NCBI GenBank assembly: GCA_964406815.1
Contig: CAYOTC010000001.1
Coordinates: 70 to 64,069, forward strand
From: an uncultured Bdellovibrionales bacterium
GTDB taxonomy: Bacteria; Patescibacteriota; Minisyncoccia; Moranbacterales; UBA2206
Reading direction: 5' to 3'
Length of the DNA stretch: 64,000 nt
A program made the position numbers and the translations under genes. Shown here one piece after another: positions 1-64,000 of the stretch; positions within the stretch are counted from its first letter, which is position 1; the number at the start of each line of letters is the position of its first letter. Below the pieces are notes generated by a model. That model was not told where the DNA came from and did no database searches. It was given only the letters and a program-made list of their open reading frames with translations.

Positions 1-154
1 TGGACTTTATTGTAAAATATATATAGACAGAGATCCTGAATTTAAGATTGTCATGCTGAATAAATTTTCAGCATCTGTTAACACAGATTCTAAAACAAGT
101 TCAGAATGACAGTAAAGAGAATTCAGGATGACATAGAGAAATAAAAATAAAAAA

Positions 155-3100
155 ATGAATCTCAAAAAGAAAACCAAATTAGGTTCCAGGTTTAAATTTT
201 ATAAGGGAAGCAGTTTTAGGGCTGGTTCTTTTTTGTTTTCGAAAAAGATAATTCTTGTATTAGCTTTGTTGATTTTATCGGCAGGGTTTCTTAGTTTTGC
301 TGGAAATGCACAAGCAATGGCTGGCGATTTGGATTTGAGTTTTTCTCCCGGAGTATTAAATGGTGCAAATGATTTGATACAATCCACAAATATCCAATCC
401 GACGGAAAAATATTAATCGGGGGATTTTTTACAACATACAATAATTACTCTATGTATTGCTCGTCTCAATTCTGATGGAACGTTGGATACATCTTTCAAC
501 CCTGGCACTGGAGCAAATAATAGTATATATGCCGTTGCTATCCAATCCGACGGAAAAATATTAATCGGAGGATCTTTTTCCTCATATAACGGCACAATAA
601 TAAATCGCATTGCCCGTCTAAATTCTGATGGTTCGCTTGATACATCTTTTAATCCCGGTATCGGCGCAAGTAGCACTATTTATTCTCTTGCCATCCAATC
701 TGATGGAAAAATATTAATTGGAGGAATTTTTTCCTTGTATAACGGTACGACAAGAAATCACATTGCCCGTCTAAATTCTGATGGATCATTAGATACATCC
801 TTTAACCCCGGCACTGGCTCAAATAGCGATATTAAATCTCTTGCCATCCAATCTGATGGAAAAATATTGATTGGAGGATATTTCACCTCATATAACGGGA
901 CTACAAGAAACTATATTGCCCGTCTAAATTCTGATGGATTATTAGATACGTCTTTTGATCCCGGCACTGGTGCAAGTAGTTTTATTTATTCTTTCTTCAT
1001 CCAATCCGATGGAAAAATAATTACTGGCGGAAACTTTACTTTATATAACGGCACGACAAGAAACCACATTGCCCGTCTAAATTCTGATGGTTCGCTTGAT
1101 ACATCCTTTGATCCAGGTACAGGCGCAAATTATGCCGTAAACTCAATTATCGTCCAATCCGATAAGGTGTTAATTGGAGGAGCCTTTACATCATATAATG
1201 GCACGACAAGAAACCACATTGCCCGTCTAAATTCTGATGGTTTACTTGATACATCCTTTGACCCCGGCACTGGCGCAAGTGGCACAATTAATTCCCTTAT
1301 CATCCAATCTGATAGCAAGCTAATTATAGGTGGGAGTTTCGGCTCATATAGTGGTGCATCTATAAATTGCATTGCTCGTCTTGATTCTGATGGAACACTG
1401 GATACTTCCTTTAATGTTAATAGTACAGGAATAAATAGTTATATAAATTCTGCAGTCATTCAATCCGACGGAAAAATATTGATTGGAGGAGCTTTTACGT
1501 CACATAATGGAATCTCTAGAAACCGCATTGCCCGTCTAAATTCTGATGGTTTACTTGATACATCCTTTGACCCCGGCACTGGCGCAAGTGGCACAATTAA
1601 TTCCCTTATCATCCAATCTGACGGGAAAATACTGATTGGTGGATCATTTTCGAACTATAATGGCATATTTAGAAACAGCATTGCTCGTCTCAATTCCGAT
1701 GGTTCACTGGATACATCTTTCAATCTTGGTACTGGTCCAAATAACTATACTCAGTCGATTGCCATTCAATCGGACGGAAAGATAGTTATTGGAGGAGGTT
1801 TTACGACATATAATGGCACAACCAGAAACTATATTGTTCGCCTAAATTCTGATAGATCATTGGATACATCATTTGATCCTGGTGCAGGAGCAAATAATAG
1901 TGTAACTTCTGTTGCTATACAATCTGACAGTAAAATATTAATCGGAGGAGGTTTTACAACATATAATGGTACAACTATAAATCGCATTGCTCGCCTTAAT
2001 TCCGATGGATCATTGGATACATCTTTTAATGTTGGTACGGGAGCGAGCAGTACTGTTCAATCTATTACCATTCAATCCGACGGAAAAGTACTAATAGGAG
2101 GATCTTTTACGTCATATAACGGCACAACTATAAACCGTATCGCTCGTCTAAATTCTGATGGTTCGCTTGATACATCTTTTAATACTGGTACTGGCACAAA
2201 TGCTTCAATTTATTCCATCAACATTCAATCCGACGGAAAAATATTAATCGGAGGAGGTTTTTCATCATATAACGGAACGGCTAGAAATAACATTGCACGG
2301 ATTAATTCTGATGGATCATTAGATAATGATTTTAACCCCGGAGCAGGAGCAAATAACTATGTGGCTTCTATTGCTCTCCAATCCGACGGAAAAGTGATCG
2401 CTGCAGGAGGTTTCAACAGCTATAACGATATTCCTGTCGCATACATCGCCAGAATCAACAATCCTCCGGTTACCACTCCAACTGTTACAACTAATGCGGT
2501 TTCTTCGATTTCATACACCATCGCCACAGGCAACGGAAATCTGACGTCAACCGGAGACGGTTCCACAACTAGATATATCCAATGGGGAATATCCTCCGGA
2601 ACATATACCTCAAGCTGTAACGCCGGAGCGACAACTTCTACCGGAAACTATTCTTGTTCTATGACTAGTCTTACTGCTGGCACGACATATTATGTCCGAG
2701 CTTATGCTACTAATTCCTCCGGAACCGGATACGGAGACGAAATAAGTTTTTCAACAACCGCCATAGCTGTTCCTACGGTAACTACTAATACTGTTACATC
2801 GATAAATTATACTACGGCTACTGGAGGAGGAAATGTCACGGCAACTAATGGCGCTAATCCGACAATCAGAGGAGTTGAATGGGGCACAGCTACTGGCTCT
2901 TACACTAACTCTTGTAATGCTGGAGCAGGAGGAATCGGAGCCTATACTTGCTCTATGACCAGCCTTACTTCCGGAACAACATATTATGTCAGAGCTTTTG
3001 CTACCAACTCCGCTGGAACCGGTTATGGAACAGAAATTAGCTTCAACACTTTATCTGGTTCTCCAACCGTTACTACTAATTCCACCACCAGCATTACTTC

Positions 3101-4373
3101 CATAGGAGCTACTGGCAATGGAAACATCACTAATACCGGAGGCAATAATCCCGAAAGATTTATCCAATGGGGAACAACTTCAGGAATCTATACCAGTGAA
3201 TGTACCGCCGGAACCGGAGGAACTGGAACGTATTCTTGTGCAATGAACAGTCTTACTCCTGAAACTACTTATTACTATCGAGCTAAAGCAACTAACTCAG
3301 GAGGAACCAGTTATGGAGATGAAAGTTCTTTTACTACTATTCCCGAAGGCATAATTATTCCCGATCCAATCCCTCAAGACATGACTGACGCTTACAATGA
3401 AGGATATATATCTATAGGAACCGGAACTCTTAATAGCACTAACCAAGTAACTACAAATCTTGACCTGACTATCACATCCAATAATGGCCAAGCCACTCTT
3501 CCCGTAAACACCCAAATCACCAACACCGACTCAGGCAACATCGATATGTCTCAATTCTCCATCTCTAACGTAACCACCCAGACCAAATCAACAATCTCCA
3601 CCACCAGAGGCTCAATCGAGATCGGTATCCCCAATACTAACTTAACTTTCTCCCAACCGATAGAAATATCAATAAGTGTAGGAACTCAATACAATGGAGA
3701 TATCCTGACTATCCAATCCCGATCCTACAACCAATCAGATTGGACCGATGAAGGCACCTGCACCGTCACCAACGGAATCTGCAGCTTCACTACCACCCAC
3801 GCCACCACCTATACCGTGAACGGAGACGGAACTATTACCGGAGAGACCAACATCAATACCAATCTCCCCATAGAATCAACCATCTCTCTCAGTTGTCCCG
3901 ATTCATTGGATCTAACCTCTATCACCGGCACCGGACAATCAACAATCGATACAAGCAACGAAGCTACCTGCAACATCGCCACCAACAACTCCAACGGCTA
4001 CAAGCTGGAATGGCAAGCTTCCAGTAATAATATGCAAAATTCCAATTCCGATACTATCAGTTCCTATACCCCAATAACTCCCAATGCTCCCGAACCTTGG
4101 CTCATCGACAATACCGCAAGTGAATGGGGAGCCAGACTAAAGAGCACCTCTACCGATAACGATACATCCACTTGGGGATTAAGTGATGGATATGACGGAA
4201 ACTGGTTAAACATAGATAACTCCACTCCATTTGAAATCATAAGAAGAACAGAAGAAACCGACCAATCCGGATCAGATGAAATCATCCAATTCGGAGCGGA
4301 AGTCGGATCAAACAAATTCCAACCTTCTGGAACTTACACTACTACAGTTACTATGACGGCGACGACGTTGTAA
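155..4373 (+). CDS. Giant secreted repeat protein. N-terminal signal peptide, then about 14 tandem ~51-aa repeats (LDTSFNPGTGA..IQSDGKILIGGSF.SYNGT.RN.IARLNSDGS; delta-60/TIGR02608-like from memory), then 3 FN3-like ~97-aa repeats and a T/S/N-rich C-terminal region. The two track ORFs (155..475 and 483..4373) look like one gene split by a frameshift near 440-482.
   Basis: Track ORFs 155..475 (signal peptide MNLKKKTKLGSRF...AGNAQA) and 483..4373. The first repeat unit is cut short (TYNNYSMYCSSQF*) while the other frame continues IARLNSDGTLDTSFNPG, matching the repeat consensus. Nucleotide periodicity 153 nt (about 330..2460) and ~290 nt x3 (about 2470..3345). Confidence 0.6.
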
Positions 4374-4443
4374 GACATATATCATATATCATGTAGCATG
4401 TAGCAGGAATCGGAGAACAAAAAACATAAAATACAAGATACGA

Positions 4444-4476
4444 AAAACAGTCTGCGGGAAGCGGGCTGTTTTTGTT
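4444..4476. terminator. Weak bidirectional terminator-like hairpin between the convergent giant-protein gene and the relA-like gene (A-run, ACAG...CTGT stem, T-run).
   Basis: aaaaACAGtctgcgggaagcgggCTGTtttt. Short stem, flanked by A and T runs. Confidence 0.3.
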
Positions 4477-4506
4477 AAATTCAACATTTAAAAATACGGA
4501 TAAATC

Positions 4507-6033
4507 TTATTTTTGATGAATTCCTATATTATCTTCGGTTTTTTTTAAGCTTTTTTTAATATGCGCTTTCGCAATGGAAGTTTTGACAAATTTCAGCCAG
4601 TCCCGACTGGGCTGTTTTTCTTCTTTAGAAGTTAATATTTCAATTACGTCTCCGTTTTTTATCGCGTAATCCAAAGGAACCATCTTACCATTCGCCTTTG
4701 CCCCAAGAGTCCTATTTCCTATGGAACTGTGAACCTTGAAAGCAAAATCGACCGGAGTGGATTCTTCCGGCAAATCGATTATATCTCCGAGCGGAGTGAA
4801 AGCGAAAATATGATTTTTGAAAAAATCAATTCGGAGACCTTCAACAAATTCTTGATTGTCTTTACCGAGTTCATTTTGCCATTCTCTAAGTTGTCGGACC
4901 CATGCCAATTCTTTTTCTGGAATATCAACCTTCGGTTTGCTTCGAAAAAAATAATCCCGAATTCCTTTTTTTCTTTCGGAATATAACCAGTGTGAAGCGA
5001 TTCCAAACTCAGCCTCGTCATCCATTTTTTTTGTACGAATCTGTATTTCCAAGAAATTTCCTTCTGGTCCAAAAATCGTTGTGTGAATCGATTGATACCC
5101 ATTGGGTTTTGGAAGAGAAACATAATCCTTAATCCTTCCGACCAAAGGGCGATATTTTTTATGGACTATTCCCAAAGCTTCATAACAATTGGTAACTTCC
5201 GAAACGATGATTCGGATCCCGATTAGATCATAAATCTTATTGATGTCCATGTCGTGTCTTTTCATTTTTTGGAATAGGCTGAAAAGATGTTTGGTTCTTC
5301 CGAAGATATCTATCACTTCAATTCCTTCAAGCTGAAGTTCTTTCTTGAGTTCCGTTATGACTTCATTAATGTATTTTTTTCGCAAATCATATTGGTCGCG
5401 AGTTAATTTGCTGACAAAATCATAATTTTCTCTGTCAAGAAATTTAAAGGATTGATCTTCGAGACGCGCTTTCATTTCTCCGATTCCCAAGCGATTGGCA
5501 ATTGGTGCAAATATTTCCAATGTTTCCAAGGCGATTCGATGGCGTTTTTCCGGTGGCAAATATTCGAGAGTTTCGATATTATGCAACCTGTCGGCAAGCT
5601 TTATAAGAACTACTCGGATATCAGCCGCCATTGCCAGAAACATTTTCCTTAAATTTTCCAAATAGAGCTCTTCTTTTGTTCCATGGAGTCTTATTTTTCC
5701 CAGTTTTGTTACACCATCAACCAGTCCGGAGATTTCTGGACCGAATTTTTTCTCTATATCTTTAAGTGTGACTTGGGTATCTTCTGAAACATCATGGAGA
5801 ATTCCGGCAGAAATCGTCTTAGATCCCATCCCGAGTTTAGCAAGATTGAGAGCAGTATGAAGTGAATGCTGGATATAATCACGGCCGGACTTTCTCAGTT
5901 GTCCTTTGTGGGCTAAGTTGGCTGTTTCATAAGCGCCACGTATCAAAGCTTCTCGTTTAAAATCTAAATTAAACCTAACGCTCTTGAGAACATCTTCAAT
6001 TGTGATTATTTCCGTGGCTGACATATTTTTCAA
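4507..6033 (-). CDS. relA: Bifunctional (p)ppGpp synthetase/hydrolase, RelA/SpoT family (HD domain, synthetase domain, TGS domain; no ACT).
   Basis: HD motif ILHDVSEDT. Synthetase-domain block KHLFSLFQKMKRHDMDINKIYDLIGIRIIV...YQSIHTTI. TGS-like IFAFTPLGDIIDLPEESTPVDFAF. Confidence 0.85.
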   Translation of the reverse strand: MKNMSATEIITIEDVLKSVRFNLDFKREALIRGAYETANLAHKGQLRKSGRDYIQHSLHTALNLAKLGMGSKTISAGILHDVSEDTQVTLKDIEKKFGPEISGLVDGVTKLGKIRLHGTKEELYLENLRKMFLAMAADIRVVLIKLADRLHNIETLEYLPPEKRHRIALETLEIFAPIANRLGIGEMKARLEDQSFKFLDRENYDFVSKLTRDQYDLRKKYINEVITELKKELQLEGIEVIDIFGRTKHLFSLFQKMKRHDMDINKIYDLIGIRIIVSEVTNCYEALGIVHKKYRPLVGRIKDYVSLPKPNGYQSIHTTIFGPEGNFLEIQIRTKKMDDEAEFGIASHWLYSERKKGIRDYFFRSKPKVDIPEKELAWVRQLREWQNELGKDNQEFVEGLRIDFFKNHIFAFTPLGDIIDLPEESTPVDFAFKVHSSIGNRTLGAKANGKMVPLDYAIKNGDVIEILTSKEEKQPSRDWLKFVKTSIAKAHIKKSLKKTEDNIGIHQK

Positions 6034-6094
6034 AAGACTTGTTTTTTTGGTTATTTATGGAAGCCGAGTCAAAAGCTTGGAAATCTTTTTAAAT

Positions 6095-8377
6095 TTATTC
6101 TTCGTACCCGCATTCTTTGTTTGAACATTTGGTTTTTCCCTTAGCGGCAAAAACCATAAGGCTTTTGCATTTCGGACAGTTTTTTCCAGTAGGCTTATTC
6201 CAAATAGCGAAGTCACACTTAGGATAGGCATTGCATCCATAAAATAATCTTCCGCGTTTTGATTTTCTTTCTATGATGTCTCCCGAATTGCATTTCGGAC
6301 ATTTTACTCCAACCTTATTTTCTATTTTCTTTATATTACTACATTCCGGATATTTGGAACATCCCAAAAAAGCTCCGAATTTTCCCCGTTTCAAAATCAT
6401 TTTTGATCCGCATTTGTCGCAAACTTCTCCGGAAAACTCTTCATCCATCTTTTTTTCTTCCGCTGTCTTTTCGGTATGTTTGCACTCCGGATAATTTGAG
6501 CAAGCGATAAATTTTCCAAAACGCCCAAACTTGATAATCAAATCTCCTCCGCAATCCGGACACTGCTTATCGATTTTTTCTTGAAAAGATTCTTTTTTAA
6601 CTTCTTTTGTTTTTGTTTTCAAATTTTTGTGGAAAGGAACATAGAAATCTCGGACTACCGGTACCCATTCTTTTTCTCCATTGGCGATGGAATCGAAATT
6701 TTCTTCCAAGGTGGCGGTAAATTCTGTGTTAACGATTTGAGGAAAATGTTCTACTAAGGCATCATTTACAACTGCTCCGATTTCCAACGGGAAAAGTCTT
6801 CGCTCTTCGTTTTTGTCGACATATTTTCTTTCGATTATGGTCGAAATGGTCGGCGCATAAGTTGAGGGCCGTCCGATTCCGTGTTCTTCCAAAATTTTTA
6901 CCAGTGTCGCTTCATTATATCTTGGCGGAGCTTGAGTTAATTTCTGGTTCGGCAAAAGTTCAAGAAGATTTAGCCTATTTCCAATTTCCATTTTGGGTAA
7001 GATGTTTTCTCCGTCTTTAGCAGGTACTTTTTTTCCTCCGCCATAAACTTTCAAAAATCCATCGAATTTCAAAGTTGATCCGAGAGCGGAAAAAGAATAT
7101 TCATTTTTTGATTTCTTATTTTCCGCCTTTATTTCAACTTTCATCGAATTGAAAATTGCTGGTGGCATTTGGGAAGCGATCATTCTTTCCCAAATAAGCT
7201 TATAAAGCTTGTAATGCTTCGGATCAATTGATAGTTTTAATTCATCAGGAGTTTTTTCCGGATAAGCCGGACGGATGGCTTCGTGAGCCTCTTGAGCGCC
7301 CTTCGATTTATTTTTGAAGAATCTTGGGCTTTCCAAGGCATATTTTTTCCCGAAATTCTTAGTGATAATTTTTTGAGCGGACAGAAGCGACTCCAAGGAA
7401 AGATTAACGCTGTCAGTTCTCATATAAGTTATAAATCCTTCCTCATATAGTTTCTGAGCAATCATCATTGTTTGCTTAGCGGAATATCCTAGGGTATTTA
7501 TGGCAGATTGCTGGAGAGTGGATGTTGTAAACGGAGGAAGAGGCGATCGGGTAGTTTCTTTTTCTGCAATATCGGAAACGGAGAAATCCGATTCATTGAG
7601 ATCAGATATTATTTTTTCTGCATCCGGCTGATTTTTTATTATAGTCTTCTTTATTCTATAGTCCCCGGCAAAAAGTTTGAGAGTCTCTGTGCTTTCTATT
7701 TTTTCTCCATTATTTTTCGTAAGTTCAGCTTCAAAAGTATTTTCCGCATCAATCCCATCTTCTTTTTTAAGTCTGGCAGAAATTTTCCAATATTCTTCTG
7801 GGTGGAATTTTTCAATTTCTCTCTCTCTTTCAACAATCAGTCGTACGGCGACAGATTGAACACGTCCAGCAGAAAGTCCCCGGCGGATTTTTTTCCAAAG
7901 AAAGGGGGAAAGTTCATAGCCGACTAGACGATCAACGATACGTCTGGCTTGTTGCGCATTAACAAGATTCACATCCAATTCTCTCGGATTTTCCAGCGCT
8001 TTTTCAATGGCGGTTTTTGTAATCTCATGAAAGACGATTCTTTCCGTTTTTTTCTCATCTTTCTTTGGCTTTTTTCCATCAGAGAGATCCAGCGCTTGGA
8101 CTAAATGCCAGGAAATCGCTTCTCCTTCGCGGTCTTCGTCGGTTGCAAGGATGACCTTATCTGATTTTTTAGCAAGTCTCTTAAGTTCTTCCACCCTATC
8201 GACAGCTTTTCCCGGAATGACATATTGCGGAGTGAAATCATTTTCAATATCAATACCCATTTCTTTAGTGGGTAAATCGCGAATATGGCCATAACTGGAC
8301 TTTACGGTATATTTTTTTTCTAAGAATTTAGAAATTGTTTTAGCCTTAGTGGGGGATTCGACAATTATCAGATTCAT
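6095..8377 (-). CDS. topA: DNA topoisomerase I with C-terminal multi-C4 zinc fingers.
   Basis: TOPRIM N-terminus MNLIIVESPTKAKTISKFL. Topoisomerase IA core. C-terminal repeated CPxCG / CxxC zinc-ribbon modules. Confidence 0.9.
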   Translation of the reverse strand: MNLIIVESPTKAKTISKFLEKKYTVKSSYGHIRDLPTKEMGIDIENDFTPQYVIPGKAVDRVEELKRLAKKSDKVILATDEDREGEAISWHLVQALDLSDGKKPKKDEKKTERIVFHEITKTAIEKALENPRELDVNLVNAQQARRIVDRLVGYELSPFLWKKIRRGLSAGRVQSVAVRLIVEREREIEKFHPEEYWKISARLKKEDGIDAENTFEAELTKNNGEKIESTETLKLFAGDYRIKKTIIKNQPDAEKIISDLNESDFSVSDIAEKETTRSPLPPFTTSTLQQSAINTLGYSAKQTMMIAQKLYEEGFITYMRTDSVNLSLESLLSAQKIITKNFGKKYALESPRFFKNKSKGAQEAHEAIRPAYPEKTPDELKLSIDPKHYKLYKLIWERMIASQMPPAIFNSMKVEIKAENKKSKNEYSFSALGSTLKFDGFLKVYGGGKKVPAKDGENILPKMEIGNRLNLLELLPNQKLTQAPPRYNEATLVKILEEHGIGRPSTYAPTISTIIERKYVDKNEERRLFPLEIGAVVNDALVEHFPQIVNTEFTATLEENFDSIANGEKEWVPVVRDFYVPFHKNLKTKTKEVKKESFQEKIDKQCPDCGGDLIIKFGRFGKFIACSNYPECKHTEKTAEEKKMDEEFSGEVCDKCGSKMILKRGKFGAFLGCSKYPECSNIKKIENKVGVKCPKCNSGDIIERKSKRGRLFYGCNAYPKCDFAIWNKPTGKNCPKCKSLMVFAAKGKTKCSNKECGYEE

Positions 8378-8448
8378 TTTTGAATTGTTAAACTGTTAAA
8401 TGGTTGAATTGTTTCAAAAATCAATTTAGCCCTTTAGCAATTAAGCCG

Positions 8449-9564
8449 TTAAATTATTATATAATTTTGTCCGCCGATATTTTTCACCCAGCCTTTTATT
8501 TCCATTATGGAAAGACTGGAAGCAACGACAGCAGTTTCCAGTTTAGTAATTTTTGCAATATTGTCAATGTGAGTAGGGGAAGAAGACAAGGAATTAAGTA
8601 TTAGTTTCTCTTCCTCATTCTCAGGATTTTTCTTGATGATTTCATTTTTTTCCGGGATGGGCGAGAAACTGAATTCTTCCAATATGTCCCCGACACTGGA
8701 AACCAATTTGGCGCCTTTTTTTATAAGATTATTTGTTCCTTCTGAAGCGGGAGAAAAAATACTTCCCGGAACGGAAAAAACTTGTCGATTAGATTCTAGT
8801 GCGTAATTTGCAGTTATCAGGGCGCCACTTTTTTCCGAAGCCTCAATAACGATTGTGCCCAAAGACATTCCGGCAATGATTCGGTTTCGGGCTGGAAAAG
8901 TCATTTGAGTGGCTGGAGTTTTTGGCGGATATTCGCTCAAAATCGCTCCCCCGGAAGCGATTATTTCCTGAGATAATCTGAAATTAGCGCGTGGAAAAAT
9001 ATTTTCATTATCAGGACTGCTTCCTAAAACAGCAACGGTTTTACCTTTACAATCAAGCGTGCTTCTATGAGCAATAGCATCAATACCGATTGCGAGACCT
9101 GAAATAATAATGAATCCCGCTCGGGCCAAATCATTAGCCAGTTGCGCCGCCACTTGTTCTCCATAAGGCGTAAATTTTCTTGATCCGACAATTGAAATCG
9201 ATGGATAATGATTGAAATTTAAATTGCCTCTCATATATAAGATATGGGGCGGTCGGGAAATTTCCTTGAGCAATTTCGGGTAATATTCATCATCAATGGT
9301 CAGCACGCGAATATTTTCTTTTTCAATTAGCGCCCATTCTTTGTTTGGATTAATGGAATTTCTTTCATTAGTGAATTTTTGAGCGAGTTTTTCTCCGATG
9401 CCACTGGCTATAAGTTGGGACAAATCAGCTTTCCAGGCAATTTCCGAGTCATGAAAATGGTCCAAAATCATTTGCATTTTTTGCGGACCGATTCCGGATA
9501 TTTTATTTATAGCGTGGAGGTATTTCATGGAGAAAGGATAACACAACTTGTTGCCCCTTGACAA
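8449..9564 (-). CDS. dprA: DNA processing protein DprA (Smf). The true start may be the internal Met at 9528 (MKYLHAINKISGIG).
   Basis: DprA Rossmann-like core GLAIGIDAIAHRSTL...SGALITANYALESNRQVFSVPG. Conserved dprA-topA synteny. Confidence 0.8.
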   Translation of the reverse strand: MSRGNKLCYPFSMKYLHAINKISGIGPQKMQMILDHFHDSEIAWKADLSQLIASGIGEKLAQKFTNERNSINPNKEWALIEKENIRVLTIDDEYYPKLLKEISRPPHILYMRGNLNFNHYPSISIVGSRKFTPYGEQVAAQLANDLARAGFIIISGLAIGIDAIAHRSTLDCKGKTVAVLGSSPDNENIFPRANFRLSQEIIASGGAILSEYPPKTPATQMTFPARNRIIAGMSLGTIVIEASEKSGALITANYALESNRQVFSVPGSIFSPASEGTNNLIKKGAKLVSSVGDILEEFSFSPIPEKNEIIKKNPENEEEKLILNSLSSSPTHIDNIAKITKLETAVVASSLSIMEIKGWVKNIGGQNYIII

Positions 9565-9587
9565 ATTCTGATGTTATGTGTTAGTAT
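9558..9587 (+). promoter_or_regulatory. Candidate sigma70 promoter TTGACA-N18-TAGTAT upstream of the 9627 gene.
   Basis: ccccTTGACAaattctgatgttatgtgtTAGTATttcg. Confidence 0.4.
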
Positions 9588-9626
9588 TTCGTGAAGCTAA
9601 AATAATTAATTTATTGCATAATATAT

Positions 9627-10697
9627 ATGAATAAGGAAAAGAATGCTAATAATATATCGCCTGCAAAAAAGGCTAAGGAAATTTTCGAATTTTATAACCT
9701 TATAGACAGGATGATTTTGACTTTGCCGGAAAGATCGCGGGATATAATCAAAAAAAGATTCGGAATAGTTGAGGATGGGACTCAACATACGCTTGAAAAA
9801 ATAGGCAAGGATTATAAGATAACGCGGGAAAGAATCCGCCAAATTATTGCTGACGCCATAAAAACGATCTGCAAAAGTGAACATAAGGATGATTTTCACA
9901 AAGCGGAAGATGAAGTGGTTTTTGCAATCGAAAAAAATGGTGGTATAATAAAAGAAATAGATGCGATAAAAAAATTGAATCTGGACGGCCTGAAGGAAGA
10001 AAACGCTATTCGGTTTTTTGTTGCTTGTTCAGAAAGAATAAAAGTTAAATTTGAAAATGGCAGAGTGGAAAAATCTTGGATTTCTGACGAAGCGGTAATG
10101 GATCAGTTTGGTCGAGTTGAGAAGGAAGCAAAACTTATTCTTACGGAGAAAAAAAAGCCGCTTAAGGATGAAGAAATAATCACTCATCTTTCTGAAAAGA
10201 TGCCGGATTTTTCCAAAGAGCATATTATGTCGCATCTGAGCGTTATGTCTCAAGTCAAAAGAAATGTTTTTGGAAAATGGGGACATCATAACTGGATGGA
10301 TATAAGACCGAAAGGTAGCAAAGAAAGAATTCATTTGGTTCTCAAGGAAGAAGGGAAGCCGTTGCATTTTACCGAAATAGCCAAACTTATAGACAAATAT
10401 GGACTTGGTAAGAAAAAATCTCATCCGCAAACGGTTCACAACGAACTTATAAAAGACGATCGGTTTGTTCTTATTGGTCGGGGAATATATGCGCTTAGAG
10501 ATTGGGGATATTACGAAGGCACGATCAAGGATGTTATTAGTAATATTCTCGAAAAAAGCGGACGTCCGATGAGGCGGGAAGAAATAATAGATGAAGTCCT
10601 GAAAATCAGAAAGGTGAAAAAAACTACGATTATGATTAATCTCAACAATCCGAAATTCTTCAAAAAAAACGGTGAATTATACAGCTTGAACAGATAG
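9627..10697 (+). CDS. Sigma-70 region-4-like HTH protein with a C-terminal winged-helix (HARE-HTH-like) domain.
   Basis: N-terminal LEKIGKDYKITRERIRQI resembles a sigma70 region 4 HTH. C-terminal HFTEIAKLI...DDRFVLIGRGIYALRDWG resembles a HARE-type wHTH. Confidence 0.4.
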   Translation: MNKEKNANNISPAKKAKEIFEFYNLIDRMILTLPERSRDIIKKRFGIVEDGTQHTLEKIGKDYKITRERIRQIIADAIKTICKSEHKDDFHKAEDEVVFAIEKNGGIIKEIDAIKKLNLDGLKEENAIRFFVACSERIKVKFENGRVEKSWISDEAVMDQFGRVEKEAKLILTEKKKPLKDEEIITHLSEKMPDFSKEHIMSHLSVMSQVKRNVFGKWGHHNWMDIRPKGSKERIHLVLKEEGKPLHFTEIAKLIDKYGLGKKKSHPQTVHNELIKDDRFVLIGRGIYALRDWGYYEGTIKDVISNILEKSGRPMRREEIIDEVLKIRKVKKTTIMINLNNPKFFKKNGELYSLNR

Positions 10698-10722
10698 GCC
10701 GGAAAGAAAATAAAAAGACTGG

Positions 10723-12024
10723 TTGCTGTTCCTGTTATTTGGTAAAAACAAAAAAATGGATACATTGGGAGGCGACTTAAATATCTTTCAAATAGCCGGC
10801 AAAATAGTTTATTTTGGCTGGTGGTTGATTCTGCCAATAATTTTTTGGCAACTTTTTAAAGTTATCTGGATTGATTTTGTGGCTTTTTATTCCAAGAACA
10901 GCTGGTATCTTAATCAAAAATGGTCTGTTCTGGAAATTATTCCGCCTCGTGACATTGAATCCGGTCCTAAACCGATGGAGTCGGTTTTTACCGGTATTGC
11001 CGGAGCGATAGCAGCGCCGAATACTTTTGATACTTGGATTAAGGGTCAGATTCCTGACCGATTTAGCGTGGAGCTTGTCGGCGAGGAAGGAAAAGTGCAT
11101 TATTATATCCGAACTCAGAAAAAATACCGCAATATGATTGAGGCGCAGATTTATGCCCAATATCCGAATGCGCAGGTTATCGAAGTGGAAGATTATTACA
11201 GTAAGTTTCCCAAAATTGTTCCTAATCGTGATTGGGATCTTTGGGGAACTGATTTTGAATTTACCAGAAAAAAATACTTTCCTATTCGGACATACGATAA
11301 ATTCCAAGAGGATATTACCGGCAATATGGTTGATCCTATGGCGGCGATGGTGGAGGTTTTGGGAACGCTTGGTCCGGGTCAGCATATCTGGCTGCAATTT
11401 GTTCTGCAAGCGGTTCCTGAGCCGGATATTATAAAAGAAAGCAAAGAAGTGATTGATGAACTTAAAGGAAAAAAGGCAGTTCAATTTTTCGGTTTTTTAG
11501 ATAATATAATGGATGTTTTTTCAAATGTTTTTAAACTTATTTTCAAAGGAGAACTCAGTTTTGAAACGGCGGATAAAAAAGATGAACAGCCATTGGAATT
11601 TCGTCTTTCCCCGATGGAAAAAGAAATCCTGAAAGCAGTTGAGGAAAATGCCGGCAAGAATCAATTTACAACCAAAATGAGGATGATAATTTTGGGAAAA
11701 AGGGAAGTTTTTGATAAAAATTTGATCAGTATTTTTATCGGATCGCTCAAGCAGTTCAATGATATGAATGCCAATCAATTCAAGCCGGAAGATATTTCGA
11801 AAACTTATGGAAAGATTTTTTTCACCGAAGGCATTGCCAATTTAAGAAAGAGAAAAATTTATGACAGATACAGAAAGAGAAATATGGATGGTGTGAATGT
11901 GCAATTTTCCGTTAAAGAATTGGCTACAATCTTCCATTTTCCGAATATCGTGGTAAAATCTCCGGCTGTAACTCAAACTTCCGGAAAACTCGGTGCAGCG
12001 CCTTCAAATCTGCCAGTGGAATAA
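10723..12024 (+). CDS. Membrane-anchored hypothetical protein (N-terminal TM helix). Likely partner of the downstream ATPase.
   Basis: Hydrophobic N-terminus IVYFGWWLILPIIFWQLFKVIWIDFVAFY. No recognisable catalytic motifs. Confidence 0.4.
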   Translation: MLFLLFGKNKKMDTLGGDLNIFQIAGKIVYFGWWLILPIIFWQLFKVIWIDFVAFYSKNSWYLNQKWSVLEIIPPRDIESGPKPMESVFTGIAGAIAAPNTFDTWIKGQIPDRFSVELVGEEGKVHYYIRTQKKYRNMIEAQIYAQYPNAQVIEVEDYYSKFPKIVPNRDWDLWGTDFEFTRKKYFPIRTYDKFQEDITGNMVDPMAAMVEVLGTLGPGQHIWLQFVLQAVPEPDIIKESKEVIDELKGKKAVQFFGFLDNIMDVFSNVFKLIFKGELSFETADKKDEQPLEFRLSPMEKEILKAVEENAGKNQFTTKMRMIILGKREVFDKNLISIFIGSLKQFNDMNANQFKPEDISKTYGKIFFTEGIANLRKRKIYDRYRKRNMDGVNVQFSVKELATIFHFPNIVVKSPAVTQTSGKLGAAPSNLPVE

Positions 12025-12097
12025 TAATTGAATTGCTAAATTGTTAAATGGCTTGATGGCTGTAAAAATATAGCAACAAATACTGAAGAAATTTAAC

Positions 12098-12129
12098 TAT
12101 TTATCAATTTAACCATTTATCAATTTAAC
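12098..12129 (+). repeat. Tandem 16-nt direct repeat (tATTTATCAATTTAAC x2, plus an extra AATTTAAC) immediately upstream of the ATPase start codon.
   Basis: gaaATTTAACtATTTATCAATTTAACcATTTATCAATTTAACaaATG. Confidence 0.5.
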
Positions 12130-12131
12130 AA

Positions 12132-13970
12132 ATGACTCAAATAAATTTTTTCGCCAAAACTAATTTTAGGAACCAGGAAAGGATTTTCGGAATCAAGGAG
12201 GATGATCGCCGCCGACATATGTATATTATCGGAAAGACCGGTATGGGAAAATCCAACTTGCTGGAGAATATGGCGATTCAGGATATTCGCAATGGCAAAG
12301 GAGTATGCGTTGTTGATCCGCACGGAGAATTTGCGGAAAAGATGCTTCGCGCCATTCCAGCCGAACGGATAAATGATGTGGTTTATTTCAATCCGGCGGA
12401 CGCGGAATTTCCGGTGGCTTTTAATATTTTGGAAGCGGTCGAAGAAGATAAAAAAAACTTGGTCGCTTCCGGAATGATGGGGGTTTTCAAAAAAATCTGG
12501 CCGGACGTGTGGAGTCCGAGGATGGAATATATTCTTAACAACACTATTCTTGCACTTTTGGATTATCCTGGTTCGACGATGCTTGGAGTGAATCGGATGA
12601 TGAGCGATAAAGATTACAGAAAAAGAGTCTATCCGAAAATCAAAGATCCGGTGGTGAAATCTTTTTGGATAAATGAGTTCGACAAATGGGAAGACCGATT
12701 TCGAAAAGAAGCGGTGGCAGCGATCCAAAACAAAGTCGGACAATTCTTGTCCTATACCTTAGTCCGTCATATTATCGGTCAGCCAAAATCGACCATCGAT
12801 ATGCGAGAGATTATGGATAATCAGAAAATCTTGATTGTTAATCTCTCCAAAGGCAGGATCGGGGAAGACGCGATGCGGCTTTTGGGAGGAATGATAATCA
12901 CCAAAATCCAGCTGGCGGCGATGAGTCGGGTGGAAATTACGGAAGAGGAAAGAAAAGATTTCTATCTTTATGTCGACGAATTCCAGAATTTTGCGACGGA
13001 ATCTTTTTCCAACATCCTTTCTGAAGCGAGAAAATATCGCTTGTGTTTGATTTTGGCTCATCAATATATTAATCAGTTGATATTTGACGGAAATTCGACA
13101 GTGCGTGATGCAATTTTTGGAAACGTCGGAACACTCATATCCTTCCGGGTCGGTGCGGAAGACGCGGAACATCTTGAGAAGGAATATGAGCCGGTTTTTA
13201 TGATGAACGACATTGTCAATCTTTCGAAATATAATATTTATCTGAAATTGATGATCGACGGAATTGCCGGTGACGCTTTTTCCGCGACGACGCTTCCGCC
13301 GATTTCCATCGCTGATACGAAAGATAATGAAGAAAAGGCTATTCGGATTTCACGGGAACGGTATGGAAAATCCAGAAAGGAAGTTGAAGATAAGATCGCG
13401 CGTTGGAGCGGTATGGGCGGATATGACGAGCCGGAAGTGATGGTTGATAAAAAATCTTCTGAAGTTGAAATGAAAGACGAATTTGTTCCGGAAATTAACA
13501 ATATCAAAAATGTAAGTATAGTGAAGGAAACTCCCTCAGCTAAACCAGCGGTGGCTGTTTCTGAGAAAAAAATTCCTGCCGTGTCTTCGGAGGCAAAAGA
13601 GGAGAAGGTGATGTATGAAGCGACTTGCGATACCTGCGAAGAAAAGATAATGGTGCCGTTCAAGCCGGACAAATCTCGGCCGACTTTCTGCCGGGAGTGT
13701 CTTAAGGATTACCAGCGTCTACGGGCGAGAAAGCAGGAAGAGATGCAGCAAACTGCGAGAAAGAATTATCCTCCGAAAATATCAAACAGCAATCCTAAGG
13801 CTGAAGAAAATGATTATCAGCCGGGCGTTGTTGTTCCGAAAGACAAACCGATGTCCCTTTCTCAGATGTCGCATATCGCGCCGAAAAAATTCAAGTCGCC
13901 AAAAAGAAATCCCAATATCGATTTGGGAGGGCTAAGAGATTTAATAAATAAGAGTCGGAAAGAAAATTAA
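12132..13970 (+). CDS. FtsK/HerA/TraD-superfamily P-loop ATPase (DUF87/AAA_10-like) with a C-terminal CxxC...CxxC zinc ribbon and a basic tail.
   Basis: Walker A IIGKTGMGKSNLL. DPHGEF motif typical of HerA/DUF87 ATPases. Walker B LYVDEFQNF. C-terminal CDTCEEK...FCRECL. Confidence 0.55.
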   Translation: MTQINFFAKTNFRNQERIFGIKEDDRRRHMYIIGKTGMGKSNLLENMAIQDIRNGKGVCVVDPHGEFAEKMLRAIPAERINDVVYFNPADAEFPVAFNILEAVEEDKKNLVASGMMGVFKKIWPDVWSPRMEYILNNTILALLDYPGSTMLGVNRMMSDKDYRKRVYPKIKDPVVKSFWINEFDKWEDRFRKEAVAAIQNKVGQFLSYTLVRHIIGQPKSTIDMREIMDNQKILIVNLSKGRIGEDAMRLLGGMIITKIQLAAMSRVEITEEERKDFYLYVDEFQNFATESFSNILSEARKYRLCLILAHQYINQLIFDGNSTVRDAIFGNVGTLISFRVGAEDAEHLEKEYEPVFMMNDIVNLSKYNIYLKLMIDGIAGDAFSATTLPPISIADTKDNEEKAIRISRERYGKSRKEVEDKIARWSGMGGYDEPEVMVDKKSSEVEMKDEFVPEINNIKNVSIVKETPSAKPAVAVSEKKIPAVSSEAKEEKVMYEATCDTCEEKIMVPFKPDKSRPTFCRECLKDYQRLRARKQEEMQQTARKNYPPKISNSNPKAEENDYQPGVVVPKDKPMSLSQMSHIAPKKFKSPKRNPNIDLGGLRDLINKSRKEN

Positions 13971-13991
13971 TTTGTTTTGTAAGAGTTATAT

Positions 13992-15164
13992 ATGAATAAT
14001 AATCAAAAACATTTGAATCATGTAGATAAAGTTAATTTGGGGTCCTACTATACTCCAGAAATTGTTGTTGATTTGACTTATTCTATCTTGTATAAAAATA
14101 TTTCTAATATTAAGAGCTTTACAATTTTAGATTCATCTTGTGGTTATGGATCATTTTTGGAAAAAAAAGATTTAATAAAAAGATTTGTGGGTGCGGATAT
14201 TGATAATATAGCTATATTGGAAGCTACGAAAAAAAATAAACACGTTGATTTTATTTGCCAGAATTCACTTATGAATGTGTGCAGGGATAATCTTACTATT
14301 AAGAAAGAAGAAAAAATTATAGTTATAGGAAACCCTCCATATAATGATACAACCTCTATAATTCGTAGCTCTATAAAAGACGCATCTATTCAGAATAAAA
14401 TTGATTTAGATATAAAAACCAGAGATTTAGGAATGTCTTTTTTGCTTTCTTATGACAAACTTAAGGCTGATTATGTTTGTGTTTTACATCCATTATCTTA
14501 TTTAATTAAAAAAGCTAATTTTTCTCTACTCTCAAAATTTTCTAGAAATTATAAATTAATTGACGGATTAATTATAAGTAGTCATGAATTTTCCGAGACT
14601 TCTCGTGGAATAGCCTTTCCGATTTTAATTGCTCTTTACAAAAGAGATGAAATAGGGATGGGCTATGATTATATTCAAAATTATCAGTTCAAAGTAAAGG
14701 ATGATGGAGTCTTTCGACTAAAAGATTTTGATACGATAGTAAACTATGTTCAAAAATATCCAAATAAAAAATTTTTAAATAAAAATGATAAACCAGTAGC
14801 TAAGTTTTGGACTTTGAGAGATATAAATGCTCTTAAACGAAACCGGACTTTTATTAATGAGGATACTTATAATACCGTTTATGTGTTAATGGAAAAACTC
14901 CCTTATTATTGTTATATTGATGTGTTTAAACAATATGCTGATAAAATGCCATATTTTATTGGAAATTGCGATATTATTATTGATAATAATAAATTTGGAA
15001 AAATAAAGGAATGCTTTATCGATCAAAGTATTCACACAAATCCAGTTTTAAAAAATAAGTTTAATTTTAGAAAAATTCCTAATGCTAAACTAAAAATAGA
15101 TAATTATTTTAAAGAATTATTAGGAAGTAAGCTAGGTAAAAAATATGCCAAAAATTTTAATTAA
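13992..15164 (+). CDS. Gamma-class N6-adenine DNA methyltransferase (M.TaqI/Eco57I-like architecture).
   Basis: Motif X GSYYTPEIV. Motif I ILDSSCGYGSFL. Motif IV IVIGNPPYN. C-terminal ~270 aa would be the target-recognition domain. Very AT-rich relative to flanks. Confidence 0.7.
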   Translation: MNNNQKHLNHVDKVNLGSYYTPEIVVDLTYSILYKNISNIKSFTILDSSCGYGSFLEKKDLIKRFVGADIDNIAILEATKKNKHVDFICQNSLMNVCRDNLTIKKEEKIIVIGNPPYNDTTSIIRSSIKDASIQNKIDLDIKTRDLGMSFLLSYDKLKADYVCVLHPLSYLIKKANFSLLSKFSRNYKLIDGLIISSHEFSETSRGIAFPILIALYKRDEIGMGYDYIQNYQFKVKDDGVFRLKDFDTIVNYVQKYPNKKFLNKNDKPVAKFWTLRDINALKRNRTFINEDTYNTVYVLMEKLPYYCYIDVFKQYADKMPYFIGNCDIIIDNNKFGKIKECFIDQSIHTNPVLKNKFNFRKIPNAKLKIDNYFKELLGSKLGKKYAKNFN

Positions 15165-15906
15165 TGAAATTGAACATAAAATTGAAGTGCCAATTTTACT
15201 AACTGCAGTAAGTGGAAAAATTCGCATTAAGAATCGTTCAATCGTAAATGAATACGGAACTCCTGTCGCAGTTAGACGAGACGGTTTTGCTTTAAACAAC
15301 TATGTTGAATGGCAAATCGGCTATGATGTTGTCAAAAAGGAAGCTGATAAATTAGCAGAATCATCACTGCCAGAAACAGAGTTTATTGGTGCAAATGGTA
15401 AAAACAAAGCACTTTACGAGTTATCAGAGTATATTTGGTATTTTCATAAATGGAATATTATATCCAGAGAAGAGCTAGAGAGTGTTGCTAATTACCTCAA
15501 TTCGATACTAGCTAATGACTTGATTGATAATAACTCTGAATTACAGATTGATCGTAGTCATCCGATAGCAAAAAATATAAATGGATTTGATTTTGAGTAC
15601 ACCCAAGTTAAATATCCTCTTTTAATTTACAAATTCAATGGATATGAAATAGTTACCGAAATAAAAATTACCGAAAAACAATATGCAGTTGGCACTCAGC
15701 CAATGCTATATTTATGTTTTTCGATTACAGAATTAAAAGCTAGAACTAACTTAGTCGGACGAACCGCCGAAATGAAAGAAATAGCTCACTTTGAAATTAC
15801 AGAAAGTAATATTAAAGTATTTTTGGAAATGTTAAAAATGTTTGGCACTCTATCTGATAGTCATAGACATGATATTTTACAAATTATAGATGTAATATTG
15901 ACTTAA
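15145..15906 (+). CDS. Hypothetical protein. Candidate cognate restriction endonuclease, by operon context only.
   Basis: Overlaps the MTase stop by 20 nt and has the same extreme AT-richness. No clear PD-(D/E)xK motif is visible by eye. Confidence 0.3.
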   Translation: MPKILINEIEHKIEVPILLTAVSGKIRIKNRSIVNEYGTPVAVRRDGFALNNYVEWQIGYDVVKKEADKLAESSLPETEFIGANGKNKALYELSEYIWYFHKWNIISREELESVANYLNSILANDLIDNNSELQIDRSHPIAKNINGFDFEYTQVKYPLLIYKFNGYEIVTEIKITEKQYAVGTQPMLYLCFSITELKARTNLVGRTAEMKEIAHFEITESNIKVFLEMLKMFGTLSDSHRHDILQIIDVILT

Positions 15907-15943
15907 AATAAACTCGCTTAAGTTTTAAATATAGATATTTTTG

Positions 15944-15975
15944 AAAATATTAAAAAGCAATACTCACAGATTGCT
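15944..15975 (+). terminator. Rho-independent terminator after the MTase/partner pair.
   Basis: aaaAAGCAATactcacagATTGCTTttttttc. Confidence 0.6.
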
Positions 15976-15998
15976 TTTTTTCTTTTTTTAGTTTATTC

Positions 15999-17069
15999 TT
16001 GGAAATTATGGACGATGTAAATAAGAAAAAATTGAAAGTGTTGGTTGGGATGAGCGGCGGAGTGGATTCGTCGACGACTGCGGCCATTCTCAAGAGTCAG
16101 GGCTATGAAGTTTCCGGGGTGTTTTTACGTTTCTGGAAAGAGGAAGAAAGCAAAGAAAATAAATCTTTGGAAGACGCAAAAAAAGTCGCAGAAATACTAA
16201 ACATCCCATTTTATATTGTGGATGCCAGAGAAGATTTTAAAAAAACTATCGTGGATAATTTTCTCAATGAATATGAAAGCGGACGCACTCCCAATCCGTG
16301 CATTATTTGCAACCGGGAAATGAAATTCAAGATACTTCTTGAAAAAGCGGATGAGATTGGCGCGGATTATGTTGCAACAGGTCATTATGCGATTGTTAAG
16401 AAAGAAGATGATTTCTATAAATTATTTGCGGCTAAGGATAAAAATAAGGATCAATCATATTTTTTGTATCGTCTGACGCAAAAGGAACTCAGTCGCCTTA
16501 TTTTTCCTCTGGGTGAATACGAGAAAAAAGAAGTGCGAGAGATGGCGAAGAATTTCAATCTTTCGGTCTTTGCCAAGGAAGAGTCGCAGGATATCTGTTT
16601 TTTGAAGAGTTCGGTGGCGGAATTTCTTGGAAAAAATCTGAAAAGCGAAGAAGGCGATATGATAAACGAGAAAGGCGAAAAAATCGGAACGCATAAAGGT
16701 TTGCCGTTCTATACCATCGGACAAAGAAAGGGGATTGATATCGGCGGAGATGGCCCATATTTTGTTGTCAGCAAGGATTTAAAGAATAATGTTCTTGTCG
16801 TTACGAATAAAAACAAAGAAAAACAATTTGAAAAAGAGATAGAAATAAATTCGGTGACTTGGACAGGAGATATTCCTGATTTTCCGGCTCATCTTTTGGC
16901 CCGGACGAGATATCGTAATCCCTTGATTTATGCTACAATAAATGCGAAAAAGGATGACGGAGGTTTAAGAATAGTTTTTGGAGAACCGCAAAAAGCCGTT
17001 TCTCCCGGCCAATCAGTCGTGTTTTATTCAAAAGAGGAAGAGGTTGTCGGAGGAGGAATAATAAGATAA
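15999..17069 (+). CDS. mnmA: tRNA-specific 2-thiouridylase MnmA.
   Basis: PP-loop VGMSGGVDSS. CNREMKF. C-terminal beta-barrel region. Confidence 0.85.
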   Translation: MEIMDDVNKKKLKVLVGMSGGVDSSTTAAILKSQGYEVSGVFLRFWKEEESKENKSLEDAKKVAEILNIPFYIVDAREDFKKTIVDNFLNEYESGRTPNPCIICNREMKFKILLEKADEIGADYVATGHYAIVKKEDDFYKLFAAKDKNKDQSYFLYRLTQKELSRLIFPLGEYEKKEVREMAKNFNLSVFAKEESQDICFLKSSVAEFLGKNLKSEEGDMINEKGEKIGTHKGLPFYTIGQRKGIDIGGDGPYFVVSKDLKNNVLVVTNKNKEKQFEKEIEINSVTWTGDIPDFPAHLLARTRYRNPLIYATINAKKDDGGLRIVFGEPQKAVSPGQSVVFYSKEEEVVGGGIIR

Positions 17070-17100
17070 TTTTAAATTTCTAATTTCTAATTTCTAAAAA

Positions 17101-17376
17101 ATGAATAATGATTTTAGCAATTTGAACGAGGAAGAGAAGAAGCGCAAACAACGTTCTGTCCAAATGGAGGTTGTTATTTTGGAATCCGATCTGCGGAAAT
17201 TTACCCGCGAAAAGGATGTTTTGGAAGCGGAAATGAGAAAGATCCGCCAAGACCAGGAACGTCTCCGGATCGAAGCCGATGAAAAAAGAAAAAAATTCGA
17301 CCGGATCGTCCAGGACATCGCGACGAAAGAAATAGAAATTAAAAAACTTAAGAAAAGTCTTTATTTAATCAAATAA
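17101..17376 (+). CDS. Small coiled-coil hypothetical protein.
   Basis: K/E/R-rich heptad pattern. No known motif. Confidence 0.3.
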   Translation: MNNDFSNLNEEEKKRKQRSVQMEVVILESDLRKFTREKDVLEAEMRKIRQDQERLRIEADEKRKKFDRIVQDIATKEIEIKKLKKSLYLIK

Positions 17377-17387
17377 AATAAAAAAAT

Positions 17388-17684
17388 ATGCGAGACCTCA
17401 AATCAGGCATCTATGATATTTTTTTGGAAGAAATAAATGCGCAACTCGGAAAAATTCAGGATGAAGCGGTGAGAAAGGAAAAGAGCGAGAAAGCCCAGAA
17501 ACGTCTTCGAGAGTATGAATCCCAATTCGACAAGGAGATTGGTCAGGCAGTGGCGCGTCTTATGGACAATGTCGTTTATAAACTGAAAAACGACATCAAT
17601 CAGGATCTCAATCTTTCACCGGACAAATTCGATGACATCTTGAGGAAAAAGATTTTGGAAAAATTATATAAGAATAATAAGTAA
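17388..17684 (+). CDS. Small hypothetical protein.
   Basis: ORF with moderate codon regularity. No known motif. Confidence 0.3.
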   Translation: MRDLKSGIYDIFLEEINAQLGKIQDEAVRKEKSEKAQKRLREYESQFDKEIGQAVARLMDNVVYKLKNDINQDLNLSPDKFDDILRKKILEKLYKNNK

Positions 17685-17709
17685 ATCTTTCCTAATATAA
17701 AATTATTTT

Positions 17710-19608
17710 ATGACTGCCAATGAACTGCGTCAGAAATATTTGGAATTTTTCAAATCCCATGGCCACGCGATAATTCCGTCGGCCTCACTGGTACCGGAAA
17801 ATGATCCGACCGTACTTTTCACAACCGCCGGAATGCATCCATTGGTCCCATATTTGATGGGCGAGAAACATCCGATGGGAAGCCGGCTTACTAATTGTCA
17901 GAAATGCGTGCGGACCGGAGATATTGATGAAGTGGGTGATAATCGCCACCTGACTTTTTTTGAGATGTTGGGAAACTGGAGCTTAGGAGATTATTTCAAG
18001 AAAGAGGCGATTGAATGGAGCTTCGAATTTATGATCGATTCAAAATGGCTTGGGCTTGATCCGAAAAGAATTTATGTGACGGTTTTTGCCGGAGATGAAA
18101 AATCAGGCGTGGCAAAAGATGATGAGTCGATTGAAATTTGGAAAAAACAATTTGAGAAAGTTGGAATAAAAGCTGAAATTTGCGAACTTAATCAAGAGGC
18201 ACAAAAAGACAGCCGGATATTTTTGCTCGGCAAGAGGGACAATTTCTGGGGACCGGCCGGTGAAACCGGACCATGCGGACCGTGCACTGAAATATTTTAT
18301 GATACTCGTCCGGAAGAAGGGGAAATTATTGGAACACACGAAGAACTGGTGGGATCTTTTCGACTGATGGAAATCTGGAATGATGTTTTTATGGAATTTG
18401 AAAAAACTAAAGACGGAAAATTTGAAAAAATGGCGCAAAAGAATGTGGACACCGGAATGGGTTTGGAAAGGACTATTACAGTTTTGTCCGGTAAGGAAAA
18501 TGTTTTTGACACCGATCTATTCTTGCCGATAATCAAAAAGATTGAAGAATTGTCCGGAAAATCATATCAGGAGGAAGAGAATAAGAAATCAATTAGGATA
18601 ATCGCCGATCATTTGAAAGCCAGCGTGTTTATTATCGCTGACGGAATAAATCCTTCAAATACAGAAAGAGGATATGTATTAAGAAGATTGATTCGTCGTG
18701 CTATTAGGGAAGGTCAAAGACTGGGATTAATTAATAAAATCTTTGCATCGGATATCGCTAAAATTATTCAAATAATGTATGGCGAAATTTATCCAGAAAT
18801 AAAAAATGAAAAAATAATAAAAGAACTAAATGAGGAAGAGGAAAAATTTAGAAGAACAGTGATGAGAGGATTAAGTGAATTATTTAAAACAATAGGAATA
18901 GAAGAAACGATTGTATTTGGAAAAATTGAAGAATTAAAAATTGATTTGAATAAAATAAATGGCAAAAAACTATTTGATTTATATCAAAACCATGGATTGC
19001 CTATTGAGATGAGTATTGATGAAATTGATAGGCAATTATTATCAGAGAAAAGAAGAATTGATGAAAAAGATAAGAATCAGTGGATCGCCGAGTTTAATGA
19101 AGAGTTAAAAAGGCACCAAGACCTTTCCCGCACGGCTTCGGTCGGGATGTTTAAAGGAGGTTTAGCGGATGCGGGAGAAATTGCGACGAAATATCATACT
19201 GCCACTCATTTGCTCTTGGCGGCGCTTCGTGAAGTTCTTGGGCCGGAAACCTATCAAAAAGGTTCCAATATTAATGCGGAAAGATTGCGCTTCGATTTCA
19301 GCTATCCGGAAAAACTGACTCCCGAGCAAATCAAAAAAATTGAAGATCGTGTGAATGAAAAGATAGGGGAGAATATTCCGATTGAAATGGTTGAGATGAA
19401 AAAAGATGAAGCGTTGAAACTGGCTAAAGTTTCTTTTGATCCGGCGAAATATGGTGATGTTGTTAAAGTCTATAAGATCGGGGATTTCAGCACGGAACTT
19501 TGCGGCGGACCGCATGTAAAGAACACCGGAGAAATCGGAAAATTCAGGATTAAAAAAGAAGAAAGCTCCAGCGCCGGAATTCGGCGGATTAAAGCGGTTA
19601 TTAAGTAA
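17710..19608 (+). CDS. alaS: Alanyl-tRNA synthetase, short form (catalytic, tRNA-recognition and editing domains; the C-terminal C-Ala/oligomerisation domain is absent).
   Basis: N-terminal LRQKYLEFFKSHGHAIIPSASLVPENDPTVLFTTAGMHP. Editing-site HTATHLL and CGGPHV. 632 aa versus about 870 aa typical. Confidence 0.85.
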   Translation: MTANELRQKYLEFFKSHGHAIIPSASLVPENDPTVLFTTAGMHPLVPYLMGEKHPMGSRLTNCQKCVRTGDIDEVGDNRHLTFFEMLGNWSLGDYFKKEAIEWSFEFMIDSKWLGLDPKRIYVTVFAGDEKSGVAKDDESIEIWKKQFEKVGIKAEICELNQEAQKDSRIFLLGKRDNFWGPAGETGPCGPCTEIFYDTRPEEGEIIGTHEELVGSFRLMEIWNDVFMEFEKTKDGKFEKMAQKNVDTGMGLERTITVLSGKENVFDTDLFLPIIKKIEELSGKSYQEEENKKSIRIIADHLKASVFIIADGINPSNTERGYVLRRLIRRAIREGQRLGLINKIFASDIAKIIQIMYGEIYPEIKNEKIIKELNEEEEKFRRTVMRGLSELFKTIGIEETIVFGKIEELKIDLNKINGKKLFDLYQNHGLPIEMSIDEIDRQLLSEKRRIDEKDKNQWIAEFNEELKRHQDLSRTASVGMFKGGLADAGEIATKYHTATHLLLAALREVLGPETYQKGSNINAERLRFDFSYPEKLTPEQIKKIEDRVNEKIGENIPIEMVEMKKDEALKLAKVSFDPAKYGDVVKVYKIGDFSTELCGGPHVKNTGEIGKFRIKKEESSSAGIRRIKAVIK

Positions 19609-19652
19609 TTTTCCTTGGATTTTTTTAGTTGAATATTTAGCTTATATAAAGC

Positions 19653-19677
19653 AAAAAAGGCCTTGAAGGCCTTTTTT
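19653..19677. terminator. Bidirectional rho-independent terminator after alaS.
   Basis: aaaaaaGGCCttgaaGGCCtttttt. Confidence 0.7.
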
Positions 19678-19679
19678 GC

Positions 19680-19708
19680 TTGACAAATTTCAAAAAATAG
19701 TGTATATT
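19680..19708 (+). promoter_or_regulatory. Near-consensus sigma70 promoter TTGACA-N17-TATATT driving the 19800 gene.
   Basis: gcTTGACAaatttcaaaaaatagtgTATATTtcc, followed by a strong SD (aagGGAGGaaagaaaATG). Confidence 0.6.
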
Positions 19709-19799
19709 TCCAAGTCATCTTTTTGTTTAAATTAACAAAAAATAGGCGCTGTGCCTTAACAATATAAACTATTAAATTTTAAGGAAGGGAGGAAAGAAA

Positions 19800-20387
19800 A
19801 TGGACAGAGGTATGGAAATATTTGAAGATTTGGGTTGTGGCGAGTTTATTAATTTCGTCATCGACTCAATCATAGCTCAGGCTAGAGCTAGTGGCCTTGA
19901 AAAAGCAATGGTCCGCCTGGATGACGATAGGCTGACGACTATTATGTTGGCGTTGTCAGTCCAAACAGGACTCAAGGTTTCGGCAATCTCAATTCTGACT
20001 GACAAGCCTGTTGGAAAAGAATCGAGAATAGCTGAATTGTTTTGCCAAAGGTATGGGATTACTTTGGAAGTCTTTGATTCACTTGGTATTTATAAAGCGG
20101 CCAAGTTGCTTAGGTTTCCTCGAAGTGAGGAGCGGCTTAACGAATTTATTGAATCATCCGTTAGGGATATGGCGGATGAATATGAAGCCGTTCTGATTGG
20201 GCTGGAGCCACTTCGATTCCTTACAGAAAATCAAGTAGGGGATTTAAGCAGGTATCTCAGATTAACCGGTTTTGGGGAGGTTGTTCCTGTAGAAAATAAG
20301 CAGGAAGAAGATAAACCCGAAGAATTCCTTGAATTCTTCACAGAGATGGGAAAGCAAATGGAGGCGCTTTCCATTTCTAGCAATTAA
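19800..20387 (+). CDS. Hypothetical protein (195 aa) with its own strong promoter and RBS.
   Basis: Strong SD GGGAGG 8 nt upstream. No recognisable motif. Confidence 0.4.
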   Translation: MDRGMEIFEDLGCGEFINFVIDSIIAQARASGLEKAMVRLDDDRLTTIMLALSVQTGLKVSAISILTDKPVGKESRIAELFCQRYGITLEVFDSLGIYKAAKLLRFPRSEERLNEFIESSVRDMADEYEAVLIGLEPLRFLTENQVGDLSRYLRLTGFGEVVPVENKQEEDKPEEFLEFFTEMGKQMEALSISSN

Positions 20388-20509
20388 GAAATCCGAAAAA
20401 AAGTAAGGCTTGTTGAATTTTCAGCAAGCCTTCTTTTAATTTGTGAAATAGAGGAAAAAGTGATAAATTAGGTATATATAAAACTATTAAAACATAAATC
20501 TGAAATATT

Positions 20510-21730
20510 ATGGTTAAAGTTATTACTGATGAAAAAAAGATTGAAGAAATTCTGACTCGCGGAGTGGAACAGATTTTTCCCGACAAAGAATCTTTGAAAA
20601 AGAAGCTTATGAGCGGAGAGCGCTTGAAGCTTTATTGCGGATTTGATCCGAGCGCCAATGCGCTTCATATCGGAAACGCCATCCAACTCAATAAACTCCG
20701 GCAGTTCCAGGAACTTGGTCACGAGATTATTTTTCTTATCGGCGATTTTACCGGAATGATTGGTGACCCGACTGATAAAAGCGCGGCGCGCAAAAAAATG
20801 ACTCGCGAAGAAGTTTCGGAAAATTCCAAAGAATACCAGAAGCAAGCTTCCGGATATTTGAAATTCGATGGCGAAAATCCGGCGCGTGTTCTTCGCAACA
20901 GCGAATGGTCGGACAAAATAAATTTTAAGGATTTGATTGATATTTCATCCAATTTTACTGTCCAGCAGATGATTGCTCGCGATATGTTCCAAAAGAGAAT
21001 AAAAGAAGAAAAGCCGATCTATCTTCATGAATTCTTATATCCTCTGGCGCAGGGCTATGATTCGGTGGCGATGAATGTCGATTTGGAAATTGGCGGCAAT
21101 GATCAGATGTTCAATATGCTTTGTGGGCGCGATCTTATGAAGGCGATGAAAAACAAGGAGAAGTTCGTGCTGACCAATAAGCTTCTCTCTGATGAGACTG
21201 GCAAAAAAATGGGAAAGAGTGAAGGTAATGCGGTATTTCTCGACCAAACACCGAACGATATGTATGGCGCAGTGATGAGCTGGGCGGACGGAATGATTGT
21301 GCCGGGATTGGAGTTGGCGACTGCTCTTCCAACTTCTGAAATTGAAGAGATTAAGAAAGCTTTGGCTGATCCGGATAATAATCCGCGCGATTTCAAAATG
21401 AAGTTGGCGTTTGAAATGGTGAAAATCAATCATGGTGAAGAGGCGGCCAAATCCGCGCAAGAATATTTTGTGAATACTTTTTCCAAAAAAGAAATGCCGA
21501 CGGAAATAATGGATCTTAAGGTTAAGATTGGCGATTCGTTTCTTGACGCTATGTTTTCGGGTAATTTGGCTAGCAGTAAAAGTGATGCCAGGAGGAAACT
21601 TGAGCAAGGCGGAGTAGAAATTGATGGAAAAAAAGTTGAAGATGTTAAGGCGGAAATTACGAGAGATATGGACGGAAAAATCCTGAAAGTCGGGAAGAGG
21701 GATTTTCGGAAAATTGTAATTGAAAAATAA
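20510..21730 (+). CDS. tyrS: Tyrosyl-tRNA synthetase with C-terminal S4 domain.
   Basis: HIGN (HIGH-class) motif. KMGKS (KMSKS) motif. S4-like C-terminus. Confidence 0.85.
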   Translation: MVKVITDEKKIEEILTRGVEQIFPDKESLKKKLMSGERLKLYCGFDPSANALHIGNAIQLNKLRQFQELGHEIIFLIGDFTGMIGDPTDKSAARKKMTREEVSENSKEYQKQASGYLKFDGENPARVLRNSEWSDKINFKDLIDISSNFTVQQMIARDMFQKRIKEEKPIYLHEFLYPLAQGYDSVAMNVDLEIGGNDQMFNMLCGRDLMKAMKNKEKFVLTNKLLSDETGKKMGKSEGNAVFLDQTPNDMYGAVMSWADGMIVPGLELATALPTSEIEEIKKALADPDNNPRDFKMKLAFEMVKINHGEEAAKSAQEYFVNTFSKKEMPTEIMDLKVKIGDSFLDAMFSGNLASSKSDARRKLEQGGVEIDGKKVEDVKAEITRDMDGKILKVGKRDFRKIVIEK

Positions 21731-21769
21731 TAAAAGACGTGCGTTTTATATCATTAAATATATAAAAAT

Positions 21770-22054
21770 ATGGAATTTAAAGAATGGCCGGTTAAAAAAC
21801 CAATCAGGGAAAAGGTTGAAGAAGAAACTGTATATGAAAAAAATATAGGCGGAGAGGTTGTTACAGATAAAAGAATGGACAATATAACCAATGAGACGAA
21901 TAAATTCAGTGAAATCAATCTTCCTCCAGAAAAAGATGTTAATTTTGAAATGACTCCGGACGGCCAAAAGCGTGAAGGATATCGAACGAAAAAAGAATTG
22001 AAAGCGCTGAGAAAGCAGAAGGCAAAATATGAAATAAAAGATAGGGGATTATAG
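21770..22054 (+). CDS. Small basic hypothetical protein.
   Basis: ORF only. Confidence 0.3.
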   Translation: MEFKEWPVKKPIREKVEEETVYEKNIGGEVVTDKRMDNITNETNKFSEINLPPEKDVNFEMTPDGQKREGYRTKKELKALRKQKAKYEIKDRGL

Positions 22055-22086
22055 GACATAAAGTTTGTTAAAATAATATTAGTCTG

Positions 22087-22114
22087 ACCATCGCATCAAG
22101 CGATGGTTTTTCTT
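22087..22114 (+). terminator. Rho-independent terminator.
   Basis: gACCATCGCatcaaGCGATGGTttttt. Confidence 0.65.
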
Positions 22115-22116
22115 AT

Positions 22117-22145
22117 TTGTCAAAAACCCTCAGGTATTTTATAAT
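22117..22145 (+). promoter_or_regulatory. Near-consensus sigma70 promoter TTGTCA-N17-TATAAT upstream of ftsA.
   Basis: atTTGTCAaaaaccctcaggtatttTATAATtaaa. Confidence 0.6.
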
Positions 22146-22174
22146 TAAACCAATAAAATAAAAACATTTTACAA

Positions 22175-23440
22175 ATGGGATTTTTTTCAAAAATCTTGGG
22201 GAGAGGTTCTTCTTCGGGTTATTTTCTCTCTCTTGATATCGGGACGGAGGTCGTTAAGGCCTTGGTCTTTAGAATTGATTCCGAATCAGGAAATATTATC
22301 GTGAAAGGTGTTGGACGCGCTCGGCAAGGACTTAAGGATATGCATTCCGGTTCGGTTTCGGATATTTCCGGTGTGATTGAAAATTCCGCTCGCGCGATTG
22401 AACTGGCCAAACAAATGGCGGGCGTGAAAAAAGTTGAAAAAGCTATAATCGGAATTGCGGGAGAATTGGTGAAGGGAACAACTACAACCGTTCATTATGA
22501 AAGAATAAAACCGGAAATGAGAATTGACTTGCCGGAACTTAAAAATATTATCCAGAAAGTTCAGTGGAAAGCTTTTGATCGAATCAGAGCGCAACTGGCT
22601 TGGGAAACCGGACACAGTGAAATCGAAGTGAAGCTTATAAATGCCGCCATAGTCGATGTGCGGATTGACGGATATAAAGTAAACAACCCCTTGGGATTTC
22701 AAGGGCGCGATGTTTCCATTTCTGTTTTTAACGCTTATGCGCCGATGGTCCATTTGGGCGCTTTGCAAACGATTGCAGAAGAACTCAAACTTGATCTTTT
22801 GAGCATTGCTGCTGAGCCTTATGCGGTTGCAAAATCAATGGGAGTGGAAGATATAACTGATTTCAGCGCGATATTTATCGACATCGGAGGCGGAACGACT
22901 GATATTGCGGTTGTCCGAAATGGCGGATTGGAAGGGACAAAAATGTTTGCTCTTGGTGGTCGGGCTTTTACTAAGCGATTATCGCAGGAATTGGGCGTGA
23001 GTTTTGAAGAGGCGGAAGCTTTCAAGATTCGTTATGCAGAAGGAAAGCTTGGCAAAGATGTATCTATAAAAATCGAAAAAATACTTTCCGATGATTGCGG
23101 AATATGGCTTTCCGGAGTGGAATTATCTTTGCAGGAATTTGCCGACAATGATGTTTTGCCTTCAAAAATATTTCTTTGTGGAGGAGGTTCCGGGCTTCCC
23201 GGGATAAAAAGAGCTTTGATTTCTTCCGGTTGGGTGAAAAATTTGCCTTTTGCCAAGGAAGTTGAAGTGAGTTTTTTGCAACCAAGAGATGTTATTAATG
23301 TTATTGATGAGACTAGGGAGCTTAAGGATCCGCAAGATATAACACCGATGGGACTGGCCAATCTCTCGCTTGATCTGGTCGGAGAAGAAAAAGTTCTTTC
23401 GGGAATTTTGCGAAGAGCGGTTAAAATGATACAAAAATAA
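22175..23440 (+). CDS. ftsA: Cell division protein FtsA (actin-like ATPase) with a C-terminal amphipathic membrane-targeting helix.
   Basis: LSLDIGTEVVKALVF. FIDIGGGTTDIAVV. LCGGGSGLPGI. C-terminal GILRRAVKMIQK amphipathic helix. Confidence 0.7.
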   Translation: MGFFSKILGRGSSSGYFLSLDIGTEVVKALVFRIDSESGNIIVKGVGRARQGLKDMHSGSVSDISGVIENSARAIELAKQMAGVKKVEKAIIGIAGELVKGTTTTVHYERIKPEMRIDLPELKNIIQKVQWKAFDRIRAQLAWETGHSEIEVKLINAAIVDVRIDGYKVNNPLGFQGRDVSISVFNAYAPMVHLGALQTIAEELKLDLLSIAAEPYAVAKSMGVEDITDFSAIFIDIGGGTTDIAVVRNGGLEGTKMFALGGRAFTKRLSQELGVSFEEAEAFKIRYAEGKLGKDVSIKIEKILSDDCGIWLSGVELSLQEFADNDVLPSKIFLCGGGSGLPGIKRALISSGWVKNLPFAKEVEVSFLQPRDVINVIDETRELKDPQDITPMGLANLSLDLVGEEKVLSGILRRAVKMIQK

Positions 23441-23456
23441 ATTTATTTAATCATAT

Positions 23457-25511
23457 ATGAGTCATCAAACTTTTTTTATCGACATTGACGAAGAAATAAC
23501 TTCGATTGCGGAACGTATTCGCAAGGCGGAAAACAAAGAAGTCATTCTGGTTGTCCCCAAGAGAGCGCTTCTTATCCAAAGTATCGTTAATCTCAAGCTT
23601 CTTCAAAAAGAGGCAAAAAATCTTAAAAAGAAACTCAGTATAGTTACGCAAGATAAGCTCGGTAAAATGTTGATAGAGAAGGTCGGTATAGAATTAAGGC
23701 AGAAATTGGAAGATGATGAAGAAGCAATATCGGATAATCCTTCTGATATTAACAATAAAGAAAATATAACAAAAGAAAACGTGGAAGACTTAAAAATAAC
23801 AAAAATAAAAAAACGTTCAAAAAAAATGGGATCAGAAAATTTCTTTGATGATTCCGCCAATGAAACTATTAAGGATAATGAAAAGGATAGTGAAAAAGAC
23901 AAAAAGATCTTGCCGGTTATTGAAAATGACTGGAAAGAAGTGTCTTCTCAAGGTTTGGAAGATATGGAAAAAGATGGCTCCGAGGAGAAAATTATTAATC
24001 GAGAACTGGTTGTTGATATAGCGTCGGATATTAAGAAAAAACGTCCAACGAGCATGGATGTTTCCGTCCGGCGCAAAAAGGACAAACCTGTCGAGACCAT
24101 AAAAAGCGAGGGAGAATTAGAAATAAATTCTCAACCGGAATCTTCATTTTCTAGAATTGAAAGAGTTTCCAATATTTCAAGAGAGAGAATTATTCCAGCT
24201 GATTTTTCCTCAGAGGATATCGAAGAGGAAGAGCCCACAGTTTCCAATCGGGATGATAAGTTGGAGAATTTCTTTTCCGGGATGAAAAAAAATGAAGAAG
24301 ATGAATCGGAAAATATTTCCAATGGAAAGAAAGCTGGAAATTTAGGGAAAATTGTTAAAATGATTTTTGTTATTATTCTTATTCTTGGAATAGGCGCACT
24401 CGGTTATGTCGCTTATATTTTTGTTCCAAAAGCTACAATAACCATTGCTACTAAAAATGAACAAAAATCGGGAGAAATAGAGGCAATAGGCGATGTTCAG
24501 TTATCGCAGCTGGATTATTCCAGAAGGGCTGTTCCGGCCAAATTGGTTAAAATTGAAGATGAAGTTTCCAAAAGCTACAATTCAACCGGAAGCAAATCGG
24601 TATCAAACAAAAAAGCTCGAGGAATAATAACGATATATAACGAATATAGTTCTGCTTCTCAGCCACTGGTCGCCACGACGCGCTTTTTGAGCGAAGATAA
24701 TAAACTTTTCCGGCTTGTTAAACAGACTACTGTTCCCGGAATGACTGTTGAAAATGGAGTTTCAAAGCCGGGTTCGATTGAAGCGGAAGTTGTGGCGGAT
24801 GAATCCGGAGAAAGCTTCAATATCGGTCCTGCGAAATTTACTATCCCGGGATTTAAAGATAGCGGAACGGAAAAATATTCCAAATTCTATGCCAAATCGA
24901 CTTCTTCCATGACTGGTGGTGGAAATGGAAATGAGGAGATGACTTCAATTTCTGATCATGATATTGCTAATGCTAAAATGGATATCAATAACACTATTCA
25001 AAATTCTATCAAGGAAAAACTTAAATTGGCGGCCGGTAGCGGATTTATAATCCCAGACGATGCTTTCGATATTAAAGAACCGACATATAAGATTTCCAAT
25101 TCTCTAGGCGAAGTGGTTAAAAATTTCGAAGTCACTGCTAATGCTTCCGCTCAAGCGATTGCCTTTTCGGAAAGTGATCTTAGGAAATTAGCTAGTTCGA
25201 TAATTGCAAAATCAGGAAGTGGAAAATCGGACATTGATTCAAAAAATATAACCTTAGAATATGGAAAATCTACGCCTGATTTCACGCTCGGAAAAATTGA
25301 TATTCGCGCCCATGCCGAGAGCAGTTTTAAAAGAAGTATCGATATTGATAATTTTAAAAAAGGGCTTTTGGGAAAAAATAACGAAGAATTAGAGGCTTAT
25401 ATAAGGAATTATTCTGAAATAGAAAAGGCTGAAATAAGCTATTCTCCGCAGTTTTTCAACAACCGTGTGCCGATATATGAAAGTCGGGTAAATGTGGTAC
25501 TTGACAAATAA
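23457..25511 (+). CDS. Hypothetical bitopic membrane protein. N-terminal cytoplasmic domain, long acidic low-complexity linker, one TM (about residue 300), large extracytoplasmic domain.
   Basis: TM IVKMIFVIILILGIGALGYVAYIFV. D/E/K-rich linker. No known motif. Confidence 0.4.
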   Translation: MSHQTFFIDIDEEITSIAERIRKAENKEVILVVPKRALLIQSIVNLKLLQKEAKNLKKKLSIVTQDKLGKMLIEKVGIELRQKLEDDEEAISDNPSDINNKENITKENVEDLKITKIKKRSKKMGSENFFDDSANETIKDNEKDSEKDKKILPVIENDWKEVSSQGLEDMEKDGSEEKIINRELVVDIASDIKKKRPTSMDVSVRRKKDKPVETIKSEGELEINSQPESSFSRIERVSNISRERIIPADFSSEDIEEEEPTVSNRDDKLENFFSGMKKNEEDESENISNGKKAGNLGKIVKMIFVIILILGIGALGYVAYIFVPKATITIATKNEQKSGEIEAIGDVQLSQLDYSRRAVPAKLVKIEDEVSKSYNSTGSKSVSNKKARGIITIYNEYSSASQPLVATTRFLSEDNKLFRLVKQTTVPGMTVENGVSKPGSIEAEVVADESGESFNIGPAKFTIPGFKDSGTEKYSKFYAKSTSSMTGGGNGNEEMTSISDHDIANAKMDINNTIQNSIKEKLKLAAGSGFIIPDDAFDIKEPTYKISNSLGEVVKNFEVTANASAQAIAFSESDLRKLASSIIAKSGSGKSDIDSKNITLEYGKSTPDFTLGKIDIRAHAESSFKRSIDIDNFKKGLLGKNNEELEAYIRNYSEIEKAEISYSPQFFNNRVPIYESRVNVVLDK

Positions 25512-25698
25512 AAGCAACCTCGCTAATATAGTTAAAGATACTTATTAAAAGTAAATATTTGCAAATAGAGGGAAGTTTTTTATGCAAGAATTCGGATCGG
25601 TCCGTTTCCCGAATTATACGGATGCGTCCCAAAAAGGCGCCTTTGTTGTTTCGGGAAAAATTCCGTCTATTTTTTTATTTAATCCATTAAAGATTTTC

Positions 25699-25920
25699 AT
25701 GTCTAACGACAAAGAATTGGTAAAATTAGAAGGAGTCGTCGAGGAACTTTTACCAAGCACGACTTTCAAAGTTAAGTTGGATAATGGGCACGAAATACTT
25801 GCTCATATTTCAGGCAGAATGAGAGTGAACTATATCCGGCTAATTCCAGGAGATAGGGTTTTGGTTGAGATGAGTCCTTACGATCTTACTAAAGGAAGAA
25901 TAATTCAAAGAATGAAATAA
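25699..25920 (+). CDS. infA: Translation initiation factor IF-1. The track ORF 25582.. over-extends; the likely start is ATG at 25699.
   Basis: [60 protein letters not shown] matches the IF-1 S1-like fold. Confidence 0.85.
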
Positions 25921-25928
25921 TAAATTTT

Positions 25929-26042
25929 ATGAAAGTCAGAGCATCAGTAAAAAAAATATGCGATAAGTGCAAATTGGTTAAGCGCAAAAGAAAACTTTAT
26001 GTTATTTGCGAAAACCTGAAGCACAAACAAAGACAAGGATAG
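25929..26042 (+). CDS. rpmJ: Ribosomal protein L36 (37 aa; below the ORF-track size cutoff).
   Basis: Manual translation [37 protein letters not shown] shows a canonical L36 zinc ribbon. Confidence 0.85.
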
Positions 26043-26123
26043 CATTTGTTGAAAGTTGAAATTGTCAGAGTTTTGATAATCTCAATTTTTAATCAATTAC
26101 AACAATTATAACAATCCAACATT

Positions 26124-26510
26124 ATGATAAGAATTGCCGGAGTAAATATTCCAGATGAAAAGTTAATAGAAGTTTCCTTAACCTATATTTTCGGAATAGG
26201 CAGAAAGACTGCAATAAAGATTTTGGACGAACTTAAAATTGATCGTTCCAAAAGAGCTAAGGATTTGACCGAAGAAGAACAAAATAAAGTTCGGACATAT
26301 GTTGAAAAGAAAGCTAAAGTTGAGGGAGAATTGAAACTAGAAATCAGGGATAATGTCAAACGTTTGAAAGAAATCGGTTGTTATCGTGGCACTAGGCATC
26401 AAAGAGGGCTTCCTTCCAGAGGACAACGGACAAAAACCAACAACAGAACCGTTCGAGGAAATGTCAGGAAAACTATGGGATCCGGAAGAGTTAAGACCGA
26501 GAAGACTTAG
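26124..26510 (+). CDS. rpsM: Ribosomal protein S13.
   Basis: [30 protein letters not shown]... Confidence 0.9.
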
Positions 26511-26558
26511 AATGTTTTTAGTAGTGTTTAATTTTATGATTTTCAATTAATAATAAAT

Positions 26559-27038
26559 ATGGCTGAAGAAAAAGATTTAAAAAAAGAAATAGAAACCACG
26601 AAAGAATCATCCGCAGAAAAAACGGCCGTTTCTGAAAATGCGACTCCGACTGAGGCGGAAATCAAGAAAAAAGTCAAAAAAATCAAACGCCAAATCATAA
26701 AAGGGAGAGCGACTGTCAAATGTTCTTATAATAACACCATTATAAGCATTGCTGATATGAATGGGGGAACATTGGCTTGGGCTTCATCCGGACTTATCGG
26801 TTTCAAGGGAGCGAAAAAAGCTACTCCTTATGCATCAACTCAAGTTGTGGCGAATGTCAGTGAGAAAGTTAAGAAATACGGACTCAAAGAATTGGAAGTT
26901 TTTGTTAAGGGAGTGGGTTCCGGAAGAGAGGCTTCTATAAGAGCTTTGGCGAACAATGGTTTTGATTTAGTAAGTATAAAAGATATCACCCCAATACCGC
27001 ATAACGGTTGCCGGCCGAAAAAGCCGAGAAGGGTTTAA
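26559..27038 (+). CDS. rpsK: Ribosomal protein S11 (K-rich N-terminal extension).
   Basis: TPYASTQVVANVSEKVKKYGLKELEVFVKGVGSGREASIRAL. Confidence 0.9.
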   Translation: MAEEKDLKKEIETTKESSAEKTAVSENATPTEAEIKKKVKKIKRQIIKGRATVKCSYNNTIISIADMNGGTLAWASSGLIGFKGAKKATPYASTQVVANVSEKVKKYGLKELEVFVKGVGSGREASIRALANNGFDLVSIKDITPIPHNGCRPKKPRRV

Positions 27039-27067
27039 AATAAGCATATAAATTTATCAAGTTAAAT

Positions 27068-27700
27068 ATGGCAAGAGAAACTAACGCAAAATGTAGAAAA
27101 TGCAGAAGAGCAATGGAAAAACTTTTTTTGAAAGGTGATCGTTGCTATAGCGCCAAATGTGCTGTGGTTAAGCGCGCTTATGCTCCCGGAGTTCATGGAA
27201 AAAACATGACAAGGAATAAGAGCGAATACGGAATGCAACTTGCGGTCAAACAGAAAATAAAGAGAATATACGGAGTTTTGGAAAGACAATTCCGCAAACA
27301 TTTCGAGGAAGTCAGACACAAGAAAGGAGTGACTGGAGATCAATTGATACAAAGACTAGAAATGCGTCTTGATAACATTGTTTATCGCATAGGTTTTGCC
27401 ACTTCAAGAGCATTGGCCAGGCAACTCGTTAACCACGGTCTTATTGCTGTAAATGGCAAAAAACTTTCCATACCTTCCTATGAAGTAAAGGTTGGACAAG
27501 TAATTTCCATAAAAGATAATAAGAAAAATAAGAATTATTTCAAAAATATCGAACAATATTTGAAAAATAAAAAAGATTTTCCTTCGTGGATCAGTTTTGA
27601 TGAAAGCAAGTTGGAAGGAAAAATATCAAATCTCCCAATTAAAGATGAAATCGGCATCAATGTTGATGCCCAGGCAGTTGTCGAATACTATTCAAGATAA
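27068..27700 (+). CDS. rpsD: Ribosomal protein S4.
   Basis: MARETNAKCRKCRRAMEKLFLKGDRCYSAKCAV, with an S4 domain. Confidence 0.9.
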   Translation: MARETNAKCRKCRRAMEKLFLKGDRCYSAKCAVVKRAYAPGVHGKNMTRNKSEYGMQLAVKQKIKRIYGVLERQFRKHFEEVRHKKGVTGDQLIQRLEMRLDNIVYRIGFATSRALARQLVNHGLIAVNGKKLSIPSYEVKVGQVISIKDNKKNKNYFKNIEQYLKNKKDFPSWISFDESKLEGKISNLPIKDEIGINVDAQAVVEYYSR

Positions 27701-27788
27701 ATTAAAAAAGCCGACGTTGCTGGCTCCGGATTTTGAAATAATAATTTTCAAAATTTAAAAAAGCCAGAGAGTTACGGCCAAAAGCAAT

Positions 27789-28763
27789 ATGCAAATATCA
27801 CTCCCTCAAAAGCCAAAATTTACTCCGATTGACGAAAAAAGCGGAAAATTTGAAATTGAAGGATGCTACCCGGGTTATGGAATGACGCTAGGAAACGCTC
27901 TTCGTCGAGTGCTTCTGTCTTCTCTTTCCGGAGCAGCTATAATTTCCGTCAAAATCAAGGGAGTGAAGCACGAATTTTCAACGATTCCGAATGTCTTGGA
28001 AGATGTTATCCAGATAATTCTTAATCTCAAGCAGGTTCGTTTTAAATCTCATAAGGAAGAAGGAACTGTTACTGTTTCTCTTAAGGTTAAAGGCGAAAAG
28101 AAAATTACAGCTGGAATGATAGAATGTCCTTCAGATGTCGAGGTTATTACCAAGGATGCTCATATTGCAACTATCACTAGTCCGAAAGGCGAGATTGAGA
28201 TAGAAATGGAGATTGGAACAGGTATTGGCTACGTTCCGGTTGAACAGCAGAATCGCGAAACTAAAGAAGTTGGAACGATTGCAGTGGATGCGATTTATAC
28301 TCCGTTGAGAAGAGTCAATTATACGGTGGAAAATATGCGTGTCGGAAAAAGAACCGATTTTGAAAAGATAAATCTTGATATTGTTACTGATGGAAGTATT
28401 TCTCCGGAAGAAGCTTTTTCTAAAGCAGTAAGAATTCTTGTTGATCAGTTTTCGGTATTTTCTGATTTTGAAGAAAAGAAGATTGAAATTGAAAAAACTG
28501 AAAAAGTGAAAGAAATCAAAGAGGAAAAAGTGGAAGAAATTTCTGAAGATAAGAATGAAGATCCGAAGGAAACTGCAGTTGCTGATCTTAAAAGTCTCTC
28601 CACCCGAACACTTAATGTCTTGGAAAAAGAAGGCATAAATACAATAGGGGATATAATGAAGCTTACAGAGGATCAAATTGCCGAATTGGAAGGGATGGGA
28701 GAAAAAGGAATTAAGGAAATAAAAAAAGCTATTGGAGATTTCGGAATAAATTTAAAAAAATAG
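27789..28763 (+). CDS. rpoA: DNA-directed RNA polymerase alpha subunit.
   Basis: GYGMTLGNALRRVLLSSLSGAAI. C-terminal alpha-CTD HhH region. Confidence 0.9.
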   Translation: MQISLPQKPKFTPIDEKSGKFEIEGCYPGYGMTLGNALRRVLLSSLSGAAIISVKIKGVKHEFSTIPNVLEDVIQIILNLKQVRFKSHKEEGTVTVSLKVKGEKKITAGMIECPSDVEVITKDAHIATITSPKGEIEIEMEIGTGIGYVPVEQQNRETKEVGTIAVDAIYTPLRRVNYTVENMRVGKRTDFEKINLDIVTDGSISPEEAFSKAVRILVDQFSVFSDFEEKKIEIEKTEKVKEIKEEKVEEISEDKNEDPKETAVADLKSLSTRTLNVLEKEGINTIGDIMKLTEDQIAELEGMGEKGIKEIKKAIGDFGINLKK

Positions 28764-28835
28764 TAAAGATTAAATCGTGATTATGGCGGGATATATGTGT
28801 TATTTGTTTCGCCAGACGTTTTATACTAGATAATT

Positions 28836-29204
28836 ATGCGTCATCTAAAGAAAGGAAAAGAACTGGGAAGAGTCAGTGATAAGAGAAAAGCGTTGTTTCG
28901 TACAATGCTGGGAAGTTTGATAATGAATGAAAATATCAAAACCACTGAAACCAAAGCTAAGGAAATTAAAGGCAAGGTTGATCGTATTATAAATAAGGCC
29001 AAAAAAAGCAAGGATGAGAAGAAAAAAGTGGCAGTTATTCGTGATTTGAAAAAATATATTCCGGCTATGGCAGTTAAGAAAATAGTTGGTGAATTTTTGG
29101 ATAAGTTTTCAAAAAGAAACAGTGGCTATGCCAGAATAATTAAATTAGCTCCACGGAAGAGCGACGGAGCAAAAATCGCAGTTATAGAACTTATTACAGA
29201 TTAA
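28836..29204 (+). CDS. rplQ: Ribosomal protein L17.
   Basis: MRHLKKGKELGRVSDKRKALFRTM... Confidence 0.9.
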   Translation: MRHLKKGKELGRVSDKRKALFRTMLGSLIMNENIKTTETKAKEIKGKVDRIINKAKKSKDEKKKVAVIRDLKKYIPAMAVKKIVGEFLDKFSKRNSGYARIIKLAPRKSDGAKIAVIELITD

Positions 29205-29208
29205 ATTT

Positions 29209-29613
29209 ATGAAAAAACCAATTGACAGAAAATATCATTTATTCGATGCCGAGGGAAAGACTCCTGGAAGATTCGCTACTCAAATCGCTACGATTCTTCG
29301 CGGAAAGAATAAGATTGATTTCACTCCGCATATTGATGCGGGAGATTTTGTTGTTGTTATAAACTCTGACAAGATGAATGTTTTGGGAGGAAAAGAGCAG
29401 AAAAAAGTTTATTATCGATATTCAGGATATCCGGGCGGAATCACTGCTACGAGATTTGAAGAGCAGATGGAAAAAGATTCCAGAAAAATAGTCCAAGATG
29501 CGGTTTATGGAATGCTTCCGAAGAATAAATTGAGAAGCAATATGATGAATAGATTGCTTGTCTACAAGGACGATAAGCATGATCATAAGATAGAAATAAA
29601 TCATAATGCATAA
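29209..29613 (+). CDS. rplM: Ribosomal protein L13.
   Basis: KTPGRFATQIATILRGKNKIDFTPHIDAGDFVVVINSDK. Confidence 0.9.
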   Translation: MKKPIDRKYHLFDAEGKTPGRFATQIATILRGKNKIDFTPHIDAGDFVVVINSDKMNVLGGKEQKKVYYRYSGYPGGITATRFEEQMEKDSRKIVQDAVYGMLPKNKLRSNMMNRLLVYKDDKHDHKIEINHNA

Positions 29614-29683
29614 AATATTATAATGAGCATCATGAAATGTAGTCGGTTATAATTTACGATTCATGAGGCCAAGATTTGTTAAT

Positions 29684-30121
29684 ATGGCAACTAAGAATGC
29701 TAAAAAAGAAAATATCAAGAAAGACGATGTGAAATATTTCTATGCCGTCGGAAAAAGAAAGACTGCTATCGCTCAAGTCAGGATTTATCCGGTTGAAAAG
29801 TCGAAAGATTTTTCCGTAAATGATAGGAAGCTGGAAAAATATTTCACTATTCCAAGGCACGCTGAAGCGGCTAAGGCTCCTTTGGTGGCGACTGGTCAAG
29901 AAGAAAAATTCGATGTTTCCGTGCATATTATAGGCGGAGGAATTAATGCGCAATCTGAAGCAGTGAGGCTTGGAGTTGCAAGAGCTATTTTGAAATATGA
30001 CGAATCTTTCAGGAAGGCTTTAAGAGACTTGGGTTATCTTACTCGGGACTCAAGAATGGTGGAAAGAAAGAAACCTGGACTCAAAAAAGCAAGACGTGCT
30101 CCGCAGTGGGCAAAAAGATAA
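29684..30121 (+). CDS. rpsI: Ribosomal protein S9 (start at MATKNAKKEN; the track ORF begins at 29663).
   Basis: YFYAVGKRKTAIAQVRIYP...GGGINAQSEAVRLGVARAIL...KARRAPQWAKR. Confidence 0.85.
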   Translation: MATKNAKKENIKKDDVKYFYAVGKRKTAIAQVRIYPVEKSKDFSVNDRKLEKYFTIPRHAEAAKAPLVATGQEEKFDVSVHIIGGGINAQSEAVRLGVARAILKYDESFRKALRDLGYLTRDSRMVERKKPGLKKARRAPQWAKR

Positions 30122-30148
30122 AAGCGCTGAAGCGCTTTTTTTCTTTTT
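30122..30148 (+). terminator. Rho-independent terminator of the ribosomal-protein/rpoA operon.
   Basis: aAAGCGCTgAAGCGCTttttttctttttt. Confidence 0.7.
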
Positions 30149-30267
30149 GCCCACTGCGGACAAAGGGGGTCGGGGAAAAGTATTTTCCCCGTTTGGGGTG
30201 ACCGAGCGACTAAGCGAGGACAAGAGGGCGGAAGCCCTATTGGGAGCAAAGAGACCCGTAAGTGGGC
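30149..30267 (+). ncRNA. Candidate structured small RNA (GC-rich island). Possibly SRP (4.5S-like) RNA; strand uncertain.
   Basis: 7-bp closing stem GCCCACT...AGTGGGC. Internal hairpins GGGGAAAAgtaTTTTCCCC and AGGGC-GGAA-GCCCT (a GNRA tetraloop as in SRP helix 8). About 60% GC inside an AT-rich spacer. Overlapping track ORFs 30034..30249(-) and 30096..30389(+) look spurious. Confidence 0.3.
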
Positions 30268-30344
30268 AAAGCGTTAGTTTTTATAGAGAAATTTATGAAA
30301 GCATCCAATTTTTATCGGGTGCTTTTTTTATTGATTTTTTAGTG

Positions 30345-30373
30345 TTGACATATGTACAGAACGGCCTTATATT
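30345..30373 (+). promoter_or_regulatory. Near-consensus sigma70 promoter TTGACA-N17-TATATT.
   Basis: gtgTTGACAtatgtacagaacggccTTATATTattg. Confidence 0.55.
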
Positions 30374-30510
30374 ATTGACAGTTATTTGAAATATTATTAT
30401 TGGTCGTAGCCAAAAGACACCAAAATCAAGGTATTTTTGGCTATGACCAAATTAGTGGATTAGATGAGGGTAAAAATAAAAAAGCGCAATTTAGCGCGAA
30501 GGAGGAGATT

Positions 30511-31176
30511 ATGAGAGAAAATTTTGCAATTGCAGAAGTGTTGCCAAGAAAGCTCAATGCGATGGTGAAACGTATCATGAGGCAAATGGGAATTAATGAT
30601 CCCAATGAGGCGGTCCGTCGGATTAATTCTGAAGAATGGGTTGTTTCCAAAGCCATAATAAGTAACTGGCGTGGACTCAGTGGAGTAATTTCTCTTGGAA
30701 CTTTTACTTCTGATGGCACGACTGGTTCGCAGTGGATTAATCGTCTTGAGTTAAATGGATCCATAATTACAGGCTTGGCGAAGGATGTGCTTAATTCTAA
30801 GAGTTTCAAGCCGACAAATGGATTAACATTTGAAATTGTGGTACTCAAGGGAATGCTGTGGGAAGATGGTGACCGTATCACAAGGATGATTCGCGAGGGT
30901 GCCTATTCGGGAAATTTTGCTGGTGGCAACAAACTCATTGATCCAAATCCAGAATTCGCTTGTCTTATTCGGGAAAAATTATCAAATAAGGAAATTGAAG
31001 ATATGAATCTTAACCATATCGTTGTCATGCATAAATCCATCAACGATTCCGATGGTGATCCGAGTCTGCTTGGCCTTCACTGCATTGGTGGCAAGTGTCT
31101 GGATACTTTAATTGAAGGATATGATGATGATTGGGGGGGCGATTGCTATGGGTTTGCTTTTGCTCTTGCAAGTTAG
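30511..31176 (+). CDS. Hypothetical protein (start re-assigned to the ATG with the strong SD; the track ORF starts at 30400).
   Basis: SD gcgAAGGAGGagattATG. No recognisable motif. Confidence 0.4.
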   Translation: MRENFAIAEVLPRKLNAMVKRIMRQMGINDPNEAVRRINSEEWVVSKAIISNWRGLSGVISLGTFTSDGTTGSQWINRLELNGSIITGLAKDVLNSKSFKPTNGLTFEIVVLKGMLWEDGDRITRMIREGAYSGNFAGGNKLIDPNPEFACLIREKLSNKEIEDMNLNHIVVMHKSINDSDGDPSLLGLHCIGGKCLDTLIEGYDDDWGGDCYGFAFALAS

Positions 31177-31352
31177 TGCTTGGGGTTTGAAATATTAGAA
31201 TAACCCTAAATTCAGTCTTTAAAAAAAGAGTCTTGCGTTGAATCTTCGCGCGGGGCTCTTTTTATTTTTTTCATATTGACAAAATGTTTCCAAAGCGCTA
31301 GTTTTTAGGAAGTTATTTTTATTTGAAACCTTTTAAAACAAGGAGAGAAATT

Positions 31353-31682
31353 ATGGAAAATGTAGTCCATGCTTCTCCTTGTAATGATTGCAAGGAGAGA
31401 GAAAAGTTCGATTTTTTCGGATGCACGAAAAATTGCAAAGCATTCTTTGAACATCTGAAAAAGGTTTTTGAGAAAGAGTGTAGTCCCTGTATGGATTTCC
31501 GCTGTGCTATTCCTAGGGTAAATGAAAAAAACCGGGAAAAATGCAGGAAATGTCCTTTGCCAGGAATCTATTCGGAGAGGGTAGGTATTGGACCAAAAAG
31601 CAAATTGGGCAGAAGGATAGAAACTGATTCATATCTCTATCCGTATGAAGGAAAATATCCTTGGGAAGGGAAAAGAAGATGA
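31353..31682 (+). CDS. Small cysteine-rich protein (10 Cys in about 109 aa), hypothetical.
   Basis: SD aacAAGGAGagaaattATG. CNDC...CTKNC...CSPC...C...CRKC pattern. Confidence 0.4.
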   Translation: MENVVHASPCNDCKEREKFDFFGCTKNCKAFFEHLKKVFEKECSPCMDFRCAIPRVNEKNREKCRKCPLPGIYSERVGIGPKSKLGRRIETDSYLYPYEGKYPWEGKRR

Positions 31683-31736
31683 AAGTGCCGGTTAATATTA
31701 TTAATCGGCACTTTATTTATTATTATTTTAAAATAA

Positions 31737-31768
31737 AAAAACCCCGAAAACTTTCTCGGGATTTTTTC
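31737..31768. terminator. Bidirectional terminator between the convergent Cys-rich gene and rpmE.
   Basis: aaaaaaaCCCCGAaaactttcTCGGGatttttt. Confidence 0.6.
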
Positions 31769-31785
31769 AAATTTTCTTTCAAGAT

Positions 31786-32082
31786 TTATTTCTTCTTTTT
31801 CTTCGAAGTCACTTTTTTAGTTTCAGCTTTCGGTTTTTTGACTCTTTCTTTCTTATCGGCCTTGGCTGTTTTCTTTTCCGCAGCTTTTTCTGAAAGTTTT
31901 TTGAAACGATCCACTCTTCCAGTTGAGTCAACAATCTTCTTCTTTCCGGTATAGAAAGGATGGCAAGCTGAACAGATTTCAACTTTCATTTCCGGCACTG
32001 TGGAACCGGTTTTGATTATGTTACCACAGGCGCACATAATTCTTGCTTCCGGATTATAGCTAGGATGGATCTTTTTCTTCAT
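31786..32082 (-). CDS. rpmE: Ribosomal protein L31 (with a lysine-rich C-terminal extension).
   Basis: [46 protein letters not shown]. Confidence 0.85.
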
Positions 32083-32181
32083 TTAATTTATGCGACAATG
32101 CAAATCTGTCTAATCGGCAGAGTAATTGCAAGTTTGATTATTAATTGAATTTCCTAATAAATTTAGCATACATTAAGTTAA

Positions 32182-32210
32182 TTGACAAGAGCGAGGTCAA
32201 CTGGTATATT
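32182..32210 (+). promoter_or_regulatory. Near-consensus sigma70 promoter TTGACA-N17-TATATT for rpsB-tsf, followed by a ~150-nt structured leader.
   Basis: aaTTGACAagagcgaggtcaactggTATATTtatt. The leader contains the hairpin GGCGTTTTGCCctattGGCAAAACGG and a GGCTTC...GAAGCC enclosing stem. Confidence 0.55.
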
Positions 32211-32366
32211 TATTAGGTAATAAATCACATACTTTTTCTGGCTTCGTCCTGTCCCATTCCTTTAGGAAATTGGGTAAAAGAAGCCAAATTCGGCAAAACC
32301 GGAAAAGAAGAAGTAGAGGCGTTTTGCCCTATTGGCAAAACGGTAATAATTAAGGAAAAAATATCT

Positions 32367-33173
32367 ATGAAAAAAGAAACGAATGTTTCTGCTAAGGAAG
32401 CAGAGGCAAAAGTGGGCGATGCGAATCTCGGGAAAAATAAAGGCGGCGAAGATTACTTTGCCGATTTTGATTTCTCAAAATTGGATTTGGATATAAATGA
32501 AATGTTCAGATGCGGGGTACATTTTGGACATCATAAATCTCGGAAAAATCCGAAAATGAACGAATATATTTTTGGAGTGAGGAACGGTATAAACATAATC
32601 GATCTCGAAAAAACAATTGAAAAGATTAAGGAAGCTTTTGCTTTTATTGACAAGTTGGTTTCAGAAGGAAATAATATTATTTTTGTTGGAACAAAAAAGC
32701 AAGCCAGTAATTTGATTGCTTCGGCTGCAAAAAGAGCCGCTATGCCTTATGTGGTGGATCGATGGCTGGGAGGAACATTTACCAATTTTGAAGCTATTTC
32801 AAAAAGAACCAAGTTTCTTCGTGAAGGAGAGGAGAAGATGAAAAAAGGTGAATATTCGAAATATACAAAATTTGAACAAATGAAGATTGCGGAAAATTTG
32901 CAAAAACTTGAAAATCGAATGGGTGGAATTAAATATATGGAAAAAATTCCCGGGGCGATTTTCGTTACAGGAGTTATTGAAGACAAACTGGCTATTAAAG
33001 AAGCGAAGATAAAAGGAGTTCCGGTTATTGCTTTGGTTGACTCGAATGTTGATCCGAAAGATATTGATTATCCAATTCCAGCCAATGAAGACGCTGTTTC
33101 TTCTTTGAAACTTCTTATCGGCTATATCACAAAAGCTATTCTTGATAGTAAGCAGAAATATGCTAAAAAGTAA
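32367..33173 (+). CDS. rpsB: Ribosomal protein S2 (N-terminal extension).
   Basis: MFRCGVHFGHHKSRKNPKMNEYIFGVRNGINIIDLEKT. Confidence 0.9.
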   Translation: MKKETNVSAKEAEAKVGDANLGKNKGGEDYFADFDFSKLDLDINEMFRCGVHFGHHKSRKNPKMNEYIFGVRNGINIIDLEKTIEKIKEAFAFIDKLVSEGNNIIFVGTKKQASNLIASAAKRAAMPYVVDRWLGGTFTNFEAISKRTKFLREGEEKMKKGEYSKYTKFEQMKIAENLQKLENRMGGIKYMEKIPGAIFVTGVIEDKLAIKEAKIKGVPVIALVDSNVDPKDIDYPIPANEDAVSSLKLLIGYITKAILDSKQKYAKK

Positions 33174-33238
33174 TTCAAAAGAATCCGCAGTTTTAAAATA
33201 AAATTTTTTAAGAATTGCGTGGTTCCAACCTTAAAAAT

Positions 33239-33823
33239 ATGCCAAATCTTGAACAAATAAAAAAAATAAGAGAAATTACCGGTGCCGGTATCGTTGAGGT
33301 TAAGAAGGCTTTGGAGGAGTCGGAAGGAGATGAAAAAAAAGCAATGGAAATTCTCAAAGAAAGAGGACAGCAAAAAGCTTTTAAAAAATCTGAAAGGACG
33401 GCTGGAGAGGGAATTGTAACTTCCTATGTGCATTCCAACGGTAAAATTGGAGTTTTGGTCAAACTTTTGTGTGAGAGCGATTTTGTGGCAAGAAATGAGG
33501 AGTTTATAAGCCTATCGAAAGATGTTGCTATGCATATAGCGGCAATGTCTCCAAAATATCTGAAACCCGAAGATGTTTCTTTTGAAGAAATCGAAGAAGA
33601 AAAAAAGAGTTGGATAAAAACCCTGAAAGACGAAGGGAAGCCGGAAAATTTGATTGGGAAAATTATTGAAGGCAAGGAGAAGAAATATCGTGAAGAAGTG
33701 GCGCTCATTTCTCAACCGTTTGTGAAAAATCCTGATATAACCGTTGGAGATCTTATTATCGAAAAAATTTCCAAAATAGGAGAAAATATCCAAATAAGTG
33801 ATTTTGTTAAAATGGAATTGTAA
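33239..33823 (+). CDS. tsf: Elongation factor Ts (short form).
   Basis: UBA-like ITGAGIVEVKKALEES.GDEKKAMEILKERG. VHSNGKIGVLVKLLCESDFVARNEEF. Confidence 0.85.
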   Translation: MPNLEQIKKIREITGAGIVEVKKALEESEGDEKKAMEILKERGQQKAFKKSERTAGEGIVTSYVHSNGKIGVLVKLLCESDFVARNEEFISLSKDVAMHIAAMSPKYLKPEDVSFEEIEEEKKSWIKTLKDEGKPENLIGKIIEGKEKKYREEVALISQPFVKNPDITVGDLIIEKISKIGENIQISDFVKMEL

Positions 33824-33844
33824 AATAATAAACCAAAAATACCG

Positions 33845-34615
33845 ATGAATTTTTTAGTCAAGATATATTCATGGGAAAACCCGAGAATCTGCCAGTCTGA
33901 TTTGCGCTTGGAAAAGGGAGATGAGGTAATTGTATTAACTGAATCTTTTAATGAGTTTGGCATTGTCGAAGGAATCGGTTCTGAAAATGAGAATAGCGCT
34001 TGTGATATCTTGCGTAAAGCTACAAAAAAAGATGTTAATGCTTTTGAACAGCAGGAAAAAGATAAGGAAAACCTTATTGTTATTTGCAAAGAAGAAGTTA
34101 AGCGCTTGGAGCTTGAAATGAAAATAGTTGATGCTCGCTTAAGTTTTGACGGTAAACAAATAATATTTGTTTTTACGGCTGAAGGTCGGGTGGATTTTCG
34201 CGAATTAGTTCGAATACTCTCCGGAAAATTTAAAAAAGTCATCAGGATGCAGCAAATTGGATCAAGAGACGAAGCTAGAAAGCTTGGAGGCTACGGTATT
34301 TGCGGGAGGAGACTTTGTTGTGTTAATCTCAAGGGCAATCTTCCAAGTATCACAACGGAAATGGCTCGTGCCCAGCAAATTGCTCATAGGGGAACGGAAA
34401 GAATCTCCGGTCTTTGTGGAAGGCTTATGTGTTGTTTGGCATACGAGGAGAGTCAATATAGAGAAATGCTTTCCGGAATGCCAGAGATTTATAGTATTAT
34501 CGAAACCAAAGAAGGTAGGGGAACAGTTATTGAAATCAATGCTGTTTCTCAAGAAATAAAAGTAAAATTGGAAAGTGGAAAATATATAATCATAAAGAAG
34601 GAAGATACAAAATAA
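33845..34615 (+). CDS. PSP1 C-terminal domain protein (YaaT/RicT-like).
   Basis: ICGRRLCCVNLKGNLPSITTEMARAQQI...GLCGRLMCCLAYEE matches the conserved Cys block of PSP1/YaaT. Confidence 0.7.
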   Translation: MNFLVKIYSWENPRICQSDLRLEKGDEVIVLTESFNEFGIVEGIGSENENSACDILRKATKKDVNAFEQQEKDKENLIVICKEEVKRLELEMKIVDARLSFDGKQIIFVFTAEGRVDFRELVRILSGKFKKVIRMQQIGSRDEARKLGGYGICGRRLCCVNLKGNLPSITTEMARAQQIAHRGTERISGLCGRLMCCLAYEESQYREMLSGMPEIYSIIETKEGRGTVIEINAVSQEIKVKLESGKYIIIKKEDTK

Positions 34616-34618
34616 TTT

Positions 34619-35275
34619 ATGCCATATTCAATTATTTCTCCCATCCTAGTTGTTTTGAGCGTGATTGGCATTATTCTGATTCTTATGAAAAAAGCTCCGG
34701 AAATTGGTCGCCTGGATGCTTTAAAAGAAAATGAAAAAGACAATGTGAAGAATGGGGAAAAGGAAAATTATTTTACCAAAACTGCCGTTAATCAGGCTGA
34801 AAAAAAATCATGGCTTAAAAAAAATATAAGCCTTATATTTTTAGCGCTTCTTGGAATTATAAAAATATTATTTTTAAGTCCGAAAAAGTTTTTTAACAAA
34901 TGGCGAGAATATTCAAGAAAAAGGAAAGCTGACCGAGAGGCGGAAAAAGAAAATTTTTTTAAAAAAAATATCGTTTCAAAAATATCCAATGAAGAAAAAG
35001 TTATTCGTCCGTTTATAAGTGATAAAATTGTTCAGCCAAATATCGATGAGGATAAAAGAAAAGAAATAAAAGAACGTTTAGAAGAGCTTTTGATTAATCG
35101 GATCGCTTCCAATCCTAAAGATTTTGAAGCCTATGAAAAATTAGGAGAATATTATATGGAAACAGGAAATTTAGAGCACTCCAAAGAGTGCTTTAAGCAA
35201 GTAATGAGGCTGGATTCCAGCAATCGGAGTGTTCTTTATAAAATTAGGAAATTGGAGAGAATGCTGAAAAAATAA
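34619..35275 (+). CDS. Hypothetical membrane-anchored protein with a C-terminal TPR-like helical region.
   Basis: N-terminal TM ISPILVVLSVIGIILILM. No motif. Confidence 0.35.
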   Translation: MPYSIISPILVVLSVIGIILILMKKAPEIGRLDALKENEKDNVKNGEKENYFTKTAVNQAEKKSWLKKNISLIFLALLGIIKILFLSPKKFFNKWREYSRKRKADREAEKENFFKKNIVSKISNEEKVIRPFISDKIVQPNIDEDKRKEIKERLEELLINRIASNPKDFEAYEKLGEYYMETGNLEHSKECFKQVMRLDSSNRSVLYKIRKLERMLKK

Positions 35276-35402
35276 TTATTATTCTAGCATATAGACAAGG
35301 GGGATAATTTTTTGTATCATAGCAAGGTAGCCAAAATAATTGGCATATTTGGGTTATGTCAAGTTGGACTCTCATTAGCTTTTTTAGATGAATTTGTAAT
35401 TA

Positions 35403-35475
35403 GCCACCTTAGCTCAGTTGGTAGAGCAACAGTTTTGTAAACTGTGGGTCGTCAGTTCAAGTCTGACAGGTGGCT
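35403..35475 (+). tRNA. tRNA-Thr (anticodon TGT).
   Basis: Manual fold. Acceptor GCCACCT/AGGTGGC, D-arm GCTCAGTTGGTAGAGC, anticodon stem ACAGT/ACTGT with loop TTTGTAA, T-arm GTCAG-TTCAAGT-CTGAC. Confidence 0.85.
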
Positions 35476-35584
35476 CGGAAACATATATCATATATCTTAT
35501 AACATATAGCAGAAGTGTAGTGGTATTTTTCACGTTATTAATTTTTTATTATATGATTTATGTTCTGTGATATAGAGGATTATT

Positions 35585-35667
35585 GGGTAGGTGGCGGAGT
35601 GGTCAATCGCAGCTGACTGTAAATCAGCCGACTTCGGTCTACGGGGGTTCGAATCCCTCCCTGCCCA
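35585..35667 (+). tRNA. tRNA-Tyr (anticodon GTA) with long variable arm.
   Basis: Anticodon stem-loop GCTGA-CTGTAAA-TCAGC. Long variable arm. T-arm GGGGG-TTCGAAT-CCCTC. Acceptor GGGTAGG/CCTGCCC (one G-U). Confidence 0.8.
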
Positions 35668-35753
35668 CAGAGAAAGTTAAAAATAAAATATAAAAAAGTA
35701 AGAAGTCTTTATATGATTTTTGATTTTTAAATTTTTATTTTTGATATTTTTCT

Positions 35754-35826
35754 GCCGTTGTAGCTCAGCTGGTAGAGCATTTCCATGGTAAGGAAAAGGT
35801 CTCCGGTTCAATCCCGGACAACGGCT
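35754..35826 (+). tRNA. tRNA-Thr (anticodon GGT).
   Basis: Acceptor GCCGTTG/CAACGGC. Anticodon stem-loop TTTCC-ATGGTAA-GGAAA. T-arm CCGGTTCAATCCCGG. The order Thr(UGU)-Tyr-Thr(GGU) mirrors E. coli thrU-tyrU-(glyT)-thrT. Confidence 0.85.
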
Positions 35827-35915
35827 CCGTAATTAAATGATCAAATTGTTAAATAGCTAAATTGTTGTTGATTTATTGACAATTTAATAATGTAGCAATT
35901 TAGCAATATAAATAT

Positions 35916-36071
35916 ATGACTAGAGAAAATCTGGTGAAGATGAGATGTGAAGTTTGTAAGAGAACGAATTATTTCACTTCAAAAAACAAGAAAAAACTTA
36001 AGGAAAAACTGGAACTTAAGAAATATTGCCTGAAATGCAAGAAGCATACCGCGCACAAAGAGGTGAAATAA
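35916..36071 (+). CDS. rpmG: Ribosomal protein L33 (51 aa; below the ORF-track cutoff).
   Basis: Manual translation [52 protein letters not shown]33 signature Y.T.KNK...KLEL.KYC..C.KH..HKE.K. Confidence 0.8.
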
Positions 36072-36119
36072 CATAATGCTATGGCAGAAGCGGGCTTGCT
36101 CGCCGAAGCTAAAGATTCG

Positions 36120-36186
36120 GCGGGATTCGTACAGTGTTAGTACGGCGGTCTCCAACCCCGCCTTTCGCGAAAGGCGGGGCGATTCC
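36120..36186 (+). pseudogene. Degenerate partial copy of tRNA-Trp. The 5' 36 nt are 35/36 identical to the intact gene; this is followed by a perfect 10-bp GC hairpin replacing the anticodon-3'/variable/T-stem region, then CGATTCC (a T-loop remnant).
   Basis: GCGGGATTCGTACAGTGtTAGTACGGCGGTCTCCAA versus the intact GCGGGATTCGTACAGTGgTAGTACGGCGGTCTCCAA. Then CCCCGCCTTTcgcgAAAGGCGGGG, then cgattcc. Confidence 0.6.
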
Positions 36187-36194
36187 ATAAAAAT

Positions 36195-36443
36195 ATGTAT
36201 TATGTATATTTGCTAAAAAGTCGTAAAGATCAGGGATATTATATAGGGTTTTCAGAAAATATTGATTTTCGATTTCAACAACATTGTAACGGATTGGTTG
36301 TTTCCACAAAAAATAGAAGGCTTCTGGATTTGATTTATTTTGAATCATATTCATCAAAAGAGTTGGCACAAGAAAGGGAGAAGAATCTTAAAAAATTCGG
36401 ATCGGCCTACAGCGGACTTTTGAAAAGATTGTGCGAAAAATAA
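36195..36443 (+). CDS. GIY-YIG nuclease-family small protein (82 aa).
   Basis: MYYVYLLKSRKDQGYYIGFSENIDFRFQQHCNG matches the GIY...YIG...R..H...N core of the GIY-YIG superfamily. Confidence 0.65.
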   Translation: MYYVYLLKSRKDQGYYIGFSENIDFRFQQHCNGLVVSTKNRRLLDLIYFESYSSKELAQEREKNLKKFGSAYSGLLKRLCEK

Positions 36444-36447
36444 AACT

Positions 36448-36518
36448 GCGGGATTCGTACAGTGGTAGTACGGCGGTCTCCAAAACCGTTGACGTAGGTT
36501 CGATTCCTACATCCCGTG
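36448..36518 (+). tRNA. tRNA-Trp (anticodon CCA).
   Basis: Acceptor GCGGGAT/ATCCCGT (terminal G-U). D-arm GTAC-AGTGGTA-GTAC. Anticodon stem-loop GCGGT-CTCCAAA-ACCGT. T-arm GTAGG-TTCGATT-CCTAC. Confidence 0.8.
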
Positions 36519-36617
36519 CATCGTGAATTCGAACCATAAAGAGGCTTGAAGAAGGCCTCTTTTTTGGTTGTAATATTTTGTGATAAAATTAATTTATTGG
36601 TATTAAACTAAAAAATT

Positions 36618-37178
36618 ATGAATCTTGAACAATCAAAGGAAACAAAAAAAACAAAAGAAAAATTACTTGAAATAACTGTTGAAACTAAACGGCTTATTTT
36701 AAAACCAGTATCTTTAGAATATAAGAATATAATCTTTTCAGAATTTACTGATTATACGACAAAGTTTATGTATCCCTCAGCACCAAAAGATGTAGCAGAT
36801 ACTGAAAAATTTATTAAAAAGTCAATGGAGGATATAAAAAAAGGGACAGATTTCGTAGCAAGTATTTTTGATAAGAAAACAAACGATTTTTTAGGTGGTG
36901 TAGGAATTCATCATATAGATACAAAGACGCCTGAATTGGGGATATGGATCAAAAGATCAGCTTATGGCAACAAATATGGGCAAGAGGCAGTGGCTGGTTT
37001 AAAAAAATGGGCTGATAAGAATTTAGAATATGAATATTTATTATATCCAGTTGCGAAAGAAAATATTGCTAGCCGAAAAATTCCAGAATCTATGGGCGGT
37101 AAAGTGGTAAGGGAATTCATTGGTAAAAAAGAAAACGGAGAGGATATGGAAGAAGTGGAGTATAGGATTTATAAATAA
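36618..37178 (+). CDS. GNAT-family N-acetyltransferase (RimJ/RimL-like).
   Basis: TKRLILKP...LGGVGIHHID...LGIWIKRSAYGNKYGQEAVAGL matches GNAT motifs A/B. Confidence 0.65.
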   Translation: MNLEQSKETKKTKEKLLEITVETKRLILKPVSLEYKNIIFSEFTDYTTKFMYPSAPKDVADTEKFIKKSMEDIKKGTDFVASIFDKKTNDFLGGVGIHHIDTKTPELGIWIKRSAYGNKYGQEAVAGLKKWADKNLEYEYLLYPVAKENIASRKIPESMGGKVVREFIGKKENGEDMEEVEYRIYK

Positions 37179-37550
37179 GATTAGGTTAAATTTGAAATAT
37201 AGATTATTTCATTTTTTTCATAAATAATTCTAACATCATCAACTAACCTGCGTATCTTAAATTCGGACTAATTAGAGGCTTTTTAGAAGCCTCTTTTCAT
37301 TATAATTTGACTAGTGATTTTTTAAGTGTTAGTCTTTCGGCAGTTCTTAAAATTTTTAGTATTGATATGAAAAGTATTGTTTATCTAAAATTAAAATATC
37401 AAAGGGAGGAAAGACAGAATGGATGATGCAGATTTAAAAGAAATAGCGGCAGAAAATCTTATGAAGTTGGAGGATAATACTTATCCCGGGAGAGGAATTA
37501 TCACGTGAATAAGCGAAGATGGGAAAGATCTTCTTCAGATTTACTGGATT

Positions 37551-38165
37551 ATGGGCAGGAGCTCAAGTAGTCGTAATCGCAGGTTTATTGATGATGGCGA
37601 CGGATATATGCGGACAGATTATGCTGATTCATCAAAAAAATCTGACGATTCGAATATATTCTATTCTGCAATGACGGAAGGTGGCGGTATTTATGTTGTA
37701 AGCAATGGTCATCAGACAAAGGATATTTTCCAGGCGCTTTCTAATGGGTTCGGTCATTTTATAGCCATTCAGGATTGGAATTATGAAAACGATCATCCGA
37801 ATTTTACTCCGATAATTTCATCTTCTTGTATGCTTATACTTGGAGATGAAGGCACGGATTGTTTCGTTGATATATCCATTATTAAAAAATCCCGATTCGG
37901 AACCGCCGGTTCTGAAAGACAGCTTTTTAACTATGCTGATTTTATTCCCGGATTAGGATATTGCATCACAACATATCAATGTGATGGAAACCCGTTGTCG
38001 TCATTTGTAGGCGAGCCATATCTTTTGCCACTTGTCGGTTCGGCCGAACAAGCTGCGCAAAATATTTGGAACATTTTGAATGAGGCCAATCGAGTGGCTA
38101 TTGCGATAAAATCAATCAGTTTGAAAAATGGAGAAAGTTCCATTTTTATAATCAATAAGTATTGA
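37551..38165 (+). CDS. Hypothetical protein. Probably the C-terminal 204 aa of a longer product starting at ATG 37419 and containing an in-frame TGA at 37506-37508. There is a faint, memory-based resemblance to archaeal-type IMP cyclohydrolase PurO (VVSNGHQT).
   Basis: Same reading frame from 37419 (strong SD aaaGGGAGGaaagacagaATG) through TGA and into 37551. ATG 37551 has no SD. Confidence 0.45.
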   Translation: MGRSSSSRNRRFIDDGDGYMRTDYADSSKKSDDSNIFYSAMTEGGGIYVVSNGHQTKDIFQALSNGFGHFIAIQDWNYENDHPNFTPIISSSCMLILGDEGTDCFVDISIIKKSRFGTAGSERQLFNYADFIPGLGYCITTYQCDGNPLSSFVGEPYLLPLVGSAEQAAQNIWNILNEANRVAIAIKSISLKNGESSIFIINKY

Positions 38166-38291
38166 TTTAATTACAGGAGAGTTGGAATAACAGGCAATTT
38201 GTCATTGGACAAATTGCCTGTTTTTAGAATTTTTTATGAAAAATATGCTATAATAAAAGCATATTTTTTAATGGAGAAATAGATAAATCGC

Positions 38292-40592
38292 ATGTCTAAG
38301 CATGAATATTCAAAAGAAGTTTGTGATAAGCTTTTTAAGATAGCTAATAATCCGATTTTAAAAATAGGTTATCGGCGCACTCGTTATGAATCCGGAGATA
38401 AACTAAATGTTGAAATTGAGAGTGTTTTTCCAGCGGTTAGGGGGCTGGCAATTTTTGGGGTTGAAAAATTTATAGGCGGAGGTTTCGCGGGACAAGTTTA
38501 TCGCTGTCGATTGGAAAAATTGGAAATTTCAGGAGAAAAATATATTAAGGAACTTGAATTGGGTAAGTTATACGCGATAAAAATAAATGTTCCACCTTCC
38601 GGATTTTCTTTATGGTTTAGAAATGTTATCTATTGGATTGCCTTTCAGGGACCTTTTGGCGCCCAGCATAATTTAGGCGCTTGCAGATCAGGACTTCTTT
38701 TGCAAAAACTTATCCGTCGCGGAGCAAAATTAAAATTCGGGAGAGAAACTGCCGTTAAGGATGCGATAGCGTCTTTTTATGATCCGCAAATTGGTTCTTA
38801 TGGTGAAATAACAGAGTGGATTGAAGGTCGGATGTGGCTTCTTGAAACTGACTGGGAAATGAAAGGTCGTAAGGAGTGGAAAACAATTCAACTCGATCAG
38901 ACAGGTAGCCCGGAATATATTGCTAAGAGACGTTTTATGTCGGAAATGAAAAATCTTCTTCATGAAATGGGTGCAATTGAGCTTGCAAGACAATATGAAT
39001 GGTGGACGATGAAGAGTCAAACCAACTCTATAAAACGCACGGATATTTTGGATTCTTTCGGTCCTGGTAATGGCCTCTGCGCGATTGATTTTCGCTCAGG
39101 ATTGGCTCTTTTGCCATTTTTTCCAATGAGTCCTGTTGATTTCAAATTGATTTTTGAAGGATTAGTTCGAGGATCAATCGTTCAATTTGACCGTTGTGAT
39201 ACACGTAAAATGCGTGAATTTTTTGAAAAAAATTATTCTAATTTTTCCGATCTTCAGCCGGCAATTGAAGAATTCTTCAGACAAAATGAATTTTATAGAA
39301 GATCTGTTCCTGATATTGCTCATCAAGGAACGAGACTATTTTACGATTCAGGACTCAGAAATGATGTTAAAAATGGTCTTATTGGTGGTTATTTTTCAAA
39401 AAATATTATTGATAATAATTTTTTTGAAAGTTTGAAAAATGATAAATTTAGATTTTTTGTTTTTTATCTTCTTGGTATTTTTCCTATAGTAGGGAAATTT
39501 ATCAGGAAAATTTGGGGCAATCGTATTTATCGGGAACATTTTCTGAAGATATTTTCATCTTCTAGCTATATAAATATTTTTCTTAAATCTCATGTTGCTG
39601 GAAGACTGATTGATTGGTATCGCGCAGGAAGAATTGATGAAAGGCATATCGAATTTCTTTTAAGATTTCCTTTTTTCTTTACCGTTGAAAGAATTATGTT
39701 GGGTTTTCTTCCTTCTTCCTTACATATTATTTTTATAAGGCCTCTAAAAATATGGCACAAAATTAGAAATTGGCTTATCTTTATTAAGAAATTTATTAAT
39801 ATTTCTGAATTTCGTGAAAAATGGTTTCTTAATGAAATAGAACTTGGCAAAAGAGATGGAATGATTACGGAAAAAGAATTTTTAAAACTTAAAAATTCAA
39901 TCAGAGATCCTTTTGTTGTAAACTACCTCAGATGTCTCGGGATTCACTTTTCATCGGTTATAATAACCAGGCTTGTTGGGATTTCAGCTGGATTATTTTT
40001 GTCTGCCTGGGTTCTTTTTGATGGTCACTCTTGGGCCGAATCATTGACAGTTTTTGGCCTCACTTTGATATTTTTTCAGTTGATTCCAATTTCTCCAGGG
40101 TCGTTGTTTCGTGGGGGATTTGTCATATATATGATGATAAAAGAGAAGAATATCAAAAATTATATAATAGCTGCTCCGGTTTCTTTTTTGAAATATGTTG
40201 GATATCTGGCGTTTCCTCTTCAGATGGTGGCTTCTTATCCACACCTGGCGCGATTTATGGCGAGCCGATGGTCTACTAATATAGCTCATCATATTCCGGT
40301 TTTTGGCGAGAAGGGAGCGCTTCTGGAACATTGGGTTTTTGATATTTTCTTTAATTATCCTCAGAAAATTTTCAGATGGTTGAAATTCCGCATACATTTT
40401 GTGCTTGATGGATGGATGATTTTCGGTTTTGGAATTATAACTTCGCTATTTTATTTTTGGCCACTGAAAATTTTTGATCCAAAGATTTATATAAACATCA
40501 TCCTTTTTTTAATAGTTATTTTTATTTTTCCAAGAATAGTTTTTTATCCAATAATTAAAAAAAGAATTGAAGAGGAAAATCCAGTTCGCTAA
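38292..40592 (+). CDS. Fusion protein: N-terminal atypical protein-kinase-like domain (ABC1/UbiB-like, divergent) plus a C-terminal polytopic membrane domain (8 or more predicted TM helices).
   Basis: Gly-rich loop GGGFAGQVYRC with ...YAIKI (VAIK-like). DSFGPGNG...CAIDFRSG resembles the HADPHPGN...IDFG catalytic/DFG segments of UbiB-family kinases. Hydrophobic C-terminal half. Confidence 0.45.
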   Translation: MSKHEYSKEVCDKLFKIANNPILKIGYRRTRYESGDKLNVEIESVFPAVRGLAIFGVEKFIGGGFAGQVYRCRLEKLEISGEKYIKELELGKLYAIKINVPPSGFSLWFRNVIYWIAFQGPFGAQHNLGACRSGLLLQKLIRRGAKLKFGRETAVKDAIASFYDPQIGSYGEITEWIEGRMWLLETDWEMKGRKEWKTIQLDQTGSPEYIAKRRFMSEMKNLLHEMGAIELARQYEWWTMKSQTNSIKRTDILDSFGPGNGLCAIDFRSGLALLPFFPMSPVDFKLIFEGLVRGSIVQFDRCDTRKMREFFEKNYSNFSDLQPAIEEFFRQNEFYRRSVPDIAHQGTRLFYDSGLRNDVKNGLIGGYFSKNIIDNNFFESLKNDKFRFFVFYLLGIFPIVGKFIRKIWGNRIYREHFLKIFSSSSYINIFLKSHVAGRLIDWYRAGRIDERHIEFLLRFPFFFTVERIMLGFLPSSLHIIFIRPLKIWHKIRNWLIFIKKFINISEFREKWFLNEIELGKRDGMITEKEFLKLKNSIRDPFVVNYLRCLGIHFSSVIITRLVGISAGLFLSAWVLFDGHSWAESLTVFGLTLIFFQLIPISPGSLFRGGFVIYMMIKEKNIKNYIIAAPVSFLKYVGYLAFPLQMVASYPHLARFMASRWSTNIAHHIPVFGEKGALLEHWVFDIFFNYPQKIFRWLKFRIHFVLDGWMIFGFGIITSLFYFWPLKIFDPKIYINIILFLIVIFIFPRIVFYPIIKKRIEEENPVR

Positions 40593-40804
40593 TACTTTAT
40601 TAATCATTGATTTTTAGTTTTTGAAAATATCTAAAGTTTTATAATTTTGGGCGATTTGCAGCTAGCTGCAAATCGCTCGTTTATTTATCCGAGAAAATTG
40701 ACAAATAAGGAAAATTGATATAGTATGCAATGTTGTTATTTGACAACAAAATAAAGCCAAAAAGTGGCTTAAAATTAACCTAAAAAACGAAAGGAGCGAG
40801 GATT

Positions 40805-41995
40805 ATGGAAAAGATCGAAAGATTTTTATCAGATTATTCCTGGCTTCTTAAGTCGGGGATATGGCTGGCGCTTGTCCTTTGGGCGGCACAGTTCAGTTGG
40901 GTAATTTCTGAGATTTATAAAGAGGAGAGCTGGAAGGTTGAAAGGAAACTCGAATTGGAAGAAAAATTTTCCATAGAGTATCACAAAATTTATAAAAGAT
41001 TACTGAAGGAAGCTAAAGCTAAGGGAGAGTTTTATGGTCCCAAGGATTACTTTGATGACTATAAGGAAATAAAAATCCTGCAGAATGAAATCGGAATCGA
41101 ATATGATTCTGAACCGTTTATGCTTTCAGATATTGGGGAATTGAATTTGCTGATGAGGGGAAATATAGGAGAAGGCAGAAAATACTCTTGGGATGATGTT
41201 TCAAGCGAATCTAGAAAACTTCATGAATGGTTGAATCGTGGCGGAGCAGCAGGGGATGAATTTTATGCCGATTTGGATAAATTACCCTGGAGTTATAAAC
41301 TTGGAAAAATTTGGAGTTGGTTCTCTTCTTTGTATTGCCGAGGATTTTTTCTGGTGATATTTTTGTATCTTATCAGGATGTCTGAACGGGAAGGAGTTCT
41401 AAGAATATTTTTTTCTGAAAAGAAAAGGTTCTTCCTTGCGATTATTCTTTGGCCGGTAATGGTCTTTAAATATCCCTTTAATATTTTTAGGGAAATAATT
41501 ACTGAAGCTGAATACCGGAGAAGAAAAGAAAAACTCTTCTCTTTCCTCAGTGGTGAAGAAAAAAGACTGATTCGGGAAGTTTCAAGAAATTGTTTATTCA
41601 AAAAGCAGCAATTTGGTTTCTTTGAATTAAAGCCAGTCCATTCTTTTGCGGGAGCTTTAGTTGTAACTTTGTTTTTTGCAGTATTGCCTTATTCGAACAA
41701 GGTGGAAGCCAGGCCTCTTTATGATTGCAATCAAATTTCTGTTTCTCATGAGGAATTCAGTGATCATCTCGCAAGGATGGAAATTGATGAAGATGATGAA
41801 TTGTCATCTTCCTTCGGAGGATTTTCAGTGGATTGTTTAGTAGGAACATTTATTCAGGAATATTTTCCGCTAGTTGCAAGGTTCTTCTGTTTAATGCGGA
41901 AGTTTCATTTGCAGGAAGTCTTCCGAAAAATTGCACATATCCCGCTTTATGGCTGTTTAAATTTAGTGTCTAATTATTATGAATGCACAATTTAA
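40805..41995 (+). CDS. Hypothetical membrane protein.
   Basis: TM segments (GIWLALVLWAAQFSWVI; FFLVIFLYLI; FLAIILWPVMVF; ALVVTLFFAVL). No motif. Confidence 0.35.
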   Translation: MEKIERFLSDYSWLLKSGIWLALVLWAAQFSWVISEIYKEESWKVERKLELEEKFSIEYHKIYKRLLKEAKAKGEFYGPKDYFDDYKEIKILQNEIGIEYDSEPFMLSDIGELNLLMRGNIGEGRKYSWDDVSSESRKLHEWLNRGGAAGDEFYADLDKLPWSYKLGKIWSWFSSLYCRGFFLVIFLYLIRMSEREGVLRIFFSEKKRFFLAIILWPVMVFKYPFNIFREIITEAEYRRRKEKLFSFLSGEEKRLIREVSRNCLFKKQQFGFFELKPVHSFAGALVVTLFFAVLPYSNKVEARPLYDCNQISVSHEEFSDHLARMEIDEDDELSSSFGGFSVDCLVGTFIQEYFPLVARFFCLMRKFHLQEVFRKIAHIPLYGCLNLVSNYYECTI

Positions 41996-42041
41996 ATAGC
42001 CGAAGAAAAAAAGCTTTTCTCCGGCATTAAAGGAGAAAAAT

Positions 42042-42686
42042 ATGCGCAAATTAATTATTGTAGTAGTATTATTATTAACTATTATTATAACTGTCTCAGT
42101 TTCAGCAGAAGACAAAAAAATTTCCACCACTATCAACCTGAAAAATGACTGGGGTGATGCTTCAGGAAAAACGGTTGATACCCAAAGAGCCTTCATCTTC
42201 TGGAACTATAAGGATGTTGGCGGAGGCGGGATAGATATGGCTATAACACGAAGGAAGGATTATTTTCAAGTCGATCCGTTTCTGACATTCAATCGAGGAT
42301 CGTGGTATTTCGTTGGCGGAGCGTCCGTTGATAATTTTTCCCAGTATATCCAAGGCGGTTTCTGGTATATGAATTCTATTGGAAAAACATTTGTTTTTGC
42401 TGATATCAGAAATTATTTTGCCACCGGGGGAAATGCCAAAGATTATGTTGAAGGATTTTTTGAAGTAACGCATCCAATTGGAAAACGTTTTTTTATGGGA
42501 GCCGATTTGGATTATGTTCTTTGGTGGGAGGGAAGTCACAAGTGGCTTCTTGTAGGGCCGATCATTGGCATGAAGTTCAATAAGAATATTTCATTTTATA
42601 CGAGAATTTCTCGCGAGTGGAATATTATTGATGATAAATCCGACGGTTCTAACCGGTTCCGTTTAGGGATGACTATCTCGTTTTAA
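42042..42686 (+). CDS. Secreted beta-rich protein with a signal peptide and a C-terminal aromatic residue (OMP-barrel-like signature).
   Basis: Signal peptide MRKLIIVVVLLLTIIITVSVSA. Alternating hydrophobic pattern. Terminal ...RFRLGMTISF. Confidence 0.4.
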   Translation: MRKLIIVVVLLLTIIITVSVSAEDKKISTTINLKNDWGDASGKTVDTQRAFIFWNYKDVGGGGIDMAITRRKDYFQVDPFLTFNRGSWYFVGGASVDNFSQYIQGGFWYMNSIGKTFVFADIRNYFATGGNAKDYVEGFFEVTHPIGKRFFMGADLDYVLWWEGSHKWLLVGPIIGMKFNKNISFYTRISREWNIIDDKSDGSNRFRLGMTISF

Positions 42687-42793
42687 AAACGACGGGCAAC
42701 TTGTCATTAGACAAGTTGCCCGTTTTTGTATCTTTAAAAACAAAAAAATTGGCGCCGGATTTGCCATTTGGTGTATAATGAAAGCGATAAATA

Positions 42794-43714
42794 ATGATAA
42801 AAAATATGCTCGAAAAAATGGAATTTACAAAGAAAGCTGAAAAGCCTGGCGAAAAATTGGCTCGTTTTATGGAGGATATTTCCCATAAATTAAACAAAGA
42901 GATTTTCGAATATGGTGAAGAAAAGCCTCTTTTGGATAAGAATAACTCTATTAATATGGAGGCGTTCGGATATTCCGATGTCGAAGTTGACAAACAGAAA
43001 GTTTTTAACAAAGATATTGAATGGAGCGGAGCTACTGATCCGGAAATCATGGAGTTCTATGGAGGGAAATATGGAACTGTGAGCACTAGCGATGTAGTTA
43101 GGGAATTTCGCAAAAACAAGGAAAATAATCCCAGCGCCCAATTGGAAAAGGCAATCACGGGACTTTTACATAAAGTTTTAGGATCGGAATTTATGGTTAT
43201 GCGTTCATCGGACTATGATGATTATTTTTACGGAATCGATAACGTGATTGTTAACCGGGAAACTGGAGATGTGATTTGCGCTTTTGATGAGGTTCACGAT
43301 GAGAAAGATGGTAAGCGTCAGTTGAAGAAAATCAAGAAAATAAAAGATGTTGCGGGAAGAGGTGGAGCAACCTTGAAATACGGAATAACTTTTGAAAAAG
43401 ACGAGGTGACCGGAAAAAACAAGCTGGTAAAAAAATCCATCAAAAATATTCCGGTTTTCTATCTTGGACTTTCGAGCAAAGAACTTTCCGGACTTGTTTC
43501 CCGGATGGATTTTTCTTCTGGCAGTGAAGCTAATTCTTTCGAGTTGGAAATATTTGGAAATCTTGTCGAATCATTGAAAGGTCAGATTGGAATTTTGGAA
43601 AAATATGAAATTGAAGAAGGAAAAATCATCCATCATGAAGTTAAGAAAAAACTGGACAAATTCAAGATTTTATTGTCTGAATTGATTGAATCAAGGCTTA
43701 AAAAAGCCGCTTAG
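42794..43714 (+). CDS. Hypothetical protein.
   Basis: ORF only. No motif. Confidence 0.35.
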   Translation: MIKNMLEKMEFTKKAEKPGEKLARFMEDISHKLNKEIFEYGEEKPLLDKNNSINMEAFGYSDVEVDKQKVFNKDIEWSGATDPEIMEFYGGKYGTVSTSDVVREFRKNKENNPSAQLEKAITGLLHKVLGSEFMVMRSSDYDDYFYGIDNVIVNRETGDVICAFDEVHDEKDGKRQLKKIKKIKDVAGRGGATLKYGITFEKDEVTGKNKLVKKSIKNIPVFYLGLSSKELSGLVSRMDFSSGSEANSFELEIFGNLVESLKGQIGILEKYEIEEGKIIHHEVKKKLDKFKILLSELIESRLKKAA

Positions 43715-43867
43715 TCGAGGTATTCCGATAAAATTCAAAAATTGATATTTTATAGTCCGGTTCTTGACAGCTTTTTTACCTTAGTGTAGACTTAACTAGT
43801 AATTTATTTGAAATAAATTTGGGGCGATTAATAAGCCTCGAATTTTTATTACTAAACAGGAAATTTT

Positions 43868-44260
43868 ATGCTGGCAATAAGACTTGCAAGAGTAGGAAAA
43901 AGGAATAAAGCTCAATTCAAAATAACGCTTCAGGAGAAAACAGTTGCTCCTGGGGGACGTCATGTTGAGATTTTGGGGTCATATGACCCTCATTCTAAGC
44001 AGGTAGTTCTCAAAGAAGATAGAATTAAATATTGGATTTCTAAAGGAGCGGAAGTTTCCGATACAGTTAACAATATTTTGGTTGGAAAGCAGGTTATTTC
44101 CGGAGAAAAAATAAAGGTTAAGGTTCCCAAGAAAAAAGTTGAGGAAGTGAAGGAGGAAGCAAAGCCTGAAGGCGAAGTCTTAAAAGAGGAAGCTAAGAAA
44201 GAAGAAAAAATTGAAGAGAAAAAAGAAGAAGTGAAGCCGGAAAAAGAGGATAAGAAATAG
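43868..44260 (+). CDS. rpsP: Ribosomal protein S16 with a K/E-rich C-terminal extension.
   Basis: MLAIRLARVGKRNKAQFKITLQEKTVAPGGRHVEILGSYDP...WISKGAEVSDTV. Confidence 0.85.
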   Translation: MLAIRLARVGKRNKAQFKITLQEKTVAPGGRHVEILGSYDPHSKQVVLKEDRIKYWISKGAEVSDTVNNILVGKQVISGEKIKVKVPKKKVEEVKEEAKPEGEVLKEEAKKEEKIEEKKEEVKPEKEDKK

Positions 44261-44283
44261 TATTAAAAAAGGTCAAATATTTT

Positions 44284-44378
44284 CCGCAGATAATAGGCGT
44301 CCAAATAAGTCCTATTGAGGAAATAATAGCAAGAGATTGCGATTATTTTGTCTGCGGAAACGCAGATTTTTATTTTTT
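44284..44378 (+). promoter_or_regulatory. rplJ leader: long-range stem plus intrinsic attenuator hairpin (L10-leader-like autoregulatory element).
   Basis: CCGCAGAT...GTCTGCGG enclosing stem. Attenuator CTGCGgaaaCGCAG followed by atttttatttttt, immediately upstream of rplJ. Confidence 0.45.
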
Positions 44379-44392
44379 AACCATTAAAAAAT

Positions 44393-44914
44393 ATGCAAAC
44401 AAGACAGCAAAAAGAAATAATCGTGAAGGATTTGGCTGAAAAGCTAAAAAATTCCAAAGCGGCTGTTTTTGCCGAGTTCAAAGGATTGGCAGTCAAAGAT
44501 ATGACGGCTCTTCGCAAAGAACTTAGAAAAAATGGAGTTGACTTTAAAGTTTTAAAAAAGACTTTGATTAGTCTATCTCTGAAAGATGCCGGAATTGAAG
44601 CAAAAGATAATAATCTAGAAGGACAAATTGCCATTGCAGTGTCATCCGGAGATGAAGTGGCGGCAGCAAAAATTATAGCTGATTTTGCCAAAGCAAATGA
44701 GAATTTGAAGATTGCCGGAGGAATATTGGGAAAAAATATTCTTTCCAAGGAAGAAACGGTTGCCTTGTCAAAACTCCCTTCAAAAGAAGAACTGCTTGCA
44801 AAATTTGTCGGTTCTATCAATGCTCCCGTTTCTGGATTCGTCAACGTTTTGGCTGGGAACATTCGAAATTTTGTGCAAGTTATTAAAGCTATTTCCGATA
44901 CGAAGCAAGTTTAA
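44393..44914 (+). CDS. rplJ: Ribosomal protein L10.
   Basis: MQTRQQKEIIVKDLAEKLKNSKAAVFAEFKGLAVKDMTALRKELRKNGVDFKVLKKTL. Confidence 0.85.
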   Translation: MQTRQQKEIIVKDLAEKLKNSKAAVFAEFKGLAVKDMTALRKELRKNGVDFKVLKKTLISLSLKDAGIEAKDNNLEGQIAIAVSSGDEVAAAKIIADFAKANENLKIAGGILGKNILSKEETVALSKLPSKEELLAKFVGSINAPVSGFVNVLAGNIRNFVQVIKAISDTKQV

Positions 44915-44992
44915 TTTTTTAAATAAATTATTAATTTTAACAGGCTAAGAAAGTATTTTTAAAAAACTTATTAGCTTGCAAATCTAAAAAAT

Positions 44993-45400
44993 ATGACAGA
45001 AGAAAAGAAGGATGTACAAGTTCCAGAAAAATTCCAAAAACTTGTTTCTGAAATAGAAACTATGAGTGTTTTGGAACTTTCTGAACTCGTGAAAGTTTTG
45101 GAAGAAAAATTCGGAGTGTCAGCTGCTGCTCCAATGATGATGGCTGGTGCAACTCCAGCCGCAGCTGGTGCGGCTGCGGCCGAAGAGAAGTCTGAATTTG
45201 ATATTGAGATTGCTGAAGCGGGAGCTTCTAAGATCAATGTTATAAAAGTTGTTAGAGAAGTTACTGGACTTGGTCTTAAAGATGCGAAAGATTTAGTTGA
45301 CGGAGCTCCAAAAGTAATCAAAGAAAAAGTTGCTAAGGCTGAAGCAGAAGAAATGAAGAAAAAATTGGAAGCAGCCGGCGCTAAGGTTAATTTGAAATAA
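44993..45400 (+). CDS. rplL: Ribosomal protein L7/L12.
   Basis: Ala-rich hinge [24 protein letters not shown]-terminal [27 protein letters not shown]. Confidence 0.9.
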
Positions 45401-45420
45401 GAGGTTTGAATTTTTCTTAA

Positions 45421-45459
45421 AAAACCTGTCCTGAAATACGGACAGGTTTTGTTTTTTTT
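45421..45459 (+). terminator. Rho-independent terminator after rplL.
   Basis: aaaACCTGTCCtgaaatacGGACAGGTtttgtttttttt. Confidence 0.7.
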
Positions 45460-45773
45460 GGAATATTTCATATTCTTTAAATGTAAAATTGATACAGGGA
45501 GAAAAAGCCTAAATAAGGGTTTCTTACTTGACTAAAATTGATAAAGCTGGTAGTATTTCCGGAACAGAAAATAATTGTTGAAAAAAAGTATGGAAATTAT
45601 CGCTAAATTAATTTTTTCCCTTATTTTAAAGGATTTATCCGTTCTTTCAGTTTGGGATTTTATTGCTCCTAAAGAAGCTGGAAATCAATTTTTTTGGCAT
45701 ATTGCCAAATCATAATTTATAAATCGCTTTTTAAGGGCGATTTTTTAGTCTATTCTATTTTAATTTCAGGCAT

Positions 45774-47204
45774 ATGATATTCGACTCATTATTCCAATGT
45801 TTCAAAAAAATTAGGACACTTAAAGAAAGCGAGCAAAAGTTCCGTGTTCTTTTTGATAATATTCCGGTGATGGCTTATGTCATTGATAAGGATCATAAAT
45901 ATATCGCCTACAATAAAGCCAGTGCGGAATTTTTTCGCGAAAATATCGGGAAAACTACCCAGGAATTAAAAGGGCTTCCTCCCGAAATAAGAGAAGTCTG
46001 GTATAGAGCGGAGGATCAAGTTATAAAATCAGGAAGACCGGCTTGGTATATTGAAAAATCAAAATCTCGCTATGATCAAGAGAGTGTGTATTATGAAAAC
46101 TGGCTGAGTCCGGTGAAAGATAAGGAGGGGAATGTCGAGATTATGATCGGAGTTTCTCATAATATAACCAATCTCAAAAAGAGATACGATATTGCCAATC
46201 AGAGAAAACAGATGCTTGAGGAACTTGTGAAAAGTCGTACGGAAGAATTGGAAAATATGAATAACAAATTGAAGCGCACATTGTCAGAATATGAAATAGT
46301 CCAAAAAGCTTTGGAAGAAAGCGAGACTAAATATCGTATGCTGGTTGAAACATTGAATGATAGCCTGATATTTAACAATGAAGATGGAATAATTACTTTC
46401 GTCAATCAAAGGACTTGTGAGATGTTGGGTTATGAAAAAAACGAATTGATTGGTAGGGAGCTGACTTCTTTGATTCATGAAGAAAGCCTGAAGGTTTTTC
46501 AACACAACATCCAACAGAAAAGCATCAAAGGTTTGAATAAGAAATATCGGGGGAAATTTTTGAAAAAAAATGGGGAGTTTGTAAATGTGATTGTTTCCCC
46601 CAAGTCCATATTAGATGAAAAAGGACGCTACAAGGGAACTCTTGGAGTTATTATGGATATAACCGAATTGAAAGAAACTGAAAATCGTTTGTTCGAACTT
46701 TATAAGCATTTAGGAACTATAAATCTTCAGATATCTGTTTTGCTTGACGTGCATAAATTCAGCAATAAGATAGCGGATCGGGAAAAAATAAATGATTATA
46801 CATTAGTTTCTGCTTTAAGTCTTTCCAACGCGGATGTGGCAGCTCTTTATAAATTTGATCAGGAAAATTTTTCTTTTAATATCATATCTTCAACTGATAG
46901 AAATGGAAAAGATGATTTTGATCTTAAAACTATTCCAGGAAAATTATCAGAAATTCAAAAACTCATAGAAAGACGCAAGATAATTCAAGGAAGTGTTATT
47001 GATGAGGAAGATGCGGTGGGAATGCTTAAAAGCAAGTTTTCCTATTTTTTGGCTTTGCCTTTGGTAAAAGGGGATAATGTCGGCGGAATGCTTATTTTGG
47101 GATATTATGGTCATCGAGAGGGAAGCATTCATGAACTTGATCTTTATGAAGCTTTTGCCGCTCAGATTTCTTTCGTGCTTTTCAACGCCGGAACTATAAG
47201 TTAA
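45774..47204 (+). CDS. PAS/GAF-domain sensor protein without an obvious output domain.
   Basis: Two PAS-like blocks (FRVLFDNIPVMAYVIDKDHKYIAYNKASAEFF; YRMLVETLNDSLIFNNEDGIITFVNQRTCEMLGY). C-terminal GAF-like region. No HisKA/HATPase motifs. Confidence 0.55.
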   Translation: MIFDSLFQCFKKIRTLKESEQKFRVLFDNIPVMAYVIDKDHKYIAYNKASAEFFRENIGKTTQELKGLPPEIREVWYRAEDQVIKSGRPAWYIEKSKSRYDQESVYYENWLSPVKDKEGNVEIMIGVSHNITNLKKRYDIANQRKQMLEELVKSRTEELENMNNKLKRTLSEYEIVQKALEESETKYRMLVETLNDSLIFNNEDGIITFVNQRTCEMLGYEKNELIGRELTSLIHEESLKVFQHNIQQKSIKGLNKKYRGKFLKKNGEFVNVIVSPKSILDEKGRYKGTLGVIMDITELKETENRLFELYKHLGTINLQISVLLDVHKFSNKIADREKINDYTLVSALSLSNADVAALYKFDQENFSFNIISSTDRNGKDDFDLKTIPGKLSEIQKLIERRKIIQGSVIDEEDAVGMLKSKFSYFLALPLVKGDNVGGMLILGYYGHREGSIHELDLYEAFAAQISFVLFNAGTIS

Positions 47205-47257
47205 ATATTTTCCTTGATCTTTATTTATAGTACAAATAATGAGAATATAATAAATTT

Positions 47258-47300
47258 AGGCTGGGACGAATCTTGATTCGAACCAGCCTGTTTTTTATAG
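47258..47300 (+). terminator. Terminator-like hairpin after the PAS gene.
   Basis: AGGCTGGgacgaatcttgattcgaaCCAGCCTgtttttt. Confidence 0.5.
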
Positions 47301-47489
47301 AAAAGATAGTTTTATTAATGTTGAGGCTCTGGGACGAAGTTGGAACTTATTTATCTCTTAGAGTTGAATAATTTTCTTGGTATATATTATGATTTCTATA
47401 TGTTTTTATTTTCTCAAAATATGGTGTAAAATAAAGAAAATAGCAATTTCTTTTAATTAAGGGGGTTTTATAAAATAAATTTAAAAAAT

Positions 47490-48197
47490 ATGGCAGATTT
47501 AAAAAAGGATATTATTGGCATCACTATCGGAATAAGATTTGGCAGATCATTTAGAATGTCTGATATATCCGGTGAAATAATTGATAATATCTTATACAGC
47601 GAAGAAACTCCATTTGGAACAGATTTTTTTCCTCAAGTTCAAGAAAATTCAAAGAGAGAGAAAACTTTATTTAATCCTAGTACCTCCGAATATCTAAGAA
47701 TCAATACCGATGATTTAATCTTGGGAATAGAGATTAACAATAATTTCGAAGAAAAATTTAATTGGCTTAAGGATGATGTTATAAAATATTTAAAAGATAT
47801 CCTTTTCCACAAATATAATATAAAAAATATCCAGAGGTTAGGTATTATCTTTTCTCATAAAATCGCTAAAAATAAAAAACTTAGCGAAGCAATAAATATA
47901 CTTACTGCAAGCAATGTATCTGATCCTGATAATATAAGCATTTCTTTTTCAAAAAAAGCTTCAACTGAGGAGGCTCTTATTAGAAAAGGTGTTAGTGATT
48001 ATAAAAATAGAATTTATAATTTTTACGATTTAAAAGAGTCACTTAGAGTGGATCTCGATTATCAATACTATTACGAACCAGCTATTGAAGATTTGCGAGA
48101 ATGTTTTACTGAAAAAATACTTGAAAATTCTAAGAAATTCCTAGAAAGTGATTTTCATAATTGGTTAAATGCATATAAAAATGAAGAAACCGAATAG
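47490..48197 (+). CDS. Hypothetical protein (AT-rich island cargo).
   Basis: SD aaGGGGGttttataaaataaatttaaaaaatATG. No motif. Confidence 0.3.
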   Translation: MADLKKDIIGITIGIRFGRSFRMSDISGEIIDNILYSEETPFGTDFFPQVQENSKREKTLFNPSTSEYLRINTDDLILGIEINNNFEEKFNWLKDDVIKYLKDILFHKYNIKNIQRLGIIFSHKIAKNKKLSEAINILTASNVSDPDNISISFSKKASTEEALIRKGVSDYKNRIYNFYDLKESLRVDLDYQYYYEPAIEDLRECFTEKILENSKKFLESDFHNWLNAYKNEETE

Positions 48198-48648
48198 ATA
48201 TAATCGGGTCGGAAAAGATTGGAACGAAAAAGAAGCTTATAAAAATTTTTTATCTTCAAAATTTTATTTAGATAAAACTGAAGAAGATTCTGTTGATATA
48301 AGCAAAACAGACGAGTCATCTTTCAATGAAGAAGAGATGAAAACTCCAAATGTTCAAAAAAAATCAAGTCGCTTAAAAGTGAAAGATTTCTTTTTAGAAA
48401 ATTTTGCTATATCAATATTTTCAGGTATACTAATAATTATTTTCGGTGGTTACGTTTATATTAATCGTGAGCAAGGAATACAGGGATCACAAATAAGCTC
48501 TTTAAAAGAAGATGTAAAAGATATTAAAGATGACATTAATAATAATGAAAAAAATCAGACTGAGATCAAAGAGAATTTTAATATTTTTAAAGCTCAAATA
48601 ACCACAGAACTAGATTTTTTAAAAAAACAATTAAATGCTAAAGAATAA
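48169..48648 (+). CDS. Hypothetical protein with one TM helix and a C-terminal coiled coil.
   Basis: TM FAISIFSGILIIIFGGYVYI. Heptad-like C-terminus. Confidence 0.3.
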   Translation: MHIKMKKPNRYNRVGKDWNEKEAYKNFLSSKFYLDKTEEDSVDISKTDESSFNEEEMKTPNVQKKSSRLKVKDFFLENFAISIFSGILIIIFGGYVYINREQGIQGSQISSLKEDVKDIKDDINNNEKNQTEIKENFNIFKAQITTELDFLKKQLNAKE

Positions 48649-48653
48649 AAAAT

Positions 48654-57668: not shown

Positions 57669-58718
57669 ATGTCTATTCATAAACCGGTTTTACTCAAAGA
57701 GTCGATTGAAAGCTTGAATTTGAAAAAAAGAGACATTGTTGTTGACGCGACATTGGGCGGAGGAGGTCATAGTCTGGAAATTCTGAAAATCATAGGAAAC
57801 GAAGGAAAGCTTGTTGCGATTGATGTCGACAAAAAATCCATAGAAAATTTCAAACTTAAAATAGAAAAACAAAAACAAAATCAAGAGGGGGAGATTTTTC
57901 CGGTTCAGGGAAACTTCGCGGATATTAAAAATATTCTTGAAGAACTTAAAATCGGAAAAGTTGACGCTATCTTGGCGGATCTTGGATACTCTTCTGATCA
58001 ATTGGAAGATGAAAATATCGGAATGAGTTTTCTTAAAGATTCGCCATTAGATATGCGGCTCAATCGTTCAGGCGAAATCAGTGCGGAGAAAATCGTGAAT
58101 GATTATTCGGAAGAAGGTATTAAAAAAATTCTTGAAGATTTTGGTGAAGAGCGTTATGCAAAACAGATTGCCAGAGCGATTGTGGAAAAAAGAGAAGAAA
58201 AAAGAATAACCACAACAAAGGATTTGGTTTTGGTTATCGAGTCGGCTGTGCCGGAAAGTTATAAGCACCGCAAAATCAATGCGGCGACGAAAACTTTTCA
58301 AGCCATCCGGATAGAAACCAATAAAGAATTTGAAAATTTGGATAAGTTTATAGATTCGGCCATTGACTTGATAAAGCCTAGGGGACGGCTTTCCATCATA
58401 TCTTTCCATTCATTGGAAGACCGAATCGTAAAATCGAAGTTCAGGGAAAATGCTAGGGGATGCATTTGCCCGCCGGAACTCAAACTTGAGCGACTGCAGA
58501 AAGAATATATTTCTGCTGTTTCCGAAGGAAAGCTGGATGTTTCAAGGCTGGAAAAGGCGCTCAAGTCGGGTTTTTTTGAATCTTTCGATTGTCCTTGCGG
58601 ACGCGTTCCCAAGATAAGAGTAATCACAAAAAAGCCGATAGTTCCAAGCGATGTAGAGATCGGGGATAATCCCAGATCCAGAAGTGCCAAGCTCAGAGTC
58701 GCTGAAATGATCGGCTAA
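57669..58718 (+). CDS. rsmH: 16S rRNA (cytosine1402-N4)-methyltransferase RsmH (MraW).
   Basis: KPVLLKESIESLNLKKRDIVVDATLGGGGHS. DLGYSSDQL. Confidence 0.9.
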   Translation: MSIHKPVLLKESIESLNLKKRDIVVDATLGGGGHSLEILKIIGNEGKLVAIDVDKKSIENFKLKIEKQKQNQEGEIFPVQGNFADIKNILEELKIGKVDAILADLGYSSDQLEDENIGMSFLKDSPLDMRLNRSGEISAEKIVNDYSEEGIKKILEDFGEERYAKQIARAIVEKREEKRITTTKDLVLVIESAVPESYKHRKINAATKTFQAIRIETNKEFENLDKFIDSAIDLIKPRGRLSIISFHSLEDRIVKSKFRENARGCICPPELKLERLQKEYISAVSEGKLDVSRLEKALKSGFFESFDCPCGRVPKIRVITKKPIVPSDVEIGDNPRSRSAKLRVAEMIG

Positions 58719-58762
58719 AAATAAAAAGAGATAAAAAAGTTTTCAGGGGGACTGAAAACAAA

Positions 58763-59188
58763 ATGTCGAGCGTATTAATAATGAACGGAAGAAGCAGAAG
58801 GATCTTTGCGGGCGGAATTCGCGAGTCTTGTGGAAATCGAGCAAAGAGATCCACGGCTCTTTCGTTTAAAGAAAAATCAAAAAGAAACATAAAAAATGAA
58901 AATGGCGATGCCGGTCTTTTTGGTGTCGGTTTTTTTGTAGTTTTATTCGCAGTTTTTTCCTGCGCTTTTTATTTGTTCCAAGTCAATGATATGGCCACGA
59001 TGGGATATCAGATGCGCGATATTGAGAGCACTATCCAAAGTCTTGAAAAGGAAAATAAAAAAATGCAAATTAAGGAAATCGAGCTGAAGTCGATGCATAA
59101 TCTTGAGAAGGCAACGGAGAATTTAGGCTTGATCGGTTATTCCGATATAACTTATATGGAATTGAAAGGGCCGGTGGCGATGAAGTGA
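58763..59188 (+). CDS. ftsL: FtsL-like cell-division protein (single TM plus coiled coil).
   Basis: TM GLFGVGFFVVLFAVFSCAFYLF followed by a coiled-coil. Position between rsmH and ftsI. Confidence 0.45.
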   Translation: MSSVLIMNGRSRRIFAGGIRESCGNRAKRSTALSFKEKSKRNIKNENGDAGLFGVGFFVVLFAVFSCAFYLFQVNDMATMGYQMRDIESTIQSLEKENKKMQIKEIELKSMHNLEKATENLGLIGYSDITYMELKGPVAMK

Positions 59189-59197
59189 TGTTTCTCA

Positions 59198-61147
59198 ATG
59201 GGGGAATATAATTTCAATATTGAGAAAATAGAGATGGTTAAAGAAAAAAGAACAAAAAATTTTAAGATCGGAAATCATTGCAATTTTCCTATCAATAAAA
59301 AAAAGAAAGATGGTTTTGCGCCAACAAGGATTAATTTTTTGATTCTATTCATTTTTTTGGCGGTCGGAGTTATTTTTATCAAGCTTTATGTTCTTCAAGT
59401 CAAGGCTTATGACTATTATAAAAATCTTTCCAATAATCAACATTCGGTTTTCAAGGATCTTGTTCCTGAACGGGGAGAAATATTTTTGAGAGACGGCAAT
59501 GGATATTTTCCGGTGGCGATGAATAAGGAAACAAAAATGGCCTATGCTGTTCCGAAGGAAATTGAAGATATGGACAGCACGATCAACGGTATTTCAGAAA
59601 TATTGCAGCTTGAAAAAGAAATACTCAGGGAAAAATTCAAAAATAGGGAGGATATGTATGAAGTTCTGAAACATCGTTTGAGTGAGGAAGAAATAGGAAG
59701 ATTGACAAAGGAAAAAATCAAAGGAATTCGTTTGGCGGAGGAGAGTTATCGATATTACCCGGCCAGAGAATTGGCGGCGCACGCTCTCGGGTATGTTGGA
59801 TGGCGGGAAGATAATTTTGGCGGAAGATACGGAGCGGAACTATTTTTTGAAGACAAACTGAAGGGAGAATTCGGATCAATGTTCCATCACCGCGACACTT
59901 TGGGACGTTGGATATCGATCGGAGAAAAAGAAATTATCCAAGCAAAGAAGGGGAATGATATCATTCTTTCCATAGACAGCGCCGTTCAGTATGAAACTGA
60001 AAAAATTCTGGAAGCAGCGGTGAGCAAATACGGTGCGGATCGGGGAACAATCATTGTCATGGAATCGCAAACCGGACGTATTCTGGCGATGGCGAGCAAC
60101 CCGAGTTTTGATCCCAATGATTATGCCAAAGTGGAAAATATGGAAGCTTTCCGGAATTTGGCGGTGAGCGATACCTATGAGCCGGGAAGCATTTTTAAGC
60201 CTTTTACCATGGCGGCGGCGTTGGATAGCGGGAAAATAAATCCGCAGACGACTTATTATGATTCCGGAATGGTCAAGGAAGCTGGCTATACGATTAAAAA
60301 TTCTGACTTGAAAGCTAATGGCAAGCAAACAATGACGGAAGTTTTGGAAAAATCTCTCAATACTGGAGTGATTTTTGCGGAAAAACTTTTGGGGAACAGG
60401 AATTTTTCCGATTATATCAAAAGATTCGGATTCGGCCAGCGTACTAACATTGACCTTCCGGGGGAAGCTGTTGGAAATATAAATAATCTTAAAAATTTAA
60501 AAAGCGATATTCAATTTTTTACCGCTTCTTTCGGACAAGGAATAACCGTAACTCCCATACAATTAGTCAGCGCTTTCAATGCGATTGCCAACAATGGAGT
60601 GTTGCTCAAACCTCAGATAGTCGATAAGATAATCCACAGTGACGGGAGGGAAGAAAATATCGAATCTCAAGAAGTAAGGCGGGTGATTTCACCGATGGCC
60701 AGTCAAGCGACATCGAATATGCTTCTTTCTGTGGTGAGAAACGGTCACGGAAAAAGAGCCGGAGTGCCGGGATATAAGGTCGGAGGAAAAACCGGAACAG
60801 CTCAGGTGGCTAAAAGCGATTCACGAGGATATGAAGATGGAAAAAATATCGGTTCGTTCGTCGGGTTTGCACCGATTGATAATCCGAAATTTACCGTCCT
60901 TGTGAGACTGGATAATCCAAAGAATGTTGAGTGGGCCGAATCATCAGCGGCACCGGCTTTCGGAGAACTTATGAAATTTCTTCTGGATTATGCGCATATT
61001 GAACCGACAGAACAGTATTCTCAAAAAGAACTGGACGATTTTTATAAAAACCATACCTTGAAAGAATATCTGATTCAAAAGGAGAAGGAAGATAAAGAAT
61101 TGGAAAATAAAACTGAAGATAAGAAAGATAAAAAAGATAAGGAATAA
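59198..61147 (+). CDS. ftsI: Penicillin-binding protein 2B/FtsI-type transpeptidase.
   Basis: SxxK SIFKPFT. SxN SLN. KTG KVGGKTGTA. N-terminal TM and dimerisation domain. Confidence 0.85.
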   Translation: MGEYNFNIEKIEMVKEKRTKNFKIGNHCNFPINKKKKDGFAPTRINFLILFIFLAVGVIFIKLYVLQVKAYDYYKNLSNNQHSVFKDLVPERGEIFLRDGNGYFPVAMNKETKMAYAVPKEIEDMDSTINGISEILQLEKEILREKFKNREDMYEVLKHRLSEEEIGRLTKEKIKGIRLAEESYRYYPARELAAHALGYVGWREDNFGGRYGAELFFEDKLKGEFGSMFHHRDTLGRWISIGEKEIIQAKKGNDIILSIDSAVQYETEKILEAAVSKYGADRGTIIVMESQTGRILAMASNPSFDPNDYAKVENMEAFRNLAVSDTYEPGSIFKPFTMAAALDSGKINPQTTYYDSGMVKEAGYTIKNSDLKANGKQTMTEVLEKSLNTGVIFAEKLLGNRNFSDYIKRFGFGQRTNIDLPGEAVGNINNLKNLKSDIQFFTASFGQGITVTPIQLVSAFNAIANNGVLLKPQIVDKIIHSDGREENIESQEVRRVISPMASQATSNMLLSVVRNGHGKRAGVPGYKVGGKTGTAQVAKSDSRGYEDGKNIGSFVGFAPIDNPKFTVLVRLDNPKNVEWAESSAAPAFGELMKFLLDYAHIEPTEQYSQKELDDFYKNHTLKEYLIQKEKEDKELENKTEDKKDKKDKE

Positions 61148-61153
61148 GCTATT

Positions 61154-62527
61154 ATGAAAAAAGAGAAAAAAATGAAAAATAAAGATGAGACATTAAAGCC
61201 GAAAAAAATAATAATTCTGGAGCGTATTTTGCGGTTTATGGCGGCGGAAGTTCTGAAGAAATACAAACCGAAAATTATCGGCATCACCGGATCAATCGGA
61301 AAGACTTCGACTAAAGAAGCAGTTTTTTCCGTTCTTTCCGGGCATTTCAATGTCCGGAAAAACGAGAAGAATTATAACAATGAAATCGGACTGCCGCTCA
61401 CCATAATCGGGGCGGAATCCGGCGGGCATTCCATCTTCAGATGGTCTTTGGTATTTTTCAAATGGCTCGGAATAATAATCTGGCCGATCAAATATCCGGA
61501 AATCCTGGTTCTTGAAATGGGCGCGGACCGTCCTGGCGACATCCGCTATCTCACCGGTTTTATAAGGCCCAATATCGGAATCCTCACTGACATTTCCTCG
61601 AGCCATCTGGAATTTTTCAAAACCATAGAAGCAGTGGCCAAGGAAAAAACCATCCTCCTGCAGTCGATATCGGAAGACGGATTGGCGGTTATGAACATCG
61701 ACAATCCCAGGATTATGAAGATCAAACAGCAGCTCAAGCACTATGAGATCGGGGCGAAAATAATGTCGTTCGGCATCAAGGAGAACGCCGATTTGCAGGC
61801 GGAAGACATTTCGTTCAACTATGCCAATGTCGGCGAAGGCTCAGGAAATAAAGAGCTTAAAGGCCTGAGTTTCAAATTGAATTACGAAGGAGCGCACATT
61901 CCTTTTCGGCTCAATAATATCCTGGCGCGCCACAATATCTATGCGGCTCTCTCCGCCATAGCGGTGGGTCTGCGCTTCGGACTCAACCTGGTGGAAATCG
62001 GGGAAGGCATCGAGAATTTTTCCCTGCCGTCCGGCCGGATGAATCTGATCCGGGGGATCAAGAATTCCTATCTTATCGACGATACCTATAACGCTTCGCC
62101 GGCTTCGACCATTGCGGCATTGGATCTTCTGGGAGAAGTGAAAGGTGGAAGGAAGATTGCGGTTCTTGGCGATATGCTCGAGCTCGGACCGGATACGGAA
62201 AATGGCCACAAGGAAGTGGCGAAGAAATTTTTGGAAATCAAAGGTGATATTTTCATTGCGGTCGGGCGCCGGATGCATTTTGCCGCCCAAGAATTGGAAA
62301 GGCATAATTTCGGAAAAGACAGGTTGTTCATATTTAAAAATCCGATGGAAGCCGGAAAGAAGCTGGAAGGGATGCTTATGGAAGGAGATTTTATTTTGGT
62401 GAAAGGCTCGCAAGGAATGCGGATGGAAAAAGTGGTGGAGGAAGTGATGGTGGAACCACTGCGTGCTAAAGATTTGCTCTGCCGGCAAAATAACGAATGG
62501 CGGAAGAAAGAATGGAAGGAGATTTGA
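61154..62527 (+). CDS. murF: UDP-N-acetylmuramoyl-tripeptide--D-alanyl-D-alanine ligase.
   Basis: Mur-ligase P-loop IIGITGSIGKTSTKE. C-terminal ILVKGSQGMRMEKVVEEV typical of MurF. Confidence 0.75.
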   Translation: MKKEKKMKNKDETLKPKKIIILERILRFMAAEVLKKYKPKIIGITGSIGKTSTKEAVFSVLSGHFNVRKNEKNYNNEIGLPLTIIGAESGGHSIFRWSLVFFKWLGIIIWPIKYPEILVLEMGADRPGDIRYLTGFIRPNIGILTDISSSHLEFFKTIEAVAKEKTILLQSISEDGLAVMNIDNPRIMKIKQQLKHYEIGAKIMSFGIKENADLQAEDISFNYANVGEGSGNKELKGLSFKLNYEGAHIPFRLNNILARHNIYAALSAIAVGLRFGLNLVEIGEGIENFSLPSGRMNLIRGIKNSYLIDDTYNASPASTIAALDLLGEVKGGRKIAVLGDMLELGPDTENGHKEVAKKFLEIKGDIFIAVGRRMHFAAQELERHNFGKDRLFIFKNPMEAGKKLEGMLMEGDFILVKGSQGMRMEKVVEEVMVEPLRAKDLLCRQNNEWRKKEWKEI

Positions 62528-62627
62528 TTGATTTGTCATTCCGAATTTATTTCGGAATCTGGAGATTATGAACCCCGTCTGCCGACTAGGCAGGTAAGTT
62601 CAGAGTGATACAATGAACATTTTTTTG

Positions 62628-62706
62628 CTCCGCGGTCCCGCTCAAAAGCGGGACCGCGGCTTTCATTTCTGCCCAAAGCCCCAGTGGGCCTGTTTTGGTT
62701 TTGGCT
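62628..62706 (+). terminator. Terminator region after murF: perfect 12-bp GC hairpin, then a second hairpin with a T-rich tail.
   Basis: CCGCGGTCCCGCtcaaaaGCGGGACCGCGG...GCCCAaagccccagTGGGCctgttttggttttgg. Confidence 0.55.
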
Positions 62707-62756
62707 TTATATTTTTCTTAACAAATATTAATAATATTAAAGGAGTCGATAAAAAA

Positions 62757-62781
62757 GCAATATGCAAAAAATGCATATTGC
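62757..62781. promoter_or_regulatory. Perfect 10-bp palindrome upstream of the DUF3800 gene (candidate operator).
   Basis: GCAATATGCAaaaaaTGCATATTGC. Confidence 0.35.
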
Positions 62782-62820
62782 AAATTCAGATAAAATTATT
62801 GCGGGTTTATTGGAAATCAT

Positions 62821-63447
62821 ATGGCTTATATATTTCTGGATGAAAGCGGAGATTTGGGTTTTAAGCAAAAATCAAGCAAATGGTTTTTCACTATTGTTCT
62901 TATTGATAATCATAAAAAAATAGAAAAAGTCATAAAAAACATCAGGAAAGGACTTAAGAAAAAATTCAAACTCAAGGAATTACATGCATATCATGCGGAT
63001 TCAATAACCAAACATAGGATGCTTAAAAAGCTTTCAGAGATAGAAGATTTGAAAGTTCTTTGTGTGATTTTAAATAAGAAAAAAGTTTATATAGATTTGC
63101 AGAATCAAAAAAATTATCTTTACAACTATACCGCCAATATTTTATTGGATAGATTGCACAACAAAAAGATCATCAGAACTGATGAATCGATAAGTTTATA
63201 TATAGATCAGAAAGATACCAGCAAATTTATCAGAGAAAATTTTGAAAAGTATCTCAAGGAAAATCTGACGAAAAGAGGGAATAATGGAATTATTGAAATA
63301 AAAATAAAACCATCGCACACGGAGAAGTGCTTGCAGGCAGTTGATTTTGTAAGTTGGGCGATTTTCAGGAAATATGAGAAAGGCGATTACGAATATTATG
63401 AAGATATAAAAGACAGGATTATCGAAGAAAATCTGTTATTTTCGTAA
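62821..63447 (+). CDS. DUF3800-family protein.
   Basis: N-terminal MAYIFLDESGDLGF is the hallmark of DUF3800 (PF12686). Confidence 0.55.
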   Translation: MAYIFLDESGDLGFKQKSSKWFFTIVLIDNHKKIEKVIKNIRKGLKKKFKLKELHAYHADSITKHRMLKKLSEIEDLKVLCVILNKKKVYIDLQNQKNYLYNYTANILLDRLHNKKIIRTDESISLYIDQKDTSKFIRENFEKYLKENLTKRGNNGIIEIKIKPSHTEKCLQAVDFVSWAIFRKYEKGDYEYYEDIKDRIIEENLLFS

Positions 63448-63568
63448 AAGAAAACCCCCTGCTTTGACGAGACGCCTTACGGTATCTCAACACAGGAGGA
63501 CTTACTTCTATGAGATAATACTAGCATATATTAAAAATATTTCAAGTATTGTTGGAAAAAACGCTATG

Positions 63569-63600
63569 GCAAGCCTAAAAATAGGCTTGTTTTTGTTTTT
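63569..63600 (+). terminator. Rho-independent terminator.
   Basis: gCAAGCCTaaaaatAGGCTTGtttttgtttttt. Confidence 0.55.
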
Positions 63601-63857
63601 TGGTGTTAAAAAGCAACTATCCGGAATTTCCGGATAGTTCAAAAAGAAGGCAATAGAGAGATTGCTCGTGATATTAAGCATTATAATCTCGACATGATTT
63701 TCTGGAAAATTTACACAAAAAAGCCTTGATAGGCTTGTTTTGGTTTTGGCGGAAAATTGAGGAAATGTGGTATGATTAAATTGTAGTCGGGTTTATTTAT
63801 TTTTTAGGAGGATTAGACATAATTTATAGTTACATTTTAATTAGTAACTTATCGATT

Positions 63858-64000
63858 ATGTCAAAGATAAAAAGACTTTCGAAACATGAGATGCCTAGAG
63901 AGAAGCTTATTGAAAAGGGAGTAACTAGCTTGAAGGATAGTGAGCTTATGGCAATATTGTTGAGAACAGGTATTGAGGGAAAAGATGTCCTGAAAGTTTC
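63858..64000 (+). CDS. radC: RadC-like (JAB/MPN) protein, N-terminal fragment; runs off the window end.
   Basis: [47 protein letters not shown] matches the RadC N-terminal HhH-like region. Confidence 0.55.

Follow-up and report, generated by a model that had tools for sequence, protein, structure and literature searches.

A frameshifted gene for a putative modular adhesin with a MAIN-like domain and a proposed terminal anchor in an apparent member of the CPR/Patescibacteria

Introduction

MAIN domains (microbial GAIN), such as that of B. subtilis YfkN, are autoproteolytic domains with HX(S/T) chemistry (Brogan & Rudner, 10.64898/2026.05.12.724683). In that study, the published set was collected by PSI-BLAST from YfkN, the structure-based annotation calls the domain ZU5, DUF5122 and fn3 are among the partner domains named, and CPR/Patescibacteria, the apparent lineage of the DNA described here, are not named in its text or in the parts of its tables covered here (10.64898/2026.05.12.724683). 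A second type of surface system is known from Firmicutes, where WxL clusters comprise a small WxL protein, a large WxL protein and a WxLIP protein (DUF916-DUF3324-TM) and are defined by at least two WxL genes together with at least one WxLIP gene (PMC9772566, PMC10599100).

How CPR/Patescibacteria attach to their host cells and are released from them is little understood. A modular adhesin bears on this question, and the gene analysed here appears to encode one, with beta-propellers as its head, FN3 modules as its stalk, a MAIN-like joint that probably cleaves itself and an anchor domain of its own. The gene is located in a 64-kb stretch of DNA (the window), for which a preliminary description had reported a secreted repeat protein disrupted by a frameshift. 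The last 343 aa, overlooked in that description, comprise a GAIN/MAIN-like domain with an HA|T motif and a conserved terminal domain that is a candidate anchor, and these two domains define what kind of surface protein the adhesin is. The protein had also been proposed to be the major surface protein; nothing in the present results bears on abundance.

Results and discussion

Organization of the split gene

The positions of all features are listed in Table 1. ORF A (155..475, forward strand, 106 aa) encodes the signal peptide and blade 0 and ends in ...TYNNYSMYCSSQF*, while ORF B (483..4373, forward strand, 1296 aa) is part of a +1 frame that is free of stops from 417 on, reads IARLNSDGTLDTSF from nt 456 and encodes 13 further delta-60 blades, three FN3 modules and the 343-aa tail. 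The coordinates previously given for both ORFs, and the sequence given for ORF A with its signal peptide, the start of the first repeat and the stop, were exact. Likewise, the repeat consensus was said to carry on in the +1 frame into ORF B, and frame A indeed fits this consensus up to GGFFTTYN (nt 442) and frame B from IARL (nt 456). Frames A and B share a 59-nt overlap, and a +1 shift would be needed to pass from A to B. No stop occurs in ORF B, as compared with 66 and 112 in its two other frames.

Table 1. Positions of the features of the adhesin gene region in the window.
Feature	Position (nt)	Strand	Remarks
Promoter-like hexamer pair, weak	78..107	+	upstream of ORF A
Putative signal peptide	155..316	+	long basic n-region, hydrophobic core IILVLALLILSAGFLSF, AQA|M cleavage-type site; read directly
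Blade 0, most divergent unit	317..455	+	frame A through nt 442; partial PF17164 match on ORF A
Frameshift junction	443..456	+	unique sequence, net 5 nt short (13 vs 18)
Blades 1-13, 50-52 aa each, 153-nt period	456..2444	+	frame B
TGA stop ending frame A	473..475	+	read in sequence
Three FN3-type modules, ~98 aa each	2460..3341	+	two Cys per module
ZU5/GAIN-like (MAIN-like) beta-sandwich domain	3342..3851	+	fold model; no Pfam match
H-A-T codons CAC GCC ACC, putative autoproteolytic HX(S/T) site	3798..3806	+	turn between the domain's last two strands
Linker and terminal ~170-aa all-beta domain, candidate surface anchor	3852..4373	+	pilin-like fold, no Pfam match; stop TAA 4371-4373
Terminator hairpin, 13-bp stem, loop GGGAA, then U-run	4443..4478	+	-18.2 kcal/mol, z -5.1

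The data support the reading of ORF A and ORF B as two pieces of one frameshifted gene. The frame match at YN/IARL, the colinearity with 17 homologues and the terminator hairpin after ORF B all speak for one gene, and restoring 5 nt at the junction yields a single ORF of 1407 aa. It is extremely improbable that the two ORFs are independent functional genes; a public collection does list ORF B as a protein of 1296 aa, but this ORF begins at a TTG inside a blade and has neither a signal peptide nor a Shine-Dalgarno-like sequence, ORF A also breaks off inside a blade, each of the 17 homologues is one continuous chain, and two 7-bladed propellers cannot close with 13 blades. An alternative genetic code was ruled out: among the 60 long open frames of the window, seven terminate with TGA, and table 11 leaves every long ORF intact.

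The allele as it stands is null because the frameshift parts the signal peptide and blade 0 from all else. The frameshift itself is an ordinary mutation or an assembly error and of annotation interest only: the deposited gene is read as a cytoplasmic-looking protein of 1296 aa whose signal peptide is lost.

Propeller head and FN3 stalk

The delta-60 repeats matched TIGR02608 with 424.5 bits (cut-off 76.5) in 12 stretches and DUF5122 (PF17164) with 619.5 bits (cut-off 27) in 13 stretches, and structure prediction modelled the 14 blades as two closed 7-bladed beta-propellers. For the FN3 modules, a 294-aa segment scored 28.8 bits with PF00041 (cut-off 25) and 38.5 bits with PF16656 (cut-off 30), in three stretches each, which is marginal; with the whole ORF the PF00041 score was 23.8 bits, slightly under the cut-off of 25. 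The TIGR02608 and fn3 HMM search that the preliminary description had suggested thus gave matches above cut-off for both (for fn3 on the 294-aa segment), and its assignment of delta-60 repeats plus three FN3 modules was borne out. The FN3 module type of the window protein is common in FISUMP/TIGR02145 proteins.

The closest relatives of the head are 17 homologues of ~830-950 aa, each with a signal peptide, 14 blades and a C-terminal extension, for which PF18962 is on record in most of them. They share with the window protein the 51-aa consensus IQSDGKIxIGGxFTxYNGTxRNxIARLNxDGSLDxxFNPGTGAN and the count of 14 blades, and identity to 16 of the 17 is 50-59%. The repaired N-terminus is colinear with all 17 from the signal peptide on, and its signal peptide aligns with theirs. 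In contrast to these proteins, the window protein has three FN3 modules, a MAIN-like domain and a CPR-type terminal domain in place of the PF18962-type sorting domain, and its gene is frameshifted in blade 0.

The 153-nt units had been described as almost identical, which they are not: units 1-13 are 56-82% identical to one another at the DNA level, unit 0 is 47-57% identical to them, and the matches over the array amount to 72% (TRF). Exact repeats reach 96 nt in one case (1217-1312 = 1526-1621) and otherwise do not exceed 43 nt. The dN/dS between repeat units is ~0.21.

Frameshift junction

In blade 0, the spacer from YN to IARL is 13 nt long, whereas each of the 13 other units has 18 nt there and the first blades of the 17 aligned homologues all have six residues. 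The resulting net shortfall of 5 nt agrees with the earlier estimate of about 5 nt missing near 445-460. The distance between ACAACATAC and ATTGCTCG is 16 nt here, where an in-frame distance would be 15, 18 or 21 nt. When all possible repairs were scored with a profile, the best repair was the addition of 5 nt at 443-456 (77-81 bits), followed by +2 or -1 nt (73-75 bits); genuine blade junctions had a median of 86.7 bits in the same scoring. The sequence 437-456 (TACAATAATTACTCTATGTA) contains ACAAT once and AAT twice, and YNTIITLC-IARL results when ACAAT is put back behind nt 442. A tandem ACAAT may have lost one of its copies; the exact mutational event is not reconstructable because blade 0 is too divergent.

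No exact repeat of at least 12 nt touches 430-462, no homopolymer or multi-copy short repeat is present at the junction, and TRF reports only the 153/306-nt array. Slippage in the G5/T6 run at 419-430, which is upstream of the conserved YN, was ruled out, as the conserved F..YN would be lost and the blade shortened.

Phase variation is classically found in genes for surface adhesins, and in Neisseria the switching of opa is driven by pentanucleotide repeats. The window gene resembles opa (CTCTT) in that a 5-nt unit sets the frame of a surface-protein gene near the signal-peptide region. In opa, however, the unit is present in many tandem copies, whereas here there is one copy, possibly two before the lesion; high-frequency switching is therefore not expected. 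A functional shift, either by +1 ribosomal frameshifting at the junction or by a phase-variation switch, is very improbable. The 59-nt overlap and the +1 direction would allow it, but on inspection 443-456 contains neither a slippery sequence nor a stop-codon context of the kinds known for +1 shifts, frameshifting at the TGA itself would cost the IARLNS motif and two residues of the blade, slippage in the G5/T6 run would not rebuild a canonical blade, and the site has no repeat tract.

A collapse or mis-joining inside the 153-nt array, with its 14 units and the 96-nt exact duplicate, is more improbable still. The units are 56-82% identical, a loss between units would comprise multiples of 153 nt and keep the frame, and with 14 blades, as in the full-length homologues, the array lacks no unit. 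Moreover, the sequence beyond a shared 30-nt block at 391-420 is unique to unit 0 and does not stem from another unit. Thus, of the origins previously considered, an assembly artefact and a pseudogene both remain live, while phase variation and repeat collapse are unsupported because the site is unique and without homopolymer or short-repeat tract, lies in the most divergent unit, and the units are 56-82% identical.

Real lesion or assembly artefact

The lesion must be very recent or an artefact, because ORF B is open, dN/dS is ~0.2 and the family-invariant residues are kept. We consider the chance slightly better than even that it is a real, very recent mutation in at least part of the sampled population. 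The site is neither repeated nor homopolymeric, and the neighbour genes checked have full-length domain matches. On the other hand, the intact 3.9-kb ORF B fits an intact gene with a consensus error equally well, and streamlined CPR genomes contain few pseudogenes.

A sizeable minority probability is therefore given to a 5-nt deficit that exists in the assembly only, either as a consensus or polishing error or as a chimeric path through strain variants of a variable surface-protein gene, with the gene intact and expressed in the cells. Local assembly errors concentrate in repeat-rich surface genes. Besides the wholly open ORF B, the purifying selection between units and the retention of every invariant residue, it is in favour of an artefact that the source is one metagenome-type contig, that the protein cluster is a singleton and that relatives of the window protein often end at contig ends. 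Against this, the sequence at the break, 20-35 nt past the nearest exact repeat (the 30-mer at 391-420), is unique and not homopolymeric, a 5-nt indel is untypical of sequencing error, and a coding indel between strains would be a genuine frameshift in one strain anyway. In addition, the Pfam domains were full-length in all four neighbours scanned (relA/spoT, topA, dprA and a sigma-like gene), and none of the other same-strand frame overlaps in the window gave evidence of a split gene.

Searches for independent assemblies of the locus gave no match, neither by exact look-ups of ORF A, ORF B, its protein record and relA in a contig index nor with a gapped pattern across the junction against genome and metagenome contigs. 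The protein record of ORF B forms a singleton cluster from one NCBI contig. A pattern for the N-terminal 79 aa gave 600 matches in metagenome contigs with no relatives among them, and the full-length search returned no orthologue with more than 51% identity over 65% of the query. The search with FN3 and tail was dominated by FN3-rich Bacteroidota proteins, PDB sequence searches with three segments of the protein and one profile gave nothing meaningful, and a literature search for 'delta-60 repeat' had zero matches.

MAIN-like domain

The domain that follows the FN3 modules was modelled as a beta-sandwich resembling GAIN-B or ZU5. It belongs to a family of about 500 clusters at 50% identity with the motif C..C.F.T.HA[T/S] at the turn preceding the last strand. 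Among 141 aligned members, H is conserved in 130, A in 138 and T or S in all (125 T, 16 S); F at -4 is present in 140, and the two Cys in about 137. In the model of the window protein, H153-A154-T155 is flanked by strands 146-154 and 156-160, and none of the invariant residues has been lost from the mid or the terminal domain. In alignment A3 of the mid domain, the H-x-(S/T) motif is invariant.

Like MAIN proteins (YfkN) and the GAIN-B and ZU5 domains of eukaryotes, the mid domain has a conserved H-x-(S/T) in the turn that leads into the last strand, and family members use either S or T. Large size and the order of signal peptide, adhesion domains, domain and surface anchor are also common to MAIN proteins and the window protein, in which the anchor is the one proposed below. 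The motif differs, being HA(T/S) with two conserved Cys instead of HFS, and the likeness is one of fold, motif and architecture, with no sequence match to Pfam or, by profile, to PDB sequences; neither ZU5 nor GAIN was among the top Foldseek matches in the PDB. From motif and fold model, the mid domain is probably a self-cleaving release module of GAIN/MAIN type. With it, MAIN domains would gain both a lineage and a family of sequences that lie outside the reach of RefSeq-based searches and Pfam.

Relatives have the order head, mid domain, anchor, with RCC1, Kelch, NHL, HYR or CHB_HEX as heads and PG_binding_1, a TM helix or the terminal domain as anchors. Compared with MAIN proteins, the anchor of the window protein is not a sortase type, not SLH and not a classical wall-binding repeat.

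Terminal domain

We propose the terminal domain as a surface anchor. It is located at the extreme C-terminus in all its carriers and is also found as ~205-aa signal-peptide proteins, which at three independent CPR loci adjoin proteins of ~333 aa that begin with a signal peptide and carry a TM helix at the C-terminus. Of four such ~333-aa proteins scanned, three, from two loci, gave sub-threshold scores with PF06030 (WxLIP_PGBD; 22.1, 14.7 and 12.5 bits vs 27.3), and the partner protein at locus L001 had no PF06030 match. Three terminal-domain genes and two partner genes are present at L004/L005, two and one at L006/L007, and one of each at L001.

Like WxL, the terminal domain occurs both as near-bare small proteins and C-terminally in large head-bearing proteins, and the gene arrangement of WxL clusters is matched by L004/L005 and L006/L007, with PF06030 scores of the partners under the curated cut-off. 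This suggests a CPR analogue of WxL/WxLIP surface complexes. Unlike WxL domains, the terminal domain has no W-x-L motifs and ends in ...TVTMTATTL with no Trp, PF13731 did not match it or its stand-alone relatives at E up to 10, and the 64-kb window contains no WxLIP-like partner gene. Foldseek against the PDB gave weak E-values only, with pilins and GH123/GH30 beta-domains on top. Fold scores with the two-domain fimbrial tip adhesins (FimH, CfaE) and with chaperone-usher or archaeal donor-strand pilins were modest for Ig-like folds, and no usher or chaperone genes were seen near the relatives. The model of the terminal domain is apparently self-complete (pLDDT 97-98), and strand exchange is therefore not indicated.

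Proposed model

Positions 155-4373 would form one transcription unit for a protein of ~1407 aa with, from N to C, a Sec signal peptide, 14 blades, three FN3 modules, a ZU5/GAIN-like 'MAIN-like' domain and the terminal beta domain. The two 7-bladed propellers would act as the binding head and the FN3 modules as the stalk. In the MAIN-like domain, self-cleavage may take place at the A|T bond of the conserved H-A-T, in the turn ahead of the last strand, and both fragments would remain joined non-covalently via their common beta-sheet, so that head and stalk could be shed under force. The terminal domain would hold the protein at the envelope, probably via a WxLIP-like membrane protein whose gene would lie at another place in the genome. 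We give the whole account, that is one gene for a ~1407-aa adhesin with MAIN-like release, a terminal anchor and a real recent loss of 5 nt, an even chance.

A broader proposal is more tentative, and we rate it somewhat below even: the 170-aa mid domain may represent a large un-annotated, apparently CPR-centred family of GAIN/MAIN type, self-cleaving at a Cys-braced HA|T/S, that joins interchangeable propeller heads to interchangeable anchors in apparently episymbiotic bacteria. One of these anchors would be a new pilin-fold domain associated with WxLIP-like proteins, as a CPR counterpart of the Firmicute WxL clusters. If this is true, ultrasmall bacteria would have a force-releasable attachment device.

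Flanking elements and neighbouring genes

No paralogue of any part of the adhesin was found elsewhere in the 64-kb window, the rest of which is filled with dense long open frames. A scan of the region for promoters and terminators performed no better than on shuffles, and promoter-like sites were not commoner than in these. The terminator hairpin separates the adhesin gene from relA/spoT, which is convergent with it. The signal peptide region was modelled as a helix (26-48) with low-pLDDT flanks, and an alternative TTG start of ORF A would yield MFSKKIILV...

Split gene and junction

The window reads as laid out in the preliminary description, with a short ORF (ORF A) carrying the signal peptide and a long one (ORF B, 483..4373) in the +1 frame. 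ORF A terminates with ...TYNNYSMYCSSQF at a TGA (473-475), which is a true stop here: long open frames in the window end in 43 TAA, 10 TAG and 7 TGA codons. Open from 417, the +1 frame continues with IARLNSDGTLDTSF from 456 and closes at TAA 4373. Frame A fits the repeat consensus up to GGFFTTYN (nt 442) and frame B from IARL (nt 456). In blade 0, the first 153-nt repeat unit, a spacer of 13 nt separates YN from IARL, versus 18 nt in 13/13 other units, in agreement with the roughly 5 nt described as missing around 445-460. This spacer comprises 6 residues in the first blade of 17/17 aligned homologues.

All possible repairs were scored with a profile built from 212 genuine blade junctions (median 86.7 bits). 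Insertion of 5 nt anywhere in 443-456 gave 77-81 bits and repair by +2 nt or -1 nt 73-75 bits. If ACAAT is put back after nt 442, a tandem ACAATACAAT, the junction YNTIITLC-IARL and a single 1407-aa ORF result. Loss of one of two pentanucleotide copies by a slipped-strand event would be one parsimonious route to the lesion, which we infer only, because blade 0 is too divergent for reconstruction. In the sequence, a small indel thus breaks a single large adhesin gene in two, which is an ordinary event.

Table. Positions of features in the window and of related gene clusters in CPR contigs.
Feature	Position	Strand	Description
ORF A	155..475	+	106 aa; long basic stretch, hydrophobic core, AQA|M, then first repeat
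Mid domain	3342-3851		ZU5/GAIN-like
Terminal domain	3852-4370	+	conserved C-terminal beta domain
Terminator-type hairpin	4443-4478		-18.2 kcal/mol, z -5.1, U-run; between convergent adhesin and relA/spoT genes
Sigma70_r4 (46 bits) + C-terminal HARE-HTH (61 bits)	9627-10697	+	356 aa; by dprA and topA
LOOT RNA (Rfam RF03000)	49252-49374	+	83.2 bits vs gathering score 46.4; full-length
tRNA-Gln(ttg)	52802-52874	-	beneath 3' end of opposite-strand 514-aa ORF 51345..52889
CPR cluster	L004 5376-9695		terminal-domain genes to partners 3:2 (L004/L005)
CPR cluster	L006 7136-9717		terminal-domain genes to partners 2:1 (L006/L007)
CPR cluster	L001 128-4216		terminal-domain genes to partners 1:1

Repeat array

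The repeat units had been called almost identical and the lesion attributed, among other causes, to repeat collapse or phase variation. DNA identity is just 56-82% among units 1-13 and 47-57% between unit 0 and the others, and Tandem Repeats Finder (TRF) reported 72% matches. Repeat collapse is not supported: deletions between units would come in multiples of 153 nt and leave the reading frame unchanged, and the 14 blades counted equal the number in homologues. Phase variation is not supported; the site has no short repeat tract. No known frameshift motif was seen there on inspection. An exact-repeat search found no repeats of at least 12 nt touching 430-462; the closest shared block is a 30-mer (391-420), beyond which the sequence is unique to unit 0. 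Slippage in the G5/T6 run at 419-430 was excluded because the run lies upstream of the conserved YN.

The sole long exact repeat of the array measures 96 nt (1217-1312 = 1526-1621) and spans the first half each of blade 6 and blade 8, among units otherwise 56-82% identical; it looks like recent gene conversion inside the gene.

Age and reality of the lesion

ORF B contains 0 stops in 1304 codons (66 and 112 in its other two frames), differences between units are mainly synonymous (pN 0.20, pS 0.56, median dN/dS 0.21), all invariant residues of the mid-domain and terminal-domain families are retained, and the adjacent relA/spoT, topA, dprA and sigma-like genes give full-length Pfam matches. It follows that the lesion is very young or else absent from the cells. 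In six more frames located at same-strand overlaps, no sign of a split gene emerged, two of these frames being complete L17 and L13 genes. Source reads were not found, and exact look-ups and junction-pattern scans of genome and metagenome contigs yielded no independent assembly of the gene. That the 5-nt deficit is an artefact and the cells carry no lesion is possible, at somewhat less than even odds. A real lesion, given about an even chance, is the reading leaned towards for two reasons: the site is unique and contains no homopolymer, and a 5-nt difference between strains would leave one of them truly frameshifted.

The tail has its closest relatives (63-64% identity) in two fragments, L002 2-652 and L003 84-857. 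One is truncated where its contig ends, and the other begins 83 nt into a 4.9-kb contig; they show that assemblies often break within genes of this type. The genes downstream of them (RmuC, Glycos_transf_4) share no synteny with the window.

Stalk and mid domain

Scanned as an isolated segment, the three ~98-aa modules pass the cut-offs of FN3-type Pfam models (PF00041, 28.8 vs 25; PF16656, 38.5 vs 30), in line with their earlier designation as FN3-like; their nearest relatives are multi-FN3 FISUMP/TIGR02145 proteins. The designation of the product as the major surface protein was found unsupported.

The last 343 aa gave no Pfam or NCBIfam match and were modelled with high confidence (pLDDT 91.7) as two beta domains with a disordered linker between them. 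An exhaustive HMMER search returned 511 cluster representatives of the mid-domain family, whose most conserved feature in 141 aligned members is C-x7-C-x-F-x-T-x-H-A-[T/S]-x-[F/Y] (H in 130/141, A in 138/141, T (125) or S (16) in 141/141). In the model, H153-A154-T155 (nt 3798-3806) falls exactly at the turn between the last two strands. In relatives, the domain lies 100-210 aa before the C-terminus, preceded by RCC1, Kelch, NHL, HYR or CHB_HEX heads and followed by PG_binding_1, TM helices, CFLWWCW-type tails or the terminal domain.

Fold, chemistry and architecture match the MAIN (microbial GAIN) domains reported in May 2026 from RefSeq, for which cleavage at HF|S was demonstrated, the fragments remaining associated; in those proteins a signal peptide comes first, followed by adhesion or enzyme domains, then MAIN and an anchor (10.64898/2026.05.12.724683). 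That report labels MAIN domains ZU5 by structure-based annotation and lists DUF5122 among the partner domains; Patescibacteria are not named in its text or in the part of its tables covered here (10.64898/2026.05.12.724683). We infer that the mid domain self-cleaves. The added value lies in the architecture, a CPR variant of these newly described surface proteins with an undescribed anchor. The GC content of the window is 36.5%, and tail-cassette relatives with an organism name are all CPR but one, labelled only 'bacterium'; the source is therefore probably a Patescibacteria-type MAG.

The relative P0298 (1169 aa) has FN3, the HAT domain and the terminal domain as in the window (mid-domain identity 58%) and an RCC1-type propeller head wholly unlike that of the window protein; it appears that different heads are exchanged on a shared stalk-joint-anchor module. 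In seven relatives of the mid domain (P0339, P0333, P0349, P0400, P0363, P0322, P0340), a low-complexity linker leads to the C-terminal sequence ...K(K)CFLWWC[WF], in the place of a TM helix or PG-binding domain in others. This ending may serve as a sorting or anchoring signal that has so far escaped recognition.

Terminal domain and WxL-like loci

Among the proteins searched, 56 relatives of the terminal domain were detected; the few with an organism name come from Parcubacteria, Moranbacteria and one unclassified bacterium, and there is one more in a WWE3 genome. The domain lies invariably at the extreme C-terminus and often constitutes an entire ~205-aa secreted protein; its model is closest in structure to donor-strand pilins, e.g. 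CsuA/B, CfaB, CS17 and Fim/Pap subunits.

In three independent loci (L001; L004/L005; L006/L007) terminal-domain genes adjoin genes for mutually homologous proteins of ~290-333 aa, each bearing a signal peptide and, at the C-terminus, a TM helix. For 3/4 partners scanned, matches below the cut-off (E 1.6e-4, 0.032, 0.16) were obtained to PF06030, the domain by which WxL-interacting proteins (WxLIP) bind peptidoglycan. Firmicute WxL clusters combine small and large WxL proteins with a WxLIP (PMC9772566, PMC10599100), and the CPR loci likewise pair terminal-domain genes with partners, most of them WxLIP-like at this sub-threshold level; the L001, L004 and L006 clusters may be their CPR counterpart. 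The terminal domain lacks the W-x-L motifs of the WxL domain and gives no PF13731 match; by analogy it would therefore work like a WxL anchor rather than be one. No WxLIP-like partner gene was found within the 64-kb window. The L006 cluster is flanked by genes for giant proteins of 1417 aa (FG-GAP/Laminin_G) and 1704 aa (F5_F8_type_C).

Other features of the window

The strong hairpin downstream of the adhesin gene was missed by a consensus terminator scan. The LOOT RNA extends into the start of ORF 49352..49954. The overlap at tRNA-Gln(ttg) reflects either an over-extended ORF end or a genuine overlap. Sigma70_r4 and HARE-HTH in one protein are an unusual pairing.

Follow-up and report, generated by a model that had tools for sequence, protein, structure and literature searches.

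A predicted split coupling-protein-type translocase in Moranbacteria: a membrane-anchored protein and the adjacent P-loop ATPase

Two adjacent genes in the window, a 64,000-nucleotide stretch of DNA from a member of the Moranbacterales (Patescibacteriota), encode a membrane-anchored protein and a soluble P-loop ATPase that, judged by sequence, together make up a single machine, the gene-fission form of a family that is found as a single chain on phages and plasmids. The pair is a vertically inherited chromosomal core unit of Moranbacteria and distant relatives, not mobile-element cargo. Its role is predicted: with a probability of about 0.6 it is a split, membrane-anchored translocase of the coupling-protein type with a VirB4-like N-domain. 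A first-pass annotation of this DNA had proposed a translocase-type ATPase with a membrane partner, a reading now supported by the adjacency of the genes and by their fusion on phages, plasmids and a haloarchaeal plasmid; it had missed the predicted VirB4 N-domain-like fold of the membrane protein and the apparent derivation of the pair by fission of a single-chain family.

The gene pair and its single-chain relatives

Both open reading frames lie on the forward strand, the first at 10723..12024 (433 aa from a TTG codon) and the second at 12132..13970. The membrane-anchored partner, here called MEM, almost certainly starts at ATG 10756 and not at TTG 10723, because its homologues begin in alignment at the residue corresponding to this ATG and an identical database protein is 422 aa long; MEM is thus a 422-aa protein encoded at 10756..12024. 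Of the earlier description as a 433-aa N-terminally anchored protein, the anchor, a single N-terminal helix, stands and the length does not. The second frame encodes the soluble ATPase of the TrwB/TraD (type IV coupling protein, T4CP) kind, whose length of 612 aa and motifs were borne out by the reading frame and its sequence.

Both halves occur in one colinear protein of 825-1193 aa (phrog_5156) in Bacillus phages and plasmids and on a haloarchaeal plasmid, the carriers being Bacillus phages G, SPO1 and JL, a B. subtilis plasmid and the haloarchaeal plasmid. These phage and plasmid coupling ATPases, e.g. gp156 of phage G, SPO1 gp27.4, 0305phi8-36 orf201 and a 913-aa "DUF87" protein, are homologous to both MEM and the ATPase: phrog_5156 residues 77-355 correspond to MEM aa 101-397, and residues 407-805 to ATPase aa 23-423 (4.5e-64 for the ATPase), and the ATPase core also aligns to gp156 aa 380-767. 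In a profile search of the fused proteins with HMMs built from 152 MEM and 112 ATPase sequences, the MEM model matched the N-halves and the ATPase model the C-halves of four proteins: gp156 (60 and 191 bits, respectively), the 913-aa protein of the B. subtilis plasmid (39 and 156 bits), SPO1 gp27.4 (22 and 90 bits) and a Haladaptatus protein of 1193 aa (17 and 158 bits). VirB4-like proteins of the same elements reached at best 8.8 bits with either model, in the Walker A region only.

The fused forms reside on phages and plasmids and are without an N-terminal hydrophobic segment, whereas here there are two chromosomal core genes with no relaxase or VirB4 gene adjoining, a MEM half that has gained a membrane helix, and a zinc-ribbon tail on the ATPase. 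Neighbours of the fused gene are a replication-relaxation-family relaxase directly 3' on the B. subtilis plasmid, which also carries a Tcp-like transfer locus, the Replic_Relax protein gp27.3 in SPO1, and a VirB4-like gene in phage G; a separate VirB4-like ATPase stands alongside the fused form on both the B. subtilis plasmid and phage G. A phage "DNA translocation operon" of the same layout is dispensable in the laboratory (PMC3357382).

Architecture of the two proteins

MEM is assigned to PF26449 among precomputed Pfam families and had no match in the local Pfam and NCBIfam profile sets; source annotations, where given, read "hypothetical protein", and the family comprises 1,659 clusters at 50% identity (E<=1e-3). 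A single N-terminal hydrophobic helix, the transmembrane segment, covers aa 17-45 (10804..10890) in a Kyte-Doolittle scan and aa 4-45 in the AlphaFold model, and a comparable N-terminal segment is present in 222 of 278 family members. The large domain is probably cytoplasmic and the short N-terminus external, since homologues have the MEM part fused to a cytoplasmic ATPase.

The cytoplasmic domain (~aa 56-392, 10921..11931) is predicted to have a fold like that of the VirB4 N-terminal domain (residues 15-400 of VirB4), first modelled in the R388 structures. The prediction comes from one AlphaFold2 monomer model of moderate confidence (pLDDT 72.5, pTM 0.70), with structural matches given at the level of whole TrwK chains: the top 14 Foldseek matches in the PDB were all TrwK/VirB4 chains (E 5e-6 to 3e-4), and in BFVD the model matched the N-half of phage G gp156 (2.7e-17), the VirB4-like gp155 (1.6e-7) and a "component of type IV transporter system" (1.3e-5). 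At the sequence level hhalign gave a probability of 0.9% for MEM against the VirB4 N-domain, and sequence searches of the PDB and Pfam found no VirB4 homology. MEM ends in a conserved tail (ELATxFHFP...VKSP...APxNLP; 11908..12021) with invariant K387, E388, A390, H394, P396, V400, A415, P416, N418, L419 and P420, the motif being retained across the whole family. The phrog_5156 fused proteins share an E-x5-H-x-P linker motif before the Walker A region, which in gp156 reads E-x-x-x-x-x-H-L-P and lies ~85 aa before Walker A. The tail is likely the counterpart of the linker that joins the two domains in the fused proteins, and would serve as a docking element for the ATPase. In the monomer model its pLDDT is below 50 at residues 399-405, 407-416 and 418-422, and a model of concatenated MEM and ATPase from single sequence had a pLDDT of 36.5.

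The ATPase core (aa 23-423, 12198..13400) contains Walker A GKTGMGKS (aa 34-41, 12231..12254), a DPHGEF motif, Walker B LYVDEFQNF (aa 279-287, 12966..12992) and an AHQ motif, and a Kyte-Doolittle scan of the protein found no hydrophobic segment. Direct reading confirmed every motif that had been listed for it, the C-terminal CxxC...CxxC ribbon included. Three Pfam profiles score above threshold, TrwB_AAD_bind (52.9 bits, cut-off 20.5), DUF87 (41.4 bits, cut-off 23.2) and TraG-D_C (28.9 bits, cut-off 22); of the two Pfam families first suggested, DUF87 therefore held and AAA_10 matched weakly (15.4 bits). SXT_TraD gave 53.5 bits, VirB4_CagE 19.5 bits (cut-off 643), and the NCBIfam TraD/VirD4 equivalogs were all far under cut-off. 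The Walker A, DPxG and Walker B motifs align to the sequence of the TrwB crystal structure. An HMM of the ATPase family found neither VirB4 nor VirD4 of the Ti plasmid, and the superfamily placement is therefore taken from the Pfam and NCBIfam profiles alone.

The zinc ribbon, C499xxC502-x17-C520xxC523 (aa 499-523, 13626..13700), is followed by a basic tail extending to 13967 and scores above threshold with both Pfam zf_Tbcl_2 (1.2e-10) and NCBIfam TIGR04272 (CxxC-x17-CxxC; 44.6 bits, cut-off 36). It is present in 70 of 72 Moranbacteria homologues and 31 of 41 distant ones, and together with the basic tail probably forms a nucleic-acid- or partner-binding module.

Predicted role in relation to known systems

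In the proposed mechanism the MEM tail would dock the ATPase on the cytoplasmic side of the membrane and so restore a protomer of VirB4-shaped N-domain and motor; the motor would oligomerise like its relatives and, using ATP, pass a substrate on to a channel in the envelope. The substrate would most likely be nucleic acid or nucleoprotein, to judge by the zinc ribbon, the basic tail and the relaxases encoded alongside fused relatives. [quoted passage not shown] This last step is weakened by the one Patescibacterium with genetics, in which the T4CP homologue was reported non-essential and the T4SS genes essential.

Of 3,035 Patescibacteria genomes, 2,918 have been reported to contain T4CP homologues; just 148 of these lie near virB4, no more than 109 relaxases were found, and the authors suggest exaptation (Quinonero-Coronel et al. 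2025, PMC12102498). The ATPase has the same profile as these "orphan" homologues, i.e. VirD4-like, chromosomal, far from virB4 and relaxase-less; the retrieved passages of that paper on T4CP homologues mention no membrane partner, VirB4-like N-domain, fission or fusion, or zinc-ribbon tail. The likeness to VirD4, TrwB and TraD lies in the nucleotide-binding domain, with its TrwB_AAD_bind and TraG-D_C matches and TrwB-aligned motifs; unlike those proteins, the ATPase chain is without a transmembrane domain, the VirB4-like N-domain would be supplied in trans, and no relaxase was seen among the window ORFs scanned. By description only, the pair also resembles TraJ/TraI of pIP501 (class iii, PMC7431656), where the coupling protein is a soluble motor lacking a membrane domain of its own and acts together with a second protein that would hold it at the membrane. 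MEM differs from that system in being a 422-aa protein with a large, predicted VirB4-like cytoplasmic domain, and the pair in its apparent origin by fission.

Likeness to VirB4 (TrwK of R388) is seen in the MEM model, which matches essentially only VirB4 among solved structures, in the same order and size of N-domain (~400 aa) and P-loop motor (~420 aa), and in the membrane helices on the N-terminal side, as VirB3 gives VirB4. The fold, the size and the domain order, together with the view that Patescibacteria T4SSs are repurposed for non-conjugative roles, would also suit a further VirB4 paralogue, split in two, that powers the assembly of pili or the export of proteins and acts on non-DNA substrates. 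Such a paralogue is unlikely, however, since the ATPase scores coupling-protein profiles (52.9 and 53.5 bits) above VirB4 profiles (19.5 and 15.4 bits), and since phage G and the B. subtilis plasmid each encode a VirB4-like ATPase in addition to the fused form, which lies beside a relaxase in SPO1 and on that plasmid. Unlike VirB4, moreover, the pair consists of two chains, and its N-domain has no detectable sequence similarity to that of VirB4.

Conceivable, if doubtful, is a motor for DNA uptake, in which the pair would power or gate the import of environmental or host DNA together with ComEC and type IV pili, or with a T4SS in the import direction. The Helicobacter ComB system is a T4SS run in this direction. 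In two distant loci (L135 and L142) MEM is directly followed by comEC (Competence and DUF4131, the metallo-beta-lactamase part being a separate ORF) and then by pilM, which is Pfam-confirmed in L135 and recognised by sequence similarity only in L142; dprA lies one gene from the pair, divergently, in the window and close relatives; the zinc ribbon and basic tail would suit nucleic-acid binding; and Patescibacteria are almost without relaxases. The comEC adjacency, however, is confined to 2 of 160 loci and the dprA linkage to close relatives, and the relaxases beside the fused relatives point to export-type conjugation. A review reports that deletion of comEC in Southlakia abolishes competence and leaves viability intact; T4SS essentiality therefore cannot act via ComEC, which argues against an uptake motor.

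Inheritance of the pair and its neighbours

The ATPase gene is directly 3' of MEM in 78 of 78 Moranbacteria loci and in 54 of 69 distant metagenome loci, in which MEM identity drops to 27-40%; the other 15 distant loci have no ATPase downstream of MEM. The first-pass annotation had raised the prospect that the two genes do not co-occur elsewhere, and these counts decisively show that they do. Among close relatives the median identity of the ATPase is 72%, as against 67% for topA, 74% for relA and 51% for alaS; the G+C of the pair is native (0.35-0.47), and the same flanks recur in many genomes, with relA-topA-dprA upstream and mnmA-alaS downstream. Membership of the ATPase in a housekeeping family, also raised at that stage, proved true only in that it is inherited like a Patescibacteria core gene, whereas the family itself is of the secretion/conjugation type. 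The pair lies near a point where the G+C skew changes sign, a possible replication origin.

That the ATPase is the coupling protein of a conjugative or mobilisable element integrated at this site is very improbable and already contradicted. Family membership, the relaxases beside fused relatives and an adjoining acquired R-M island would favour it; against it stand the native G+C, the recurrent housekeeping flanks and an identity like that of housekeeping genes. Nor does a relaxase or T4SS gene flank the pair: a partial scan of the window ORFs against family libraries showed no VirB3, VirB4, VirB6, VirB8 or relaxase gene, and the sole recombinase found in the window is ~37 kb away.

The R-M island (13992..15906), a type II methyltransferase and an R.Pab1-family endonuclease, is an insertion peculiar to this strain, located between the ATPase gene and mnmA, and the pair is not part of it. 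Its G+C is 0.24-0.33, unlike that of the pair, and neither R-M protein was matched by tblastn in any of 160 related loci. The acquired island first noted next door is real; its implied link to the pair is not supported. A defence module, in which a HerA-like or MADS-like ATPase acts with the adjacent R-M genes, is barely plausible. The ATPase does match PADLOC mad8 (1.3e-19) and, weakly, HerA, the methyltransferase weakly matches MADS2 (E 0.006), and the island physically adjoins the pair; yet the pair is kept in the related loci that lack the R-M genes, HerA equivalog models, whose cut-offs are 800-970, reach just 15-16 bits, no further MADS component turned up, and MEM has no PADLOC match. 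No NurA or Sir2 gene was seen in the flanks, with the R-M genes downstream and a putative DNA-binding protein gene upstream, and on these comparative data the earlier suggestion of a HerA-type defence system was rejected.

The upstream gene, "sigHARE" (9627..10697, + strand, 356 aa), encodes an N-terminal sigma-70 region 4 (Sigma70_r4, 3.4e-12) and a HARE-HTH domain (1.3e-16; RNA polymerase delta-like), and matches NCBIfam TIGR04567 (46.2 bits, cut-off 42). It is found upstream on the same strand in 78 of 78 Moranbacteria loci with room for it and in 36 of 64 distant loci, at a median gap to MEM of ~70-125 nt, and is unrelated to the relaxase adjoining the fused homologue. A functional link to the pair is suggested; sigHARE may be a third component or simply an old syntenic neighbour. 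This conserved DNA-binding neighbour, the housekeeping-level conservation and core-gene behaviour, and the position near a possible origin would accord with an FtsK-like pump that handles the cell's own chromosome at division, with the HTH protein as its DNA-recognition subunit. Such a pump is quite improbable: the Pfam and NCBIfam searches gave no FtsK_SpoIIIE match and no gamma domain, the term FtsK occurs in papers on the Saccharibacterium TM7x, and the fused relatives are phage- or plasmid-borne, two of them beside a relaxase.

MEM and the ATPase gene are separated by a 107-nt spacer (12025..12131, + strand) whose + strand showed no promoter-like or terminator-like site; in relatives the spacer is unrelated in sequence, with a median of 20 nt and a range of 0-556 nt. 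As first described, it contains 2.5 copies of a 16-nt tandem repeat (12090..12129, + strand; Tandem Repeats Finder period 16, 95% match, score 73) with an 8-nt sub-period AATTTAAC and two exact copies of ATTTATCAATTTAAC, and the array stops 2 nt short of the ATPase ATG. The 40-nt array was found in no related locus compared and the repeat had no Rfam match. Given the spacers of relatives, a conserved role is not supported, and the repeat is probably a lineage-specific spacer expansion. Allowing up to 2 mismatches, the 16-nt unit has 7 matches in the window against 1.25 expected, i.e. above chance locally.

A membrane protein and an ATPase related to single chains

Two open reading frames on the forward strand, 10723..12024 and 12132..13970, and a repeat in the spacer between them were described in the first-pass annotation, and all of these were found in the sequence. 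The first product, a membrane-anchored protein (MEM), had been given 433 residues; the frame is open from position 10723, but the real start is almost certainly the ATG at 10756, yielding 422 residues, because homologues begin there and an identical 422-aa database protein exists. MEM has a single N-terminal hydrophobic helix (aa 17-45) and a conserved C-terminal tail, which the monomer model shows as disordered. It is annotated at source, where at all, as "hypothetical protein", and MEM itself matches no local Pfam or NCBIfam profile; PF26449.1 is the precomputed Pfam family of the MEM-identical protein P0001 and of all 120 homologues listed, and no paper found by literature search mentions it. 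The second product is a 612-aa P-loop ATPase with a conserved N-terminus and intact catalytic motifs, namely GKTGMGKS at aa 34-41, DPHGEF, and LYVDEFQNF at aa 279-287; its C-terminal part holds a zinc ribbon of the form CxxC-x17-CxxC (aa 499-523) with a basic tail behind it. No hydrophobic segment was detected in the ATPase by the same scan that shows the segments of Ti VirD4 at aa 10-32 and 60-88. The close homologues of the window proteins all come from Candidatus Moranbacteria (Patescibacteria / candidate phyla radiation).

The proposal that the ATPase works with MEM as its membrane partner is supported by their co-occurrence elsewhere. Among 80 close genome loci seeded with MEM at 42-64% identity, the ATPase gene directly follows MEM in 78 of the 78 whose contig continues, and among 80 metagenome loci whose seeds were distant family members 27-40% identical to the window MEM, it follows in 54 of the 69 with at least 800 nt of room. 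Moreover, the phage protein family phrog_5156 (824 positions) spans both proteins colinearly, MEM aa 101-397 matching positions 77-355 (4.1e-14) and ATPase aa 23-423 matching positions 407-805 (4.5e-64), so that its arrangement of N-terminal domain and C-terminal ATPase domain is present here split over two genes. An HMM built from 152 MEM sequences picks out the N-half, and one from 112 ATPase sequences the C-half, of each of four proteins that are single chains: gp156 of phage G (825 aa), a 913-aa protein from a B. subtilis plasmid, gp27.4 of SPO1 (906 aa) and a 1193-aa protein from a Haladaptatus plasmid. Where these elements also encode VirB4-like ATPases, those score essentially nothing with either HMM (best 8.8 bits, Walker A region only). 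The break between the genes lies in a linker, directly behind the conserved motif E-L-A-x-x-x-H-F-P ... N-L-P, and the same motif is found ahead of the Walker A region in gp156. On the basis of the colinear sequence matches, the window pair is therefore a gene fission of one protein, or else the single-chain relatives are its fusion.

Some outlying members of the ATPase family differ in arrangement. A 395-aa ATPase-only homologue on the alphaproteobacterial Sulfitobacter mediterraneus plasmid NZ_CP081110 (L163, 6953..8140) is 41% identical to the window ATPase core, a closer match than those from Firmicutes or archaea; transposase genes come after it, and its annotated neighbours include no MEM-like gene. 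Many non-Moranbacteria ATPases (e.g. L106, L108, L109, L138 and L149) end in P-G-(E/Q)-x-(I/V)-x-F, a short motif conserved at the extreme C-terminus that the window ATPase does not carry.

Family placement of the ATPase and predicted fold of its partner

Profile searches place the ATPase among proteins resembling type IV coupling proteins (T4CPs), since it exceeds the cut-offs of TrwB_AAD_bind (PF10412, 52.9 bits against 20.5), TraG-D_C (PF12696, 28.9 against 22) and DUF87, as the first-pass annotation had anticipated in part; the AAA_10 likeness suggested there fell short at 15.4 bits against 27.5. The crystal-structure sequence of TrwB (1e9r) aligns to the ATPase at Walker A and Walker B, and the likeness is thus to the nucleotide-binding domain of VirD4/TrwB/TraD. 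However, T4CPs have an N-terminal transmembrane domain in the same chain, whereas the anchor here is the separate MEM protein, and they are encoded with a relaxase and/or a mating-pair-formation locus, whereas the scanned neighbourhood of the pair has neither: ~20 window ORFs scanned against family libraries include no relaxase, VirB4 or VirB6, and none of these directly flanks the pair in related loci. Every curated TraD, VirD4, VirB4 and HerA equivalog is missed by a wide margin, e.g. SXT_TraD (53.5 vs 366 bits), conj_TOL_TraD (34.6 vs 647), TraD_Ftype (32.2 vs 521), the CD1115 VirD4-like profile (43.5 vs 250) and the VirB4 motor profile TIGR00929 (19.5 vs 643). The HMM of the ATPase family detects neither Ti VirB4 nor Ti VirD4 and therefore cannot rank the two. 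The ATPase belongs to a class already known and surveyed, with a partner gene that is catalogued but unnamed.

Other ATPase families were considered. The suggestion of a defence-associated HerA-type ATPase did not survive, the HerA profiles NF040819 and NF040937 scoring 16.3 bits against 970 and 15.4 against 800, and the PADLOC HerA matches covering the Walker A region only; no NurA, Sir2 or DUF4297 partner of HerA flanks the pair. An FtsK-like role in chromosome handling is very unlikely: FtsK/SpoIIIE proteins combine their motor profile with a gamma wHTH domain and a multi-pass membrane domain, a combination not found here, and the FtsK_SpoIIIE profile gave no Pfam or NCBIfam match to either protein.

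The partner protein leads toward VirB4. An AlphaFold2 model of MEM from 36 sequences (a single medium-confidence model, pLDDT 72.5, pTM 0.70) was compared by Foldseek with the PDB, where TrwK chains take all of the top 14 places (E 5e-6 to 3e-4) ahead of a match at E 0.012, and with viral models (BFVD), where fused homologues come first (gp156, 2.7e-17), followed by VirB4-like proteins, namely gp155 of phage G (1.6e-7) and one labelled "component of type IV transporter system" (1.3e-5). Because MEM has no P-loop, because no other P-loop ATPase is among the Foldseek matches and because the R388 structures were the first in which the N-domain of VirB4 (residues 15-400) could be built, we infer that the modelled fold corresponds to the N-terminal domain of VirB4, here carried on a separate chain; the aligned part is itself assigned by this reasoning. 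A sequence link between MEM and the VirB4 N-domain was sought by PDB profile search, which returned nothing relevant, by Pfam at E<=10, where MEM matched no family including CagE_TrbE_VirB (PF03135), and by an hhalign comparison between 278 MEM sequences and 76 N-domains of VirB4, which gave a probability of 0.9%; at the same Pfam threshold a faint TraC_F_IV match (E 0.18) appeared for the N-half of SPO1 gp27.4 only. A single-sequence model of MEM concatenated with ATPase residues 1-432 reached pLDDT 36.5 and pTM 0.24, too low to be of use. The pair thus shares with the VirB4 family a predicted likeness of N-domain fold but reaches neither its sequence membership nor its motor profile thresholds, and a VirB4-like role in secretion or assembly, to which that fold would point, is very unlikely.

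The genomic surroundings of the single-chain relatives bear on the same question. In the B. subtilis plasmid, a replication-relaxation-family protein follows the 913-aa protein, and beyond it lies a Tcp-like transfer locus that includes a large ATPase of its own; in SPO1 a Replic_Relax protein comes after gp27.4, and phage G gp156 comes after a VirB4-like ATPase. With a relaxase as neighbour in the plasmid and in SPO1, the fused protein therefore takes the coupling-protein position there, and besides it the plasmid and phage G each encode another ATPase that is VirB4-like. The equivalent genes of phage 0305phi8-36 were described as a "DNA translocation operon", dispensable in the laboratory, with genes for a relaxase, for a coupling ATPase that lacks a membrane domain, and for VirB6-like and MreB-like proteins (Pathria et al. 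2012, PMC3357382).

Chromosomal setting and a possible role in Patescibacteria

The pair has native G+C (0.35-0.47) and lies among relA, topA, dprA, mnmA and alaS in an order that recurs in many genomes. Median identities are 72% for the ATPase and 58% for MEM, compared with 67% for topA, 74% for relA and 51% for alaS, and by this measure the pair is as conserved as its neighbouring housekeeping genes. A mobile-element reading was rejected on these three features: the native G+C, the recurrent housekeeping neighbours and the housekeeping-level identity. A gene for a sigma-70 region 4 and HARE-HTH protein (sigHARE, 9627..10697) precedes MEM on the same strand in 78 of 78 close and 36 of 64 distant loci.

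[quoted passage not shown] The window pair, without relaxase, VirB4 or VirB6 among the scanned ORFs, fits this survey. VirD4, T4CP and VirB4 are not mentioned in the available part of the Cell 2023 Patescibacteria genetics paper.

Our preferred reading, which we hold more likely than not, is that the pair forms a split, membrane-anchored translocase of the coupling-protein type with a VirB4-like N-domain. The large MEM domain would be cytoplasmic, because elsewhere it is fused to the cytoplasmic ATPase. The MEM tail would dock the motor at the membrane and so recreate a VirB4-shaped protomer, the motor would oligomerise like TrwB and VirB4, and the zinc ribbon and basic tail might be the binding site for nucleic acid or for a partner; hydrolysis of ATP would then deliver substrate to an envelope channel, most likely a relaxase-less T4SS encoded elsewhere. 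A coupling protein made from two genes has precedent in TraJ/TraI of pIP501 (PMC7431656), which MEM and the ATPase resemble in this respect. Counting against the step of delivery to a T4SS channel, the Southlakia T4CP homologue is reported as non-essential and the T4SS genes as essential in the survey text available (PMC12102498). A role in DNA uptake is unlikely as an alternative, although comEC follows MEM in two distant loci, L135 (2997..6846) and L142 (5453..9115). MEM is there followed by comEC and not by the ATPase, with pilM next, Pfam-confirmed in L135 only; in both, the Competence + DUF4131 part of comEC and its metallo-beta-lactamase part are separate ORFs.

A bolder reading, to which we give a probability of roughly 15%, makes sigHARE, MEM and the ATPase one Patescibacteria-wide machine that is independent of conjugation: a domesticated, split translocase, coupling/VirB4-like in kind, by which nucleic acid or some other polymer from the host would be loaded into the relaxase-less T4SS or out of it. 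If this is correct, such loading into or out of the T4SS would place the trio at the centre of the exchange of material between these reduced-genome epibionts and their hosts, and the family would be a deep branch joining a VirB4-type N-domain to a coupling-protein-type motor, informative about the divergence of VirB4 and T4CPs. Within a limited literature search, the fission/fusion relationship, the predicted VirB4-like fold of the partner and the tight phylum-scale linkage of the pair appear to be new. The question of what T4CPs do in Patescibacteria becomes more testable, since in at least this lineage two genes make up the unit, one of them encoding a dedicated membrane partner of apparently VirB4-like fold, and the unit is split from a chain that stands beside a relaxase in SPO1 and the B. 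subtilis plasmid; this suggests that "T4CP" surveys in these bacteria would do well to score the partner gene too.

Some further features of this region concern its upstream side. The sigma-70 region 4 and HARE-HTH protein, encoded immediately upstream of MEM, is RNA polymerase delta-like; as a cryptic relaxase it was rejected, having no similarity to the replication-relaxation protein and no relaxase domain. Gene orientation flips at 9565..9626, between dprA (- strand) and the sigma/HARE gene (+), and G+C skew is negative over 1-8 kb and positive from ~9 kb (change within about 6000..10000). A replication origin may lie near the pair; the window ORFs that were examined include no dnaA.

The intergenic spacer, the adjacent restriction-modification genes and other features

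The 107-nt spacer between the two genes contains 2.5 copies of a 16-nt tandem repeat (12090..12129) ending 2 nt ahead of the ATPase ATG. The repeat, to which the first-pass annotation had drawn attention, is absent from every relative compared, and no terminator-like site, + strand promoter-like site or Rfam match was found in the window spacer; it was accordingly rejected as a conserved regulatory element or RNA. The spacer in close loci has a median of 20 nt (range 0 to 556 nt), and the long spacers of other relatives hold unrelated short repeats or, in seven genomes, a terminator-like hairpin. The latter, found in the Moranbacteria loci L006, L010, L013, L021, L023, L030 and L040 (about 7250..7370 in most), has the form ACGGGATCC...GGATGAT(C/T)TCGTCC followed by a T-run; it is conserved with a variable inner stem, has no Rfam match and does not occur in the window, and it suggests regulated read-through between the MEM and ATPase genes of those genomes. 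Other short direct repeats, roughly 8-nt periodic units like TTCGTA, TTCGCA or TTTGTA, occupy the spacers of L003, L012, L020, L026 and L041. The intergenic site seems prone to repeat expansion or to hold putative lineage-specific binding-site arrays.

A type II restriction-modification (R-M) pair at 13992..15906, with a 20-nt overlap of its two genes, is an insertion that separates the ATPase gene from mnmA; in most close relatives mnmA follows the ATPase gene. It encodes an Eco57I-like methyltransferase (PADLOC MTase_II, 3.2e-85) and an R.Pab1-family endonuclease (Pfam, 2.2e-43), and its G+C of 0.24-0.33 deviates from the 0.35-0.47 of the pair. The R-M island noted earlier is therefore present, but its link to the pair is not upheld, tblastn of both proteins giving no match in any of 160 related loci; island and repeat are incidental to the pair, and a false lead is thereby removed. 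A MADS defence system was likewise rejected: the ATPase matches mad8 (1.3e-19), but the methyltransferase beside it is of the ordinary type II kind, with its R.Pab1 partner, and no multi-gene mad locus is conserved together, the R-M genes being missing in all relatives.

Elsewhere in the window, a gene for an FtsA/PilM-like actin-fold ATPase (22175..23440) is followed by a 684-aa ORF (region 22175..25511) with no Pfam match at E<=1e-5. A 1296-aa ORF at 483..4373 (+), largely 12.7 tandem copies of a 153-nt (51-aa) unit, probably encodes a repetitive surface protein. A segment of low G+C (~0.30) at 46000..52900 may be an integrated element; it ends at a serine recombinase gene (51345..52889, Resolvase and Recombinase domains) whose 3' end overlaps tRNA-Gln (52802..52874, - strand). 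A LOOT RNA (Rfam RF03000) is found at 49252..49374 (+), scoring 83.2 bits against a gathering score of 46.4.

Follow-up and report, generated by a model that had tools for sequence, protein, structure and literature searches.

A PabI-family restriction–modification cassette inserted between an ATPase gene and mnmA in a Patescibacteria-like genome

Introduction

An AT-rich island of two overlapping genes lies between two host genes in the 64-kb stretch of DNA analysed here (the window), and it raises the question of what kind of system the pair encodes and how it came to lie there. A first-pass annotation took the first gene (ORF1, M) for a gamma-class N6-adenine methyltransferase and proposed that the second (ORF2, R) was the nuclease of a horizontally acquired restriction–modification (R-M) pair, possibly with a novel fold or specificity. 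The comparisons described below identify the island as a horizontally inserted two-gene R-M cassette with an R protein of a known but rare family, PabI. Its members attack foreign DNA by excising an adenine from GTAC sites instead of severing the backbone. To our knowledge, this family contains the only restriction enzymes that act as DNA glycosylases. Its range is given in reviews as Helicobacter and Campylobacter together with a few hyperthermophilic archaea.

Results

The island (nt 13992–15906) has a computed GC content of 27.8%, compared to 36.5% for the 64-kb window overall. By gene, the values are 25.6% for ORF1 and 31.0% for ORF2, while the upstream ATPase gene has 42.9% and the downstream mnmA 38.9%. 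Of all 1915-nt windows slid across the 64 kb only 0.3% are as AT-rich as the island, and the GC minimum (the AT-richest 1.9-kb stretch) falls inside it. The marked difference from the flanks that had been noted by eye is therefore real, and the accompanying estimate of 40–45% GC for the flanks was slightly high for mnmA. The two ORFs lie on the forward strand as first described (nt 13992–15164 and nt 15145–15906) and overlap by exactly 20 nt (nt 15145–15164), an arrangement that probably couples their translation. An AGGT sequence is located 7 nt upstream of the R start codon. The geometry of the overlap is identical across all close-clade loci, with M ending 17 nt past the start of R by tblastn coordinates, and M precedes R on the same strand at every locus for which the upstream DNA is present, including the window.

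ORF2 (nt 15145–15906, forward strand) starts with ATG and specifies a protein of 253 aa. The protein had been described as lacking any recognisable motif, yet it matches Pfam PF09522 (R.PabI) with an E-value of 2.2e-43 (147.6 bits, cutoff 25), and all 119 positions of the profile are matched by residues 133–251. It also aligns with the solved structure of R.CcoLI from Campylobacter coli (7CFA; E = 4.5e-57, query residues 10–252 on chain residues 5–237) and with R.PabI (2DVY; E = 5.4e-13), and is matched by the PADLOC model REase_II (PDLC03538, 2e-15). Identity to characterised enzymes is 42–50%. In the alignment, R.CcoLI's catalytic residues (Y52, H222 and D225; Y68, H211 and D214 in R.PabI; residue roles from PMC7806768) correspond to Y60 (nt 15322–15324), H240 (nt 15862–15864) and D243 (nt 15871–15873) of ORF2. 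The AP-lyase lysine of R.CcoLI, K71, corresponds to K88 (nt 15406–15408), and D53 and N67 to D61 and N84. The inserted sheet that carries this lysine in mesophilic-type members is present in ORF2 and is nine residues longer than in R.CcoLI, the additional residues (aa 66–74) following the catalytic tyrosine and adjoining the sheet. Tyr180, at the position of Arg156 in R.PabI, was considered as a CPR-specific change and rejected, as the Campylobacter plasmid R protein also has tyrosine there; no base-recognition role is assigned to this position in the literature examined.

The predicted structures of M and R were used as weak support only. Since every admissible homolog is more than 79% identical, neither model exceeded low confidence (pLDDT 61). 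The AlphaFold2 model of R (pTM 0.69) was built from a shallow alignment, pLDDT falls below 50 for residues 16–70, and the model does not define the structure of the insertion. A Foldseek search of the PDB with this low-confidence model returned only 7CFA, 3WAZ and 5IFF, all other hits having E-values above 0.1; the match to 7CFA gave an E-value of 1.8e-11 and a TM-score of 0.56–0.60. For the HALFPIPE fold of R, the sequence match is the stronger indication and the model the weaker one. Neither Pfam nor NCBIfam gave a match of ORF2 to the PD-(D/E)xK, HNH or GIY-YIG families that had been put forward as candidates, and none appeared in the fold search. By homology, ORF2 clearly belongs to the PabI/HALFPIPE family and is predicted to be a sequence-specific DNA glycosylase/AP lyase. 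Membership of a well-known non-nuclease family, envisaged earlier as evidence against an R-M pair, thus applies to its chemistry, but the family in question is itself one of restriction enzymes and for this reason the R-M reading survives.

ORF1 (nt 13992–15164, forward strand; 390 aa, ATG start) encodes a DNA methyltransferase (gamma-class, N6-adenine) that belongs to the bacterial M.PabI-homolog lineage and was matched by the PADLOC model MTase_II (PDLC03275, 3.2e-85). Its motifs X (GSYYTP, aa 17–22, nt 14040–14057), I (DSSCGYGSF, aa 47–55, nt 14130–14156) and IV (NPPY, aa 114–117, nt 14331–14342) are invariant in 37 sequences and are followed by about 270 residues, the C-terminal part of which is the target-recognition domain. 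The motif series read in the first-pass annotation (GSYYTPEIV, aa 17–25; DSSCGYGSFL, aa 47–56; NPPY) is present in the order claimed, and the gamma-class assignment agrees with the X-I-IV order, the C-terminal target-recognition domain and the best fold matches. M.TaqI-type methyltransferases have this same motif order, with NPPY as motif IV, and a C-terminal target-recognition domain. The fold matches obtained with the low-confidence model (M.TaqI, CamA and M.BseCI) are led by M.TaqI at a TM-score of only about 0.3, and no sequence match to solved methyltransferases was detectable (best E-value 0.49). The specificity of M.TaqI is TCGA, unlike the GTAC predicted for M. The Pfam Eco57I profile (PF07669) scored 23.1 bits, just below its gathering score of 25.3, and some close homologs of M carry precomputed PF02384 or PF07669 matches. 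Among related sequences, WP_052778224.1 of the C. coli plasmid p19565112 shares 48% identity with M (E = 1e-100, residues 3–346), and its gene immediately precedes one annotated as R.Pab1, on one strand and in the same order as the window pair. M of an epsilonproteobacterial locus (L074) shares 50% identity, and a homology search with this L074 gene returned no named Helicobacter or Campylobacter enzymes. M is intact and 390 aa long in all 31 close-clade loci, and across 57 loci the identities of M and R co-vary (r = 0.97). The predicted product of M is GTm6AC.

The spacer between the stop codon of the ATPase gene and the start codon of M (nt 13971–13991) is 21 nt long and has only about 6 nt (ttatat) in common with the leader of the nearest relatives. 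An extended -10 promoter (TGnTATAAT) occurs no more than 60 nt upstream of the cassette in 27 of 38 copies; there is none within 60 nt upstream of the window's copy, nor was any promoter-like site found on the forward strand between nt 13700 and 14072. As its own promoter is missing, the pair probably relies on transcription from the ATPase gene. Downstream of R, nt 15952–15989 resemble an intrinsic terminator with a T-run (ViennaRNA fold, forward strand, dG -8.2 kcal/mol). The hairpin (nt 15952–15979) consists of a 10-bp AU-rich stem, AAAAAGCAAU / AUUGCUUUUU, with an 8-nt loop, and is followed by TTCTTTTTTT. It was missed by a consensus scan because it contains only two G-C pairs. The word 'clean' previously applied to it was generous, but the hairpin itself is real. 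None of the other loci has this sequence. This terminator-like element is predicted to end an ATPase-M-R transcription unit ahead of mnmA.

Loss of the promoter could also mean that R is silent or inactive in the window and that M has been kept as a solitary epigenetic methyltransferase, as often happens with PabI homologs in Helicobacter. R.PabI homologs are frequently disrupted (PMC4615327), and four of the related loci (L037, L056, L060 and L066) carry decayed copies. Nor is GTAC depleted in the window, where its Markov observed/expected ratio (O/E) of 0.91 lies within the range of cassette-free relatives (0.82–0.93) and so shows no depletion beyond the lineage background; GTAC avoidance as a sign of activity in the window's own genome is unsupported. 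This alternative is nevertheless unlikely, as both ORFs are full-length with every functional residue intact, and the cassette lies in the same direction as an expressed-looking host gene, 21 nt downstream of it with no intervening terminator. Close-clade copies also have an intact R in about 30 of 31 cases, which points to purifying selection on it. The reading of the pair as a working R-M system, expressed by read-through, remains the preferred one.

The predicted target of this system is GTAC. All characterised members of the family (R.PabI, R.HpyAXII and R.CcoLI) recognise this sequence (PMC7806768), and the ten residues that read its bases in R.CcoLI (K17, R19, E47, Q49, I50, Q158, Q164, M166, Y168 and F215) are identical in ORF2 (K25, R27, E55, Q57, I58, Q179, Q185, M187, Y189 and F233). 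With the catalytic and AP-lyase residues retained as well, together with the PF09522 and 7CFA matches, the suggestion of a novel fold or specificity is unsupported. Of the 16 functional positions of R, 15 are invariant among 38 clade members and the other, Y189, is at least 90% conserved. Raw GTAC density is no different in carriers than in non-carriers (p = 0.59). Genomes that carry the cassette show, in their flanks, a stronger shortage of GTAC than of any other 4-nt palindrome (O/E 0.57, rank 1 of 16). A PabI-family system with some other recognition sequence is very unlikely given this avoidance, the shared specificity of the characterised enzymes and the ten identical base readers, even though identity to those enzymes is just 42–50%, the nine-residue insertion is specific to the clade, and the C-terminal region of M exceeds that of the Campylobacter partner by about 40 aa. 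The cassette contains a single GTAC site (nt 15597–15600), inside R. It is a self-target, at which methylation by M must be maintained.

Both neighbours of the cassette are conserved host genes on the forward strand. The left one (nt 12132–13970) specifies a coupling-protein ATPase that is VirD4/TrwB-like and has a zinc finger at its C-terminus (Pfam TrwB_AAD_bind, 3.7e-14; zf_Tbcl_2, DUF87 and TraG-D_C), and the right one (nt 15999–17069) is mnmA, encoding tRNA 2-thiouridylase (Pfam tRNA_Me_trans, 2e-74). Of 80 related metagenome loci, about 40 have the ATPase gene beside mnmA, within a conserved synteny (UP433-ATPase-mnmA-o91-alaS). The gap between the two genes is 4–300 nt in these syntenic relatives and holds nothing of M or R, which are absent from all 80 loci. 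Since the site is empty in some 40 relatives, the M-R pair represents an insertion. Similarity by blastn to about 40 related cassettes is confined to nt 13982/13992–15887/15915, the shared limits being the ATG of M on the left and the stop codon of R on the right, and the window has no flanks in common with these cassettes at any locus. Close-clade cassettes are AT-richer than their flanks in 31 of 31 loci (30% versus 40% GC). Across loci, cassette GC tracks that of the host (r = 0.76), which points to a degree of amelioration or a long stay in the host. Between CPR classes, cassettes are 80–95% identical at the protein level and occupy 149 neighbour-family contexts. Together with the composition and the empty site, these near-identical copies in unrelated contexts bear out the earlier proposal of a horizontally acquired pair. 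That the low GC is intrinsic to genes at a vertically inherited locus, as the GC correlation (r = 0.76) might suggest, is extremely unlikely and effectively refuted by the empty site in syntenic relatives and the absence of M and R from all 80 related loci, and the lack of any locus with the window's flanks and the spread of near-identical cassettes also count against it.

In the closest syntenic relatives the spacer holds a small membrane ORF, which the window lacks. A search for border repeats or a target-site duplication between nt 13500 and 16400 found only chance-level AT-rich matches, and there is no recombinase gene or terminal inverted repeat at the cassette borders. Related cassettes are sometimes flanked by short inverted repeats, and the window lacks the terminal inverted repeat end that loci L001, L002 and L029 show. 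An autonomous mobile element (transposon or integrative element) is unsupported, given the missing recombinase, terminal repeats and target duplication. A viral vehicle was also looked for, and neither IMG/VR contigs nor GenBank phages yielded a relative of R.

Discussion

The window cassette is most like R.CcoLI/M.CcoLI of C. coli and the pairs found on Campylobacter conjugative plasmids, with which it shares the protein family and the M-then-R layout on one strand that is typical of the bacterial PabI lineage (PMC4615327). A two-gene-only chromosomal insertion, like that in the window, has been described in C. coli (PMC4615327). R.CcoLI was matched over its full length and has the same catalytic triad, inserted-sheet lysine and GTAC readers as the window R, while identities to the Campylobacter plasmid proteins are 44% for R and 48% for M. 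The systems differ in host (Patescibacteria-like rather than Campylobacterota), in the insertion after the catalytic tyrosine of R and the longer C-terminus of M, in the M/R junction (a 20-nt overlap in the window, a 15-nt gap in the Campylobacter plasmid pair), and in that the window copy lacks a promoter of its own. R.HpyAXII/M.HpyAXII of H. pylori is another mesophilic GTAC system of the family, likened here by description. It behaves as a mobile, selfish element, and R.HpyAXII targets GTAC with significant AP-lyase activity (PMC7806768). In Helicobacter, R is often disrupted and GTAC strongly avoided, whereas in the window's clade R is intact nearly everywhere and the window shows no specific avoidance. 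The founding member, R.PabI of Pyrococcus abyssi (2DVY, 3WAZ), shares the catalytic Tyr/His/Asp and the predicted HALFPIPE fold of the window R at about 21% identity (E = 5e-13; TM-score about 0.5 on the low-confidence model). The archaeal PabI lineage has an extra N-terminal strand and lacks the inserted beta-sheet that places the AP-lyase lysine, being essentially a monofunctional glycosylase. Its M and R are arranged tail-to-tail, unlike the window pair.

Taken together, the island is very probably a minimal PabI-family type II R-M cassette, inserted in the ATPase-mnmA spacer, with predicted GTAC chemistry and read-through expression. M is predicted to place a methyl group on the adenine of 5'-GTAC-3' in both strands of host DNA. 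By homology, a homodimer of R, with the HALFPIPE fold, would bind unmethylated GTAC, flip out the guanine and adenine, and hydrolyse the adenine's N-glycosidic bond using Tyr60, His240 and Asp243. Lys88 would then nick the abasic site by beta-elimination, and the expected outcome is double-strand damage that is hard to religate and is produced without a divalent metal. Such a pair would guard against incoming DNA and double as a selfish addiction module. As the window copy lacks the near-leaderless promoter, transcription of both genes would most likely come from read-through of the ATPase gene and end at the hairpin (nt 15952–15989), with translation coupled across the 20-nt overlap. For the window itself, the practical outcome is a confident annotation as an M/R pair of GTAC type, in which R is a glycosylase and has no new fold.

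Proteins related to R fall into more than 1,200 clusters at 90% identity. Among CPR cassettes R is intact almost everywhere, the near-leaderless extended -10 promoter is conserved and no recombinase lies alongside. These cassettes are strikingly often found just downstream of tRNA-Ser genes, with four different anticodons. Some copies carry Pacearchaeota or Woesearchaeota labels, which may reflect mis-binning. Repeated flank elements of the related loci gave no match in Rfam. No report of a wide CPR distribution of PabI cassettes was found in the literature. It is conceivable, as a tentative reading, that an undescribed and very successful PabI lineage has swept through the CPR in the form of a bare cassette roughly 1.9 kb long, perhaps by an unusual route. 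Spread may have occurred by homology-anchored uptake in naturally competent CPR bacteria, or by recombination stimulated by the abasic-site breaks of the enzyme itself. If so, the centre of gravity of the PabI family would be in the CPR and not, as the literature has it, in Campylobacterota and hyperthermophilic archaea.

The presence of an intact PabI member in a CPR-like core chromosomal region widens the known range of the family, and so do the near-identical copies, numbering in the hundreds, that are spread over CPR classes. The window R offers a compact mesophilic homolog for biochemistry, and the cassette a natural system in which to study how an R-M unit spanning promoter to stop codon can move without a recombinase. 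CPR bacteria mostly lack CRISPR and have a reduced repair capacity. The results suggest that, in these ultra-small bacteria, base-excision restriction is common as a defence or as a selfish element.

Identity of the cassette

The AT-rich island at nt 13992–15906 (forward strand), between a gene for a VirD4/TrwB-like ATPase and mnmA, is a minimal, horizontally inserted restriction–modification cassette of the PabI family. Its two genes are predicted from sequence to specify a gamma-class adenine methyltransferase and a HALFPIPE restriction glycosylase/AP lyase, with GTAC as the predicted target. ORF1 (M, nt 13992–15164, 390 aa) and ORF2 (R, nt 15145–15906, 253 aa) lie on the forward strand and overlap by 20 nt, as placed in the first-pass annotation. 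The AT-rich island, the three ordered methyltransferase motifs and the terminator reported there were likewise borne out. The GC content of nt 13992–15906 is 27.8%, compared to 36.5% for the entire window, 42.9% for the upstream ATPase gene and 38.9% for mnmA; just 0.3% of windows of equal length match its AT-richness, and the window-wide GC minimum falls inside it. All three motifs were found in ORF1 in the order described, and ORF2 is followed by a terminator-like hairpin and T-run (nt 15952–15989; 10-bp AU-rich stem, dG −8.2 kcal/mol), which a consensus terminator scan did not detect because the stem has only two G-C pairs.

ORF2 had been thought to lack a recognisable motif, and to be possibly novel in fold or specificity. 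The first is wrong and the second is not supported: ORF2 matches Pfam PF09522 (R.Pab1 restriction endonuclease) across the whole profile (E = 2.2e-43, 147.6 bits; curated cutoff, 25 bits), as well as a PADLOC type II restriction endonuclease model (2e-15). The top match among solved structures is 7CFA (E = 4.5e-57, residues 10–252), which is R.CcoLI, a restriction DNA glycosylase of Campylobacter coli, followed by R.PabI entries at about 1e-12. The functional residues of R.CcoLI comprise catalytic Tyr52, His222 and Asp225, an AP-lyase group of Lys71 with Asp53 and Asn67, carried on an inserted beta-sheet, and ten residues that read the bases G, T, A and C (PMC7806768, which also states that the 7CFA chain numbering is shifted by +3 and that the chain bears D225N). 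In a HMMER alignment all of them are identical in ORF2, corresponding to Y60, H240 and D243 (catalytic), K88, D61 and N84 (AP-lyase), and K25, R27, E55, Q57, I58, Q179, Q185, M187, Y189 and F233 (base-reading). Across 38 clade members, all 16 positions but Y189 are invariant, and Y189 itself is conserved to 90% or more. The AlphaFold2 model of ORF2 had a pLDDT of only 61, the input homologs all being close relatives, and a Foldseek search of the PDB with this model returned only PabI-family structures (7CFA, E = 1.8e-11, TM 0.56–0.60; then 3WAZ and 5IFF), all remaining matches having E > 0.1. Taken together, the PF09522 and 7CFA matches, the residue identities and the Foldseek result place ORF2 in the HALFPIPE family by homology, and argue against both a new fold and the PD-(D/E)xK, HNH and GIY-YIG nucleases that had been considered for it. 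By homology, ORF2 is predicted to excise adenine specifically from GTAC as a DNA glycosylase and also to act as an AP lyase.

ORF1 matched a PADLOC type II methyltransferase model (3.2e-85), but its match to Pfam Eco57I was only marginal (23.1 bits; cutoff, 25.3 bits). A sequence search of solved structures with ORF1 detected no methyltransferase. Its low-confidence model (pLDDT 61) was nearest to M.TaqI, CamA and M.BseCI, in agreement with the gamma-class motif order. An R.Pab1-family gene (43.6% identity to ORF2) is annotated on fourteen conjugative Campylobacter plasmids, and on one of these, C. coli p19565112, a methylase gene lies directly 5' of it on the same strand. That methylase shares 48% identity with ORF1 over residues 3–346 (E = 1e-100) and provides the decisive link of ORF1 to PabI-family pairs. 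The arrangement, in which M precedes R on the same strand, is that described for the bacterial PabI lineage (PMC4615327). In the 57 loci with both genes, identity to ORF1 tracks identity to ORF2 (r = 0.97), so that M and R move and diverge together as a single unit.

Palindrome usage

The window contains 38 GTAC sites, one of them within R (nt 15597), and they are unevenly spread, with 15 of the 38 in the first 8 kb. Measured against base composition, GTAC is the rarest 4-nt palindrome of the window (0.18); measured against a Markov model, it is not (0.88–0.91, rank 9 of 16). Corresponding values were 0.82–0.93 in cassette-free relatives and 0.57–0.61, the lowest of 16 palindromes, in the host flanks of cassette-bearing genomes; raw GTAC densities did not differ significantly (p = 0.59). 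These data lend weak support to the view that the clade targets GTAC. The window counts give no sign of a genome adapting to the system, which fits either a recent acquisition or a silent copy. The most under-represented palindromes of the window by Markov observed/expected ratio were CATG (0.49), GGCC (0.62) and GATC (0.68), not GTAC, which suggests pressure by other restriction systems, past or present.

Insertion between the ATPase gene and mnmA

Scanning metagenomes with the ATPase protein of the window yielded 80 related loci. The gene order UP433 (433 aa, without Pfam match), ATPase (VirD4/TrwB-like with a zinc finger), mnmA, a 91-aa ORF and alaS (nt 10723–19608 of the window) is kept among these loci and shared by dozens of metagenome contigs. 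The gap from the ATPase gene to mnmA is 4–300 nt in about 40 of the 80 relatives, and neither M nor R was found in any of the 80. In the window 2,028 nt separate the two genes, and the 1,915-nt cassette makes up the difference. In several of the closest relatives, and many relatives overall, the spacer is filled by a membrane ORF of ~55 aa, of which the window shows no trace; it may have been replaced by the cassette or never have been present in this lineage.

A genome scan with ORF2 also returned 80 loci. In BLASTn comparisons, similarity to the window starts at nt 13982–13992 and stops at nt 15887–15915 (about 35 loci with the entire cassette), and neither flank of the window was common to any locus. 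The cassette was AT-richer than its flanks in all 31 intact close-clade copies (mean GC 30.3% versus 40.3%), with M always 390 aa long and R intact in about 30 of the 31. Around 37 cassettes, the two closest ORFs on either side gave matches to 149 different Pfam families, none present in more than three loci, and included only one tyrosine recombinase. Horizontal acquisition is therefore well supported by the cassette-free relatives, the bounded similarity, the unshared flanks, the AT bias and the varied neighbours; the original proposal of a horizontally acquired restriction–modification pair stands. The unit that moved was essentially start codon to stop codon. C. coli provides a described case of a PabI insertion made up of the two genes alone (PMC4615327).

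Among 32 loci with upstream sequence of 600 nt or more, 11 carry a tRNA-Ser gene (anticodons gct, tga, cga and gga) on the same strand, 28–540 nt 5' of M (L004, L005, L006, L008, L015, L016, L023, L025, L028, L035 and L060). tRNA-Ser genes make up 18 of the 49 tRNA genes in the 80 loci, and no integrase was seen among the neighbours examined of the tRNA-Ser-linked cassettes. In locus L001, imperfect inverted repeats of ~80 nt (nt 4639–4721 and 6833–6917) bracket the cassette, the left arm abutting a tyrosine recombinase gene (nt 3724–4590, reverse strand). Their outer end, GGAATACATCAGCTAACACGGCATATC, is common to different species, recurring in L002, L009 and L029, with L026 grouped alongside these loci, and such a repeat-bracketed unit may be a non-autonomous carrier element. 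A second repeat of ~180 nt (gcggcgcgccag...ggcacgaaattcggcgg...), without a match in Rfam, flanks the cassette in six loci (L013, L016, L019, L020, L021 and L031), either directly 3' of the R stop codon or some 125 nt 5' of the M start, and L021 has inverted copies on either side. The left border of similarity shifts from −6 to about −140 nt depending on the locus. The variable borders, varied flanking repeats and tRNA-Ser adjacency argue against a fixed-end transposon; homology-anchored recombination and small non-autonomous carriers are possibilities. The window has no adjacent tRNA-Ser gene, inverted repeats or ~180-nt repeat.

Decayed or invaded cassettes were also seen. In L056 (nt 5040–6030), antisense HTH_3 and HNH ORFs take the place of the C-terminal half of M and the N-terminal half of R, and in L066 (nt 5010–6030) a 257-aa ORF without Pfam match does so; L060 is frameshifted and L037 lacks the R start.

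Expression

Of 38 copies, 27 carry an extended −10 element (TGnTATAAT) no more than 60 nt 5' of the M start, and in 22 of the 27 it ends 6–8 nt before the ATG, implying that in promoter-bearing copies the M mRNA would be leaderless or nearly so. Most close-clade loci share a conserved leader from −45 to −7 before the ATG (terminator-like hairpin, cttatcaatat, aaaactGATATAATaaag, ATG), which contains this −10 element. The copy in the window has neither the −10 element nor this leader, and resembles its nearest relatives only over about 6 nt before the ATG. The ATPase gene stops 21 nt 5' of the M start, and no promoter-like or terminator-like site was found between them. Most economically, M and R would be transcribed by read-through from the ATPase gene, R translation would be coupled to M via the 20-nt overlap, the geometry of which is identical in all close copies, and the transcript would end at the hairpin at nt 15952–15989.

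A further segment that looks acquired or mobile is a second AT-rich stretch (nt 46100–51400, 28–31% GC across roughly 3.5 kb). It carries a PAS/GAF sensor ORF (nt 45774–47204), a DUF2726 nuclease-like ORF (nt 49352–49954), a rolling-circle Rep-like ORF (REP_ORF2-G2P, nt 50392–51312), two ORFs without Pfam match and one weak Trypco2 ORF. A LOOT RNA (Rfam RF03000, nt 49252–49374, forward strand, 83 bits; gathering score, 46) is immediately 5' of the DUF2726 ORF and overlaps its start.

Reach of the family

According to a 2015 survey (PMC4615327) and a 2023 review, the PabI family occurs in Helicobacter, Campylobacter and a handful of hyperthermophilic archaea, and sporadically in Brachyspira, Mycoplasma, Mucispirillum and Caloramator. 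The searches reported here give a different picture. The family is small in diversity, as an exhaustive HMMER search found only 327 clusters at 50% identity in 1.84 billion representatives. A word-indexed search returned 1,223 (R) and 2,160 (M) clusters at 90% identity, the best 120 of each being 79–96% identical to the proteins of the window. Named sources of these relatives are Moranbacteria, Buchananbacteria, Yanofskybacteria, Falkowbacteria, Uhrbacteria, Portnoybacteria, Staskawiczbacteria, Gracilibacteria, Berkelbacteria, Kuenenbacteria, Saccharibacteria and other Patescibacteria (CPR), several of them on contigs of 50–730 kb. More distant M-R pairs (43–60% identity) occur in Poribacteria, Clostridia, Rickettsiales, Omnitrophota and others. 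Cassettes 72–95% identical to that of the window also carry non-CPR labels, namely Pacearchaeota (L030), Woesearchaeota (L040), Gammaproteobacteria (L001, L027), Bdellovibrionales (L002, L018) and Verrucomicrobiota (L013), which may reflect mis-binning or automatic labelling, or transfer past the CPR, including to DPANN archaea. Some of the MAG proteins recovered in the searches already bear the NCBI pipeline label 'R.Pab1 family restriction endonuclease', and a literature search for PabI in CPR found no paper linking the two. The abundance of the cassette in CPR genomes, apparently undescribed, is the part of these results worth pursuing.

Follow-up and report, generated by a model that had tools for sequence, protein, structure and literature searches.

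What is the G+C-rich block that lies behind the terminator of rpsI, the gene for ribosomal protein S9? The initial annotation of the window (the whole 64,000-nucleotide stretch of DNA that was analysed) had taken it for a structured, non-coding element, a candidate small RNA and possibly SRP RNA. A sequence check places the 119-nt block exactly at 30149–30267. Its G+C content, 0.59 across 30150–30249, compares with 0.365 for the whole window. Folded in isolation, the plus strand of the 119 nt reaches −50.2 kcal/mol (z = −3.54, equalled by 0 of 200 shuffles) and the minus strand −42.2 kcal/mol. The description of a G+C-rich, structured, non-coding block behind rpsI is therefore borne out by its 59% G+C, its z of −3.5 and the null outcome of the coding tests reported below. 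Both internal hairpins that had been pointed out were found: the 8-bp hairpin GGGGAAAA[GUA]UUUUCCCC occupies 30172–30190 and the GGAA-capped hairpin GGGC[GGAA]GCCC occupies 30226–30237. The terminator on the upstream side (30120–30139) and the promoter-like site on the downstream side (30345–30373) are likewise where they had been placed. There are no further copies in the 64-kb window, where the element is single-copy.

The rpsI 3' end occurs three times

The initial annotation overlooked the main feature of this locus: copies of the rpsI 3' end make up the outer stem of the block, which is an inserted element missing from a near-identical strain. The coordinates of its parts are collected in table 1.

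Table 1. Features of the rpsI locus, in window coordinates.
Feature	Position	Strand	Basis or remark
Copy 1: last rpsI codons (..CCG CAG TGG GCA AAA AGA TAA) + 2 nt	30100..30123	+	24-nt inverted repeat with 30137–30160
Terminator-like hairpin AAAAGCGCU-GA-AGCGCUUUU	30120..30139	+	tip of H0 palindrome
Copy 2: inverted rpsI 3'-end copy (TTTTTTCTTTTTGCCCACTGCGGA)	30137..30160	+	holds 5' strand of the closing stem first proposed
Conserved family core: AAGGGGGUC, helix P2, GUUUGGGGUGAC, short variable region, helix P4, UUGGGAGC..AGAC	30163..30255	+	
Helix P2: GGG.UC-GGGGAAAA[GUA]UUUUCCCC-G.UUU	30167..30194	+	fold, alignment
Helix P4: CAAGAGGGC[GGAA]GCCCUAUUG, GNRA-capped, internal G-A mismatch	30221..30242	+	
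Copy 3: displaced direct rpsI 3'-end copy (CCGTA AG TGG GCA AAG CGT TAG)	30256..30277	+	sequence and repeat search
Second terminator-like hairpin AAGCAUCC..GGGUGCUU + U run	30299..30329	+	sequence and fold

Copy 1 (TCCGCAGTGGGCAAAAAGATAAAA, 30100–30123) forms the 5' arm of a long hairpin, H0, in which it is 96% complementary to copy 2 around the terminator (23 of 24 pairs). The terminator, a hairpin that scores as such on both strands, is the tip of a 61-nt palindrome containing the last seven codons of rpsI and its stop codon. Copy 2 matches copy 1 at 29 of 30 positions and copy 3 over 10 nt. In frame, copy 3 reads AAG TGG GCA AAG CGT TAG, that is W-A-K-R-stop, with lysine, arginine and stop codons unlike those of the gene end (TGG GCA AAA AGA TAA). 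The chance that Lys-Arg-stop should continue a 10-nt repeat is estimated at ~0.002, and by its sequence copy 3 looks like a displaced gene end.

How, then, does the closing stem behave? The stem GCCCACU/AGUGGGC, as first proposed, exists and extends to 10 bp with UUU/AAA, its 3' strand being carried by copy 3. In the rpsI transcript, however, it is outcompeted by the pairing of copy 1 with copy 2. When longer stretches are folded, as RNA or as DNA (z = −8.5 for the DNA fold), copy 2 pairs with the gene end and not with copy 3. We conclude that the closing stem is the weaker of two exclusive pairings. The second terminator-like hairpin, which the terminator consensus scan missed because its loop is 10 nt long, is probably the original rpsI terminator, now 3' of the insertion.

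A family of elements behind tRNA genes and rpsI

Does the element occur elsewhere? An exact-pattern scan of JGI metagenomes (GGGGAAAANNNTTTTCCCC, gap 20–50, GGGCGGAAGCCC) returned 15 loci against a chance expectation estimated at ~0.001; one of these, L088, duplicates part of L102. A covariance model, R1, scores the scan loci at 83–105 bits. It adds a second copy in L102 (83 bits, P4 loop UUAA), a copy in L106 directly behind rpsI (18 bits) and a weak match in L020, a Gribaldobacteria genome, again directly behind rpsI (15 bits, E 0.009). With the window copy and 17 others the family numbers 18, all in sense orientation. The host group is given as Patescibacteria (ultra-small bacteria), the taxonomy having been checked for a minority of the metagenome loci. 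Among GTDB species representatives, in which the best S9 is 61% identical, nhmmer and blastn find no element; the distant L020 copy surfaced only with the covariance model, after nhmmer and blastn had missed it.

Twelve copies lie 40–130 nt 3' of a tRNA gene (two each for Glu, Lys, Ala and Met, one each for Asn, Pro, Trp and Arg). The upstream tRNA is intact for 11 of these 12 copies (10 of 11 loci), and at the remaining locus the upstream sequence is truncated. The copies behind rpsI number six: that of the window and those of L096, L097, L099, L106 and L020. Both arms repeat the 3' end of the local upstream gene at every locus, the 5' arm in inverted orientation (12–30 nt) and the 3' arm in direct orientation (20–57 nt). 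The 5' arms of the tRNA type cover T-loop, T-stem and part of the acceptor in 12–18 nt; those of the S9 type reach 30 nt and include the stop codon. The 3' arms start in the T-loop, or at UCCGCAG in S9, and end at CCA or the stop codon, sometimes beyond it. The longest, of 57 identical nt (L101) and about 46 nt (tRNA-Arg copy of L102), take in the non-conserved trailer. As a rule the fit of the inverted copy to the intact gene end is no worse than its fit to the displaced copy. Only in L096 is this turned round, copy 3 and not copy 1 pairing perfectly with copy 2 there (22 of 22). The displaced S9 ends of L097, L106 and L020 are decayed.

What accompanies the copies? No recombinase, reverse transcriptase or transposase is recognisable beside them, flanking ORFs having been judged by how the listed proteins begin; these starts resemble ordinary or unidentified proteins, and no ORF fits inside the element. 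The sole recombinase in the window, a large serine recombinase, lies 21 kb from the element. As at attL and attR sites, the insert lies between direct repeats of the 3' end of its target gene, the end of which has been rebuilt. With respect to MITEs, the inverted arms are target-derived and variable, the duplications span 20–57 nt and no contig holds more than two copies.

A constant core

Between the arms lies a core that is about 100 nt long throughout the family. From its 5' side it runs AAAGGGGGUC, helix P2, then G-YUU-GGGGUGAC and a variable hairpin, P3. The 3' part runs C-N-AGAGGGC[GGAA]GCCCUAU-N-G (P4), GAG, a second variable hairpin, P5, and (A)CGA(C/U), where the 3' arm begins. In the window the model R1 matches 30163–30265 at 100.7 bits (E 2e-30).

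Are these stems conserved in related sequences? In the model-fitted alignment 98.8% of the cells of the two conserved helices, P2 and P4, are paired and four pairs are changed on both sides, which 0 of 500 shuffles reach, although this covariation rests on few pairs and on two distant members. Alignments slid out of register, as controls, are only 41–64% paired. The second pair of P4 covaries (AU in 7, CG in 7, UA in 2, UG in 1). The distant versions of P2 in L106 and L020, GGAGGGAA[GCA]UUCCCUCC and GGGAAAAC[CUGG]GUUUUCCC, show compensatory changes, two pairs in L106 and three in L020. P3 and P5 differ in sequence between copies and always retain a hairpin. On the other hand, P2 and the P4 stem with its GGAA loop were prescribed by the scan pattern; that they do not vary in the 15 copies is ascertainment, not evidence.

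The sense strand is the more stable in 15 of 15 copies tested, by 110 kcal/mol in sum. In these copies the strand sense to the upstream gene is purine-rich, and the G-U/G-T pairs of the core are found on the sense strand only. A sigma-70-type promoter of the element's own is not enriched (2 loci against 3.8 expected). The 17 homologues, the paired helices and the stability of the sense strand speak for a conserved block and support the earlier view that it is structured, non-coding and a candidate small RNA.

In one copy (L095, 1985–2030) an extra hairpin (UCCCGAUGGAAGAUCGGGA) stands between GGGGGU and P2, and this junction therefore tolerates insertions.

Is it a known RNA, gene or repeat?

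The initial annotation had raised two identities by name, SRP RNA and 6S RNA. With Rfam 15, cmscan at the gathering score reports nothing at the element; elsewhere in the window it reports a LOOT RNA and five tRNAs. A permissive search of 521 nt (30000–30520, E ≤ 10) lists neither SRP nor 6S RNA, its only yield being chance hairpin matches to the terminator palindrome. Five other family members overlap no Rfam family at E ≤ 1. Self-cleaving ribozymes, omega RNAs and other Rfam 15 families give only chance hairpin-type matches far below their gathering scores, none of them on the core. We have accordingly rejected the bacterial small SRP RNA (RF00169) and the large SRP RNA (RF01854), unlisted at the gathering score and at E ≤ 10, and 6S RNA (RF00013), for which there is no covariance-model match. 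With no Rfam 15 match, the SRP and 6S readings fail.

There is a likeness to the small SRP RNA (RF00169): a length of ~100–120 nt, a high G+C content, paired ends and a GGAA-capped hairpin. The element differs in giving no covariance match, in having no conserved helix-8 loops, in being multicopy and in having arms that depend on the target. That it should be SRP RNA, 6S RNA or another catalogued RNA has, in our judgement, next to no probability. The only resemblance is the GGAA tetraloop with GAGCA close by, and GAGCA, once likened to SRP helix 8, is variable across the family in the alignment. Neither the window copy nor the five other members match Rfam 15, and several copies per genome, behind tRNAs, are unlike a single-copy housekeeping RNA.

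Could the block encode a protein? The two overlapping ORFs, which had been thought spurious, appear to be so: they have no Pfam matches, and no reading frame runs through the family. One of them, a 97-aa ORF over the element that is annotated as a protein on an NCBI contig, has itself as sole homologue in a search of 5.8 billion proteins. Distances between conserved blocks fall into all three classes modulo 3, and in some copies no sense frame is free of stop codons; the element is therefore non-coding. With no Pfam match, no homologues and no conserved frame, a protein-coding function was rejected.

Several other candidates were discarded as well. ARAGORN and Rfam find no tRNA or tmRNA beyond the intact upstream tRNAs, the 3' arms being bare fragments from T-loop to CCA. 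An adenine-tolerant scan of both strands of the 64 kb for the template repeat of a diversity-generating retroelement gave nothing above background. The element is not a conserved partner of the downstream 221-aa gene, whose homologues in L085–L087 have no such element. Nor is a phage or plasmid origin indicated: phage records gave no match and plasmids only a 22-nt chance match in two Providencia plasmids, and viral contigs hold no family members, L103 being a chance match within a coding region. An invertible element was rejected on the shared orientation of 18 of 18 copies. An attenuator acting by disruption of the terminator was rejected, the alternative pairing leaving the small terminator hairpin intact. 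A hammerhead-like or HDV-like layout, judged by eye, has no consensus core and no Rfam match. Neither the core sequence nor elements of this type were found in the searchable literature, from which most subscription journals are absent. The family, being in neither Rfam nor that literature, is apparently undescribed.

Does the element move?

To address this question we turn to a Logan contig, L081, whose S9 protein is identical to that of the window and whose DNA is 99.3% identical over window positions 26663–30123. L081 is without 30124–31273 and has 59 unrelated bases there instead; similarity returns at 31274 (77%) and stands at 95.8% from 31663 onward. Its rpsI ends CCA CAG TGG GCG AAA CGA TAG. 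The window differs from this end at 30103, 30112, 30116 and 30121; all four differences are synonymous, and all pair with copy 2. Four of the ~23 differences from L081 are thus crowded into the last 21 nt of rpsI (P about 1e-5, an estimate). Copy 3 and the gene end of L081 share a CGN arginine codon and a TAG stop. From these clustered, copy-2-complementary changes and from the L081-like copy 3 we conclude that the present gene end was brought or converted by the inserted DNA and that the older end is copy 3. The L081 locus, not being a clean empty site, shows presence or absence and a recombination boundary rather than the insertion event. Neither a free form nor an excision junction nor an exact empty site was seen. 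The organism is present in the samples SRR8925779 and SRR8925737, both of which have near-identical contigs.

In contig L102 two cores that are 94% identical, P3 and P5 included, lie behind tRNA-Arg and tRNA-Lys, each with arms that fit its own tRNA. Clustered by their cores, the copies behind S9 genes are interleaved with those behind tRNA genes. At the rpsI loci of relatives whose S9 is 68–71% identical, the element is found in L106 and is missing from L104/L105 and L107; the rpsI–rpmE interval holds different unassigned genes in L104/L105 and in L106, and none in L107. The L102 pair, the interleaved clustering and the patchy rpsI loci argue that the element moves and that its arms are remade for each target. 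Membership of a mobile family of structured elements is accordingly what we consider probable.

A further observation comes from L002 (Liptonbacteria, 2895–2945), in which the rpsI end GGCAAAAACGTTAA is directly repeated 13 nt downstream with no element between. This repeat may be the footprint of a lost insertion at the same site.

How might it be inserted?

The integrated layout, the same in each copy, reads gene end (copy 1), short loop or terminator, inverted copy 2, core of ~100 nt, copy 3 and native downstream DNA. A free form that would give rise to it is a palindrome, [S-loop-S'], mimicking the target gene end and joined to the core. A single Campbell-type crossover between S and the chromosomal gene end would then leave the loop, S' and the core between the rebuilt and the old ends. 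The intermediate is probably single-stranded and folded, because units of 110–210 bp are too short for duplex circles and because folding is strand-specific; it could equally be RNA. The core would presumably be recognised by a trans-acting enzyme. As the element has no promoter of its own, the core would be either host read-through RNA or folded single-stranded DNA. The rebuilt hairpin would often serve as the terminator of the gene, so that the host gene would be unharmed.

Such a crossover would explain why the last rpsI codons of the window have been replaced by ones complementary to copy 2, and why the host gene is intact, often with a gained terminator. In the model the crossover point varies, whence the perfect pairing of copy 3 with copy 2 in L096. 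It leaves unaccounted for the source of a new inverted copy at a new target; quasi-palindrome template switching, fold-back priming and snap-back by a reverse transcriptase are candidates. We put at even chances the complete proposal, namely a family of non-autonomous mobile elements of ~110–210 bp at the 3' ends of tRNA genes and rpsI that insert by this crossover, single-strand mechanism.

More tentative still, and to our minds rather doubtful, is the suggestion that these are minimal mobile elements of a new class: units of 110–210 nt that pass through a single-stranded DNA or RNA intermediate and build their own hairpin copy of the target 3' end. The conserved core could on that suggestion be a ribozyme or a handle for a trans-acting enzyme, and one core could occupy many safe-harbour sites (tRNA, rpsI) with none disrupted.

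What else might it be?

The main rival to the crossover proposal is a SINE-like retroelement, whose core RNA would be co-transcribed with the highly expressed host gene and inserted by a trans-acting reverse transcriptase through target-primed reverse transcription at a nick. The direct repeat would then be a target-site duplication of variable length, and the inverted copy would arise by snap-back or template switching or serve in pairing with the upstream transcript. The invariant sense orientation and the lack of enrichment of an own promoter agree with this, as do the strand-specific, RNA-like structure with its GNRA loop and the small size of the units, too small for duplex circles. So does the range of the direct repeats, 20–57 nt, with non-conserved trailer included in the young copies of L101 and L102 (tRNA-Arg). 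Reverse transcriptases of diversity-generating retroelements do occur in such lineages; one stands next to a homologue of the downstream gene. Yet no reverse transcriptase adjoins any copy; A-tails, 5' truncations and untemplated bases were not seen; and a target-site duplication would not swap the last rpsI codons, relative to L081, for a version complementary to copy 2. We regard the retroelement as unlikely.

If it is not mobile at all, might the element be a resident small RNA or 3'-UTR element, read through from the tRNA gene or rpsI and acting in processing, stability or as a termination switch? Its 5' arm would have two alternative partners, the end of the upstream gene and the 3' arm of the element itself, and the repeats would be selected local duplications. 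That copy 2 can pair with copy 1 or copy 3 and not with both, that the synonymous changes in rpsI strengthen its pairing, that the hairpin is also a predicted terminator and that the core is conserved would all suit such a switch. But the same core stands behind at least ten different tRNA species and rpsI, near-identical cores lie behind different tRNAs in one contig (L102), and the element is missing from the 99.3%-identical strain and from related rpsI loci. Moreover, the displaced gene ends decay as pseudo-ends (L097, L106, L020), much as att remnants do; a resident RNA is hence improbable. The last reading is an inert scar, a remnant resembling a cis-mobilisable element, in which an integrase-borne island of larger size has lost its interior, so that its left and right attachment sites now adjoin, and the core is without function. 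Direct repeats of a gene 3' end together with a rebuilt end are the hallmark of integrase-mediated insertion, rpsI and tRNA genes are known targets (PMC4701971), and the rpsI–rpmE interval is a variable hot spot with unrelated cargo genes. A scar of this sort is nevertheless very improbable: all 18 copies are compact in one and the same way and have a conserved core in common, random deletion remnants would not be expected to share the compensatory changes and strand asymmetry of that core, and ordinary attL/attR sites have no inverted target copy. Both the resident RNA and the scar fit the distribution and the conservation poorly.

Surroundings of the element

Downstream of the element lies a gene for a 221-aa protein (30511–31176) of a large family of hypothetical proteins of Patescibacteria (655 matches, no Pfam domain). 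Beside a bAvd gene, L085 (3001–5544) and L086 each have a homologue that is 56% identical; in L085 a reverse transcriptase comes next, and L086 ends in a cut ORF of 64 aa to which Pfam assigns nothing. Diversity-generating retroelements may therefore target this family; no reverse transcriptase lies near the window copy. The gene belongs to a stretch that resembles a second cassette (30278–31300), composed of a terminator, the promoter at 30345–30373, a 16-bp hairpin (30400–30450), the 221-aa gene and a terminator. This stretch, wholly missing in L081, ends with AAAGCGCTAGTTTTTA (31283–31300), a near-repeat of AAAGCGTTAGTTTTTA at the end of copy 3 (30267–30285). Further on, ~300 bp (31362–31662) of a Cys-rich ORF of 119 aa (31323–31682) are missing in L081, the start of the ORF (ATGGAAAAT..) and its end being kept. 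This small cysteine-rich gene is polymorphic for an indel.

Three other regions of the window drew our attention. A 61% G+C intergenic island at 36078–36190 follows rpmG (L33, 35918–36071) and precedes a small GIY-YIG nuclease ORF (36195–36443; Pfam PF01541, E 1e-13). Its predicted fold has three hairpins (z −2.1), Rfam gives nothing for it at E ≤ 1, and it bears no relation to the rpsI element family; rpmG 3' ends like the one before it are also known integration targets. At ~47270–53270 there is a probable integrated element beside tRNA-Gln (52802–52874, minus strand). It holds three unassigned ORFs, the LOOT RNA (49252–49374, 83 bits), a DUF2726 protein and a rolling-circle Rep of the ORF2/G2P type (50392–51312). 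The ORF of the large serine recombinase (51345–52889) overlaps tRNA-Gln on the other strand and is followed by an Avd-like 23S-rRNA-IVS protein (52914–53267, minus strand). At 47258–47337 occur a repeated TTCGTCCCAG(A)GCC and the T-loop-like GGTTCGAATC. The Rep and the serine recombinase of this element could supply trans-acting functions for the rpsI element. Finally, a G+C-rich intergenic stretch behind a Mur-ligase gene (62560–62700) has a perfect 12-bp hairpin (CCGCGGTCCCGC..GCGGGACCGCGG) and a second hairpin containing CAGTGGGC, and matches neither Rfam at the gathering score nor R1.

What would follow if the proposal is correct? Patescibacteria would hold a widespread, uncatalogued structured element with a constant core and with arms rewritten for each target, a combination that would be the signature of programmable, nucleic-acid-directed insertion. 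The element would bear on how streamlined genomes tolerate mobile DNA, as it rebuilds the gene end and supplies a terminator. It would constitute a new non-coding RNA or a new fold of single-stranded DNA, and possibly a lead to a new enzyme of recombination or retro-transposition. For annotation, it accounts for orphan tRNA 3' fragments and for spurious ORFs over the element.

Comparison with known systems

How does the element compare with systems already described? In R2 a 5' ribozyme pairs with the 28S rRNA. The element has in common with R2 and SINEs the sense insertion in a conserved, highly transcribed gene, the lack of an own promoter, a 5' part complementary to upstream host sequence and target duplications of variable length. 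It differs from them in that no reverse transcriptase is adjacent, no Rfam ribozyme matches, there is no tail and the host is bacterial.

With MITEs and with Correia, ERIC and REP/BIME sequences it shares its shortness, its non-coding nature, terminal inverted repeats capable of folding into one long hairpin, a copy number above one per genome and a position near gene ends and terminators. Those repeats have fixed ends that a transposase recognises, whereas here each target is the source of the terminal repeats; in place of a short duplication of fixed length there are long direct repeats of variable extent. Strict sense orientation behind tRNA genes or rpsI and an interior with RNA-like covariation likewise set it apart.

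In streptococci, tyrosine-integrase elements are established as inserting at the 3' ends of rpsI, rpmG and tRNA genes (PMC4701971). These integrative elements are kilobases long, encode an integrase and have no inverted target copy. The ICEs, IMEs and CIMEs resemble our element in their target classes, in the rebuilding of the gene end by element DNA and in the displaced direct copy (PMC4701971, PMC5357655). Their presence or absence varies among strains, as here. At 110–210 bp, without integrase or cargo and with an extra inverted copy of the target, the element is nonetheless distinct from them. Integrase families, furthermore, are target-specific, whereas here one core is found at many targets.

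Close in design, too, are the attC sites of integrons and the attP(+) hairpin of CTXphi, folded single-strand attachment sites that mimic a double-stranded target. In both, as here, an inverted repeat of the element can fold into a target-like duplex, and a target-like site, cargo, an inverted copy, a structured spacer of ~100 nt and a direct copy can be made out. Strand-specific folding (in our case predicted) and very small units are further points of likeness. The CTXphi parallel does not extend to dif-like sites, of which the element has none, nor does that with integrons extend to an IntI near the element. The boxes RYYYAAC/GTTRRRY of attC are absent, the arms being GCCCACT/AGTGGGC in the window and T-loop-derived elsewhere. 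The pattern of conservation is turned round: here the spacer is conserved and the stems vary with the target, while attC shows the reverse.
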